This document shows positions 1-64,000 of a stretch of DNA of 64,000 bases, piece after piece. Position 1 is the stretch's first letter, and each line of letters starts with the position of its first letter. The notes under the pieces were generated by a model that had not been told where the DNA came from, did not search any database, and saw only the letters and a list, made by a program, of their open reading frames with translations. The DNA comes from Alphaproteobacteria bacterium (GTDB lineage Bacteria; Pseudomonadota; Alphaproteobacteria; CAAGCB01; CAG-977): positions 75,794 through 139,793 of the forward strand of contig CAAGCY010000024.1 of assembly GCA_900768465.1 (NCBI GenBank), read 5' to 3'. The position numbers were made by a program, and so were the translations under genes.

Positions 1-273
1 GCGGGACAAGGCAGCATCGGATTTTACCACAACGGCGAATCTTCCGCCGTGCTGATGCCCGTTCCGGGGGAAACGTTCCGCCTGCCGTCTTTTGCGTTTG
101 AAGAAAAAGCCAGCAAGCTTTACCCCGCCCAGCCGTGGCCCTATATGCCGCCGTGCCATATGAAAAACTATCATTACACCGCCACCGTCATGGCGGTCAG
201 ACGCACGGGATCGTTCGACAAACAAAAGACCGTCGTTTTGGGTGCCGGTTCGATTGATTTGGGACGGTATTAA
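1..273 (+). CDS. 3' end of a CDS that starts upstream of the window (hypothetical protein)
   Basis: Frame 1 is open from nt 1 to the stop at 271-273. The C-terminal sequence (..GSIGFYHNGESSAVLMPVPGETF..VLGAGSIDLGRY*) was not recognised. It converges on the downstream minus-strand gene. Confidence 0.4.
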   Translation, partial: AGQGSIGFYHNGESSAVLMPVPGETFRLPSFAFEEKASKLYPAQPWPYMPPCHMKNYHYTATVMAVRRTGSFDKQKTVVLGAGSIDLGRY

Positions 274-1289
274 AAATTGAACTGACCGTCGGCGGACGCT
301 TTTGCGTCGTCATCGACCATTTTATCGAAATCGTCGTCTTCCAGCGACGTGTTTTCCAGTACGATTGACGCGTCCAGAAAAGTATCCGAAATTTCGGCGC
401 TCAGCACCGCGCCGTCGCCCGCTCCGCCCCAAATCAAAGCGTCTTCGTCGTCGGGGCGTCCGTATTTTTCCATCAACGACCGTAAAAAGTCGCTGCGCCG
501 CTTGTTTTTCAGATGAACGCCCTCCGCCGTCGCGCCCAGCGAATGATCGCCCTTGCCGACATAGCGGATGCGAAAAGCCTGATTGCCCGAAAACAGACTG
601 GTAAAGTCCACATACAGCCGTTCGCGCCGTCCTTTGTTTTCAAAAAACAAGTGCTGAACGTATTTCATATTGTCGCTTTTTGCCAATTCGTCGATGCAGT
701 GCTTCATATCGGAATACTTCAGCCCGTACGCCGAACCGTTCAAGCAATCGCGCTTGTAGCGCCATTCGTTCAATTCGGGAATGCCGCGGTTGATGCGCTT
801 TAAGGTAAATCCCCGTTCCTGCGCGGCAGAGATAACGGCATCGGGATTCATCTTCAGACCGATTCCCGCAACGTCGAACTTATCGGCGACGGAAGCCCCC
901 GCTTTCTTTTTGCGTTTTTTCATCCGCATTTCGTACAGCGACAGTCCGCTGTCTTTTTTGGCGGTCGTCCGTTTGCCCAGCGCGGGCATATTTTCCTTTT
1001 GCGCGCCCGTTCCCAAAGCGGGCAAAGACGGTGCGGCGGGCTTTTGTTCCGCCGTTTTGGGCGCTTCCGCGGGAACGCTCAGCGCGGCAGGCTTGCGCGC
1101 GGGCGGCAAAGTCGGCGTGAAATGCGGCTCGGCAGGCTGAGCCGTCGGCGCGCTCGGCGCGGCGGGCGCGGACGAAGCAACGGGGGCGACGGCTTGAAAA
1201 TCGTCGTCGTCGTACAGATTATCCAACATTTGCGCCCCCGCGTTCGGGGACAGCAGAGCCGCCGTCAACAAAATAAAAAACCGTTTCAT
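270..1289 (-). CDS. secreted hypothetical protein with an Ala/Pro-rich low-complexity linker
   Basis: Signal peptide MKRFFILLTAALLSPNAGAQ. An acidic stretch (DDDDF) is followed by about 90 aa of Ala/Pro-rich linker (APVASSAPAAPSAPTAQPAEP...) and a ~200-aa C-terminal domain. No family recognised. Confidence 0.5.
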   Translation of the reverse strand: MKRFFILLTAALLSPNAGAQMLDNLYDDDDFQAVAPVASSAPAAPSAPTAQPAEPHFTPTLPPARKPAALSVPAEAPKTAEQKPAAPSLPALGTGAQKENMPALGKRTTAKKDSGLSLYEMRMKKRKKKAGASVADKFDVAGIGLKMNPDAVISAAQERGFTLKRINRGIPELNEWRYKRDCLNGSAYGLKYSDMKHCIDELAKSDNMKYVQHLFFENKGRRERLYVDFTSLFSGNQAFRIRYVGKGDHSLGATAEGVHLKNKRRSDFLRSLMEKYGRPDDEDALIWGGAGDGAVLSAEISDTFLDASIVLENTSLEDDDFDKMVDDDAKASADGQFNF

Positions 1290-1374
1290 CGCACCCGCTG
1301 ATAAGAAAGGATTAACAAACAGCTCCTATAGTATAGACAGAGTGTTACTTTTTTTTAAACAGGAAAGACGAATT

Positions 1375-1926
1375 ATGACGAAAATTAAATCCTTGGGCGT
1401 TTTTTGCGGGTCGGCGGAAGGCAAAAATCCTGCTTATGTCAAAGCCGCCGAAAAATTGGGCAAAACGCTTGCCGAAAACAATGTGGAATTGATTTACGGC
1501 GCGGGACACGTCGGCATGATGGGCGCGGTCGCGCGCGGCGCGCTGGAAAACGGCGGACGGGTCATCGGGATTATCAACACTTTGCTGCAAGACCGCGAAA
1601 AACAGATTTTCAAACTGACCGAATTGAAAATCCTGCCGTCCCTGCATATCCGCAAAGACGCCATGTTCGCCGCTTCCGACGCTTTTTGCATTCTGCCGGG
1701 GGGAATCGGCACGCTGGACGAAGTGTTTGAAATCGTAACCCTGAAACAAATCGGCGAACACAATAAACCCATTATCATGTACAACGAAAACGGATTTTGG
1801 GAACCGTACCGCGCGATTATCGAACGCCTGATTGACGAAGGCTACGTCAAACCCGAACACGCCAAGCTGGTCACTTACGTCGACAAAGTCGAAGACATCC
1901 TGCCCGCCATCGACGCTCAGCTTTAA
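1375..1926 (+). CDS. LOG family protein (cytokinin riboside 5'-monophosphate phosphoribohydrolase-like, TIGR00730 type)
   Basis: Conserved LOG motifs GVFCGS, YGGGxxGLMG-like (YGAGHVGMMGAV) and PGGIGTLDE. Start at the internal ATG 1375 because it follows the AGGAAAG RBS; the track ORF begins 33 nt earlier with no RBS. Confidence 0.85.
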   Translation: MTKIKSLGVFCGSAEGKNPAYVKAAEKLGKTLAENNVELIYGAGHVGMMGAVARGALENGGRVIGIINTLLQDREKQIFKLTELKILPSLHIRKDAMFAASDAFCILPGGIGTLDEVFEIVTLKQIGEHNKPIIMYNENGFWEPYRAIIERLIDEGYVKPEHAKLVTYVDKVEDILPAIDAQL

Positions 1927-2780
1927 TCGGGCAAAACCCACGCCAACGTCGAATACTGCGGCACCACGCCGTACGTTTTGCTGAATCCCACTTCAATCCT
2001 GTCCGCCTGCGTTTCCCGCACAAAGGCGGACAGTGTTTTTCCGCCAAGAGCGGTCAGCGGCATCGGATTGCCGACGCATCCGCCGGCTTTGTTGATTTGT
2101 TCCGCGGCGTACAAAGTCATGGCGGAAACGACTTCACGCACAAAACCGTCCAAACAGCCGTATTCCGTATCCTGTCCCAGCAACAGCCATTTTTTGGCGA
2201 CATCGCCCGCGTTTCTGCCGACTCCGATTGCCATTACGGCGACGGGAACGGGTTTTTCGGCGTCAAATTTATCAACAATGCTCCGTCCGTCGGCGCGCCG
2301 TTCAAACGGCAGGGAAGCAAACACGGTTTGCCCGTCTTTTTGATAAAAATCGACCGCATCGCCGGCGGCTTTGGCATTGACGTAAACATACACCGCGCGG
2401 GGACGCAGGATATTTTCGTTTTCGCACACCGAACGCACCGAGTTCAAAACGGGCGCCAGCTCTTTATTCATCCGCCCGCACCATTCATCGCGGGTTTCGC
2501 CGTCTTTTTTCCCGCACCCCCAGCGTTTTTCGAACAAGGAAAGCTCGTCCACATACGGCATCAAAGCCCGCAAAGACGGCGGTTCGACAATCGTCGGCGC
2601 ATACAAAGGCACCCGTATCAAAGGCAGCGTTTCCTGATTGTCCCCGCCGAACAGAACATGCGGCAGTTCTTCGGCGTAATCGAAAGCGGCGGGAACGGAT
2701 TCCTCCTGCTTTCCGAACAAAGTGTCAACCAGCTGTTTTTCGTCGTTTCGCGCCATGCCATCCCCGCTTTTCACCGTCAA
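1923..2780 (-). CDS. hypothetical protein (285 aa)
   Basis: Long ORF with coding-like composition. It converges on LOG with a 4-nt overlap. Family not recognised. Confidence 0.5.
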   Translation of the reverse strand: MTVKSGDGMARNDEKQLVDTLFGKQEESVPAAFDYAEELPHVLFGGDNQETLPLIRVPLYAPTIVEPPSLRALMPYVDELSLFEKRWGCGKKDGETRDEWCGRMNKELAPVLNSVRSVCENENILRPRAVYVYVNAKAAGDAVDFYQKDGQTVFASLPFERRADGRSIVDKFDAEKPVPVAVMAIGVGRNAGDVAKKWLLLGQDTEYGCLDGFVREVVSAMTLYAAEQINKAGGCVGNPMPLTALGGKTLSAFVRETQADRIEVGFSKTYGVVPQYSTLAWVLPD

Positions 2781-2854
2781 GCTAACCTGTTTTTACCTCT
2801 TTGGCAAAGGAAAAAACTTGCTTGACGGCGGCAACGGGGATATTTTGAACGATT

Positions 2855-3637
2855 ATGAAAAAGATTTTGGCAACACTTTTGTTTCTTTTGCTGTCGGGGT
2901 GCGCGTCCGTGCCGTCCGATCCCGAAGCGCTGGCGCAGTACAAAGCCGACAACGATCCGCTTGAGCCGATGAACCGCAAAATCATGGCGTTCAACTCCGT
3001 GGCGGACGAATATCTGCTGCATCCGATCGCCAGCGGCTACAGAGCCGTTACAACCCCCGAAATGCGCAAAGGAATGAGGGCGTTTGTCGGCAACCTGAAA
3101 ACGCCGCTGAGCGTCGTCAACAACGTTCTACAGCTGAATTTCACGGACGCGGGAAAGGGAATATCCCGCTTTGTCATCAATTCGACGCTGGGCGTTTTCG
3201 GCTTTTTCGATGTGGCGACCCGTCTGGGAATCCGGGAAAAAAAGCGCGGCTTCGGCACGACTCTGGCGGTCTGGGGCGTCCCCGAAGGACCGTATCTGGT
3301 TTTGCCGTTTTTGGGACCGTCCGGCGCGCGCGATTCCGTTGCTTTAATCGGAGATTTCTATCTTGACCCGATGGCGTACCTGACATGGAACACGTCGAAT
3401 CACCAGCTGCGCAACAACGCTTTGATTTGGACGATTGACGGCGTCGAAGCGCTGACCGCGTACGAAAGCGCGATGGATTTGCTGGACGACGCGAAAAAGA
3501 ATTCCGTGGACTACTATGCGTCGATGCGCGCCATGTACCGCCAGCTGCGCGCCAAAGCCGTCAAAGACGCCAAAGGCGATTCCCCCGAAAACGAACGGGA
3601 ATCTTACGAATTTGATATGGATGACGAAGATTTGTGA
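2855..3637 (+). CDS. mlaA: MlaA/VacJ family outer-membrane lipoprotein
   Basis: Lipobox LLSGC, and the motifs DPLEPMNRKIMAFN and GFFDVA typical of MlaA/VacJ. Confidence 0.85.
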   Translation: MKKILATLLFLLLSGCASVPSDPEALAQYKADNDPLEPMNRKIMAFNSVADEYLLHPIASGYRAVTTPEMRKGMRAFVGNLKTPLSVVNNVLQLNFTDAGKGISRFVINSTLGVFGFFDVATRLGIREKKRGFGTTLAVWGVPEGPYLVLPFLGPSGARDSVALIGDFYLDPMAYLTWNTSNHQLRNNALIWTIDGVEALTAYESAMDLLDDAKKNSVDYYASMRAMYRQLRAKAVKDAKGDSPENERESYEFDMDDEDL

Positions 3638-4245
3638 TGAAAAAACTGCTGTTTACCCTTTTGTTCATGCTGGCGGGCGTTCCCGCGGCGTTCGCCCAAA
3701 CCGACGAAGCCAAAGCGTTCGCGCAGAAAATCGCCGACGACATTATGGAGCGGGTGGTTAAAATCAAAGCTCCCGATTCCGTCAAAGAACAGAACTTCAA
3801 CGCCATTTTCACCCAAGCCGCCGATTTAAAAAAAATCGCCCGCTTTACGCTGGGACGATTCGCCAAAACGGCGTCCGAACAGGATTTGCAGGCATACACG
3901 ACCGCTTTTACGGACAACGTCGTCGATACTTGGACGCAGCGTTTCGCTTCTTACGCGGGTGAAAAAATCGTGTTTACGGACGCGCGGCAGGAAAACGGCA
4001 AAGATGTGTACGTCCATTCCGATTTGCTGATGGCGGACGGGGTCAACAAAATCGAAATCGTGTGGCGCGTTTCCATGAAAAAAGGCAAAACGCATCTGGT
4101 TGATTTGGTCGTTGAAGGCGTCAGTATGATTCTGAGCTACCGCAACGAATACACCGCGATTTTACAGCAAAACGGCGGAAACATCGCCGACTTGACGGAA
4201 AAATTGAAAAATAAAGCCGTCAAAGACCCGAATTTAAAGAAATAA
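3637..4245 (+). CDS. mlaC: MlaC/Ttg2D family periplasmic phospholipid-binding protein
   Basis: Signal peptide MKKLLFTLLFMLAGVPAAFAQ and the toluene-tolerance Ttg2D fold signature. The ATG overlaps the mlaA stop (TGATG), indicating translational coupling. Confidence 0.8.
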   Translation: MKKLLFTLLFMLAGVPAAFAQTDEAKAFAQKIADDIMERVVKIKAPDSVKEQNFNAIFTQAADLKKIARFTLGRFAKTASEQDLQAYTTAFTDNVVDTWTQRFASYAGEKIVFTDARQENGKDVYVHSDLLMADGVNKIEIVWRVSMKKGKTHLVDLVVEGVSMILSYRNEYTAILQQNGGNIADLTEKLKNKAVKDPNLKK

Positions 4246-4248
4246 CGT

Positions 4249-4283
4249 TGACAAACGCGGCTTGTTTGGTAAACTTCAAGCCT
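4249..4283 (+). promoter_or_regulatory. candidate sigma70-like promoter for rpsD
   Basis: TTGACA, a 16-17 nt spacer, then TAAACT, about 100 nt upstream of rpsD. The UTR is long and may carry an S4 autoregulatory leader. Confidence 0.3.
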
Positions 4284-4379
4284 TATTTCCGAAAATGCGA
4301 ACGGCTTGCCGTTCCGCCGCCTTGAGGTTCAAGGGGGACTATCGGGACAACAACAAAAAACAAATTGGAGTATTTTAAA

Positions 4380-4994
4380 ATGTCAAAACGCTTGGCAGCG
4401 AAATTCAAAATCAACCGCCGCTTGGGATTGGATCTGTGGGGTCGCGCGAAAAGCCCCGTTCACCGCCGCGAATACGGTCCGGGTCAGCACGGTCAGCACA
4501 AAGGCAAACCGACCGACTACGGCACGCAGTTGCTGGCTAAACAGAAACTGAAAGCCTACTACGGCAACGTTTCCGAAAAACAGATGCGCAAATACTACGC
4601 CGAAGCTATCCGCCGCAGCGGCGACACGTCCGAAAACCTGATCGGTTTGTTGGAAACGCGTTTGGACGCCGTCGTTTATCGTATGAAATTCGTTCCGTCC
4701 GTTTTCGCTTCGCGTCAGTTCATCAACCACGGCCACATCATGGTCAACGGCAAACGCGTAAACATCCCGTCCTATCTGGTCAAAGCCGGCGATGTCGTTT
4801 CCGTCAAGGAAAAATCCCGCGAATTGGCTTGCGTTGTTGAAGCCGCCGCTTCGACCGAACGTGAAGTTCCCGACTATATGGAAGTCGATTCCAAAGCGTG
4901 CCAAGGCACGTTCGTCCGCGTTCCCAAATTCGCCGACGTTCCGTACCCCGTACAGATGGAACCGAATCTGGTCGTCGAATTCTATTCCCGTTAA
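4380..4994 (+). CDS. rpsD: 30S ribosomal protein S4
   Basis: [16 protein letters not shown].. with an S4 domain and a GGAG RBS. The track ORF starts 15 nt earlier without an RBS. Confidence 0.9.
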
Positions 4995-5016
4995 TTCCGG
5001 GGATGCTTTATCCGAA

Positions 5017-5043
5017 AGTCCCGCCTTGTGCGGGACTTTTTTT
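5017..5043 (+). terminator. Rho-independent terminator after rpsD
   Basis: Stem AGTCCCGC, loop CTTGT, stem GCGGGACT, followed by a T7 run. Confidence 0.7.
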
Positions 5044-5057
5044 GCCTGCCGTTAATA

Positions 5058-5957
5058 TCAGAAAAACTCCAAATCGTCGACGGCGCCTGTTTCGCTTAAC
5101 ACCCGCAGATGCTGAATCAGAGCTTTTATTTTCGCTGTTTTTTCGGCGGCGGGACTGCAAACGCCGAAAAACGTTCTTATCACTTCGAAATCGCACGTCT
5201 TCAAACAAACCAGATTCGTTTTGTCGCACGCCAGCCAATCGTGCAGCAATCCGACGCCGTCCCCCGAATAAACCAGTCTGAAGATGACCGATTCCGAATC
5301 GGATGTCGTATTCAGATGTTTTGCTTTTTTCAACAGCAATCGACTGAACTCGTCCTCTAAATGTCTTTGCTGTACGCATAAATCAAAATTTTCAAGCAAA
5401 TCCGCCATATTTTTGGGAATGCCGTGCCTGTCCAAATACGATTTTGACGAATACAGATGCATTTTGCTTTCCGATTTAAACAGGATTTTGCCTTTTATGT
5501 CGGATGGAATATCGCTGAAAATCGCCAAATCAACATCCGACAGACTGACATGTTTGTCCGTAACGATATCCAGACGGATACCCAAATGCATCGCGTAAAA
5601 CAGCGACATATCCTTTAACAAGCGGCTACCCAAAAATCCGTCTTCGACAAAAACGGTGACACATCCCGTCAATTCTTCCTCATCGGAAAACTCCGCCGAT
5701 ATTTTATCCAAGCTTTTGACAATGCTTTCGATATCCGTGTACAGCAAGCGCGCGGTATTCGTCGGTTCGACACCTTTGGACGAGCGATTCAACAAAGGCG
5801 TGTTCAGCTCCGTTTCCAAATCGGAAATGATTTTTGACAAGTTGGACTGTTTGATGCCGTTGCGGCGCGCGGCGCCTTGGATTTGTCCCGCGTCCATAAC
5901 TTCTTTCAGTGCGAACAATTCCCGCAAAAATGACAGATTGGCTTTAAAAGTCGCCAT
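5058..5957 (-). CDS. LysR-family transcriptional regulator
   Basis: N-terminal HTH (NGIKQSNLSKIISDLETELNTPLL) and a LysR substrate-binding domain. Confidence 0.8.
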   Translation of the reverse strand: MATFKANLSFLRELFALKEVMDAGQIQGAARRNGIKQSNLSKIISDLETELNTPLLNRSSKGVEPTNTARLLYTDIESIVKSLDKISAEFSDEEELTGCVTVFVEDGFLGSRLLKDMSLFYAMHLGIRLDIVTDKHVSLSDVDLAIFSDIPSDIKGKILFKSESKMHLYSSKSYLDRHGIPKNMADLLENFDLCVQQRHLEDEFSRLLLKKAKHLNTTSDSESVIFRLVYSGDGVGLLHDWLACDKTNLVCLKTCDFEVIRTFFGVCSPAAEKTAKIKALIQHLRVLSETGAVDDLEFF

Positions 5958-6199
5958 TATTTATATACTCCTTATATAAAAGCGGGATATTTTCAAAAAA
6001 ACGATTACCGTATATGTTACAAATATGGTGTTTCAATTCAAAGCGGTTGTCAATCGGAAATACTTTCGGTTGCATGTATTGAGGGGCTATTTGCAGCAAA
6101 TTATTTTGCACCGCTTGAAACACCTGCCGAAAATTAAGAAGCTTTGTGAAAGACTTGGTTTTCTCAAGCGGGCGTTTATAAATCAAAGGAGCATACATC

Positions 6200-6397
6200 A
6201 TGACTCGTCCTTTAACACCCCGACAAATCGAAGTGATGCACTGTTTGGCATTGGGGATGCCGAATAAAATGATTGCGTACAAAATGGGCATCAGCACCTC
6301 TACGGTCAAAATTCATCTGAACCGCATTTACACACAGCTGAACGTCAACAGCCGTCTGCAGGCGTTGTTGTGGATGAACGACCACGACTTGACTTGA
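6200..6397 (+). CDS. LuxR/GerE-type HTH small regulator (65 aa)
   Basis: LTPRQIEVMHCLALGMPNKMIAYKMGISTSTVKIHLNRIYTQL is a GerE-family HTH. An AAAGGAG RBS is present. Confidence 0.75.
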   Translation: MTRPLTPRQIEVMHCLALGMPNKMIAYKMGISTSTVKIHLNRIYTQLNVNSRLQALLWMNDHDLT

Positions 6398-6414
6398 TAA
6401 ACTCTGTTTCCTGG

Positions 6415-6446
6415 AAAAAACGCCCTTGTTTCGAGGGCGTTTTTTC
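6415..6446 (+). terminator. Rho-independent terminator after the LuxR-type gene
   Basis: AAAACGCCCT, loop TGTTTCG, AGGGCGTTTT plus a T-run. Confidence 0.7.
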
Positions 6447-6510
6447 GTTGCCGCATTCACGTTATGGCAATCCCGCATATCCGCCGTCCTCCTTCCGTGC
6501 AAAAGCGGTC

Positions 6511-7218
6511 TTAATTCGTTTTCGCGTTCCTGTTCAGCATTGCCGTTAAAATCGCTGTCGGATTTAGCGGCTTTTTGGCGGTATTGGCTTTCATCCCTTC
6601 CTTGATGGAAACGGGTATCGGTTTGTTGCGCAAAACATTCAAAATCTTTGCGGCAGGAATAACTTTTCCGCCGAACAGCTTGGCAATTTTGTTTTTGGCT
6701 TTAATCAGTCCGATTTGAATCTTGCGCGCCGCCAGCATCAACCGCTTTTTAATCGTCAATCCGTGCGGCGTCAATCCCGTCGGCACATCGGGCGCTTTGA
6801 TGCCCGCCGCCCGCAAAATCGCCGAAGCGGTCGTTGAACAGTTGCGGGAAAACAGTTTGTATTCGCCGTGATTTGTCTTCAGTTTTTCGATTTTTTTCGC
6901 AGCCGCGTCGTACTGTTCGCGCGTGACGGGATAAATCACGGCTTCGTTATAATGCGTGCCGGATTCGTCCTTGAAATAAGACGGACAGCCCGTCGTGTAT
7001 TTAATCAAATCGTCGTCAAAGCCGACAGGGCCGAAGCCCCATTTTTGTTCCTTGCCCTTTTCATCGGTCAGACCGATGAAAGCGTGGCCGGTCAGCCAAG
7101 TGGAATCTTTAATCCCGCCGTCAATCAAACTGCCGTATTCCTTATCCAATCCGGGACGCAAAAACAGTTTCGGGGTATCCAAATACAGGGTTATTTGACA
7201 ATTTTTCTCATTTGACAT
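6511..7218 (-). CDS. hypothetical papain-like-fold thiol hydrolase (permuted NlpC/P60-LRAT-like or transglutaminase-like)
   Basis: His-containing GHAFIG lies 82 aa ahead of ..FSRNCSTTASAILRAAGIKAP. The NC(xxF) spacing resembles the LRAT catalytic Cys motif. LRAAGIKAP resembles the LRALGIPAR segment that follows the catalytic Cys in transglutaminase-like proteases. GC is slightly lower than the core genome. Confidence 0.5.
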   Translation of the reverse strand: MSNEKNCQITLYLDTPKLFLRPGLDKEYGSLIDGGIKDSTWLTGHAFIGLTDEKGKEQKWGFGPVGFDDDLIKYTTGCPSYFKDESGTHYNEAVIYPVTREQYDAAAKKIEKLKTNHGEYKLFSRNCSTTASAILRAAGIKAPDVPTGLTPHGLTIKKRLMLAARKIQIGLIKAKNKIAKLFGGKVIPAAKILNVLRNKPIPVSIKEGMKANTAKKPLNPTAILTAMLNRNAKTN

Positions 7219-7410
7219 AAATCACCGCAAAAGCAGTTAAAGTTGTCTTATTTTGTCTAAAATTAAATTTGTTGTCAAGGGGAAAGAACGTTAAAAAAAA
7301 CATCCAACTTGTCATTATGTCTCCAGCTTCGTTAAATGTTCCGATATTCGACAACATTAACAAAGTTCTCTGAATCAAAAAGCGATATGTATTATCATAT
7401 ATTTGAAATC

Positions 7411-7446
7411 TAAAAAGGCCGTTAAAGCATTTTAACAGCCTTTTTA
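7411..7446 (-). terminator. hairpin plus U-run terminating the minus-strand islet genes
   Basis: GGCCGTTAAAG / CTTTAACGGCC imperfect stem, flanked by an A-run and a T-run, so it reads as a terminator in both directions. Confidence 0.4.
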
Positions 7447-7465
7447 TTTAAGATAGTTAGCAATA

Positions 7466-7909
7466 TTATGTCAAACAGGAAACAATTAAACAGACAATCC
7501 ATACCCATAAATATGTCGGAGATTGTTTTAGAATTCTGGCTCTTTCATAAAGATACGCTGGAATAATCCAACTTTCGTCCAATAATTTTCCTTTAAATCC
7601 CGCCTTATGCACTTCTTTGCTGTCCAAGTAGCTCAAGAAGATATTTAATACAATAGTCACATAGAACAAATCTGCTGAAGCCGTTCCAGTTATTTCTGTA
7701 ATCATTTGCTGCAAAAGTTCACCGATCGGAGGAGCAAAAGCTAAGCACCAAACATAATCCTTTCGGATTTTTTCAGGATTCTCTGAAGTATGCCGCAGAA
7801 CAAGCTCTTTTTCAGTGGAATATTCTTCTTCAGTTAAAAGTCCCTTCTATTTCAATTCTTTTAACTTTTCTAGCTGATTAAAGTAATCTGTAGAATCACA
7901 ATCTCTCAT
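7466..7909 (-). pseudogene. SHOCT-domain membrane protein gene interrupted by an in-frame TAG
   Basis: ATG at 7909 with a GGAG RBS gives MRDCDSTDYFNQLEKLKELK, then TAG at 7847-7849. The same frame continues KGLLTEEEYSTEKELVL.., giving a SHOCT-like LKELKxKGLLTEEEY motif, through the 82-aa track ORF to a hydrophobic C-terminus (TYLWVWIVCLIVSCLT). Confidence 0.45.
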
Positions 7910-7911
7910 AT

Positions 7912-8142
7912 TTACTCCTTTATTACTGCATTTATCAAAAATTGATCGTTATAACGGGTTAATGTATAGGAAATATCAACACTCATCCCGTTGGAAAGGT
8001 GAGCCCGCGCATCACATTTTCGAATTTTTTTATTTTTGTTGTGAAAAGTTTCTACCGCATTTTCAACAAGAATAGGTTTTATACCAAAAAAGCGTAACGC
8101 AAGGATATTTTCAACCACTCCAAGCAAATCTTTTTTTAACAA
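7912..8142 (-). CDS. hypothetical protein (76 aa) in the AT-rich islet
   Basis: ORF only, no recognisable family. Its stop abuts the start of the disrupted SHOCT gene. Confidence 0.35.
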   Translation of the reverse strand: MLKKDLLGVVENILALRFFGIKPILVENAVETFHNKNKKIRKCDARAHLSNGMSVDISYTLTRYNDQFLINAVIKE

Positions 8143-8238
8143 TCGCCCGCTATTACACTTTGGAAGCTGCCCTCCTGCTAAAAAAGAAAGCGCAATACAA
8201 AAAATAAAGAGATAGCCAATTGTTTGAAATACGATAGA

Positions 8239-8376
8239 CTATGTGGATTTTTTAGGTTTTGATTGTTCATCAGATTCTTCTAACATTATTTCCTGCTTTT
8301 GTGCGTCAAATTCCTCTTGTGATATGATCCCTTTTTCTCTCAGTTCATTTAATTTTTCTAATTTTTGAATATCCAT
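8239..8376 (-). CDS. small SHOCT-domain protein (45 aa), absent from the ORF track
   Basis: MDIQKLEKLNELREKGIISQEEFDAQKQEIMLEESDEQSKPKKST with a GGAG RBS. It matches the SHOCT consensus (L.kL.eL.ekG.It.eEf...K..il). Confidence 0.5.
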   Translation of the reverse strand: MDIQKLEKLNELREKGIISQEEFDAQKQEIMLEESDEQSKPKKST

Positions 8377-8669
8377 CTAATTTCTCCCAAAAGTAGGTTA
8401 TAACAAAAACCCTCTTTGATTAAAAGAGGCAGGAAGTTGAACCCTATTTTCAGGAAATAGTGTAGTGTATTCGATAATAAATATCTTATTAACTACCTTC
8501 CTGCCATAGGAAAAAAGGTAGTTTTTACATCCGCTTACGCAGACAACCTGATAAAGAGGGGGGCAAACCTCATACCGGTAATCAGCCGATACGCTGATAA
8601 GATATATTAACTTATGAAAGAAAGTTAATCCTTTTCTATCGGTTGTGCCATCACATTTAATCCGCAAGT

Positions 8670-9266
8670 TTACACATGGAATTCCTGTTCGTAGCTGGCG
8701 TTAAAAATGTGAACAAACCGACTGAATGCCGAATTCTCTTTATCCTCACAGAAACCGCGATCGTTTTTAATAGCGGTCATAAATGCTTTGTAATCCAAAC
8801 CGTTTGAAGCGGTATCGAATTTGCATTGCTTAAAGTAAAAATCAACCATTTCCTTCAAATCATCGTCCGAAAAGACTATGCCTTCTTGTTCAGGACGATT
8901 TAAAAGCCATTTTATGTTTTCATGTATCTGTCCGAAGCCTTGCCAACCGAAATGAAGGACGTTTGCATGGTTTATTCTTCGGTCATAAAAACCCCTAAAA
9001 TGCGTAAAGGCATTAGCAGTCGTAAGTAAAGCAAGAAACAACGCTTTTAGAAAAAATTTTAGATTTTCCTGCGGAATGTCCCGTATATCGTCTGAATATT
9101 TTCTCCATTCACTTCCCCCAAACATAGCCTCTCCGGCATTATCGTAATTGGGAGGAAAAGCGTTTACTTTTTGTATGGGCTCTGTTTTTAATTTTTGAAC
9201 ATCTACAAAAAATCGTGTTTTGCAATAATCTGATAAGGTCATCTTTCCTATCCTTTGTTTTATCAA
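8670..9266 (-). CDS. hypothetical protein (198 aa) in the AT-rich islet
   Basis: Long ORF in the AT-rich segment with no recognised family. The start may be the internal M9. Confidence 0.5.
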   Translation of the reverse strand: MIKQRIGKMTLSDYCKTRFFVDVQKLKTEPIQKVNAFPPNYDNAGEAMFGGSEWRKYSDDIRDIPQENLKFFLKALFLALLTTANAFTHFRGFYDRRINHANVLHFGWQGFGQIHENIKWLLNRPEQEGIVFSDDDLKEMVDFYFKQCKFDTASNGLDYKAFMTAIKNDRGFCEDKENSAFSRFVHIFNASYEQEFHV

Positions 9267-9450
9267 AATCTAAACCTCTTTAGTTTGCTCCACAAAGAAA
9301 CATGTTGTCAAACGTATTTTTTGTGCGACATTCTCTTCATAATAAGATATAGAATTTACAGTCCGTTTATAGTTTTTTATATTTATTGTTCTTTTAAAAT
9401 CACTCCGAATCAATAAATGTCATGCAATATTAAAAGATAACTAAAATTAA

Positions 9451-9480
9451 GGGAAAGTCTTTTTTAGACTTTCCCTTTTT
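9451..9480 (-). terminator. hairpin terminator downstream of eno
   Basis: GGGAAAGTC, loop of 7 nt, GACTTTCCC. A U-rich tract follows on the minus strand and a T5 run on the plus strand. Confidence 0.45.
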
Positions 9481-9503
9481 GCATTAAAAAATGTGTCCAA
9501 ATC

Positions 9504-11634
<2,131 letters not shown>

Positions 11635-11661
11635 AAGGGAAACTCCTTGAATAAAGAAAAC

Positions 11662-11693
11662 AAAAAAAAAGACAGCCCGAAAGCTGTCTTTTT
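11662..11693 (-). terminator. Rho-independent terminator after secG
   Basis: GACAGC, loop CCGAAA, GCTGTC stem flanked by A9 and T5 runs; bidirectional. Confidence 0.55.
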
Positions 11694-11704
11694 CAAACAA
11701 AGCG

Positions 11705-12028
11705 TTATTTCGACGAAACGGGAACCGTCGGAACGGCGGGAGCCTGTTCGGTTTGCGCCGCAACGGGTTTCGCCATAAAGGATTCCTGCGTCTTCGCGGC
11801 TTGGCTTTTGCTCATAATCGCCAAAGTCAAGCTGGTAATCATAAAGCAAGTCGCCAGAATCGCCGTCGTGCGGGTCAGGAAGTTGCCGACGGAACGACCG
11901 GTCATGAAGCTGCTCATGCTGTTGCCGCCCAATCCGCCCAGCGCACCGCCTTCGGAACGCTGCATCAGAATGACGCAAACCAAGCAGATTGCCAAAATAA
12001 CGTGAATGACCAAAATAAATGTGTGCAT
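11705..12028 (-). CDS. secG: preprotein translocase subunit SecG
   Basis: MHTFILVIHVILAICLVCVILMQRSEGGALGG.. is a SecG signature. Confidence 0.9.
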   Translation of the reverse strand: MHTFILVIHVILAICLVCVILMQRSEGGALGGLGGNSMSSFMTGRSVGNFLTRTTAILATCFMITSLTLAIMSKSQAAKTQESFMAKPVAAQTEQAPAVPTVPVSSK

Positions 12029-12050
12029 TTCAATTCCTCTTGTTCGGAGA

Positions 12051-12806
12051 TTACAGGCAGGCTTCGATAATCGCGCGGAAATCGGCGACTTTCAAGCTTG
12101 CGCCGCCGACCAAAGCGCCGTCCACGTCGGGCAGAGCCATCAATTCTTTGGCATTAGCGGGTTTGACCGAACCGCCGTACAGCAAACGCATGCCGTCAGC
12201 GGCTTCTTTGCCCAATTTGGCGGCGACTTCGGCGCGGATGGCGGCGTGAACGTCCTCGACATCCTGCGTCGTCGGCGTGCGTCCCGTGCCGATTGCCCAA
12301 ACGGGTTCGTAAGCGATGACGACGTTTTCGGCGGTCGCTTCTTCGGGAACGGAGCCTTGGATCTGCGAACGGCAAACGTCAATCGTTTTGCCCGCATCGC
12401 GCTGCGCTTCGGTTTCGCCGATGCAGATGACGGCGGTCAATCCGTGTTTGATGACGGCGGCGGCTTTGGCTTTGACGTCCGCGTCCGTTTCATGGTGGTC
12501 GGTGCGGCGTTCGGAGTGTCCGACGATGACATAAGTTGCGCCCGCGTCTTTAATCATCGGAACGCTGATGTCGCCCGTGTGCGCGCCCGATTCGGCGGCG
12601 TGAGCATCCTGCGCCCCGACGGCGATTTTATCCTTGACGGCATCGGCGACGCCCGCGACCCACAAAGCGGGGGGGCAGACCAAAACGTCGCATTTCGGCG
12701 CGGTCAATCCCGCGTAAAAATCGGCGATTCCCGTTGCCAAAGCAATCCCTTCGGCACGCAGTTCGTTCATTTTCCAGTTGCCGGCGACTAAAGGACGTCT
12801 GTTCAT
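12051..12806 (-). CDS. tpiA: triosephosphate isomerase
   Basis: PLVAGNWKMN, IAYEPVWAIGTG and GGASL motifs. Start at the ATG at 12806, which has a GGAG RBS. Confidence 0.9.
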   Translation of the reverse strand: MNRRPLVAGNWKMNELRAEGIALATGIADFYAGLTAPKCDVLVCPPALWVAGVADAVKDKIAVGAQDAHAAESGAHTGDISVPMIKDAGATYVIVGHSERRTDHHETDADVKAKAAAVIKHGLTAVICIGETEAQRDAGKTIDVCRSQIQGSVPEEATAENVVIAYEPVWAIGTGRTPTTQDVEDVHAAIRAEVAAKLGKEAADGMRLLYGGSVKPANAKELMALPDVDGALVGGASLKVADFRAIIEACL

Positions 12807-12978
12807 TGATGAATACTCCATTCAAGTTAAAACGTAAATTTGCTTTCAGGTGTACCACAAGCCGCGCGTTTAAAAAAGCATTAAAATGCGTTCAAAGCGT
12901 CTTTTTGTATAAAAAGGCTGTTGCCATTATCCCGCGCAGACTTTATTATCGGCGTAACTTTATATAAAGGATAAACCG

Positions 12979-14880
12979 ATGTTAAAATTTTTCCGTGATC
13001 AAAAAGACAGCTGGCTGGTCAAAGGCATTTTGATTCTGACGGCGTTGAGCTTTATGTCTTTGTTCGGCATCCAAGGGATGAGCGAAATGCGCATCCGCAA
13101 CCGCCCCGTGGCGACGTTGAAAGGAAAATCGCTGACTATCCAAGACTTTTTGAACGAATACAACCGCAATATCGAAATGTTGCGCCGCCTGTCGAACGGT
13201 GAATTTTCCACCGCCGCCGCCAACGAAAGCGGACTGCCGATGCGCACGCTGACCGAAATGGCTTCGCGCGCCGTTCTGGAACGCGTCGTCGACACCATGC
13301 GTTTGACGGTGTCCGAGGACGACGTCCGCGAAAACGTCCGCAATATGGCGGCTTTTTCGGGATACGACGGCGAATTCGATATGGGCGTCTTCAAAGAATA
13401 CCTGCAAAACACGGGCAAAACGGAAAACCAGTTCATTTCCGAAATGTTTCTGCAGATGAAATCCGACCAGCTGCTGGAAGCGGTCAAAGCGTCCGCCGTC
13501 GTGCCGCAGGACATCGCCAAAATGATGTACCGCCTGTACGGCGACACACGCGTTGCCGACGTGTTCACCGTCAACCCCGCCGACATCAAAATTACGAAAA
13601 AACCGACCGCCGAAGAACTGCAGGCGACGTACGAAGGCATGACCGACGACTTGATTGCTCCCGAATACCGTTCGATTTCCGTTATGGCTTTGACGGTTGA
13701 CGACGTGGCGGCGAAAATCAAAATCACGGACGACGAACTGCGCGAGGCTTTCGCGGAAAACAAAGACGCTTATACAATCGAGGAAATCCGCGACGTCGAC
13801 CAAATGCTGTTCGTGTCCGAAGACGAGGCGAAAGAAGCCGACAAAGCTTTGAAATCGGGCAAATCCTTTGAACAAGTCGCCAAAGACATCGCCAAACAGA
13901 CGCCCGAACAGACTCATTTGGGCGACATCACGCCGTCCACCGCGACGGGCGATTGGTCGGACGCCGTCTTTGCCGCCAAAAAAGGCGCAATCGTCGGTCC
14001 CGTGCAGACATCTTTCGGCTGGCAGATTTTGCGCGTGAACAAAATCACGCCTAAAATCGAAAAATCCTTTGCCGACGTCAAAGGCGATCTGGAATCCAAA
14101 ATGAAAGCCGCTTTGGCGTTCGACACGATGGCGGAACGTTCCGTCGCTTTGGACGACCGCTTGGGCGCGGGCGAATCTTTGGAAGACGTCGCCGCATCCG
14201 AAGGATTGGCTGTCAAAAAAGTTCTTCATGTCGATTCGACGGGAACGGACGCGAACGGCAAAGCCGTCGATTTGCCCAAAAACGTCCTTGCCATCGCGTT
14301 CATGAGCGACAAAGGACAGGTTTCCCCGATGATTGAAGAAGGCGACGCCTACTACGTCGTGCGCGTGGACGCCGTTATCGAACCCGCGGTGAAAAGCCTT
14401 GAAACCGCCAAAGCCGAAGTCGTCGCCGCATGGACGGCTGACGCGCAGAAAGCCGCAGCGCGCAAGCTGGCTCAAACCGTCAAAGAACGTTTGGAAAAAG
14501 GCGAAAAAGCCGCTTTGGTCGCCAAAACGAAAAACGTTTCGTACGAACGCAGGACGGATGTCAGCCGATTCGACAACAAACTGCCGCAAATCATCCGTTA
14601 CGCGCTGTTTACGCAGCCCGTCGGTGCGGTGTCGTCAACCCCCGCGGACGGCAAATACATTGTTGCCAAGTCAATCAAAGCCGTTCCCGTCAATCCCGAA
14701 ACGGATTTGAAAGGCGTTGAAAAAACGCGCAGACTACTGACCAAAGAAGCGGCGGATGAACGCGCCAACGCGGTTTTGGCGGCGTTCGGCGAAGATTTCA
14801 AGCTGACTCTTAAAGAAGACGCGGTGAAAGAAGCGTTTTCGATAGTGACGAAAACTTCAAGCGTCGAAGAAGACTACTAA
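12979..14880 (+). CDS. ppiD: periplasmic chaperone PpiD (SurA-like PPIase domain protein)
   Basis: N-terminal TM anchor and PpiD-like organisation with a parvulin-type PPIase region. Confidence 0.8.
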   Translation: MLKFFRDQKDSWLVKGILILTALSFMSLFGIQGMSEMRIRNRPVATLKGKSLTIQDFLNEYNRNIEMLRRLSNGEFSTAAANESGLPMRTLTEMASRAVLERVVDTMRLTVSEDDVRENVRNMAAFSGYDGEFDMGVFKEYLQNTGKTENQFISEMFLQMKSDQLLEAVKASAVVPQDIAKMMYRLYGDTRVADVFTVNPADIKITKKPTAEELQATYEGMTDDLIAPEYRSISVMALTVDDVAAKIKITDDELREAFAENKDAYTIEEIRDVDQMLFVSEDEAKEADKALKSGKSFEQVAKDIAKQTPEQTHLGDITPSTATGDWSDAVFAAKKGAIVGPVQTSFGWQILRVNKITPKIEKSFADVKGDLESKMKAALAFDTMAERSVALDDRLGAGESLEDVAASEGLAVKKVLHVDSTGTDANGKAVDLPKNVLAIAFMSDKGQVSPMIEEGDAYYVVRVDAVIEPAVKSLETAKAEVVAAWTADAQKAAARKLAQTVKERLEKGEKAALVAKTKNVSYERRTDVSRFDNKLPQIIRYALFTQPVGAVSSTPADGKYIVAKSIKAVPVNPETDLKGVEKTRRLLTKEAADERANAVLAAFGEDFKLTLKEDAVKEAFSIVTKTSSVEEDY

Positions 14881-14885
14881 TCGAA

Positions 14886-14916
14886 AAAGGCTCGGAGAAA
14901 TCCGAGCCTTTCTTTT
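14886..14916. terminator. bidirectional terminator between the convergent ppiD and pepF
   Basis: GGCTCGGA, GAAA loop, TCCGAGCC, flanked by AAA and TTTCTTTT. Confidence 0.7.
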
Positions 14917-16735
14917 ATCTGCCGACCGTTCGGCTTTGTTTTATAACAGCGGCGTTTCGATTTTGCGTCAAATCCGGCGTCAGCTGTTCCAGCTTGTCGA
15001 CGTAACCTTTCATCATGCCCAATCCCTGTTTCCAAAAATCGGGTTTGGAAACGTCCAGCCCGAACGGTTTTAACAGCTTGTCGGGGCGTTCGGCAGCCCC
15101 TTTTGCAAGCATTTCCTTGTATTTTTTGGGAAAGTCCGCGATTTTGCCGTCCTTGTATACCTGATACAGCGACGACGTCATACATTCTCCGTAAGCATAG
15201 CCGTACACATAAAACGGTGTTTTCAGCAAATGCGGCACATCCGCCCAGCACGACGAAGACCGTTCATCGTTAATCACGGCAGGTCCCATCATTTTTTGCT
15301 GAGCGTTCGTCCATGCGCTGTTAATTTCGGGAACGGAAACCGCACCCTTTTCCCGTACGGTGTTGTGAATGTCTTCCTCATAGTGATGCAAAGCGATTTG
15401 CCGGAACGTGGTCAGCATGACGCGGTTCATTTTGTCCGACAGCAAAGCGAAGCGTTGTTTCGGGTCTTTTTCACGCTTCAGCAAAGTGTCGAATGCCAGC
15501 ATTTCCCCGAAAATCGAGGCAGTTTCCTCTGTCGTTACGGGCATTTGCATCCCAAGCGAACCTTGTTTTTTCGCCAATTCGTAGTGGATGCCGTGTCCCA
15601 ATTCGTGCGCCAAAGCCAGAACGTCGTTCGTCGTGCCGCCAAAGCTCATTTTGATATACGGTTTGCCGTTAGCAATCGGCATTGCGTATTCCCCCGGTTC
15701 CTTGTTCGGGCGGGGTTCGGCGTCAATCCGTTTTTCGTCAAAGAATCCGCGCGCAATTTCGCCCATTTCCTTGTCAAAGGAATCGTATGCCGACAGCACG
15801 ATGTCTTTGGCTTCGTCAAACGTATAGCGGCGCGGTTTGATGCCGCTGACGGGCGCGTTTCTGTCCCAGTAGCCGATTTTGTCGCGTCCCGCCCATTTTG
15901 CCTTGAGCGCATAATAGCGATGCGCGACCGCGGGCATGGCTTCGTCAACGGAAGACACCAAAGCGGCAACGACGGCGTTATCGATTTGATTGGATTTGTT
16001 ACGCGATTCGACGGGGGATTTGAAGCCCTGTTTTTCATCGGAAAACGCTTTGTTTTTCGCAACGGTGTTGACGACCGAAGCAAAGATGTCTGCTTTGCTT
16101 TTATAGCCGTCGTTCATTGCCAGTCCCGCCTTGTACCGTTGTGTTTCGTCGTCGGAGTACGCCATGGCGTACAAGTCGCTTGAGGTTGTTTTTTTGCCGT
16201 TCAGCGTGAAGTCAATTTCGTCTGCGGTTTTGTCGTACAGCATCAGGGCTTTTTGGGTTTCGGCGGCGTTTTTATCAAGCTGCGCCAAAGTCTTGCCGTC
16301 CAAATCCACCCTGTCCGCGCGCACCCGTTCAATCCAAAATCCGTATTTGCGCGCCGTTTCGTCCGTCATCAGGCGGTTCAGGGCTTCATCGGACAAATCG
16401 GCGATTTCGGCTTCGAAAAAATCCGTTTTGCTCAGAATGGCGTTCGTCCGCGCCTGCGTTTTTTCATAAAAAGCGACGTTGCGCTTGTCAGCCCTGTCCG
16501 CCGTGTAAACCATTTCCGCAAAAACGCTGACTTTATCGGTTTTGGCGTTCAACCTGTCATAATCCGCAATCATTTTGCCGAAATCGGCGGGGCGCATGGC
16601 GGCGATTTTTCCCTGACCGCGCAGGGCGAATCTGCGTGCCTGCATGGCAGCGGCAGACAAATCTTTGCCGATTTGCGGATCGTCAATCGATTGATACAGC
16701 GGGGTTAAGTCCCAGCGCGGCGGCGTGTGCTTCAT
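14915..16735 (-). CDS. pepF: oligoendopeptidase F (M3 family)
   Basis: HELGHGIH zinc motif and PepF-like length. Start at the ATG at 16735 with an AGGAG RBS; the track ORF is 27 aa longer. Confidence 0.85.
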   Translation of the reverse strand: MKHTPPRWDLTPLYQSIDDPQIGKDLSAAAMQARRFALRGQGKIAAMRPADFGKMIADYDRLNAKTDKVSVFAEMVYTADRADKRNVAFYEKTQARTNAILSKTDFFEAEIADLSDEALNRLMTDETARKYGFWIERVRADRVDLDGKTLAQLDKNAAETQKALMLYDKTADEIDFTLNGKKTTSSDLYAMAYSDDETQRYKAGLAMNDGYKSKADIFASVVNTVAKNKAFSDEKQGFKSPVESRNKSNQIDNAVVAALVSSVDEAMPAVAHRYYALKAKWAGRDKIGYWDRNAPVSGIKPRRYTFDEAKDIVLSAYDSFDKEMGEIARGFFDEKRIDAEPRPNKEPGEYAMPIANGKPYIKMSFGGTTNDVLALAHELGHGIHYELAKKQGSLGMQMPVTTEETASIFGEMLAFDTLLKREKDPKQRFALLSDKMNRVMLTTFRQIALHHYEEDIHNTVREKGAVSVPEINSAWTNAQQKMMGPAVINDERSSSCWADVPHLLKTPFYVYGYAYGECMTSSLYQVYKDGKIADFPKKYKEMLAKGAAERPDKLLKPFGLDVSKPDFWKQGLGMMKGYVDKLEQLTPDLTQNRNAAVIKQSRTVGR

Positions 16736-16850
16736 GTTTTTCGCTCCTGATTTTCTTTGTATATCACAAAAAGGAAAAACGGACAAGCATGACATAAAAA
16801 ACAAGCGGCTTGCCAAAGCAAACCGCCCGTTTTTTTTAACTGTGAACAGC

Positions 16851-17123
16851 TTAGTTCACGGCGTCCTTCAAGCCTTTGCCGGCTTTGAATTTCGGCTGTT
16901 TGGAAGCCGGAATGTTGATTTTGGCGCCCGTGCGGGGGTTGCGGCCTTCGGTCGCAGCGCGCGTGGCAATGCTGAACGTGCCGAAGCCGACCAAACGGAC
17001 TTCGTCACCTTTTTTCAAAGCGCCTTCAACGGCGTTCAAAAAAGCGTCGACGGATTTGGCAGCGTCCGTTTTGGACAAACCGGTGTTTTTAGCTACTTCA
17101 GCTACGAGATCATTTTTATTCAC
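16851..17123 (-). CDS. hupB: DNA-binding protein HU
   Basis: MNKNDLVAEVAK..GFGTF..RNPRTG.. is an HU/IHF fold signature. Confidence 0.9.
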   Translation of the reverse strand: MNKNDLVAEVAKNTGLSKTDAAKSVDAFLNAVEGALKKGDEVRLVGFGTFSIATRAATEGRNPRTGAKINIPASKQPKFKAGKGLKDAVN

Positions 17124-17249
17124 TTGAGGACTCCCTCTAAAAAATTAAAGTTTAACTTCGATCCGTTTTTCCGAATCTAATGCCGATTTTAAAACAATCT
17201 TTTTAACCGCGTCAATCAAAAAAACGTTGCATTTCCGCCCTTTTTCGCA

Positions 17250-17277
17250 AAAAGCCCCCCTTTTTCGGGGGGCTTTC
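17250..17277 (-). terminator. Rho-independent terminator after serC
   Basis: GCCCCCC, loop, GGGGGGC hairpin followed by a U-run on the minus strand. Confidence 0.5.
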
Positions 17278-17284
17278 GCTTCTG

Positions 17285-18433
17285 TTAACCGTTTTTCACC
17301 GTTCGGTACGCCCAATCCAGCCAAGCGCAAAGCTTTTCAACATCAGCCGTTTCGACCGTCGCGCCGCACCAAACGCGCAATCCCGCGGGGGCGTCCTTGT
17401 ACGAACCGCAGTCATACGCCGCGCCTTCGTCGCCCAACAGCTTGACCATTTTTTTGCAAAACGCTTTCCGATCGTCCGCGGACAGCTGTTCAAACCACGG
17501 CGCTTTGATTTTCAGGCAAACCGACGTGTTCGAACGGTATTCGGCGTTGTCCGCCAGAAAATCCGCCCAATCCGACGCGGCAACGAATTTTTCCAACACT
17601 TTAAAGTTATTGACCGACCGCGCAATCAGCCCTTTCAAGCCGCCGACCGATTTGCCCCAGTTCAAAGCGTCAATGATGTCTTCCACACAAAGCATGGACG
17701 GCGTGTTAATCGTGTCGCCGACAAAAATGCCTTCGTTGATTTTGCCGTCTTTTTTCATGCGGAAAATCTTGGGCATCGGCCACGCGGGGTCATAGCTTTC
17801 CAGCCGTTCGACGGCGCGGGGGCTTAACACCAGAACACCGTGAGCCGCTTCGCCGCCCAAAGCTTTCTGCCACGAAAAAGTAACAACGTCCAGCTTGTCC
17901 CACGGCAGTTCCATGGCAAAAGCGGCGGATGTCGCGTCGCAAATCGTCAGCCCTTTGCGGTCGTCGGCAATCCAATCGCCGTTCGGGACGCAAACGCCCG
18001 ACGTCGTGCCGTTCCACGCGAACACGATGTCGCGGTCTTTGTCGGCTTGGGTCAAATCGGGCAGCTTGCCGTACGGCGCGTCAAAGATTCGCACATCGGA
18101 CAGCTTCAGCTGTTTGGTGATGTCCACGCCCCAGCCTTTGCCGAACGTTTCCCACGAAAACACGTCAACGCCGCGCGGTCCCAGCAAAGACCACAAAGCG
18201 GCTTCCACCGCGCCCGTGTCCGACGCGGGCATAATGCCGACGCGGTAGGATTCGGGAATTTCCAGCACTTCTTTCATCAAATCGATGGCAAGCTTCAGGC
18301 GTTCATGCCCCAAAGCCGAACGGTGCGACCGCCCCAAGTCATTCAAAAACAGGTTTTTCGCGTCCCAGTTCGGACGTTTGGCGCAAGGACCCGACGAAAA
18401 ATTCGGGCAAGCGGGTTTTGTTTCGGGTTTCAT
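17285..18433 (-). CDS. serC: phosphoserine aminotransferase (Methanosarcina/alphaproteobacterial subtype)
   Basis: N-terminus [17 protein letters not shown] and full length of 382 aa. Confidence 0.85.
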
Positions 18434-18444
18434 ATTTTGTCCTT

Positions 18445-19821
18445 TCAGCGAGCTTCCAAAGCGGCGACTTCGGCGACCAAAGCGTCGGCGATTTCATCCG
18501 CCATGGCTTTGATTTGGTCGCGGTTTTCGCCCTCGAGCATAATGCGGATAAGCGGTTCCGTCCCCGACGCGCGGATAAGCAGCCGCCCGCTGTCGCCCAG
18601 CGTGCGCTCCGTTTTGTCGATGACGATTTTCAAACTGTCGCTTTCCAAAGCGGTTTTGGCAAGCGTTCTGTCCGACAAGCGAACATTCTTCAGCAGTTGA
18701 GGCACGGGTTCAAACAAATGCATGACTTCGCTGACGGGGCGTTTTTCTTTCAAAACGGCGGCGCAAACCTGCAAAGCTGCGACCAGTCCGTCGCCCGTCG
18801 TCGAATGTTCGCCCAAAATCAAATGTCCCGACTGTTCGCCGCCCAAGTTGTAGCCGTCTTCGCGCATTTTTTCAACGACGTAACGGTCGCCGACTTTCGT
18901 GCGGATGTGGTTCATGCCGTTGGCTTTCAAATAGCGTTCCAGCCCCAAGTTGGACATCACGGTCGTGACAACGCCGTTGCCTTTCAGAATGCCCGCCTGC
19001 TTCCATTCGCGGCTGACCAAAGCCAAAATCTGGTCGCCGTCGATGACTTGTCCCTTTTCGTCGCAGACAATCAGGCGGTCGGCGTCGCCGTCCAAAGCAA
19101 TGCCGATATCCGCGCCGTGCTTGACGACTTCGTCGCACATGCGGTCGGTATGCACCGCGCCGCAGTTGTCGTTGATGTTGCGGCCGTCGGGATCAACGCC
19201 GATAGCGATGACTTCCGCGCCCAATTCGTACAAAACGGTCGGAGCGACACGATACGACGCGCCGTTCGCGCAGTCCAGAACGACTTTCAGCCCTTCCAGC
19301 ATTTTGCCGCGCGGGAACGTTTGTTTCACGTATTCGATATAGCGCCCGATAGCGTCGTCCAAACGCTTCGCCTGCCCGATTTGCGACGACGGGGCAAGAT
19401 ATTCACAGACATCGCCTAGCACGCGGGATTCGATTTCCAGTTCGGTTTCATCGGACAGCTTGTAGCCGTCGGGACCGAAGAATTTAATGCCGTTGTCCTC
19501 GTAAGGATTATGCGACGCCGAAATCACCACGCCCAAATCGGCGCGCATCGAACGGGTCAGCATCGCCACCGCGGGCGTGGGCATGGGACCCAACAGCAAA
19601 ACATCCATACCGACGGCGGTAAAGCCCGATGTCAGCGCGGTTTCAATCATATAGCCCGACAAACGGGTGTCTTTGCCGATAACGACGCGGCTGCGGTGTT
19701 CGCCTTTTTTGAACAAAGACCCCGCCGCAATGCCCAGTTTCAAAGCGATTTCAGCCGTCATCGGATATTGATTCGCTTTTCCCCGAACCCCGTCCGTGCC
19801 GAATAATTTGCGTACTGCCAT
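18445..19821 (-). CDS. glmM: phosphoglucosamine mutase
   Basis: FGTDGVRG, the active-site serine loop SASHNP and full length. It lies 11 nt upstream of serC in the same operon. Confidence 0.9.
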
Positions 19822-19900
19822 AATAAAACTCCTTTTACGGTCGAATGGACTTTGTTTTAAGCAAATCGACCCTAAAGCTCAATACACTTTTGGTTACAAT

Positions 19901-21775
19901 TTATTCCGCCGGCTGTTCGTCGTCATCGTCCGTTACGGGAACGGTCGACCGCGCGGAAATGTGAACGCCCTCTTCCTCGCGGGTGATTTTTTCGCCTTTT
20001 ATCAAAGCGTGAACCTCATCCGCCGTCAGGGTTTCGTATTCCAGCAGCCCTTGCGCGATACGTTCCAGTTCGTCGCGTTTTTCATGCAGAACGGATTGGC
20101 AATGCGCATACGCCTCGTCAATCAAAGCCTTGATTTCCGCATCGACCCGCGCCGCCAGTTCTTCGGACACGTTTTTGCGCTGGGAAATCGAATAGCCCAA
20201 GAACACTTCGCCGTCGGGTTCTTCGACCGCGATGGGACCGATTTCCTTGTTCATGCCCCATTGGGTAACCATGCTGCGCGCGATGTTCGTCGCCACGCGG
20301 ATGTCCTGCGACGCGCCCGTCGACACGTTTTGCGCGCCGAAAATCATTTCTTCCGCCACACGTCCGCCGAAACAAATGCCCATGCGTTCTTTCAAGTAGA
20401 TGTACGACCGCGAATCCTTGTCGTCCGTCGGCAAAGACATCGTTACACCCAGCGCCCTGCCGCGCGGAATGATGGTGACTTTGTGCAGCGGATCGGAATG
20501 AGGCGATTCCAGCATCATCAACGCGTGTCCCGCTTCGTGATAAGCGGTCAGTTTCTTGTCGTCTTCGGTCATAATATGGGATTTGCGTTCCGCGCCCATC
20601 ATGACTTTGTCCTTGGCGTATTCAAATTCCGCCATCGTAACCACGCGCTTGTTGCGGCGCGCCGCCAGCAAAGCCGCTTCGTTGACCAAATTCGCCAAAT
20701 CCGCACCCGAAAATCCGGGAGTGCCGCGCGCGATTTTCTTCGCATCGACATCGGGTCCCATCGGGCTTTTCTTCATATGCACCAATAGAATTTTCTCGCG
20801 TCCCGCCAAATCGGGGTTCGGCACGACGACCTGACGGTCGAAACGACCGGGGCGCAGCAAAGCGGGGTCAAGCACGTCGGGACGGTTCGTCGCGGCAATC
20901 AGAATCACCGCTTCGTTCGTGTCAAAGCCGTCCATTTCGACCAACAGCTGGTTCAGCGTCTGTTCGCGTTCGTCGTTGCCGCCTCCCAATCCCGCGCCGC
21001 GGTGACGCCCGACCGCGTCGATTTCGTCGATAAAGACCAGACAAGGCGCGTGTTTTTTGGCTTGTTCAAACATATCGCGCACACGCGACGCGCCGACGCC
21101 GACGAACATTTCAACAAAATCGGAACCCGAAATCGTAAAGAACGGCACGTTCGCTTCGCCCGCAATCGCTTTCGCCAGCAGCGTCTTGCCCGTCCCCGGA
21201 GGTCCGACCAGCAACACGCCGCGGGGGATTTTTCCGCCCAAGCGCTGGAACCGTTCGGGGTCTTTCAAATAATCGACGATTTCGACCAAATCTTCTTTGG
21301 CTTCGTCAATGCCCGCGACATCGGCGAAAGTGACTTTGCCCTGCCCCTCTATCATGCGGGCGCGGGATTTGCCGAAGCTCATCGCCTTGCCGTTGCCCGC
21401 CGCCATTTGGCGCATAAAGAACACCCACACGCCGATGAACAAAATGAACGGCAGCCAGTACACAACCCCCGCCCAGAACGAGCTTTCGCCCTCCAGCGGA
21501 ACGGCGGTGACGCGCACGTTCTTTTCCAACAGCATGGGGACCAATCCCGCGTCGTCGGGAGCATACAGCGCGAACTTGCGCCCGTCGGTCAGCTGACCCG
21601 CGATTTTGTTGCCCTGCAAGACGACTTCCTGCACTTTGCCGTCCTGCACCTGTTGCGTAAATTCGGAAAAAGCCAGCGGCGCCGCGGTGCGGTTCGCCGC
21701 CCCGCCCGAATAGGAATCGTACAGCGTAAACAGCAGCACACCGACAATCAGCCAAACAAATATGTTTTTGTTCAA
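19901..21775 (-). CDS. ftsH: ATP-dependent zinc metalloprotease FtsH
   Basis: Walker A GPPGTGKT, the SRH region, the HEAGHAL zinc motif and two N-terminal TM segments. Confidence 0.95.
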
Positions 21776-21782
21776 ATCAACC

Positions 21783-23039
21783 TCAAACCGTTAAGGGCGG
21801 CATCCATTCCGCCGTTTGCACCAAAGGAAACACGGGCGAAAAAACCGCCTGACGAGCCATTTGATTCTGTTTATACCCCAAATGCGGGACAATACAAAGC
21901 TTTTCCTTGTCGAAAATCGCGGGCAAAGTCGGAATGACGCGTTTCGGGATTTTCAAATCCGTTTTTACCGCCCGACCCAACGCTCCGACGGTCAAGCCCC
22001 GCATATTCGCTCCGTTTCCGAAAACGGCAAAGCCGCCCCAGTACGCAAAGCCCGTTTCATCAAACGCCGCGGGGGGCGGCAAAGCGCGCTCCTCGCGCCA
22101 AATCAGCACCCGCCGCCGCGCCAAAGGAGCAATCCTGCACCCGCCCAAAGTACAGCCGCGAAAGCCGCTTTTAAGGCGGGAAACCAGCGATTCGACCGCC
22201 GTTTTTTCAGGCGCGTAAGGAACATTCGCGACAACGCGCAAAATCTCGCCCAGCGCATACGGCAAAACGGGACAACCCGTAAGAAAAGCGTCTTGTTCCA
22301 AAACGGCGTACCCCATGGGGGACAGCGTTAAGAATCGGGCATAAAAGGCGGCGGTTTGCTCCTCTGTTTCCCGCCGTTTTTTCCCGTAAACCAACGTTTG
22401 GCGAAAAGCCTCCTCCAGTTCGGCGGATGTCGCCGTTTGCCTTAACCGTCCGCGTTCAAACCGTGTCGAGGCGTTGGTCGGGTCTTCCACCCAGTTTAAC
22501 CCGTTTTCGCGCGCGAAAGCCCGCAATTCGGACGGCTCAATCCCCAGAAAAGGACGCAACATTCTGCCGAACGCAAAGCTTCTGACCGCGGACATGCCCG
22601 CCAGTCCGACAGCGCCGCTGCCCCGCGCCCGCCGCATCAGGAAAGTTTCGGCTTGGTCGCGTTTGTGATGTCCCAACAGCAGGTTTTCGATTTTCAGCCG
22701 GCGGCACGCGTCAAACAACAACGCATAGCGATGTTCCCGCGCGGCTTGCTCGACGCCCGTTTTGGGCTTTTCGCCCCGCCAAACCAGAATTTCCGATTCA
22801 ACGCCCAGCTTTTCCGCCCATTGAGCCACATGCCGCGCTTCGGCGGCGGATTCGGAACGCAAACCATGGTCTACCGTCAGGACGACAACCTTGTTTTTAT
22901 TTTGTTTGCCGAAATCGGCGGCGGCTTTCATCAACGCCATGCTGTCCGCGCCGCCCGACACGGCAACCGCCAAAGCGTCGCCCGACCCCACGCCGAACGC
23001 CGTCATCGCACGCGCGAAAAAGTCGGGAATCAACGGCAT
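21783..23039 (-). CDS. tilS: tRNA(Ile)-lysidine synthetase
   Basis: PP-loop SGGADSMAL. Start set at the ATG at 23039 (MPLIPDFF..), which overlaps the cpoB stop by 10 nt. The 500-aa track ORF would overlap cpoB by about 250 nt, so its N-terminus is considered spurious. Confidence 0.75.
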
Positions 23040-23914
23040 GAAAGCTTGTTCATTTCCTTTTGCAGACGTTTGGTCATGCTGTCCGACACTTTGGGATATT
23101 CGGTCAAAAAGTTTTTGAACGCAATGCAGGCTTCCTGTTTTTTGTTCAATCGCGCCATGGTCAGCCCCAGCTTGAACAGGTTGTCGGGCGCTTTCTGACT
23201 GTCGCGGTATTTTTGGAATCCTTCGGCGAACGCAACGGCGGCTTTGTCGAACTGTCCGCGCGCGAAATAAGATTCGCCCAGCCAATATTGGGCGTTCCCC
23301 GCCAAAGAATTTTTCGGATGCAGTTCCAAAAACGCTTCAAACTGTTTTTCGGCGTTTTTGTAGTTCTGTTTTTTGATGGAAGCGAACGCTTCGTTATACA
23401 AAGTCTTGGCTTCTTTTTTACCGTAAGTCGCCTTGATTTTGTCTTTTTTGTCTTTTTCGGCTTTTTGCGCGGCGGCTTCTTTGTCTTTGCGTAGTTTTTC
23501 GGCGGCTTTCAACGCTTTTTCGGCACGTTCTTTTTCCTCGTTGGCTTGGCGCAGCTGACGTTCGATTTCCTTTATGCGGTTTTCCAAATCGATAAAGCGC
23601 TGATTGTTGTCCTCTTGAATCCGTTTTTGTTTTTCCGCTTCTTCTTCGCGTTCAAAAGTCATGCGTTCGACATCGCCCGTCAGCTGGCGGACGTTTTCTT
23701 CCAAATCCTGCGCTTGAACAACGGCGGCGTCCGTTTTGTCGTCGGCGGGGCGCTTTGTCGAACCGACATAGTTGTTTCCCAATTTTTTATTCAAATTTTT
23801 CATCGACTTTTCCAGCTTGTCCATTCTGTCGGACAAATCGGCGACAGTCGCGCAATCCCCCGCAACAGGCATCAGCACAGATACGGACAACAGCAAACAA
23901 AACAGAATTTTCAT
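23030..23914 (-). CDS. cpoB: Tol-Pal system protein CpoB/YbgF (coiled coil plus C-terminal TPR)
   Basis: Signal peptide, a long coiled coil and C-terminal TPR repeats (YWLGESYFARGQFDKAAVAF..). Its position after pal is the expected one. Confidence 0.8.
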   Translation of the reverse strand: MKILFCLLLSVSVLMPVAGDCATVADLSDRMDKLEKSMKNLNKKLGNNYVGSTKRPADDKTDAAVVQAQDLEENVRQLTGDVERMTFEREEEAEKQKRIQEDNNQRFIDLENRIKEIERQLRQANEEKERAEKALKAAEKLRKDKEAAAQKAEKDKKDKIKATYGKKEAKTLYNEAFASIKKQNYKNAEKQFEAFLELHPKNSLAGNAQYWLGESYFARGQFDKAAVAFAEGFQKYRDSQKAPDNLFKLGLTMARLNKKQEACIAFKNFLTEYPKVSDSMTKRLQKEMNKLSCR

Positions 23915-23985
23915 GGTATTCGCCCCAAATAAAAAAAGAGTGCTTTCGATTATAAAAGCACTCTTTCCGTTAAGCTACTGTTTTT

Positions 23986-24414
23986 TTATTCCGTAACGAT
24001 GACCGTCACGGCGCGTCTGTCCAATTTACGGGATTGAGGCGTGTTTTTTGTGGACGCCAAATCGCGTTCGCCAAACGAAACGACGCTGACGCGGTTCGAA
24101 TTGATGCCATTTTCCACAAAATACGCTTTGACGCTTTCGGCGCGTTCCATCCCCAGTTTCCAGTTATGGGCGGTTGAACCCGTCGGATCGGTGTAGCCTT
24201 GAACAATGACGTTTTTGTTCGGATTTTCCTTCAGCCACGCAATTTGTTTATCCAGCACTTGTTTGCTTTCAGGGGTCAAATCCGCCTTGTTTTGGGCGAA
24301 CATCACCTTGTCCTGCTTGAACGTTTCACGGAACGCTTCGCAAGTTGTTTCGCGGTTTGCGCACCCTGTTACAACCAACAACGCGCCCAAAGCCCCCAAT
24401 ACGATTTTTTTCAT
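23986..24414 (-). CDS. OmpA-family lipoprotein, divergent Pal paralog
   Basis: Lipobox LVVTGC and an OmpA-like domain (VIVQGYTDPTGSTAHNWKLGMERAESV). Start at the ATG at 24414, 6 nt after an AGGAGG RBS. Confidence 0.75.
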   Translation of the reverse strand: MKKIVLGALGALLVVTGCANRETTCEAFRETFKQDKVMFAQNKADLTPESKQVLDKQIAWLKENPNKNVIVQGYTDPTGSTAHNWKLGMERAESVKAYFVENGINSNRVSVVSFGERDLASTKNTPQSRKLDRRAVTVIVTE

Positions 24415-24430
24415 TGTCATCCTCCTTAAT

Positions 24431-24462
24431 AAAAAAAGCACCCTTATTGTAGGGTGCTTTTT
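24431..24462 (-). terminator. Rho-independent terminator or attenuator between pal and the pal paralog
   Basis: On the minus strand: GCACCCU, loop ACAAUA, AGGGUGC, followed by U7. Confidence 0.55.
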
Positions 24463-24482
24463 CAAATCGGATAAGCTGTCAA

Positions 24483-24962
24483 TTAGTCTTTGACAACCGT
24501 AACCGCACGGCGATTCTGAGCCCAAGCGGCTTCATTCGCACCGATAACGGCGGGACGTTCTTTGCCATAGGAAATCACGTCAATGCGATCGGCGTCGACA
24601 CCGGCGGAAATCAGATAGTTTTTAACGGCAACGGCGCGGCGTTCGCCCAAAGCGATGTTGTATTCGCGCGTACCGCGATCGTCGGTGTGTCCCTGAACAA
24701 CAACGTTCTTTTCAGGATTCGCCTGCAACCATTCGGCTTGGGCTTTCAACACGTTGCGCGCTTCTTCGTTCAAGTTCGATTTATCGAAACCGAAGAAAAC
24801 GCGGTCTTTGGCGTTCTGAACAAAGTTCTGATCCTGTTCGGCAACGTCGGCAGAGGCGCCGACCGTCGTCATGGAGGACGATTCTTCGTCAACGGTGTCT
24901 GTGGAAGCGCAAGCGGAAACCAAAGCCATCGCAGCCAACACGGCAACTAAACGTTTTTTCAT
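24483..24962 (-). CDS. pal: peptidoglycan-associated lipoprotein Pal
   Basis: Lipobox LVSAC and the canonical Pal OmpA domain (NVVVQGHTDDRGTREYNIALGERRA). Start at the ATG at 24962 with a GGGAGA RBS. Confidence 0.9.
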   Translation of the reverse strand: MKKRLVAVLAAMALVSACASTDTVDEESSSMTTVGASADVAEQDQNFVQNAKDRVFFGFDKSNLNEEARNVLKAQAEWLQANPEKNVVVQGHTDDRGTREYNIALGERRAVAVKNYLISAGVDADRIDVISYGKERPAVIGANEAAWAQNRRAVTVVKD

Positions 24963-25069
24963 CAACAATTCTCCCAATATAGAAAACAATGTTACAAATC
25001 GTGAATAGAATTTAAAAGATTTCCGCGTTCTTCGCAACCTTTTTTTAGCCTTTTGTTTAAATTCTTTTT

Positions 25070-26392
25070 TCAGTGGTCGGACAACAGCGGCGACCACGCG
25101 GGGTCGGACGCGTCGACGGGAGTCAGCAAACGCCGTTCGTTATACCCCGTAATATCGACCGCATAGATTTTCGTCGCCCCCGGAATTCCCCGTCTGTCGG
25201 GAGCTTCCTGCCGGAAATAAATCAAGATACGCCCGTTCGGCGACCATGTCGGACCTTCGACCAAATAGCCTTCAGCGACCAATCGTTCGCCTTTGCCGTC
25301 GGGGAACATCACGCCGATATAGAACTTGCCGCCCGCCATTTTCGTAAAAGCGATGTAATCGCCGCGCGGCGACCATACGGGCGTTGCGTAACGTCCTTTG
25401 CCGAAGCTGATGCGGCGCATGTTTTTACCGTTCGCGTTCATGACATACAGCTGTTGCCCGCCGCTTCTGTCCGAACTGAAGACGATTCTTTTGCCGTCGG
25501 GCGAATAGCTGGGCGACGTTTCAATCGACGGCATGTGCGTCAGCTGTTTGACGGCGCGGGTATCCAAGTTCATTTCGTAAATTTCCGTATTGCCGTTTTC
25601 CGCCATGGACATCACCAGCTTGTGTCCGTCGGGCGAAAAACGCGGCGCGAAGGTCATACCCGGAAAATCGCCGACGACTTGCTGTTTTCCCGTTTCGATG
25701 TCAAACAAATAAACGCGGGGCGTGTCTTTATAATAGGACATATAGGTGATTTGCTGCATGTTCGGCGAAAAGCGCGGCGTCAGAACCAAATTGATGCCGT
25801 CCGTCAAAAACTGGTGGTTTTCGCCGTCCTGATCCATAATCGCCAACCGTTTGACGCGGCGCAAAGGCGTTCCCGTTTCGGCGATGTAAACGATGCGGGT
25901 GTCGAAATATCCCGCTTCGCCCGTAATGCGCTTGTACACGGCGTCGGCAATGATGTGAGCGACGCGCCGCCAGCCTTTTTCGTCGATTTCAAAGCTGGAG
26001 GAATACATTTCCTGCGCCGCGGGAACATCCCACAACCGCACGGAAATTTTGATTTGCTTGGCATTGACGTATTCGACGGCGCCTTGAATCAAGGCTTCGG
26101 CGGAAATCGCCTGCCAATCGACAAAGCGCGGGGAATCGTCGATATTTTTGAATTTCTGCAAATAAGCGAAAGAATCCAAAATCCGAAACAGACCGGAGCT
26201 TTCCAAATCGGACTGCACCACGCCCGTGATTTTGCGCGAAAATTCGGCGGATTTTCCATCCGTTGACGAAAAAACGGGCAAAGCCGTCGCCATCGGTTCG
26301 GAACGCGCGCCCGTAATATCGATGCTCAATTCGGCTTTTGCCGATTGCGCAAAAGCCAATACCACAAACACAGCCGTCAAAAACTTTTTCAT
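25070..26392 (-). CDS. tolB: Tol-Pal system beta-propeller protein TolB
   Basis: Signal peptide, TolB N-terminal domain and WD-like propeller repeats. Confidence 0.95.
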
Positions 26393-27384
26393 CAGCCCAC
26401 TCCGCCGTCAAAAGGATTAAACCGCAACAACAGCGTTTTCCACGCGTCGTAAGATTCTTCATAATTTTTGGAAAAGATTGCGAACGGCGATTTTTCCTGT
26501 TTCCGATCGCATATATACACCGCGCGGCGCGCGCTTTCCGCCGCCGAACGGAACGCGGAATCTTTGTTGTAGCGTTTCGTGTTCAAAATTTTCGCGTCTT
26601 TGACCCGTCCTTCCTTGGACAGGAAAACGCGGATTTCGATAATCATATTTTGCGCCCCGCGCACGCCCGCGTCCATATTCCAACATTCACGCAAACGCAG
26701 TCCGATAAGGTCTTTTTCCGACACGGACAATTCCTGCATATAACTGCCGCCCGCGCCGCCTTCTATGCCTTCGGTCACAATTTCGTCGGGATTGACATCG
26801 GCGGCGTCTTCGCCCGCTTTGCCCATGCCGCTTTTGATGCCGTCAACGGAAGCCAGCAGCGTTTTAAACGGATCGTCCGCGCCCGATTTTCCGCCGTTTC
26901 CGCCCGCGCCTGAATTTTTCAGACTGTTCAGCATGGACGCCACCACCGCATCGGTTTCGGACGACTGCTTCTTGGTCACTTTCGTCAGCACTTTGTTCAA
27001 ATCGTTGGACAGATGCGCGCCCGAAGCCGACTTTGCCCCCGCCCCCGAACCGCCGCGGCTCAGCGAAGCGCCCGCCTTGCTGTACGACGACGTTTTAACG
27101 GATTTTTGCGCGGAAACGGCAGTCTTTTTCGTTTTATCCAGCTTGGGCGGCAAGTTCGTCATTTCGCCGATTTTCACTTTGTCCAAATCGACGACGAACA
27201 TCGGCACGGAAACGACTTTGTCTTTGGCTTCGACCGACAGGAAATCCACCGTCAGCAACACAACGACAATCAAATGCAGACTGACGGACAGCACCATCGG
27301 AGCGTGTTCGCGCGCGTACCGTATCAGTTTGACCAGATACGGATGACGGCGCAAAAACGACAAAACGGTCTGACGGATGTTCAA
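26392..27384 (-). CDS. tolA: TolA (short form; TonB-C-like C-terminal domain)
   Basis: N-terminal TM anchor, a Gly/Ser/Ala-rich linker and a TolA/TonB C-terminal fold. It sits between tolR and tolB and overlaps the tolB start by 1 nt. Confidence 0.75.
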
Positions 27385-27393
27385 AGCGGTGTC

Positions 27394-27858
27394 CTATTTT
27401 TTCTTTGCGGGTTTATCGTCCAAAGCGTCCGTTCCCAGCGTATCGCCCGTTTTCAAACCGACTTTGGCAATTCCCGCCAAACGCAGCAGGCTCATGACTT
27501 CGATGACTTGCCCGTACGACGCCGCGCGATCGCCGCTGATAACGACTTTTAAATCGGGATTGCTTTTTTGCATGGCTTTGACGCGTTTGACCAAAGCGGC
27601 GGGTTTGACGACCTCGTCGCCCAGATAGATTTTGGATTTCGCGTCGACGCTGATATCGACGGCGCGGTCGGAATCCTCCATCGCCTGTCCGTCGCCGCGC
27701 GGCAAATCCAGCGAAACACCCGTCGTCATCATCGGCGCGGTTACCATAAAGATAACCAACAGCACCAGCATGACGTCCACCATCGGCGTTACGTTGATTT
27801 CCGAAAACGAAGCGCGCTGTCTTTGCCCGCGGCTGGAAAATTTAACCGAAGCTCCCAT
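27394..27858 (-). CDS. tolR: TolR (ExbD/TolR family)
   Basis: INVTPMVDVMLVLLVIFMV signature. Its start overlaps the tolQ stop. Confidence 0.9.
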   Translation of the reverse strand: MGASVKFSSRGQRQRASFSEINVTPMVDVMLVLLVIFMVTAPMMTTGVSLDLPRGDGQAMEDSDRAVDISVDAKSKIYLGDEVVKPAALVKRVKAMQKSNPDLKVVISGDRAASYGQVIEVMSLLRLAGIAKVGLKTGDTLGTDALDDKPAKKK

Positions 27859-28595
27859 TAAACGGCACTCCGTTTTTCCGAACGGCTGGCGGTGTCGTCA
27901 ATGCGGCGCGACAAAATGGTTGAAAACTCTCCCGCAAAGTTTTCCAATATTTTGCCGTACCGTCCCATATCGCTGGACAGTTTGTTGTACGCCAAAACGG
28001 CGGGAATCGCCGCGACCAGCCCCAAAGCCGTCGCGAACAAAGCTTCGGCAATGCCGGGGGCGACAACCGCCAAAGACGTGTTCGAGCTTGCCCCGATGTT
28101 GTGAAAGCTGTTCATAATGCCCCACACCGTTCCGAACAGCCCGATAAAAGGCGACACCGACCCCGTGGACGCCAAAAAAGTCAGCCGTTTTTCCATCCTG
28201 TCCATTTCGCGGTCCATGGTGATTTGCATCACGCGGTCAATGCGCTGTCCCAAGCTGGTGCCGTGAACGCCCGTCGTCAAAGCCCCCGACGACCGCCGCC
28301 ATTCGCGCATGGCGGCAACGAAAATCGCGCTCATCGGGTCAAGGCGGTACGGTTTGGCTTCCAGCTGATCGAACATATCGTCCAGCGAACCGCCCGACCA
28401 AAACTGCGTTTCAAATTTCCGCGCGTCTTCGCGGGCGGAGCGCAGCAGCATCACTTTTTCAAAGATAATCGCCCACGACCAGACCGAAGCCATGATAAGA
28501 GCGATAATCACGGTTTTGACGATAAAGTCCGCCTGCAAAAACAATCCCCACATGGACAGATTGGTCGCGGCGGCTTGCAAAGTAGCGGCTTGCAT
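27858..28595 (-). CDS. tolQ: TolQ (MotA/TolQ/ExbB proton channel)
   Basis: Three TM segments and the MotA/TolQ/ExbB signature in the C-terminal half. Confidence 0.9.
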   Translation of the reverse strand: MQAATLQAAATNLSMWGLFLQADFIVKTVIIALIMASVWSWAIIFEKVMLLRSAREDARKFETQFWSGGSLDDMFDQLEAKPYRLDPMSAIFVAAMREWRRSSGALTTGVHGTSLGQRIDRVMQITMDREMDRMEKRLTFLASTGSVSPFIGLFGTVWGIMNSFHNIGASSNTSLAVVAPGIAEALFATALGLVAAIPAVLAYNKLSSDMGRYGKILENFAGEFSTILSRRIDDTASRSEKRSAV

Positions 28596-28608
28596 AAAAA
28601 AGGTCTCC

Positions 28609-28638
28609 CTTAAACTGATTCGTTTTTGTCAGTTTAAG
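28609..28638. repeat. perfect 10-bp inverted repeat in the ybgC-tolQ intergenic region
   Basis: CTTAAACTGA, a 10-nt loop, then TCAGTTTAAG. On the mRNA the hairpin lies just 5' of the tolQ RBS (GGGAGA). Confidence 0.6.
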
Positions 28639-28677
28639 ACACAAACCTTAACGGAAAGCAAAAGAGCGGTCTTATTT

Positions 28678-29082
28678 TTACATCGATTCGGCGAATTTTT
28701 CGCGAATCGGCGCGGGGATACGCGTCGGCTTGCCCACGCCCGCAACGGCAAGGGCGTAGACTTTGATTTCGACCAGCGTTTCATCGCCGCGCTTGACGGT
28801 CTGCAGCAAATCGAACGTTGCGCCGCCGATTCTCAGCACTTGCGTTTCCACGGTCAGCTCGTCTTCCAGCAAAGCGGGACGTTTGTATTCGATTTCCAGC
28901 TTGTGAATCATAAAGCCGCAGGGTTTTTCCGCTTTTTCCAAATCGCGGCATGAAATCCCCAATTCGTGCAGCATTTCCATGCGCGCGCGTTCCGCCATGT
29001 CGATATAGCGGGAATGATAGACAACGCCGCCCGCATCCGTATCGGCATAGCAAATCGAAAAATGAGCTTGAAACGTCTTCAT
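28678..29082 (-). CDS. ybgC: acyl-CoA thioesterase YbgC (4HBT family)
   Basis: HVSICYADTD..VYHSRY.. hotdog-fold signature, in the expected position ahead of tolQ. Confidence 0.85.
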   Translation of the reverse strand: MKTFQAHFSICYADTDAGGVVYHSRYIDMAERARMEMLHELGISCRDLEKAEKPCGFMIHKLEIEYKRPALLEDELTVETQVLRIGGATFDLLQTVKRGDETLVEIKVYALAVAGVGKPTRIPAPIREKFAESM

Positions 29083-30236
29083 CGGTCATTCATCTTCAGT
29101 TTATTGACAACCATCTGCGTTTGTGCGGCTTGTTTTTCTTTCTGCCGTTTGACTTGGCTTTCCTGCACATAAGTCAGATTCGAAACCGTGCCGTCTATTT
29201 CAAGAGGATACATGAAAGAGGCGGAAACATCCTTGAATCCCGTCTTGGTTCCCAAAATACTGCTCGCCACTTGCGTTTCAAAATAAACATCCCGCGACAG
29301 ATAAGCCGTTTCCGGCGCCGTCAGCAAACTGCCATCCTTGGCGTACGTTTTGCCGCCCAGCTGACACACGGCGCGAATCAGTTCATCGGTATCAATCCCT
29401 TTTTGGAATTTGTCTTGCAGCTGATCGGCGGACATTTTGATGGAAACGTTGGTATGAAATTCCGCCAAAGAGACGTCATACAGCTTCGCATACGGCTTAT
29501 CTTTGTACCACGCCAGCATCGTGTTGCGCATGGTTCTATTTTTATCCTTGCCGTATTTTTTCGCGCCCGCTTCAAACGTATCCGCAATATCTTTGTGTTC
29601 TTCCCGTATGGATTTCCACGCCGCGCTGTCGCCTGCCTGCGCCAGTTCGTAAGAAAACTTGGTTTGCGTCGCAACGGCATCCGCTTCCATCACGCGCGAC
29701 ATAATCGTGTTGGTGTAGAACGTATTGTCAGCATCCAAGCTTCTACCCAGCGAAAAGCTCTGAACGGAATGTTTGCCTTCGTGGATCAAGCACGACTGCA
29801 GCATTGCGTCGTCAAAAATTTTGTTCAGACAAATCGAATTGTTGTCGGGATCGAAAAATCCTACCGTTCCCGACCCCGCATCAGCGATTGTCAGCACGGT
29901 ATTCTGTTTTGAGATATTTTTCAAAATCTCGCATCCCGTTTCGGATTTTGTCGCCTTGTCAACCAATCCCTGCAAACGGGCGAACGACGCGCTGTCCGTT
30001 CTTTCGGCAAGATACGAACAAATCGTGTCGCCTTTTTCCGTAATGGCATAAGCCGTTACCTGACCGGATTCCTGCGTTTGGTCGGTATGCGCCCTGACGT
30101 TTGAAGCAAAAGCCCCCGCCAGCACCATGGACACCGCAGCGACTTTGACCGCCTGCCGTTCGGCAAAAGCTTTCGCCCCGTTTTTGAATTTTTTGATACC
30201 TTCTTTGGAAAAGAATTCGGACACGGAATTTGACAT
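29079..30236 (-). CDS. membrane-anchored HExxH zincin-like protein, paralog A1
   Basis: N-terminal cytosolic segment plus TM or signal anchor (AVKVAAVSMVLAGAFA); conserved Cys residues; LIHEGKHSVQ, an HExxHxxQ motif, with ..MEADA.. 28 aa downstream as a candidate third zinc ligand. Its stop overlaps the ybgC ATG (ATGA). Confidence 0.7.
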   Translation of the reverse strand: MSNSVSEFFSKEGIKKFKNGAKAFAERQAVKVAAVSMVLAGAFASNVRAHTDQTQESGQVTAYAITEKGDTICSYLAERTDSASFARLQGLVDKATKSETGCEILKNISKQNTVLTIADAGSGTVGFFDPDNNSICLNKIFDDAMLQSCLIHEGKHSVQSFSLGRSLDADNTFYTNTIMSRVMEADAVATQTKFSYELAQAGDSAAWKSIREEHKDIADTFEAGAKKYGKDKNRTMRNTMLAWYKDKPYAKLYDVSLAEFHTNVSIKMSADQLQDKFQKGIDTDELIRAVCQLGGKTYAKDGSLLTAPETAYLSRDVYFETQVASSILGTKTGFKDVSASFMYPLEIDGTVSNLTYVQESQVKRQKEKQAAQTQMVVNKLKMNDR

Positions 30237-30248
30237 TGTTTTTTCTCC

Positions 30249-31376
30249 TTAACGTCCTTGAGTTTTTTGCCGTGCAATCATTGTTGCAACAATTTGTTTG
30301 TAGGTTTGCCGGGACACCTTTCCGTCTTTGCGCATATAGAAATTGTCCATGCTTTCGTCACCGTTGAAGCCCAACGTCTTGGACACCAGCCTGTTGCTGA
30401 CGTTTGCCATTTTATCACGCGTTTCAACATTCAGCCAAGCCGTGCGCGGCGTGTTCAGGACAGAGCCGTCCGTTCCCGCGTATTTGACGCCTTTGTATTG
30501 GCAGGTATTCGATAGCAAAGCATCGACATCCGCCGTTTTTGAAAAACGGGACAGCAGGGAAACGCCCAAAGCTTCATCAACCTTTTCGGCATGCCCCTCG
30601 GCCATAGTTTCGTCATAAATGCTGACATAGTCTTTGTCGTCGTACCAGCTCAGCATTGTTTCCTTTAACGCCCGCGAACTGCCTTTGCCGTATTTTTCGC
30701 TGGCGGCGGCGTAAGTATCAACCATGCCCTTGTGGCGGATTTTCATCATTTTCAGCGCCGCACTGTCCCCCTGCTCCGCCATTTCAAACGAAAACAGCGT
30801 CTGCATTGTCATGGCGTCAGCCTCTGTTATACGAATGTTTTTCAGATTGGATTCAAAATTGTAACGGTTGGTTCTTTGCGGAACGCGTTGATTTTGCAAA
30901 GCATGTTCGCCTTCGTGAATCAAAACGGACTGCAAATCGGCGTCGCCGTGCTGTTTGCCCAAGCAAATCGAATTATCGTCGGGCAGAAAATAACCCAAGT
31001 TGTCTTCGCCCGAATAATCCAAGCGCAGAGTCGTTCCCGCTTTGGCAATTCCTTTCAGGATTTCGCATCCCGATTCGGTTTTCGTCGCGGCGTTGACCAG
31101 TTTTTGCAAACGCGCATAGTCGGCATCGCTCATCGGAATCGCCTGATAAGCGCACAACGTATCGCCGTTTTCCTTGACGGCATAAGTCGTCCGCGGCTTA
31201 ACGGCGTTGCTTTCCGGCGCGGACTGTTTTGTACAAACCGCAAAAGCCCCCGCCAAAACCGCCGATGCCACCAACGTTTTCGGTAAATTCCGCCCGAAAG
31301 CGGATTTGATTCCGCTTTTAAAGCTTTTGATGTTTCCTTTGGACAGGAATTCCGAAACCGATCCGCTCATCACCAA
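30249..31376 (-). CDS. membrane-anchored HExxH zincin-like protein, paralog A2
   Basis: About 40-50 % identical to A1 along its full length. Shared motifs include SVSEF, E(T/S)GCEILK, DNNSICL, LIHEGEHALQ, TEADA and TMLSWYDDK. Lies 12 nt upstream of A1. Confidence 0.7.
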   Translation of the reverse strand: MVMSGSVSEFLSKGNIKSFKSGIKSAFGRNLPKTLVASAVLAGAFAVCTKQSAPESNAVKPRTTYAVKENGDTLCAYQAIPMSDADYARLQKLVNAATKTESGCEILKGIAKAGTTLRLDYSGEDNLGYFLPDDNSICLGKQHGDADLQSVLIHEGEHALQNQRVPQRTNRYNFESNLKNIRITEADAMTMQTLFSFEMAEQGDSAALKMMKIRHKGMVDTYAAASEKYGKGSSRALKETMLSWYDDKDYVSIYDETMAEGHAEKVDEALGVSLLSRFSKTADVDALLSNTCQYKGVKYAGTDGSVLNTPRTAWLNVETRDKMANVSNRLVSKTLGFNGDESMDNFYMRKDGKVSRQTYKQIVATMIARQKTQGR

Positions 31377-31390
31377 ACATCCCGAATGTT

Positions 31391-32041
31391 TTATCTGCCG
31401 CCCTGTTTCAGATTCAACGCGGTAATCATGCCGCCCGGATTGCCCAGCCCCGAAGCGTACAAAGCCTGCACTTCTTTTTTATAAGTCGATTCGGGTGCAA
31501 GCGCTTTTTTCATTTTTTTCAAAGCAAACAAAGCGCGCTTGACATCGCCGTATTTTTGCACGTCCCATTCTTCTTTGGCAACTTTGTCGGGTTTTTCTTC
31601 CGTCCCCTGTGCCGCAACTTTTGCCACACCCGAAAACAACACCGCCGCACCGGCGGACATCGCGGCAACCGTCGCGGGTTCGTATCCCAGCCCCGCAGCA
31701 ACACCGGCAAGAACCGCGGACGCACCCAGCACACACGCGGCTTTAAAAGCCTTTTCCGGCGCTTTCATTCCGAACGCCTCTTGCACTTTTGTTTTCAACG
31801 GCGTTTCTTTGGCAATGGCGGCATACTGTTTTTCCAAAGATTCGACCGTCTTCAGTGCATCGGCTTTATTGTCGACGTGCAACGGATGTTCCCGCATGAA
31901 ATCGTCCGCCACTTTTCCGCGTTCGCGCTTTGAAACGCCGTTTGTAAAACAGTCCAAAGCCCCCAAGTACATATAAACTTGAAGCGTCGTCTTGGTATCC
32001 GCTTTTTCGGAACGCGTGGATTTGCTCAGTTCGATTGCCAT
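31391..32041 (-). CDS. glycine-zipper membrane protein with conserved basic tail, paralog B1
   Basis: Soluble N-terminal region, then two Gly/Ala-zipper hydrophobic segments (AACVLGASAVLAGVAAGLGY..AAMSAGAAVLFSGVAKVAA), then a basic tail. ATG at 32041 with a GGGGAG RBS; the track start at 32068 is a TTG. Confidence 0.65.
   Translation of the reverse strand: MAIELSKSTRSEKADTKTTLQVYMYLGALDCFTNGVSKRERGKVADDFMREHPLHVDNKADALKTVESLEKQYAAIAKETPLKTKVQEAFGMKAPEKAFKAACVLGASAVLAGVAAGLGYEPATVAAMSAGAAVLFSGVAKVAAQGTEEKPDKVAKEEWDVQKYGDVKRALFALKKMKKALAPESTYKKEVQALYASGLGNPGGMITALNLKQGGR
31405..31557. repeat. about 153-nt direct repeat, copy 1 (3' end of B1)
   Basis: About 96 % nucleotide identity to 32082-32234, with the first ~70 nt identical. 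Confidence 0.85.
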
Positions 32042-32064
32042 TGGAAACACTCCCCGTTTTAAAA

Positions 32065-39715: not shown

Positions 39716-42700
39716 ACGTACACTTCTTCGGTCGCGGACAGGGCTTCGGCGTTTCTGCCCTCGGCGTTTTTCATGCGGTCAAGGACTTTGCGGTATTCAA
39801 TCGGCACGACTTTGACGAACAGCGGGAATCTGTTTTCCCAGTTGTCCAAAATACGCTTTGCCTGCGCCGACCCCGTGTACCAGTAATGCTTTTCCAAAAT
39901 GGCGTGCAGAGCTTCCTTGTCGTCTTTCGACCACACGTTTTCCAAATCAACGCTGTCCAGATTACACCGCGTCTGAAAAATTTCCGTTTCGTCGTAAACG
40001 CAAGCAATGCCGCCGCTCATCCCCGCGGCGAAGTTGTACCCCGTCGATCCGAGGATGACCACCGTTCCGCCCGTCATGTATTCGCAGCAATGGTCGCCGA
40101 CGCCTTCGACAACCGCCAAAGCGCCGCTATTTCTGACGGCGAACCGTTCGCCCGCCATACCGCAGAAATACGCTTCTCCGCCCGTCGCGCCGTACAAAGC
40201 GACGTTGCCGACAATCACGTTTTCATGGGGCATAAAGTCGACGTTCGGCGGATGACGCACAATGATTTTTCCGCCCGACAGTCCTTTGCCGACATAGTCG
40301 TTCGCTTCGCCGTTGACGCGAATGGTGACGCCTTTTGCCAAAAACGCGCCCAAGCTTTGTCCCGCAGAACCCGATAATTCCAGAGTTATGGAATCATCCT
40401 CCAAACCGTCCGCGCCGCAGCGTTTGACGACCGCGCCGCTCAGCCGCGCGCCGACCGTTCTGTCCGTGTTGCGCACGGGCAGCGTAAAGGCGGCTTTCAG
40501 CCCCGTTTTCACCGTATTTTCAATCATCGGCAGCAACGCGGTGTCAAAGCTTTTTTCCGCTTCGGCAGACGCGACGAAATGCCGCGTGCCGTCTTTGGGC
40601 ATTGCCAGCAGACGCGCGAAATCGACGCCCTGCGCCTTGCCTGTTTTTTTGGCGGGATCTTGCTCCAAGCAATCCGCGCGCCCGATCATATCGTCAACGG
40701 TCTTAAAGCCCAGCTGCGCCATATATTCGCGCATTTCTTCGGCGATAAAGCGCAGATAGTTGATGATGTATTCGGGCTTTCCGTCAAACCGCGCGCGCAG
40801 TTCGGGATTTTGCGTCGCCAAACCCATGGGGCAGGTGTCCAAGTGACACTTTCTGTCCATACAGCACCCCAGCGTAATCAGCAAAGCCGTGCCGAAGCCG
40901 TATTCTTCCGCCCCCAGCAAAGCCGCCACCGCCAAATCGCGTCCCGTTTTCAGCTGACCGTCGGTCTGAATTTTAATCCGCCCGCGCAGTCCGTTCGCGA
41001 TTAAAGCCTGCTGTGTTTCGGCAACGCCGATTTCCCACGGCAACCCCGCATGACGAATCGCCGTCATCGGCGACGCGCCCGTCCCGCCGTCATAGCCCGC
41101 AATGGTTACCACGTCGGCTTTGGCTTTCGCAACGCCCGAAGCAATCGTCCCGACGCCCGCTTTTGCAACAAGCTTCACGGATATTTTCGCGTTCGGATTG
41201 ACCATTTTCAAATCGAAAATCAGCTGAGCCAAATCTTCGATGGAATAAATGTCGTGATGCGGCGGGGGCGAAATCAGCGAAACGCCGCTGACCGTATGAC
41301 GGATGCGGGCGATTTCCTCGGTCACTTTGTGCGCGGGCAGCTGTCCGCCCTCGCCCGGTTTTGCGCCTTGCGCCAACTTGATTTGCAATTCCTCGGCGTT
41401 GACCAGATATTCGGTCGTCACCCCGAAACGTCCCGACGCGATTTGCTTGATTTTGGAACAAATGTCGTTGCCGTCGGGCTTGGTGTAAAAGCGGTACGGG
41501 TCTTCGCCGCCTTCGCCCGAATTGCTGCGCGCGCCGATGCGGTTCATCGCGATTGCAATCGTTTCGTGCGTTTCGCGGTTAATCGACCCCATGGACATCG
41601 CGGCGGAAACAAAGCGTTTCATAATGTTTTCGGCGGGTTCGACTTCGGCAATATCAATCGGCGTTCCCGCTTTGAACCGCAGCAAAGCCCGCAAAGTCAG
41701 CGGGTCGCGGTTTTCAATCAGCGCGCTGTATTGCTTGTAAAGCGCATAATCGTTTTCCCGCACCGCTTTTTTCAGCATAGCCATGGCTTGCGGTGTCCAC
41801 AAGTGTTCTTCGCCGCCCCTTTGCAAGCGGTAATCGCCGCCGACGTTCAATTCGGGTTCGGGTGATTCGTCGAAAGCCCTGTGATGACGCGCCGCACAAT
41901 CCCGCGCGATATCGTCCAAACCGATGCCGCCGATGGCGGACGACGTACCTGTAAAGTGCTTGTCAATCAAAGCCTTGCCCAGACCGACCGCCTCGAACAC
42001 CTGCGATCCCCAGAAACTGCGCACGGTCGAAATGCCGACTCGGCTGAAGCATTTGAGCAATCCTTTTTTCAGCGCGGTCAGATAAGCGAATTCGGCTTCT
42101 TCGGGTGTTTTTGTTTTTTCCAGCTCGCCGTTTTCCGCCATGGCGCGCACGGTTTGCAAAGCGATTGCGGGACAAACCGCGTTTGCGCCGAACGCAATCA
42201 GCTGAGCAAAGTGAATGACCTCGCGCGCTTCGCCCGTTTCGGCGATAATGCCCGCTTTGTAGCGCAAACCTTTGCGAATCAGGAAATGGTGCAACCCCGA
42301 AACCGCCAGCAAAGCGGGAATCGGCGTATGGTTTTTGTCGCACTCAAGGTCGCTGAGAATCAGAATATCCGCGCCGTTTTGAACAGCGTTTTCGGCTTTC
42401 GCGAACAAATCGTCCAAAGCGGCGTTCAGCCCCTCGCCGCCCTTTGAAGCGTCGAATACGGCGTTCAGCCGCACGGATTTGATGTCTTCGTTTTCGATTT
42501 TTTCCAAATGCGCCAACAAAGCGGGTTCCAAAATCGGCGACGTCAGTTTCAGCCGTCTGAAATGCCCCGCCGTTTCAGTCAAGAGGTTCTTTTCCCGCCC
42601 GATAAAGCTCATCAGGCTCATCACCAATTCTTCGCGCAAGGGGTCGATGGGCGGGTTGGTGACCTGCGCGAACTGCTGTTTGAAATAGCTGAACAGCAGC

Positions 42701-44262
42701 TGCGGACGGTGCGACAATACGGCAAGCGGCGCGTCGTAGCCCATTGAACCGACGGGTTCCTGCGCGTTTGACGCCATGGGGTTCAAAATCAGCTTCAATT
42801 CCTCTGCCGTATAGCCGAATTCGTTTTGATACCGCTTCAGCGTTTCAACATCCGTCGCTTTATCGGCGGCGGGAGCATAAAGCGTGTTGATTTGAATACG
42901 GTTTTCGCGAACCCAGTGGCGGTACGGATTCTGACGCGAGATTTTACCCTTGATTTCGCTGTCGGACACGATTCTTTTCTGCCGCAAATCGACCAGAAAC
43001 ATCTTGCCGGGGGTCAGTTTGCCGCGCACGCGGATATTGTTCGGCGCAACGTCGATAACGCCCGCTTCGCTTGCCATAATGACGAATCCGTCCTTGGTCA
43101 CCGTATAGCGGCAGGGACGCAGTCCGTTCCTGTCCAGCAATCCGCCGACATAGTTGCGCCCGTCCGTGAACACCATCGCCGCGGGTCCGTCCCACGGCTC
43201 CATAATCGACGCGTGGTATTCGTAAAACGCGCGTTTGTCCTCGCTCATCACGAATTTGTCGCCGAACGCTTCGGGCACCATCATCATCATCGCGTGCGGA
43301 ATCGACCGTCCCGTAACCGTCAGCATTTCCAAAACGTTGTCGAAAATCATCGTGTCCGACCCCGTTTCGTCAATCACGGGTTTGATGTTTTCGATTTCCG
43401 CGCCGAACGCGTCGCTGGCGAGGTTCGGCTCAATCGCCCTGATATGGTTGACGTTGCCGCGCAAAGTGTTGATTTCGCCGTTGTGGGCGACCGCGCGGAA
43501 CGGCTGAGCCATGCGCCATGTCGGCAAAGTGTTCGTGCTGTAGCGCGAATGGGCGATGCAGAACGCGGCGGCAAAGTCTTCATCCTTTAAATCCGTGTAA
43601 AATTCCGCCATGTGCGACCCCGCGACCAGCCCTTTGTAAACAATGGTGCGCGGCGACAGGGAGCAAACGTAAAACTGGGACAAATCCTTGTCCTTGACGG
43701 CTTTGATTTCTTTTTCGACCGTTTTGCGGATTAAATAAAGCTTGCGAATGAACTCCTGTTCGTTCATCCCGCCGCTTGCCAGAAAGATTTGCTTGAACAC
43801 CGGCACGGTTTTCGCCGCGATTTCGCCCAGCAGGGAAAAATCGACGGGAACGTCGCGTTCGCCGATGTAGCGGCAGCCGTACTTTTCCGCCGTAATGCGC
43901 AAAGCGCGCAGACAGACGACGGCATCGTCGGCGTCAGAGGGCAAAAACACCTGTCCCACCGCGTATTCGCCCGTTTTGGGCAAAGCGAACGGAACGGATT
44001 TTCTGAAAAACCCGTCGGGCAGCTGCACCATGATTCCCGCGCCGTCGCTGGTTTTGCCGTCCGCGCCGATGGCGCAGCGGTGTTCCAGATTGCTTAAAAT
44101 CGTAATGCCTTTGCGCACCAAATCGTGTTCGGGTTTGGCGTTCAGATTGACGATAAAGCCGATACCGCAGTTTTCATGCTCCAAATTCGGATTGTAAAGC
44201 CCGAATTCGCGGGGTTCGCCCGCAGCGTTGCATGTAAAACCGTTTATCGTTTGTGTCGTCAT
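39712..44262 (-). CDS. gltB: glutamate synthase large subunit
   Basis: N-terminal amidotransferase Cys (CGIGF), FMN and Fe-S domains, 1516 aa. Start at the ATG at 44262 with a GGAGG RBS. No gltD is adjacent. Confidence 0.95.
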   Translation of the reverse strand: MTTQTINGFTCNAAGEPREFGLYNPNLEHENCGIGFIVNLNAKPEHDLVRKGITILSNLEHRCAIGADGKTSDGAGIMVQLPDGFFRKSVPFALPKTGEYAVGQVFLPSDADDAVVCLRALRITAEKYGCRYIGERDVPVDFSLLGEIAAKTVPVFKQIFLASGGMNEQEFIRKLYLIRKTVEKEIKAVKDKDLSQFYVCSLSPRTIVYKGLVAGSHMAEFYTDLKDEDFAAAFCIAHSRYSTNTLPTWRMAQPFRAVAHNGEINTLRGNVNHIRAIEPNLASDAFGAEIENIKPVIDETGSDTMIFDNVLEMLTVTGRSIPHAMMMMVPEAFGDKFVMSEDKRAFYEYHASIMEPWDGPAAMVFTDGRNYVGGLLDRNGLRPCRYTVTKDGFVIMASEAGVIDVAPNNIRVRGKLTPGKMFLVDLRQKRIVSDSEIKGKISRQNPYRHWVRENRIQINTLYAPAADKATDVETLKRYQNEFGYTAEELKLILNPMASNAQEPVGSMGYDAPLAVLSHRPQLLFSYFKQQFAQVTNPPIDPLREELVMSLMSFIGREKNLLTETAGHFRRLKLTSPILEPALLAHLEKIENEDIKSVRLNAVFDASKGGEGLNAALDDLFAKAENAVQNGADILILSDLECDKNHTPIPALLAVSGLHHFLIRKGLRYKAGIIAETGEAREVIHFAQLIAFGANAVCPAIALQTVRAMAENGELEKTKTPEEAEFAYLTALKKGLLKCFSRVGISTVRSFWGSQVFEAVGLGKALIDKHFTGTSSAIGGIGLDDIARDCAARHHRAFDESPEPELNVGGDYRLQRGGEEHLWTPQAMAMLKKAVRENDYALYKQYSALIENRDPLTLRALLRFKAGTPIDIAEVEPAENIMKRFVSAAMSMGSINRETHETIAIAMNRIGARSNSGEGGEDPYRFYTKPDGNDICSKIKQIASGRFGVTTEYLVNAEELQIKLAQGAKPGEGGQLPAHKVTEEIARIRHTVSGVSLISPPPHHDIYSIEDLAQLIFDLKMVNPNAKISVKLVAKAGVGTIASGVAKAKADVVTIAGYDGGTGASPMTAIRHAGLPWEIGVAETQQALIANGLRGRIKIQTDGQLKTGRDLAVAALLGAEEYGFGTALLITLGCCMDRKCHLDTCPMGLATQNPELRARFDGKPEYIINYLRFIAEEMREYMAQLGFKTVDDMIGRADCLEQDPAKKTGKAQGVDFARLLAMPKDGTRHFVASAEAEKSFDTALLPMIENTVKTGLKAAFTLPVRNTDRTVGARLSGAVVKRCGADGLEDDSITLELSGSAGQSLGAFLAKGVTIRVNGEANDYVGKGLSGGKIIVRHPPNVDFMPHENVIVGNVALYGATGGEAYFCGMAGERFAVRNSGALAVVEGVGDHCCEYMTGGTVVILGSTGYNFAAGMSGGIACVYDETEIFQTRCNLDSVDLENVWSKDDKEALHAILEKHYWYTGSAQAKRILDNWENRFPLFVKVVPIEYRKVLDRMKNAEGRNAEALSATEEVYV

Positions 44263-44348
44263 GAAAGCCTCCGCTTGTTTTGATACAAAAGCGGGGGAAA
44301 GATACACTTTTTTGACGGCTTTTTACAGCGGAAAATGCAGTTTTTTCA

Positions 44349-44558
44349 TCAATAATGCGGCGGCGGGACTTCTTCGGACAAAGGACGGACGAATTCGCCG
44401 GCGCCGTGCAGTTCCAAAAAGCGCACTTCCTTTTCCAAACGGTCGATGGTCAGCGCCTGTTCGGCGACGATTTGGTTCAAGTCTTTCAGCGTGCGGTCGA
44501 AATCCGCGACAAACATTTCCAAAGCGATAAAGCGTTCTTCGGTTTCAATATCGGTCAT
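44349..44558 (-). CDS. slyX: SlyX family protein
   Basis: 69-aa coiled-coil protein ending in ..PPPHY, as in E. coli SlyX. Start at the ATG at 44558 with an AAGGAG RBS; the track ORF has an 83-aa spurious extension. Confidence 0.7.
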   Translation of the reverse strand: MTDIETEERFIALEMFVADFDRTLKDLNQIVAEQALTIDRLEKEVRFLELHGAGEFVRPLSEEVPPPHY

Positions 44559-44670
44559 GGGCAAATCTCCTTCTATCCTCTTTTGTAGCTTCACAAACCG
44601 CAAATAACAAGTCATCACTTGAGATAGTTTCAAAAAAGGGATACCCTGCACAAAAAAAAGAGAGGTCACC

Positions 44671-45858
44671 ATGTCTGATTTGATTAACTTGTTTTGCACT
44701 TTGGCGAAAATTCCGTCCCCGTCCATGCGCGAAGACGCCGTCGCCGAAAAAATCATGTCTTTTTTCACCGAAAACGGCATTGATTGCCGCCGCGACGAAA
44801 CGGGCAACGTCTACGCCCGCGTTCCCGCGATCGATTCGGCGAAAAAGCCCGTTATGCTGTCCGCGCACATGGATGTCGTGGGCGACGACCGCCCCGTGCA
44901 TATCGTTGAAAAAGACGGCTTTATCGAAACCGACAAAACCCGCACTTTGGGCGCCGACGACAAAGCGGGCGTTTCGTGCGCCATGATGCTGGCGAAAGAA
45001 ACGGCTGCCGACAAAACGCTGAAGCACGGCGGGCTGGAAATCGTGTTCACCCGCGACGAAGAACAAAATATGACGGGCGCGCGCAACATCGAATATAAAA
45101 CGCTGGAATCCGAACACATCCTTGTTTTGGACGGCGACCGTTTGGGCGAACTGCAAATCGCGGGCGCGGGCTACACCAAAATGACGCTGTCCGTCACAGG
45201 CACGAAAGGCGGTCATTCGGGCATCGACATCGCCGATACGTCGCGCGTCAACGCGGTCAAGCTGTTGGCGGAAATCATGGCTCAAATTCCGCAAGGCGTT
45301 TACAAGCAAGACGAAACGGGCGTCGTTACGTCGATTAACGCGGGCGCAATCGCGGCGGGCGGACTGAAGAACATTCAAACCGACAAGCAGGGCGCGGCGT
45401 TTATGGCGGAACTGGCGGACAAAGCGATGACGAATATGATTAACACGGACGCATTCGCCGTTTATTCGATTCGCAGTTCCGATTTGAAAAACGAAGAACA
45501 ACTGCACCGCGACATCGAATCGATTGTCGCAAAGTTCAAGGATAAAGCCGACGTTTCCGTCGTCTTCAAGCGCAACCTGCCGCCGTTCGAGCGTTCCGCC
45601 GACGAAACGGTAACGATTGCCGCGCGCAAAGCCGCCGAAACCGCGAACGTCCCGTTGACCGTGTCGTCGTTTCACGCCGCGGCGGAAACGCATCTGTACG
45701 CAACGGAAACGAACAAGTCGGGCGTTGTGTTCAAACCCGTTTTGCTGGGTATCGCAAACATCTACAACATGCATTCCGCCGACGAAAAAATCGAACGCGA
45801 ATCCCTTGTCAAAGGCTATGCTTTATTGAAAGAAATCTTCAAACAAATCAACGCTTAA
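44671..45858 (+). CDS. M20B-family metallopeptidase (peptidase T-like tripeptidase)
   Basis: SAHMDVV and TLGADDKAGVSCAMMLA match the M20 metal-binding signatures; PepT-like. Confidence 0.8.
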   Translation: MSDLINLFCTLAKIPSPSMREDAVAEKIMSFFTENGIDCRRDETGNVYARVPAIDSAKKPVMLSAHMDVVGDDRPVHIVEKDGFIETDKTRTLGADDKAGVSCAMMLAKETAADKTLKHGGLEIVFTRDEEQNMTGARNIEYKTLESEHILVLDGDRLGELQIAGAGYTKMTLSVTGTKGGHSGIDIADTSRVNAVKLLAEIMAQIPQGVYKQDETGVVTSINAGAIAAGGLKNIQTDKQGAAFMAELADKAMTNMINTDAFAVYSIRSSDLKNEEQLHRDIESIVAKFKDKADVSVVFKRNLPPFERSADETVTIAARKAAETANVPLTVSSFHAAAETHLYATETNKSGVVFKPVLLGIANIYNMHSADEKIERESLVKGYALLKEIFKQINA

Positions 45859-45914
45859 GCCTTTTTTAACCCGCTGTTGTTATCCTCTATAATCCGATAA
45901 AAAAGGATAAGAGG

Positions 45915-46616
45915 ATGACAACAAACGATTTGGGCGCGGTATTGGCGCATACGAAAAACTGGATTTTCGACTTGGACGACACGCTTTATCCGCCGTCCGA
46001 AGTCATTTACGCCCAAATGGCGCGGCGCATCCGCGATTATATCATGAAAACCGTCGGCGTCGACGAACAAACGGCAAGCGTCATTCAGAAAAGCTATTAC
46101 AAGCAATACGGCGCGACCGTTCACGGGTTGGTGCTGGAACATCATATCAGTCCCGCCGATTTTACCGACTATGTTCATCGGCTTGATTTGTCGTCATTGA
46201 AGCCCGACCCGAAACTGCGCGCGGTTATGCAAGCTTTGCCGGGGCGGCGGTTCGTGTTCACCAACGGCGCGTACGAACACGCCGAACGCGTTTTAAAGCG
46301 CATCGGATTGGACGATTTGATAAACGGCATTTTTTCAATCCGCGAAGCGGGCTATATTCCCAAACCCGCGCTTGAAACCTATCAAAAAATGATAAAAGCG
46401 TTTAACATCAATCCCGCCGAAAGCATGATGTTCGACGACAACCAGCAAAACGTTCTGGGGGCGAAACGCGCGGGCATCAAAGGCGTTTGGATTTCGTCGA
46501 ACGTTTCAAACAACAAGTACTGCACGGCGGATTGCGACGATTTCTGCGACTATCAAACCCCCGATTTGGTCACTTTTCTGACGCCGTACTTCGGCAACGC
46601 GAAACAAGCGTCCTAA
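45915..46616 (+). CDS. HAD-IA hydrolase, pyrimidine 5'-nucleotidase family
   Basis: WIFDLDDTLYP motif I, HAD motifs II to IV, length 233 aa. Confidence 0.8.
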   Translation: MTTNDLGAVLAHTKNWIFDLDDTLYPPSEVIYAQMARRIRDYIMKTVGVDEQTASVIQKSYYKQYGATVHGLVLEHHISPADFTDYVHRLDLSSLKPDPKLRAVMQALPGRRFVFTNGAYEHAERVLKRIGLDDLINGIFSIREAGYIPKPALETYQKMIKAFNINPAESMMFDDNQQNVLGAKRAGIKGVWISSNVSNNKYCTADCDDFCDYQTPDLVTFLTPYFGNAKQAS

Positions 46617-46972
46617 AATTCCCGCCACGATTTGCCGTTCAGCAGCAAATCGACGGGCTTCGGTTCCCCGTATTTCGGCAAAGCAATCACCATTTCCGCC
46701 TTGACGGCCGAGGAACGCAAAACGGTTTCCAACTCCCGCGCTTTGTTTTCGGGAACATAAAAGCGGCGAATGTCGTTACAGCAGTCTTTGTAAGGCGAAT
46801 TTTCGGGATACAGCACTTGAATGCGCAAGTAATGCCCGCTCAGCAAATCGCGCGGATCGTAGCCTTCGACGGGCAGAACGATTTTTTCGGCGGTCGAAAG
46901 CGAAACCTGCAAAACAGACACCCAGCAAAACAGCGCGATTATCGGCAAAGCCAGTAAAATCTTTGTTTTCAT
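46613..46972 (-). CDS. GDYXXLXY-domain protein
   Basis: Signal anchor plus EGYDPRDLLSGHYLRI, a GDYxxLxY-like motif. It is coupled to the upstream DUF2157 gene by an ATGA overlap. Confidence 0.65.
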   Translation of the reverse strand: MKTKILLALPIIALFCWVSVLQVSLSTAEKIVLPVEGYDPRDLLSGHYLRIQVLYPENSPYKDCCNDIRRFYVPENKARELETVLRSSAVKAEMVIALPKYGEPKPVDLLLNGKSWREF

Positions 46973-48042
46973 TTCAGCCCCGCTTTCAGTTTCAAATCGA
47001 TTTTACGCCAGCCGACCGCCAGCCCCAAAATCACCATTCCCGTGAAAATCAGCCCGAACCCCGTCGACAGCAACGTTCCGAACAGCTCCAGATACGCCGC
47101 GAACAGCCGTATCCCCAAACACAGCGTCAGCATGCGGGAAAGCCCGACGGCTTTGGCTTGCGCGGCGGCAACGACCAAACACACCAGCACGCACAGCTGA
47201 GCGGCAAACACAACAATCTGTTCGTTCACGCCGCCCAACACCGTTGCAAAAACAACGCAAACGGGATACAGGGATTTATACGGCGTTTTAAGGGCGTAAA
47301 GCACTCCCGCCGCCGCCGCTGCCCAAACCGCCATGGAAACAAAGCCGACCGCGGGAATGTTCCGATGCCACATGTAATCGGGATTCATCAGCGGCAGCAC
47401 GGCGAATGCGGCGGAAAGCCACCGCACGGGGGTCAAAAAAACTTTCGCTTTGTCCGTCAGCAGCGTCGCCCCCCACACCGCCATAAAGAAAGCGGAAACA
47501 CACAAAGAGCTTTCAAAGTATTCCGCCCAGAAATCGAACACCTTTTCGGCAAAGGGGGAAGTCAAAAAAGCACCGAAAACCGCGGCTTCCCACAAAAACC
47601 CGAAAAGCACTTTTTTCGTCAGAAGCATCGGCGGAAAAGACAGCGCGCTCCAAAATGCCAGCGTTTTCCACGTTTCGGACTGCAAATGGAAAATCTGCCC
47701 GACCAGCCCCATCGCCGCGAAAAACAAAATGCCCTGCGAAAACAGCAAAGCTTCGAATACGGCGGGCTTTTTACCCTGCACGCGCACGGCGGCAACGGCG
47801 TTTGCGGCAAGCGCGGCAAACATCGCCGTCAACTTCAAACCCGCGGGAATATCCTGCCAATTCGCCGCGACAATCGCGACAATGCCCAATCCGACCGCGA
47901 ACACGCCGACCAGCCCCAACGCCAGAAACGGCGACAAAACCGATTTTCGGTTTTGCTCGAATTCCAACACTTTTTCACCCTGTTCGGCGGTAATCAAATC
48001 CGCCCCGACCCAATCGGATATTTTGCGCGCCAGCGATGCCAT
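46969..48042 (-). CDS. DUF2157-like integral membrane protein
   Basis: Multi-TM protein. It is the usual partner of GDYXXLXY proteins (a COG4872/COG4929-type pair). Confidence 0.6.
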   Translation of the reverse strand: MASLARKISDWVGADLITAEQGEKVLEFEQNRKSVLSPFLALGLVGVFAVGLGIVAIVAANWQDIPAGLKLTAMFAALAANAVAAVRVQGKKPAVFEALLFSQGILFFAAMGLVGQIFHLQSETWKTLAFWSALSFPPMLLTKKVLFGFLWEAAVFGAFLTSPFAEKVFDFWAEYFESSLCVSAFFMAVWGATLLTDKAKVFLTPVRWLSAAFAVLPLMNPDYMWHRNIPAVGFVSMAVWAAAAAGVLYALKTPYKSLYPVCVVFATVLGGVNEQIVVFAAQLCVLVCLVVAAAQAKAVGLSRMLTLCLGIRLFAAYLELFGTLLSTGFGLIFTGMVILGLAVGWRKIDLKLKAGLK

Positions 48043-48152
48043 AAAAGGTCCTCCCCGTTTGTTTTATCAACGATAGCACGGATTTTTGTTTACAAACAAC
48101 GCCTTTTTAACGTACATTTTTGAAATCTGCTGACAGGAAAGGATACTAAATC

Positions 48153-48596
48153 ATGAAAAAAGCAGCTTTGTTTTTGGTTTTGTTCTTGGGTTCCGCGTCC
48201 AACGCTTTCGCGTATGACAGCACGGGTTGCGGTTTGGGTTCTCTGGTTTTCAAAGGACAGAAAGGTCCCGTCCCCCAAGTTTTGGCGGTAACGACAAACG
48301 GTTCGTTCGGAACGCAGACGTTCGGCATTACGTCCAACACGTCGGGCTGCGACAGCTACGGCAGAATCACGGGCGGCACGGGTCGCATGTTCGCGTTTTT
48401 GGAAAACAATCTGGATCAGTTCGCCGCTGACGCCGCCGTCGGCAAAGGCGAAACCATCGAAGCCATTGCCGCCATCACCGGCCGCGATGCCGAAACGGTC
48501 GGCCGCGTTGCGCACAACAACTTTGCCGAATTGTTCGGCGACAAAGACGTTTCCGCTGTGACCGTCACGCTGAAAATGGCGGATTTGCTGGCATAA
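48153..48596 (+). CDS. DUF3015-like secreted protein
   Basis: Signal peptide and a conserved TGCGLGS motif; 147 aa. Confidence 0.55.
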   Translation: MKKAALFLVLFLGSASNAFAYDSTGCGLGSLVFKGQKGPVPQVLAVTTNGSFGTQTFGITSNTSGCDSYGRITGGTGRMFAFLENNLDQFAADAAVGKGETIEAIAAITGRDAETVGRVAHNNFAELFGDKDVSAVTVTLKMADLLA

Positions 48597-48602
48597 CAAG
48601 GA

Positions 48603-50429
48603 ATGAAATTCCTTTTATCGCTTAGTCTTGTTTTTGCTTTTGCCTTTCGCGTCCAAGCTGCTCCCGCGCCTTTGACCGAAAGGCAAAACGCTTTTATCGA
48701 ACGGGCGCAATCGTTGGGGAATCATCCTCAATGGCTGCGCTTGCTTCATTTTCATAAAAAACAAAGTACGATTGACACAAAAGGATTTTTTCTTGCCCCC
48801 GACGGCAAGACAAACCCGCAATCGGAATTGATTGCCGATTTAACGGCTTTTTTCAAAGGCGAATATCTGTGCGATTTTCCCGCCAGACGCATGTTTTTAA
48901 CCAAAGAACTGGGCATTGGCGCAAACGAGATGAAAACGCCCGAATGTGCGGATTATTCGGCTTTGAAAAAAGCGGTGAACGCGGATAACTTCACGCTGAT
49001 TTACACAACGGCGTTCATGGGCAATCCCGCTTCGTTTTTCGGACATACTTTGATGCGGCTGGATTCGTGCGAAAACCCCGCTTTGCTGGCGCACGCATTG
49101 AATTACGGCGCGGTAACGGGAAAAGATTCCGGCTTTTTTTACGCGGTTAAGGGCGTGTTCGGCGGATACCCCGGCATTTTTTCGCTGTATCCCTATTACG
49201 ACACGGTCAACCTGTACAACAATATGGAAAACCGCGACATCTGGGAATACCGGCTGAATCTGACGGATGAGCAGGCATCGTTTTTAATCGACCACATTTG
49301 GGAACTGGGGCGGCAAAGCGCGGACTATTATTTCTTTTCCGAAAACTGTTCGTATATGATTTTGGAAACGCTGAACGTTGTTTTTCCCGAACGGGACTGG
49401 ACGCAAAATCTGCCTCCGTTTACCATTCCCGCAGACACGGTTCGCCTGTTGATGAAACAAAAAGGCGTGATAAAAAAAGCCGTCTACCGCCCCAGCCGCC
49501 AAACCAAAATCAAAGCCGCCTACGCGTCGCTGTCCAAGCCCGAACGCAAGGCTTTGCTGAAGCTGAAGGACGACCCCGCCGCGGATTTGACGGAACTTTC
49601 CGCGCCGCGCCGCGCCGCCGTGTACGAAACGGCGTACGAATATCTGCAGTACCGCTATATCGAGGGCAAAGTCCCCCTTTCGACCCTGCGCGAACAATCG
49701 GTCGCTTTGCTGAAAGCGCGCAACGCCCTGCCTGTCGACAGCCTTGTTCCAAAGCCCGAAACGCCCGCCGTCCGCCCCGATGAAGCGCACGATTCTTCGG
49801 CTTTTACGGTGTCGTTCGGGCGTGATTTAGGAAAAAACTTTACGGAATTGGAACTCAAGCCCGCTTTGCACACCGTTTTGGACAATTCGGCGGGATATTT
49901 GCCTTTCAGCGGCATTGATTATTTCAAAGCCGCTTTGCGCGTGGACGCGGACGGCAAACCGTCCCTGCACCGCTTTGAATTCTTGAATCTGGAATCCTAC
50001 GCCCCGCACGACGCGCTGTTTCATCCCAAAGCGTTCCGCCTGTCCGCAGGACAAAACCGCTTTTTCTACGCGCCGAAAAACAAAGAACTCTCCGTATTCG
50101 ACGCGTCGGCGGATTTGGGGGCTTCGACTTTGCTGACCGAACATATCAACGTGTTCGCGCTCGGCTCCGTTACTTTCAAAGCGGGGGACAAAACCGTCGG
50201 CGGACTGGGCGCTCGGTTCGGTGTTTTGGCGGATTTCGGCACTCTGCGCGCCAAAGCCGACATCGCCCCCATGGCGTATACCCGAAGCGACGCGAACACG
50301 GTTTCGTACCGCGCGGCTTTGTCCGTTTCAATCGGCAAAAATCTGGATTGGGTGTCCGAATTCGCGTTCGACGACGGACGCGGCGCAAACCGCCGCGAAT
50401 TTAAATCGGGACTGCAAAAGCACTTTTAG
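48603..50429 (+). CDS. DUF4105-domain protein (Lnb-like, lipoprotein N-acyltransferase-related periplasmic domain)
   Basis: Signal peptide plus the WLRLLH and FGHTLMRLD motifs characteristic of DUF4105. Confidence 0.65.
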   Translation: MKFLLSLSLVFAFAFRVQAAPAPLTERQNAFIERAQSLGNHPQWLRLLHFHKKQSTIDTKGFFLAPDGKTNPQSELIADLTAFFKGEYLCDFPARRMFLTKELGIGANEMKTPECADYSALKKAVNADNFTLIYTTAFMGNPASFFGHTLMRLDSCENPALLAHALNYGAVTGKDSGFFYAVKGVFGGYPGIFSLYPYYDTVNLYNNMENRDIWEYRLNLTDEQASFLIDHIWELGRQSADYYFFSENCSYMILETLNVVFPERDWTQNLPPFTIPADTVRLLMKQKGVIKKAVYRPSRQTKIKAAYASLSKPERKALLKLKDDPAADLTELSAPRRAAVYETAYEYLQYRYIEGKVPLSTLREQSVALLKARNALPVDSLVPKPETPAVRPDEAHDSSAFTVSFGRDLGKNFTELELKPALHTVLDNSAGYLPFSGIDYFKAALRVDADGKPSLHRFEFLNLESYAPHDALFHPKAFRLSAGQNRFFYAPKNKELSVFDASADLGASTLLTEHINVFALGSVTFKAGDKTVGGLGARFGVLADFGTLRAKADIAPMAYTRSDANTVSYRAALSVSIGKNLDWVSEFAFDDGRGANRREFKSGLQKHF

Positions 50430-53137
50430 TCCTTCAGCACGGGAATTTTTTTGCCCTGATACAGGATTTTATCCGCCTTTTCGACGGGCGCGTCGACAAT
50501 GTCAAGCACGTCTTGAATCGCCAGCGCGTAATCGGCGAAAATCAAAACCGTTTGCGCAAAGGGGAAATGCTTTTTGTTCGAAGAATCTTTCAGCGGCAAC
50601 ATGTTCCCGTCAGCAATGAAAACGGGGCTGTTCGTTGCGCCGTCCATTTTGACACCGTCAAACGCTTCGATTTTCAAGACTTTGTCGACCGGAACCGCGC
50701 CCACGTTTTTGGAATCGCAGCGATAGACCAAATACGCCGCCATCGGCGCGGCGGATTGAATTTCGGGTTTTTCGACGGAAACGGGCAACGCCGCCCCCGT
50801 CATTTCCGGCGGACAAAGATTCAACAGGAACGATACGTCAATCCAATCCGCCCGCAAACCGCCCAGCGTTACGCACGGCTTTAAATAAGGCGTCTTTTCA
50901 TCGTTTGAATCCGCCACAAAAGAAACAAAAGCGTCCGTTTCCGTAATTTTTTGAACGGGCATCAAAAAATTGAAAATCCCCGCCTGCAAAACAATGCCCA
51001 AAACAGCGTCGCCGTCCTGCGTTCCGGGCAAGCTCAAAACGGGAAGAGTTTGTCCTTTGAAATCAAAACCGTTCTTGACGTCCGCGCCGTTCAAAGAAAA
51101 CGTTTCCGCCACCATATTCAGCGGAACTGCATATTTTCCCCCCGACACTTCAAAAGTCAGCACTTTGTCGAACAAATACTGTTTCGGCAAATAAAACTCC
51201 ACGCAAACGCCGCGATCGTCCCATATTCTGACCTGCCCCCCGCTTTGTTCCAGCAAACGAACGGCGTCCAGCAGTCCGCGCGATTGCTTGTCGCGCAAAA
51301 CCCGCGGATGGAACAAACAGCGCAGCAAACGGTTTTTCGACAGTTCGGCGGCGTCTTGAGGAGAACACAATCCAGCTTCGACCGCCGCGCCGCGGATTTT
51401 TTCAAACGGAACGGCGGACGAATTGTCGCAATACCGCACTTTCAAAAACGAGCCGCTTTGTTCAACGGACACCCGAACGGAAACGGTTTGCGTTTCGGGC
51501 GAAGCATAGCGCAGGGAGTTGTCCGTCAGCACGCGGAAAATCCTGTCCAAAGCGTCCCAAGCGCCGCAATCGACATCCATATCGGCGGCATCCGTGTCAA
51601 AAGTGTAAACCCTGTTCAGTTTTTGAGCCCGAACGGCAACAAAGTTTTGCAGTGAAACAAACAATTCGGACAACGGTTTCGACCGCGCCTTGCGAATGAA
51701 AGCGTACAATCCCGCGGCGGAACGGCTGTTGTCGCCTTCCAGCAATGCGGCAAAGTCTTTCTGTATCTTTTCGACATCGAACGGCCATCCCGCGGCGCGC
51801 AGTTCGGCGCGCAGTTTTTCGGCGGCGCGCTTGTCCGTTTCCAGTTCCTTGCTTGTTTGTTCCAACTGTTCGGATTTTGCATTCATTTCGTCGCTTAAAA
51901 CTTCTAAACGCCCCTGCAGATCCGTCAAGCGGCGTTCCGCGTTTTCTTTCGCGTCCAAAACATCTTCCGCGGATTGTTTGCTTTGCGTGAAATGTTCCGC
52001 CATTTCGTCGTACTTATGCTGCAGTTCCGATAAATCCGCCCCTATTCGGCAAGCGTTTTCCTCGCTGCGCGCATACTGCAGCTGCAAATTCTGCAAAGAA
52101 TTTTCGCTGTCGCGCAGCTGTTGCTTGGTCTGTTGCAATTCTTGGCGCAATTCGCTTTCGGTGCGGTTTTCGGCTTCTGATTTTTCGAACAATTCTTCCT
52201 CCAGCCGGCAAATCTGGCCGGTTAAGTCTTGAATGGTTTTGTTTTTTGATTCCAGCAGCTTGCGGTTTTCCTCCTGCCGCAAATCCTTGTCTTTGATTTG
52301 GGTACGCATTTGTTCGGATTCGGCGGTGTTTTGATTTAACTTGCCTTGCAAATCAACCAGTTCCCGCTCGACATCCGCGATTTTTTTGTCCTTGTCTTCT
52401 TTTTCGGCTTGCAAAACGCGGACGGTCTGTTTCAATTCCCGCATGCCGTTTGACTTTTCCGCCAAGAACCGGCGGGCGTCCTGCACTCCTTTTTCCTGCG
52501 TTTTCAAAAACGACAGTTTTTCATCCAGTTCGGCTTCGCGTTTCTGAATATCCGCCAAAACGGCGGCGATTTTGGTTTGAGCGTCGACGTTTTTCTTTTC
52601 GTCTTTGAAAATGCCGTTTTCACGCTTGTTCAAATCGTCTTCGCGGTTATCCAGCATTTTCGCGCGTAAAAGCAGTTGTTCTTCGCGACTGTCCAAATCG
52701 TGTTCCTGCAGCAGAACGTTTTTTTCCTTTTGAGACAGCAAGCGGGCGGTCTGCAGCAAAGCGGAAGCCGCCTGATTTGACGGACGCACATCCAACGGCG
52801 CGGCATTGTCCTCTTGCAACAAATCCGCATCGGATTCGCGGGGTTCGCGGCGCAGTTTGACGGCGGTCGCCATAATTTTTTTCAAACGGACGAATTTTTT
52901 CAAAACGGACGGGAGCGCGTCAATCGAACGGTTTTTCGATTCCGACAGCGCGGCGTCCGCCAGTTTGTACGCGCGCGGAAAAGCCGTAAAAGGTGCCGCA
53001 AAACGCACTTTTTCAAAAAAATCGATTATGCCGTTCCACGTTTCGCCGTCCGCGGGATTGCTTTCCAAACGGGGCAGTTTTTTTTCGACGGCTTCCATAT
53101 CGGCTTGCACTTCTGTCAAAAAAGCATCAATCAGCAT
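50426..53137 (-). CDS. degenerate CheA-like protein: His-less Hpt-like N-terminus, long coiled coil, pseudo-HATPase, two CheW-like domains
   Basis: The N-terminus resembles CheA P1 (LIDAFLTEVQADMEAVEKKL..FFEKVRFAAPFTAF) but has no His in residues 1-144. About 400 aa of heptad-rich coiled coil follow. The kinase-like region (IFRVLTDNSLRYA..) shows no recognisable N/G1/G2 ATP-binding boxes. Two CheW-like segments follow (YAVPLNMVAETFSL..LPVLSL and VGAVPVDKVLKIE..MLPLKD). Confidence 0.7.
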   Translation of the reverse strand: MLIDAFLTEVQADMEAVEKKLPRLESNPADGETWNGIIDFFEKVRFAAPFTAFPRAYKLADAALSESKNRSIDALPSVLKKFVRLKKIMATAVKLRREPRESDADLLQEDNAAPLDVRPSNQAASALLQTARLLSQKEKNVLLQEHDLDSREEQLLLRAKMLDNREDDLNKRENGIFKDEKKNVDAQTKIAAVLADIQKREAELDEKLSFLKTQEKGVQDARRFLAEKSNGMRELKQTVRVLQAEKEDKDKKIADVERELVDLQGKLNQNTAESEQMRTQIKDKDLRQEENRKLLESKNKTIQDLTGQICRLEEELFEKSEAENRTESELRQELQQTKQQLRDSENSLQNLQLQYARSEENACRIGADLSELQHKYDEMAEHFTQSKQSAEDVLDAKENAERRLTDLQGRLEVLSDEMNAKSEQLEQTSKELETDKRAAEKLRAELRAAGWPFDVEKIQKDFAALLEGDNSRSAAGLYAFIRKARSKPLSELFVSLQNFVAVRAQKLNRVYTFDTDAADMDVDCGAWDALDRIFRVLTDNSLRYASPETQTVSVRVSVEQSGSFLKVRYCDNSSAVPFEKIRGAAVEAGLCSPQDAAELSKNRLLRCLFHPRVLRDKQSRGLLDAVRLLEQSGGQVRIWDDRGVCVEFYLPKQYLFDKVLTFEVSGGKYAVPLNMVAETFSLNGADVKNGFDFKGQTLPVLSLPGTQDGDAVLGIVLQAGIFNFLMPVQKITETDAFVSFVADSNDEKTPYLKPCVTLGGLRADWIDVSFLLNLCPPEMTGAALPVSVEKPEIQSAAPMAAYLVYRCDSKNVGAVPVDKVLKIEAFDGVKMDGATNSPVFIADGNMLPLKDSSNKKHFPFAQTVLIFADYALAIQDVLDIVDAPVEKADKILYQGKKIPVLKD

Positions 53138-53153
53138 CGGAAGCCCCCTTTTT

Positions 53154-53774
53154 TCAAGCCGTAAAAGTCAGGGTAAAGCTCGTATCCGTCAGATTCGATT
53201 CAAACCCGAGCTTTTGTTCCGTCATCACCGCGCGGATAAACGCGGCACCTGCCGTTTTCGGGGACAAACCGTCCTTCCCGTTCAAAACATCAATCTGATG
53301 CGAATCCGTTTTCAGACTGTCCGCTTTGCCCGTCACGACAACCCGCTTTGTTCCCGCTTTGGCAACGACGGAAATTTTACCGCCGCGAATCATGCTTTCG
53401 GCAACGATTTGTCCCGCCAGCAAAATCACGCGGAACCAATACAGCGGCAGCTCGGCATCGACATCCCATTCGCATTCGAATCGCGCGGCGCGGTTTTCGA
53501 CGGATTTCAGCCAAGCTTCGAACAGTTGTTTTGTTACGCCCGAATCCGTCAAAGGACCGTCATTGCCGAACGCCGCCCTGAAAAAACGCAAGCGCGCCAG
53601 CAACACGTCCGCGCTGTTTGTCGCCAAAGCCAGCGTTTCTTCATCCGCGCCGCCGAATTCCGACAATAAATCCAAGCTGTTTGCCACAGCGCTCATCACG
53701 CCCGCCAAATCGTGGCTGAAGCGTGTTACGGCAACTTTCGACAAAACCAAATCCGTATCAGACACCGAAAACAC
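53154..53774 (-). CDS. chpT: histidine phosphotransferase ChpT
   Basis: TRFSHDLAGVMSAVANSLDLLSEF...LARLRFFRAAFG closely parallels Caulobacter ChpT (ARLCHDFISPASAIVSGLDLLED...LLQFTRVAFG). About 205 aa with a degenerate CA-like C-terminus. Confidence 0.7.
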   Translation of the reverse strand: MFSVSDTDLVLSKVAVTRFSHDLAGVMSAVANSLDLLSEFGGADEETLALATNSADVLLARLRFFRAAFGNDGPLTDSGVTKQLFEAWLKSVENRAARFECEWDVDAELPLYWFRVILLAGQIVAESMIRGGKISVVAKAGTKRVVVTGKADSLKTDSHQIDVLNGKDGLSPKTAGAAFIRAVMTEQKLGFESNLTDTSFTLTFTA

Positions 53775-53856
53775 CTTAATTTAATGATTTTAATCCCGCT
53801 TTGTTTTTTGTATACTAATTAAGTTAAGCAATGTTTACCAAACACAGGATTTAACC

Positions 53857-54078
53857 ATGACCAAAGTGCCTTCGACATTGCACGGTCTGACCGTCAACAC
53901 CGACCGAATCGCCGCGGCGTCAAAGCAACGCGTTTCAAACGGCGAAAAAGCCGTTTCCGCGACTGCTTTTCAGCGCGAACGTCCGTTCGACACGCAAAAC
54001 GCCGAATTCGTCGAATTGGACGGCAAGCGGTATTATTTGAACGCGCCGCGCGGCACTTATTTGAATATCTTGGTCTGA
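53857..54078 (+). CDS. hypothetical small protein (73 aa)
   Basis: ORF 12 nt upstream of the pilin-like gene, with a TATACT -10-like element upstream. No family recognised. Confidence 0.4.
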   Translation: MTKVPSTLHGLTVNTDRIAAASKQRVSNGEKAVSATAFQRERPFDTQNAEFVELDGKRYYLNAPRGTYLNILV

Positions 54079-54090
54079 AAGGGGCGGCAA

Positions 54091-54684
54091 ATGAACAACG
54101 GCGAACGGGGTTCCTCTTTAATCGAAGTAATGGGATTGCTGGCGATTGCGGGCATGATTGCCGTAACGCTGATGGGGGGGATTTCATCGGTCACGGGACG
54201 AATGAAAATCACGCAGGCGGAAAATCAGGTTTCGCGCATCGTTAAAAACATGCAAATCGGGTTTTCGGCGGACGTTCCCGAATTAACCGCGGAACATTCG
54301 GCTAAAAAACTGTTCCAAGCCGGCGTTTATTCGGAAGCGGACGTTTCCATCGACGGCGAAAATTACAGCGGCATCAACGTCTATGGCAGCCCTATGACGA
54401 TTGTGTCGGGATACCGCAACGGCTATCCTTATTTCGATTTGACATATTCCGACCTGCCCGCGCGCGTCTGTTCCGATTTGGCACAGGCAAACTTCGGCGA
54501 CGATCCGTCATCGGGATTGAAAAGCATCACCATCACCAACGAAGACAATCAAACCACCGTTTTCGAATGGGACAAGCCCGATTCGGACCCTCATCCGCCC
54601 CACAAATTACCGCCGTCCCTGCCGGACAGTATGGCTTCGTGCAAAGGATCGGCAAACAATATTACTTGGAGCTTTTACCTTTAG
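54091..54684 (+). CDS. type IV pilin / pseudopilin-like protein (prepilin-type N-terminal domain)
   Basis: ERG|SSLIEVMGLLAIAGMIAVTLMGG is a class III signal: a Gly, then a 5th-position Glu, then a hydrophobic helix. The C-terminal domain is about 170 aa. Confidence 0.6.
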   Translation: MNNGERGSSLIEVMGLLAIAGMIAVTLMGGISSVTGRMKITQAENQVSRIVKNMQIGFSADVPELTAEHSAKKLFQAGVYSEADVSIDGENYSGINVYGSPMTIVSGYRNGYPYFDLTYSDLPARVCSDLAQANFGDDPSSGLKSITITNEDNQTTVFEWDKPDSDPHPPHKLPPSLPDSMASCKGSANNITWSFYL

Positions 54685-55213
54685 CCGTTTCGCGGTGAAC
54701 AATCGGGAACGGAGCGTCCCATAAGCGACTGCCCGTTTTGGCTTCGGTTACGAACAAGTGCAGATAGTATTCCTGCCGTTTTTTCCGTCCTGCCAAATGA
54801 GCGGTGCGGTGCGTAATTTTTCCCGCAATGAAAAATTGCGGCGCGATTTTGCTTTTGGCGGACACGACGCGCACCTTGCGGCCGGATGCCAGCGCGTTTT
54901 TCAAATACTGCGCCGTCTGAGCCGCATCGAAATCATCCTTGCCCGTCGTATTGACAATTCGTCCGACGGCAACGACGTACTTGTCCCCGTCCACGCTGTC
55001 CAGCGTTCCCGATTTCAGCATATTGAAAACCGCCGTATTGACGGTGCGGCGCATATCCGCGCTTGTAAAATCCTTTTTCGGAGCGGGCGGAGCGACTTCG
55101 ACGGGAGCGGCAACAACGGGAGCGGGGGGCGGTTCAACAACGGGGGGCGTGCTTTGCGCCGACGTACAGCCGAACAAAATCGCACTTAAAGCCGCAATTG
55201 ATAGTTTTTTCAT
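54662..55213 (-). CDS. lipoprotein, LpoB-like (putative PBP activator)
   Basis: Lipobox ILFGC, a Pro-rich linker (PPVVEPPPAPVVAAPVEVAPPAP) and a ~140-aa globular domain reminiscent of LpoB/YcfM. The family call is tentative. Confidence 0.5.
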   Translation of the reverse strand: MKKLSIAALSAILFGCTSAQSTPPVVEPPPAPVVAAPVEVAPPAPKKDFTSADMRRTVNTAVFNMLKSGTLDSVDGDKYVVAVGRIVNTTGKDDFDAAQTAQYLKNALASGRKVRVVSAKSKIAPQFFIAGKITHRTAHLAGRKKRQEYYLHLFVTEAKTGSRLWDAPFPIVHRETAKGKSSK

Positions 55214-55354
55214 TCTGCCCTCTTCTTGCCGTAAACAAACTATGCGTTATCATAGCCGCAAACGGTTTGTTCTTGCACTCTTTTTTTCAAAACAACGTCG
55301 ATTTTATCGTTTTTTACCGTATTTCCGACAGAAAATCGCACCGTTTTTCCGCCT

Positions 55355-58300
55355 TTAGCGGCGACGGATAATGCCCGACGGTTTGGATACGGCGGCGGGA
55401 GCGGCTTGAACGGTCAAATCGGGCAAGTCCCCCGCGGGTTCCAAAACAGCGGCGGAATTATTGCTTTCGTCCCCCGAAGATCCGCGGCGGTGAATGGTCG
55501 CTTGCCGTTTCTTTTCCGCGGCGGCTTTTGCTTCCGCTTCGGCTTTCAAACGGGCTTCTTCGGCGGCTTTTGCTTCCGCTTCGGCTTTCAAACGGGCTTC
55601 TTCGGCAAGACGCGCCGCCTCGGCTTGCGCTTTGGTGCGTTCTTCGTATTCCCTTATCGCCTGATTTGCGCCCGCATTTTCCTGCATCGCCCCGTCGTAA
55701 ACGGTTTGCGCTTCCGACTGCAATACGGTCAGCTTTTCAAGCGTATTTTCGTTTTCCGCCTGATCTTCGATTTTTTTAAGCCTATCAACCAGTTTTATGA
55801 TTTTATCCATTGCTGTTTGAATTTGAGGAACTTCGGCATAACGCATTTTCTTCGTCGTCAAATCCGACAAAGCGGAATTGACTTGCGTCCGCAAATCCAA
55901 AATCCGCCCTTTAACCCCCAGCTTCATCGCCAGACGGTAGTCCTGATTCAGTTCGTTTTGGCGATTCAGCAGTTTTTCACGCGTCAACCGAGAGTATTTG
56001 GAAAAATCGTCCACTTTGATGTCGTTCGACCGCGCCGTTTTGCGGATATCGTCCAGCAAAGCTTCGGCGGCGGAGCGCGCTTCCGACAGCGGCGAAAAAT
56101 ACCGCTGCACCTGATACACGTCCGCATACGGCTTCAGATTTTCGATTTTTTTGACAAGCTCTTGCACGTCGGCGGCAAATTTGCCTTCCAGTTCAAACAA
56201 AGCTTTTTGCCGTTTTTCGTGTTCTTCGCGATTTTTCTTTTCTTTTGCGGCACTGGCTTTTTTGCGGTTTTCGGCATCCAGTTCCTGCTTTGCCTGATAT
56301 TGTTGAAGCGCGGCATCGGTCAAATCGCCGATATTGTCCCCGATAACAATCATCTGCCCCGATCGTTTTGTAATGTACAGCGCCAATTCGGAATCGTTGA
56401 CAGGCAATTTCAGTTCGACACGCAATTCGGCGGAAAGCAAATCCTCGGACATCCCGCCGATTTTATCAACCTTGTTTTTACCGTATTGAGCCTGCACATT
56501 GTCCGATATCAGCTTGCCGTTTCTGAGGGTGAAGGGCATTTCTCCTCTGTTAAACACGGTACTTCCGCTTAAAATCGCAGATTTAACCAATCCCGCCGTT
56601 TCGGGCGTCATATTTGCCAGCCGTTTTTCCGCGGCATCAATGTTCACCCCCGTCAAGACGGCTTTGTCGAAAAAGAATTTGCCCTCACCCGAAGCAGACG
56701 ATACGAAATCAAACATGGACGCGCCTTTGCCGTTGACGTTAAAATCAACAGCACCGTTTTCCAGTCCTTTGACATCAATGGCACCGGCATCGAACAGCGC
56801 CGCGGGAATACGAATATTGCCCGCATTTGCCGTCACAAGCATTTCAGGGACACCGTTTGTCAACGTTCCGTCCACCTGCAGACGCAAAGACGCCCCTTCC
56901 AAAGTGCCGTCCGTTACACCGATTTTGAAAGCATTTTCCGACGCCGTCAGCGACGCGGCAAAATTGTCCATCGAAAAACCGGGAACATAGAGCTTTTCCG
57001 CCCTTAAATCAAGTTGGAGATCGGCGTCTTTCGCAAAATCGAAATCGAATTTTTCCTTCGGCAAAGACAGCGTTTCCAACGCAGCCAAAGTTCCGTTGAC
57101 GGAAAACAGCTTTGCCTGTTCATCGACCTCTTTGGTTTTGAAATCGGGCCAAACGTTCAACGACGGCATCAGTTCGGCATAATACAGTTTGGTTGCCTCG
57201 GCGGACAAAGTCAGCTTTGGCTTTTCACCGCTTTTATCCCAGTCCAGCGTTCCTTTCAAAGCGCTGTGTCCGACGCTCAGTTCAACATCCGACAACTTGA
57301 CCCGCGACGGTTCGACGGCGACGCGCGCCGCCAGAGTCATCGCGCCGGGGTTGGCGGACATCGGACGGTATTTGTTGGTGAACAAGCGAACGAACTGTCT
57401 GAAGTTTTCATGCTTCACGGTTGTCAGGAAATTCAGCTCGTTTCCTTTTTCAAAGTGTTTGACCGTTCCGTCCGCCTCAACACCGAACGTTCCCGAACGC
57501 AAATTCGATTTGAATGCCAAATCGTCGGCGTTTCCGTTCAATACGGCGGAAAGGGACAATTTGTTTTGTTTCAGCAGCTCTTCCGGAAATTGCTCGATTC
57601 CGATATTTTTCAAAAACAGCGGCGCGTTGTCCGTTTTGACATCGACGGACAAATTTTCCAACAGCGTGTTTTCCCCGGGCTGTTTCAGCGTTCCCGCCAA
57701 TTTGATGTCCGCGCCCCACACATTTTGCGCCGAAATGTCTTTCAGAGTTACAATACCGTTTTGCGCGACAAAAGAAATTTTGGCATCCCGTGCGGATATG
57801 CCGCCGAACTTCAGCGAATCCGCCGTCAGATTGACCGCCGCGTCCGTATCGCCCGTAAAGCGCCAATAATCGGTCAGCGCCGCCGTTTTTTCGACAAAGC
57901 TTTGCGTTTTTGCATTTTCCCAGCGTTCCGCGAAAGCCTTGTCTTTGGTCGGGAAATACAGCGCCGCGTCAAAATTCGATACCGCCGCCGCGATTTGAAC
58001 GGCAGGCCGCGCACCGAAACGAACCGCCGCCGCACCGCGAATATTCTCGCCGTCCAGAACGGCATCGACGCCTTTGACCGACAAAGCGTTTTCCGCCGCT
58101 TTGACGACGGCTTTGACCGTAAAGGACTTCATCGCGCCCGACGACACGTCCTCATCGAAGGGAACACCCGCCCACCGCAAAAACGCCGCCAAGCTTTCGC
58201 CTTCCGCGCCGACGGCGAAATCCAGCACCGGCTTTTTCGCCAGCGTCAGCATTCCTCTGCCCGCAACATTCACTTCCCCCGGCAGCAACGCGCTCACGGT

Positions 58301-59602
58301 CGAAAGACGCAGTCCTTTTTCCACGGCGTCCGCCTTGACTTTCAATCGGCGTATCATGCTGTTTCTATATTCCGCCGCGTCAAACGTCAAATCAACGGCG
58401 ACTTTGTTTCTGCTTTTCGACGCGAACGTCCCCGAAGCCGCCAGAGCCTCCGCCATCGCTTTCAGATTGTTGAAGAACACGTCGCCCGCAAATTTCGTAA
58501 AGATAAAGGACACATCGTATTCTTTGGGCAGCAGGAATTCCGCCAGATTCGTTTCGACAGCGGGAGCGTCGTCAATGGACACGACCGTTTCGGGGTTGTT
58601 CGGATCGCGCAAAACCAAATCCAAATCGTCGACTTTTTCCTCTTGCGCCTGCAAAGCGCCGGCTTCTTCGGGCGAAAGGGTTTTGATTTTCACCGTTCCC
58701 GTGGCGGACGACTGCCCGTATTTGAACAAAAAGTCCGACAGCACGTTTTCGCGCGTCGCCGCCGTATTTTTGATTTTGACGCTGCCCACCAAAGGCTGGA
58801 ACAGTTCCGCAGGCAATTTTTGTTTGGAAAACAAAGCGAACAAAGCCTCTGTTTTCCGCACATCGAACGTCAGATTGCCCGTAATGTCGCCCTTGTCGCC
58901 TGCGCCCAAGCCGTATTTTCCCGAAAAACCGAAGGTCGCTTCGGCGGGGGCGTGAATGACGCGCAAAGACACGTCAGGCGATTCGCCTTTGCCGAATTTA
59001 TCCGCTTTGAACGAAAAGCCGAACGTCGTTCCCTTGGCGGCGACATTGCCTTCGAAAAAAAACGGTCCCGTCGCGGAATCCGCCAGCAGCTCGGCGTTCA
59101 TATTGTTCCACACGTCGACGGGCGTGTATTTGTCATGTTTGACGTTGACGACGGCATCGTTCACCAGCAGGCTGGAAAATCCCAGTTTCGCGCCGTTTTG
59201 CTGACGGTCGAAGAAAGCGGCTTGCCAGTTCCATTTGCCGTCCGGCAAGCGTTCCAAAAACAGCTTGGGATTCTTCAGAATGATTTTTTTGACGTGAACC
59301 TGACGTTTCAGCGCCAAGCCTTTGTCAAACTGGAATTCGGCGGACTGCGCCTCCAAAATTTGCGGGAAAGTTCCTTCGCGCACGTTGCTCAGCGTAACGG
59401 CGCCGACCTTCAGCGACGGCGAAGGGGTCATGAAAAACTGCGGCTTTCCTTGAATCCGCAACGTCAGTCCCGTTTGTTTGCGTACCTGTTCGGTCACCTC
59501 TTTGACATAGCCGTCCCAATCGTAATTCGACGGCATAACGTAATAGACAACCCCGCCCGCGACGGCAAGAATCAGGAATACGACAAACAGAAACTTTTTC
59601 AA
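55355..59602 (-). CDS. AsmA-family outer-membrane biogenesis protein (1415 aa)
   Basis: N-terminal TM and an AsmA-like N-domain (pattern similar to E. coli AsmA), a long beta-rich body, and a C-terminal Ala/Glu/Lys coiled coil. AGGAGG RBS. Confidence 0.85.
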   Translation of the reverse strand: MKKFLFVVFLILAVAGGVVYYVMPSNYDWDGYVKEVTEQVRKQTGLTLRIQGKPQFFMTPSPSLKVGAVTLSNVREGTFPQILEAQSAEFQFDKGLALKRQVHVKKIILKNPKLFLERLPDGKWNWQAAFFDRQQNGAKLGFSSLLVNDAVVNVKHDKYTPVDVWNNMNAELLADSATGPFFFEGNVAAKGTTFGFSFKADKFGKGESPDVSLRVIHAPAEATFGFSGKYGLGAGDKGDITGNLTFDVRKTEALFALFSKQKLPAELFQPLVGSVKIKNTAATRENVLSDFLFKYGQSSATGTVKIKTLSPEEAGALQAQEEKVDDLDLVLRDPNNPETVVSIDDAPAVETNLAEFLLPKEYDVSFIFTKFAGDVFFNNLKAMAEALAASGTFASKSRNKVAVDLTFDAAEYRNSMIRRLKVKADAVEKGLRLSTVSALLPGEVNVAGRGMLTLAKKPVLDFAVGAEGESLAAFLRWAGVPFDEDVSSGAMKSFTVKAVVKAAENALSVKGVDAVLDGENIRGAAAVRFGARPAVQIAAAVSNFDAALYFPTKDKAFAERWENAKTQSFVEKTAALTDYWRFTGDTDAAVNLTADSLKFGGISARDAKISFVAQNGIVTLKDISAQNVWGADIKLAGTLKQPGENTLLENLSVDVKTDNAPLFLKNIGIEQFPEELLKQNKLSLSAVLNGNADDLAFKSNLRSGTFGVEADGTVKHFEKGNELNFLTTVKHENFRQFVRLFTNKYRPMSANPGAMTLAARVAVEPSRVKLSDVELSVGHSALKGTLDWDKSGEKPKLTLSAEATKLYYAELMPSLNVWPDFKTKEVDEQAKLFSVNGTLAALETLSLPKEKFDFDFAKDADLQLDLRAEKLYVPGFSMDNFAASLTASENAFKIGVTDGTLEGASLRLQVDGTLTNGVPEMLVTANAGNIRIPAALFDAGAIDVKGLENGAVDFNVNGKGASMFDFVSSASGEGKFFFDKAVLTGVNIDAAEKRLANMTPETAGLVKSAILSGSTVFNRGEMPFTLRNGKLISDNVQAQYGKNKVDKIGGMSEDLLSAELRVELKLPVNDSELALYITKRSGQMIVIGDNIGDLTDAALQQYQAKQELDAENRKKASAAKEKKNREEHEKRQKALFELEGKFAADVQELVKKIENLKPYADVYQVQRYFSPLSEARSAAEALLDDIRKTARSNDIKVDDFSKYSRLTREKLLNRQNELNQDYRLAMKLGVKGRILDLRTQVNSALSDLTTKKMRYAEVPQIQTAMDKIIKLVDRLKKIEDQAENENTLEKLTVLQSEAQTVYDGAMQENAGANQAIREYEERTKAQAEAARLAEEARLKAEAEAKAAEEARLKAEAEAKAAAEKKRQATIHRRGSSGDESNNSAAVLEPAGDLPDLTVQAAPAAVSKPSGIIRRR
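55521..55604. repeat. perfect 42-nt tandem duplication inside asmA
   Basis: gcggcttttgcttccgcttcggctttcaaacgggcttcttcg occurs twice in tandem. It encodes a duplicated 14-aa EARLKAEAEAKAAE-type repeat in the C-terminal coiled coil. Confidence 0.8.
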
Positions 59603-59623
59603 AGAACCCCTCCTTGATTTGAA

Positions 59624-60280
59624 TTACCGCGTTTTCGTACCGAACAGACGGTCGCCCGCGTCCCCCAGCCCCGGAACGATGTAGCCGTGTTCGTTCAGCC
59701 GTTCGTCCAGCGAAGCGACGTAAACGGGAATGTCGGGATGATGCTGCGTCAGAACGCGCGCGCCTTCGGGGGCGGCGACCAAAGCCAAAAAGACGATTTT
59801 TTCCTTGGACACCCCTTTTTTCAGCAAAGTGTCGATTGCCGCCACGGCGGAATTGCCCGTCGCCAGCATCGGATCGACCAGAATGAACAAACGGTCGTCA
59901 ATCGGCGGCAGTTTGACCAGATATTCGACGGGTTTCAAAGTCTGCGGATCGCGGTACAGCCCGATGTGACCGACGCGCGCCGACGGAACCAGCTGCAGCA
60001 ATCCGTCCGCCATACCGATTCCCGCGCGCAGAATGGGAACAATCGCCAGCTTTTTACCCGCGATGACGGGCGCGCTCATTTTACAAATCGGCGTATCGAT
60101 TTCCTCGAACGTCAGCGGCAGATCGCGCGTGATTTCATATCCCATCAGCAGCGCGATTTCCTTGAGCAGCTCGCGAAACGTCCGAGTCGACGTCCCGACG
60201 TCGCGCATCAGCGTCAGCTTGTGCTGAATCAAGGGGTGTTTAATCACATGCAAATTGGGAAATTCGTTTGCTTCGGTCAT
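59624..60280 (-). CDS. upp: uracil phosphoribosyltransferase
   Basis: [15 protein letters not shown].. and the PRPP-binding motif [11 protein letters not shown]. Confidence 0.9.
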
Positions 60281-60477
60281 AGCGGTTCGTCCTACCTTTA
60301 AATAAAGAAAACTCCTTTTGTTATAAAGGACGCGGGCGGGAAAACCAACTTTTTTTTGAACATCCGCCTGTTTTTTTGGCTTTGCGGAAACACGCTTTTG
60401 ATTTTTTGGATTAAGTCTTGACGAAAGTTTGATTTTTGTCTTAGTGTGTACGAAATAACGTGCAAAGGTATCGACTT

Positions 60478-64000: not shown

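Follow-up and report, generated by a model that had tools for sequence, protein, structure and literature searches.

The locus lies within the 64-kb stretch of DNA that was analysed (the whole of which is called the window). It consists of a CheA-like gene and, directly upstream of it, a gene of the ChpT-type histidine phosphotransferase (HPTransfase) family. The features are as follows, with the basis of each assignment in brackets.

53154–53774, minus strand: ChpT-family histidine phosphotransferase gene, 206-aa ORF (PF10090)
53138–53153, minus strand: intergenic spacer of 16 nt with the ribosome-binding site (RBS) AAAAAGGGGGCTTCCG, from the stop codon of the chpT-like gene to the ATG of the CheA-like gene (sequence)
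50426–53137, minus strand: CheA-like gene, ATG start, 903 aa
52853–53137, minus strand: P1/Hpt-like helical bundle, residues 1–95 (hhalign, AF2, Foldseek, column census)
52772–52852, minus strand: linker, residues 96–122, predicted disordered (alignments, AF2)
51794–52771, minus strand: heptad coiled coil, residues 123–448 (AF2 secondary structure, periodicity)
51173–51775, minus strand: end of a P3-like helix and P4 (HATPase_c)-like domain, residues 455–655 (Pfam, PDB, Foldseek, hhalign)
50768–51172, minus strand: P5, the first CheW-like domain, residues 656–790 (Pfam CheW, hhalign)
50426–50767, minus strand: second CheW-like domain, residues 791–903, and the stop codon (hhalign, AF2, colinear alignment)

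Public records list the CheA-like protein simply as a 'hypothetical protein'; the precomputed family PF27881.1 is placed on two of its homologues (P0004 and P0005). The domains follow one another from the N terminus as a P1/Hpt-like bundle, a 326-aa coiled coil, a P4-like domain, P5, and a second CheW-like domain. When the protein was compared by hhalign with CheA-REC hybrid kinases from cheA-cheW-cheY-cheB-cheR operons, residues 1–902 were found to be colinear with them (probability 99.5%, E 1e-22). The single sequence matched CheA in the PDB (1b3q/3ja6) at E 3e-6 by phmmer, and CheA structures were matched by Foldseek at E 4e-15. The similarity to CheA reported in an earlier note on this DNA is thus significant and far above chance. 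Judged by its sequence, the ORF is a real gene that encodes a genuine CheA homologue. It shares with the CheA-REC kinases P1, an acidic EPxxxDxDL(I/L) motif, the P3 end with P4, P5 and the second CheW-like domain over ~900 colinear residues. Unlike them, it has neither the phospho-acceptor His nor the Pfam H-kinase_dim signature; the G2 box and the C-terminal receiver are missing, the ATP lid is incomplete, and most of the G1 glycines of CheA are also gone.

Residues 1–95 aligned with CheA P1 by profile–profile comparison (hhalign probability 97.9%, E 6e-13) and were modelled by AF2 as a helical bundle (pLDDT 83, pTM 0.74). The best natural folds for this model were CheA P1 domains (1tqg at TM 0.71, 2ld6, 1i5n and 3kyi), and the Foldseek matches to CheA P1 spanned TM 0.6–0.75. 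With single sequences, no match to Pfam Hpt was obtained for this region. Alignment, model and folds agree on the P1-like bundle that the earlier note had recognized. The first His of the protein is H146, so residues 1–145 are without any His (the claim had been 144). In helix B, the column of the CheA phospho-His holds E42 in the window protein and reads EEEKSSDGDGDCGHKKANG over the 19 family members; it is variable, and only one of the 19 has His there. With E42 at the phospho-acceptor column, canonical phosphorylation of a P1 His is impossible, as had been claimed. R45, which is invariant, was rejected as the phospho-His position because it aligns with the Lys of the CheA 'HxxKG'.

The linker that follows is predicted to be disordered, pLDDT being below 50 at residues 110–128 of the AF2 model. 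It carries an invariant acidic motif, REPRESDxDLL, whose counterpart in genuine CheA-REC proteins is EPEGxDxDLI. In the AF2 model, the coiled coil consists of two long helices (residues 123–319 and 324–448) with a break at 320–323. The earlier description of about 400 aa of unbroken coiled coil is correct as to a long heptad coil (3.5-residue periodicity, z = 11.7; no Pro) but not as to its length, which is 326 aa, or its continuity. Low-level matches of the SMC/Rad50 type were obtained for this region. Its indels come in steps of 56 and 11 residues, and clades that are only 29–31% identical share a length of exactly 326 aa. The coiled coil stands where CheA has its P2 linker and P3 dimerisation region, and where the CheA-REC kinases have a Pro/Ala-rich linker and P3. 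That it might be a stretched P3 was rejected, since hhalign gave a probability of 0 against P3; there was no Pfam H-kinase_dim match, and the last helix before P4 is the only part of P3 that aligns. MAFFT set 'LLESKNK' against 'LVLTRNQ' of P3, a non-significant pairing.

The P4-like region was recovered by hhalign (97.9%, E 4e-13) and by fold (Foldseek TM 0.72–0.76), Pfam HATPase_c being sub-threshold for the window protein at 22.4 bits. It had been stated that the N, G1 and G2 boxes were all missing. The loss of G2, of the second G1 Gly and of part of the lid was borne out: the second G1 Gly is gone in 19 of 19 members, the first is found in 13 of the 19 and is absent from the window protein, the G2 glycines are gone with 'SRGLL' (RGL) in their place, and the ATP lid is ~7 residues shorter. 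The N box, however, reads 'LTDNSLRYA' with N540, 'DNSLRYA' being a classical motif, and the G1 box of the window protein reads 'CDNSSA' (DNSSA) with D571; both residues are found without exception in the 19 members. F609 also lies in this domain. A single-sequence phmmer alignment with 1b3q, in which the N-box Asn was replaced by Val, was discarded, as profile–profile alignment puts N540 on the CheA Asn. The position of the CheA N-box His is variable across the family, and the distant members P0105 and P0106 have an intact G1 box (DNGAG/DNGTG). In summary, the GHKL fold of P4 is present with its N-box Asn and G1 Asp, and an intact G1 (DxGxG), G2 (GxGxG) and ATP lid are not. Given the invariance of N540 and D571, the domain may still bind nucleotide. 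Because the family conserves both the Asn that binds Mg and the Asp that binds adenine, the claim of a dead kinase is unproven; residual ATP-dependent activity, to which these residues and the intact G1 of the deepest members point, is possible. The protein is a remodelled, probably non-catalytic descendant of CheA.

P5 was identified by hhalign (95.4%, E 2e-8). Its Pfam CheW score was 18.5 bits in the window protein (cut-off 23.5) and 41–48 bits in P0105 and P0106; Pfam CheW matched nine of ten members at E ≤0.1. The AF2 model of P5 is poor (pLDDT <50). Residues 791–903 matched the second CheW domain of CheA-REC (hhalign 94.7%, E 6e-8; pLDDT ~88), whereas the REC domain gave only 0.5%, and a degenerate receiver was therefore rejected for the C-terminal domain. 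The receiver that follows the second CheW-like domain in the CheA-REC relatives is absent from the window protein. The two CheW-like modules described earlier are thus real, and as an architecture they are not new, because intact CheA-REC relatives likewise have two.

Of the CheA features of the protein, P5 and the second CheW-like domain are conserved best (CheW matches in nine of ten members, dN/dS 0.16–0.22). This favours a reading in which a His-less, REC-less CheA joins chemoreceptor arrays through these domains as a structural or regulatory subunit, MCPs and an active CheA are encoded elsewhere, and the adjacency to chpT is mere synteny. Such an arrangement would resemble the way in which CheA3 and CheA4 of Rhodobacter sphaeroides divide their work. 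Split or incomplete CheAs occur in Alphaproteobacteria, CheA3 and CheA4 being incomplete and complementary. The window protein is likewise an alphaproteobacterial CheA homologue that keeps P1 and P5 and lacks other parts of the canonical domain set; the P1 structure of CheA3 (3kyi) was among the fold matches to the P1-like model, and the similarity to CheA3 P1 reached TM 0.72 (3kyi/3kyj). The P1 of CheA3 retains its His, which is phosphorylated in trans by CheA4, and CheA3 has no long coiled coil. In the window protein, in contrast, the His is gone, a degenerate P4 is kept and the coiled coil is long. Nothing like this 326-aa coiled coil occurs in array CheAs, which weighs against an array subunit; we consider that reading unlikely, also in view of the neighbourhood described below.

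The family of the CheA-like protein comprises ~13 representatives at 50% identity, and its host records are uncultured gut or rumen Alphaproteobacteria. Beyond it, E jumps from 4e-82 to 2.5e-39, where ordinary CheAs begin. With its His, receiver, ATP lid and partner che genes lost, the gene might be taken for a functionless, decaying relic. The ORF, however, is unbroken in 19 genomes at species level, with identities as low as 29%, and dN/dS is 0.16–0.23, about 0.2 in every domain, as under purifying selection; hence the gene is not a pseudogene. Motifs are invariant and the length of the coiled coil is conserved as well, so that decay was rejected and the relic is scarcely credible, this reading being effectively refuted.

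The upstream gene scored 43.6 bits for Pfam HPTransfase PF10090 (cut-off 22.9). Its true start is likely the GTG at 53765, which gives 203 aa as in the homologue P0023. Its H box, 'RFSHDLAG', bears His21, and the protein matched ChpT structures from two organisms, Brucella (4qpj) at E 1e-9 and Caulobacter (4fmt) at E 2e-4; in both, the H boxes were aligned and His21 fell on the ChpT His. These matches uphold the ChpT-like gene placed directly upstream by the earlier note. The His is present in all homologues that cover the box except P0026; as it is conserved, the ChpT-like protein is presumably active. The gene product resembles ChpT of Caulobacter (4fmt/4fpp) and Brucella (4qpj) in its PF10090 domain, its H-box His and its length (~205 aa). 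It differs in being only ~30% identical to them, in having che-linked relatives and in missing the NCBIfam ChpT equivalogs (NF046025, 49 bits against a cut-off of 225; NF046018, 45 bits against 240). It is therefore an HPTransfase with its H-box His and not an equivalog of Caulobacter or Brucella ChpT.

The chpT-like and CheA-like genes are immediately adjacent, as had been said, the gap being 16 nt and not 17. In the loci of related genomes the gap is 3–22 nt with an RBS (18 of 18), which supports the co-transcription claimed earlier: from this arrangement of the sequence, the two genes are almost certainly co-expressed. There is no terminator-like site inside the 16-nt gap, and scanning the surroundings of the two genes for promoters and terminators gave nothing above the shuffled expectation. 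No CtrA box (TTAA-N7-TTAA) was found upstream of the chpT-like gene, and the two such sites elsewhere in the window are at chance level. No cckA or ctrA was found within the 64-kb window; its sole OmpR-type regulator (33555–34262) was considered as CtrA and rejected, being PhoB at 316 bits, above the cut-off. In the window, neither Rfam families nor tRNAs were detected.

Among the 64-kb window ORFs scanned and in the syntenic 22-kb loci, no cheW, cheY, MCP or flagellar genes were found. The scanned flank of L005 was likewise free of che genes, and the remaining 17 loci, for which both flanks are present, share non-che neighbours (AsmA/LpoB/pilin-like/Lnb/DUF3015/DUF2157). A different neighbourhood was seen for more distant HPTransfase genes. 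In eight of eight informative look-ups, including cultured Magnetospirillum sp. UT-4, they immediately precede a complete CheA-REC/cheW/cheY/cheB(/cheR) operon (intact CheA-REC loci: L020, L022, L023, L025, L027, which is that of Magnetospirillum sp. UT-4, L028 and L029), and a che operon adjoins each of the closest relatives of the HPTransfase beyond the clade. The window gene is thus the positional, colinear descendant of the CheA-REC gene that heads a cheA-cheW-cheY-cheB-cheR operon behind an HPTransfase gene in Magnetospirillum and related, Rhodospirillales-like Alphaproteobacteria. Going by gene order, the ancestral operon is probably Che1/cheOp1, of the F5 type. F5 is the name of a chemosensory class (PMC12442639).

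The adjacency of chpT and the CheA-like gene, which the earlier note placed outside the textbook pathway, is therefore ancestral and no new wiring, and the pairing is older than the degeneration of CheA. As the HPTransfase gene already stood upstream of complete che operons, the adjacency is inherited synteny and by itself says little for a new ChpT-scaffold function; since synteny extends over the entire neighbourhood throughout the clade, the adjacency is partly phylogenetic inertia. This ancestry speaks for the array subunit. Against it stands the lack of MCP, cheW, cheY and flagellar genes in the ORFs and loci scanned, and also the spacing: in canonical che loci the gap between HPTransfase and CheA is 117–166 nt by gene coordinates, and its shrinkage to 3–22 nt suggests selection for co-expression. 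The window gene also differs from the CheA-REC loci in having no cheW/Y/B/R after it.

The same linkage bears on the identity of the HPTransfase. All of its more distant homologues examined head operons with a REC-hybrid CheA, and hybrid kinases usually require an Hpt partner. The HPTransfase could thus belong to a chemosensory-specific subfamily that relays phosphate from the CheA-REC receiver and is not the cell-cycle ChpT, the window pair then being a remnant of that relay unrelated to CckA-CtrA. The wide margin by which the ChpT equivalog cut-offs are missed (45–49 against 225–240 bits) and the DHp helix motif, HDLAGV... in the window clade versus HDLAGP... in the che-linked genes, are in line with this. 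Its top matches among solved structures are nevertheless bona fide ChpT proteins, and its relatives are annotated as ChpT by JGI. CtrA controls motility in Rhodospirillales, so a chpT beside che genes is not odd. The distribution of the CckA-ChpT-CtrA pathway has been described (PMC2877005). On balance, we regard a chemosensory-specific HPTransfase as a tentative possibility, and somewhat doubtful.

The invariance of N540, a Mg ligand, and D571, an adenine ligand, in all 19 members was also considered in terms of a two-piece kinase. Here the P4-like domain would bind ATP and phosphorylate His21 of the co-translated, DHp-like ChpT dimer in place of the P1 His, feeding the relay without CckA. 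The conserved ChpT His, the tight operon and the DNGxG-like G1 of distant members would fit. We know of no precedent for a CheA-like/ChpT kinase of this kind; with G2 reduced to RGL, a lid shortened by ~7 residues, the second G1 Gly gone throughout and the first gone in the window clade, and a variable N-box His position, it is very unlikely.

The explanation that we find best, at about even chances, is that a CheA-REC descendant has been repurposed as a coiled-coil pseudo-kinase scaffold tied to ChpT. In the gut/rumen clade, cheW/Y/B/R have disappeared from the locus, and the protein has lost its P1 His, its C-terminal receiver and its glycine-rich ATP lid. The P1–P3 linker and dimerisation region has given way to a coiled coil of 326 aa whose length is constrained, the CheA-like and chpT-like genes have become a tight bicistron, and every domain is still under purifying selection. 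The protein would no longer be an autokinase but an elongated, coiled-coil dimeric scaffold or pseudo-kinase, with the pair of P5 and CheW-like domains mediating assembly. Its His-less P1 and acidic EPRESDxDLL motif could offer a receiver domain or the ChpT dimer a place to dock, and nucleotide bound by the P4-like domain may serve as a conformational ligand. Produced together with ChpT, the protein might position or gate phosphotransfer by ChpT, much as the pseudo-kinase DivL gates CckA. A coupling to ChpT is plausible. In the literature searched, nothing relevant was found on a link of ChpT to CheA-like or CheW-like proteins, che operons or cheOp1.

DivL is a pseudo-histidine-kinase regulator of CckA (PMC4211667), and its structure 4q20 was among the Foldseek matches of the window protein. 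By functional analogy, both may be seen as histidine-kinase derivatives that have lost the phosphorylatable His and serve as regulators, not kinases, in the sphere of ChpT and CtrA. DivL, however, derives from a class I (DHp-CA) kinase and not from CheA, and the two are related through the GHKL fold only.

If the scaffold explanation is true, the protein would join the few repurposed pseudo-histidine-kinases as one derived from CheA. The family is a clean natural example of a chemotaxis operon that decays while one component is kept and rebuilt; the HPTransfase-CheA pairing itself is inherited from an ordinary chemotaxis operon and not newly invented. ChpT-family genes at the head of CheA-REC operons were not discussed in the literature searched, and those of Magnetospirillum-like Alphaproteobacteria may matter more than the window pair. 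In the farthest-reaching version, which we hold to be quite unlikely, ChpT-family proteins would be the true partners of CheA-REC in a phosphorelay from chemosensing to ChpT (and to CtrA), and the CheA of the gut clade would have become a ChpT-binding pseudo-kinase with a coiled coil, by which the CtrA relay is gated or localised; it would then be a functional counterpart of DivL with a CheA origin. The linkage suggests a possible and directly testable chemosensory connection to the ChpT/CtrA relay.

The CheA-like gene and the ChpT-family gene directly upstream of it form a tight bicistron.

Features of the bicistron
50426..53137, minus strand: CheA-like ORF, ATG start, 903 aa
53154..53774, minus strand: chpT-like ORF, 206 aa, just upstream of the CheA-like ORF

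The 16-nt spacer contains an AAGGGGG ribosome-binding site, and the GC content around the pair is unremarkable. In 18/18 related loci the gap was 3–22 nt with a ribosome-binding site present, and the order AsmA/LpoB/pilin-like/ChpT/CheA-like/Lnb/DUF3015/DUF2157 is clade-wide, the related locus L005 carrying LPS genes in its downstream flank instead. The 3′ end of the CheA-like gene is convergent with the Lnb-family gene and overlaps it by 4 bp. cheW/Y/B/R are missing beside it. When 56 of the 58 window ORFs (all except those of 107 and 90 aa) were scanned with Pfam or NCBIfam, Tol-Pal, FtsH, GltB, PhoB and similar genes were identified, but nothing matching cckA, ctrA or any che or flagellar gene; no CtrA box was found upstream of the chpT-like gene. 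A rival explanation, which takes the CheA-like protein for a subunit of chemoreceptor arrays, would have those arrays encoded elsewhere.

Divergent from the chpT-like gene is a pilin- or pseudopilin-like gene (54091-54684, plus strand; N-terminus 'GSSLIEVMGLLAIAGMIAV') with weak PilS_N, ComGE and GspG matches, which is syntenic across the clade yet fast-evolving (27–79% identity). Two tandem DUF6782 putative metallopeptidase paralogues (29079-31376, minus strand) lie beside the Tol-Pal cluster (TolQ/TolR/TolB/Pal-like genes, 23986-28595). A low-GC stretch at ~5000-9400 (0.40–0.48 vs 0.51–0.58 elsewhere) is probably an acquired island; it encodes a LysR-type regulator on the minus strand (5058-5957) and several ORFs that match nothing in Pfam (6511-7218, 8670-9266).

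The product of the chpT-like gene clearly belongs to the HPTransfase family (PF10090, 43.6 bits), scoring 45–49 bits against the NCBIfam ChpT equivalogs, whose cut-offs are 225–240. It aligns, including the H-box His, with ChpT of Brucella (4qpj, E 1e-9) and Caulobacter (4fmt, E 2e-4). Every homologue covering the H-box except P0026 has this His, and phosphotransferase activity is accordingly presumed.

The CheA-like protein is a real CheA homologue. As a single sequence it matched Pfam HATPase_c (residues 528–653, 22.4 bits; cut-off 26.4) and CheW (residues 659–769, 18.5 bits; cut-off 23.5) below threshold, at the expected positions, and NCBIfam gave only coiled-coil-type SMC/Rad50 matches in its central part. 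Thermotoga CheA (1b3q/3ja6) was matched by phmmer against PDB sequences at E 3e-6 over residues 471–692. The AF2 model (mean pLDDT 70) has the following parts.

Parts of the AF2 model
Residues 1–95: helical bundle
Residues 96–122: disordered linker
Residues 123–319 and 324–448: two very long helices
Alpha/beta P4-like domain
First CheW-like domain, poorly modelled
Residues 799–900: second CheW-like domain, confident

With this model the top Foldseek matches were CheA P3-P4-P5 structures (E 4e-15; P4 alone, TM 0.72–0.76). Residues 1–122, modelled separately (pLDDT 83, pTM 0.74), matched CheA P1 domains as well as designed four-helix bundles that derive from CheA P1 (1tqg, 2ld6, 1i5n, 8c5v_C, 3kyi; TM 0.6–0.75). 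The E-values were weak (~0.06), as small helical bundles usually give.

Database searches returned a compact family of full-length relatives, from 99% down to ~30% identical; outside it the matches were only ordinary CheAs (Hpt/H-kinase_dim/HATPase_c/CheW/Response_reg). An exhaustive profile search gave ~13 representatives at 50% identity, the score jumping from E 4e-82 to E 2.5e-39 between the family and the first normal CheAs. The gene is present in 19 species-level genomes, all of uncultured gut, rumen or faecal Alphaproteobacteria, and its products are publicly named only 'hypothetical protein'. Members P0004 and P0005 carry a precomputed Pfam assignment, PF27881.1, and part of the protein may therefore already fall within a curated family. 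Against the 72% identical L001 orthologue, dN/dS was 0.20 overall, 0.16–0.23 per domain and 0.46 for the linker, resembling neighbouring housekeeping genes. The gene is thus under purifying selection and functional rather than in decay.

Divergence is mosaic when window 40428-58234 is compared with L002, L003 and L004. Against UBA2903 and HGM16788, the gltB..DUF2157-DUF3015-Lnb block (~40.4–50.4 kb) shows 94–96% DNA identity, with Lnb and DUF2157 ~99% identical in protein. Identity then collapses, starting at the stop codon of the CheA-like gene (CheA-like 54–61% aa, ChpT 68–71%, pilin-like 47–64%, AsmA 44–54%), and returns to 85–88% nt beyond ~57–58 kb; with L001, identity is an even 85% throughout. 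The pattern points either to recombination with its boundary where the two genes converge (50426-50429) or to an envelope-and-signalling block that is allelic or evolves fast.

The ancestry of the pair was traced through HPTransfase homologues from outside the clade (27–36% identical to the window protein) in their own contigs. In 8/8 informative cases (L020, L022, L023, L025, L027, L028, L029 and one more) the gene lies directly upstream of an 887–930-aa CheA with Hpt, H-kinase_dim, HATPase_c, CheW and Response_reg domains; a ninth contig (P0091) ends inside the downstream gene. cheW, cheY and cheB then follow, and the 6 loci fetched far enough downstream also have cheR. The cases include the cultured Magnetospirillum sp. 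UT-4, where a Pfam scan confirmed the domain set with two CheW-like stretches; the CheAs of these operons have two CheW-like domains and a receiver. The profile of the 19 family sequences is colinear with these CheA-REC proteins over residues 1 to 902 (hhalign 99.5%, E 1e-22).

Domain-wise hhalign comparison of the window family with CheA-REC proteins
P1-like bundle, CheA P1: 97.9%, E 6e-13
P3-end plus P4-like, CheA P3-end/P4: 97.9%, E 4e-13
P5, CheA P5: 95.4%, E 2e-8
Second CheW-like domain, its CheA-REC counterpart: 94.7%, E 6e-8
C-terminal domain, CheA-REC receiver: 0.5%, not significant
Coiled coil, CheA P3: 0%, not significant

The CheA resemblance proposed in the earlier note was thus borne out by profile and predicted structure alike. 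From the domain-wise matches it follows that the two CheW-like modules, correctly described there, are ancestral and that the receiver was simply lost; the C-terminal domain was rejected as a receiver. Adjacency to chpT, taken there as a departure from the textbook pathway, also stands, but the pairing predates the degeneration, and adjacency alone is hence no sign of new wiring. The sole locus-level hint of selection for co-expression is the compacted spacer, the equivalent gap in canonical che loci being 117–166 nt by gene coordinates. A further rival reading is that the HPTransfase role is che-specific, not cell-cycle.

The CheA-like protein is a CheA-REC descendant that has lost the His, the receiver, the G2 box and the lid, and gained a length-constrained coiled coil. 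The phospho-His column, E42 in the window protein, varies across the family (one His among 19 members), in agreement with the claim of a His-less P1, and an invariant Arg stands in place of the HxxKG Lys. The claim that no N box exists was wrong: N540, in a classical 'DNSLRYA' context, is invariant (19/19 members), and variation is seen at the position of the CheA N-box His. Degeneracy of G1 and G2 held in part. G2 is reduced to R-G-L, the lid is ~7 residues shorter and the second G1 Gly is lost from all 19 members, but the G1 Asp, D571, is invariant in 19/19 and the first Gly is retained in 13/19 (Ser in the window protein). The deeper members P0105 and P0106 retain DNGAG/DNGTG and exceed the Pfam CheW threshold, P0106 also that for HATPase_c. 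Catalytic death is hence likely from the reduced G2, lid and G1, but unproven given N540 and D571; the same residues bear on the rival that the protein is a residual two-piece kinase with ChpT as its substrate.

The coiled coil replaces a Pro/Ala-rich linker and a recognisable P3. Residues 123–448 show a strong 3.5-residue hydrophobic periodicity (z = 11.7 vs shuffles) and zero proline. Its length (window 51794-52771 and orthologues, L001-L018) is exactly 326 aa in the window, L001, L002, L014 and L016 despite 29–72% identity, including lineages only 29–31% identical; L003/L004 have 315 aa (minus 11) and the L006–L013/L015/L017 group ~262 aa (minus 56, 8 heptads), these being the only internal indels. 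Such constancy argues that the segment is a putative structural spacer with a set length. Directly behind the P1-like bundle, REPRESDxDLL is invariant (window 52823-52852, CheA-like residues 96–105); the CheA-REC equivalent is EPEGxDxDLI, and in CheAs without a P2 domain this acidic motif may serve for docking as a short linear motif.

We infer that the CheA-like protein may be a dimeric scaffold or pseudo-kinase that does not autophosphorylate; the docking surfaces it has kept (P1-like bundle with acidic motif, P4-like domain, P5-CheW) would bind ChpT and/or a receiver domain. DivL is the closest functional analogy, and incomplete CheAs and pseudo-histidine-kinases are already known kinds. 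None of the papers searched connects ChpT to CheA-like proteins or describes HPTransfase genes heading che operons. The general HPTransfase/CheA-REC synteny is a more consequential lead than the CheA-like protein itself, as it could indicate chemosensory input into a ChpT-type relay.
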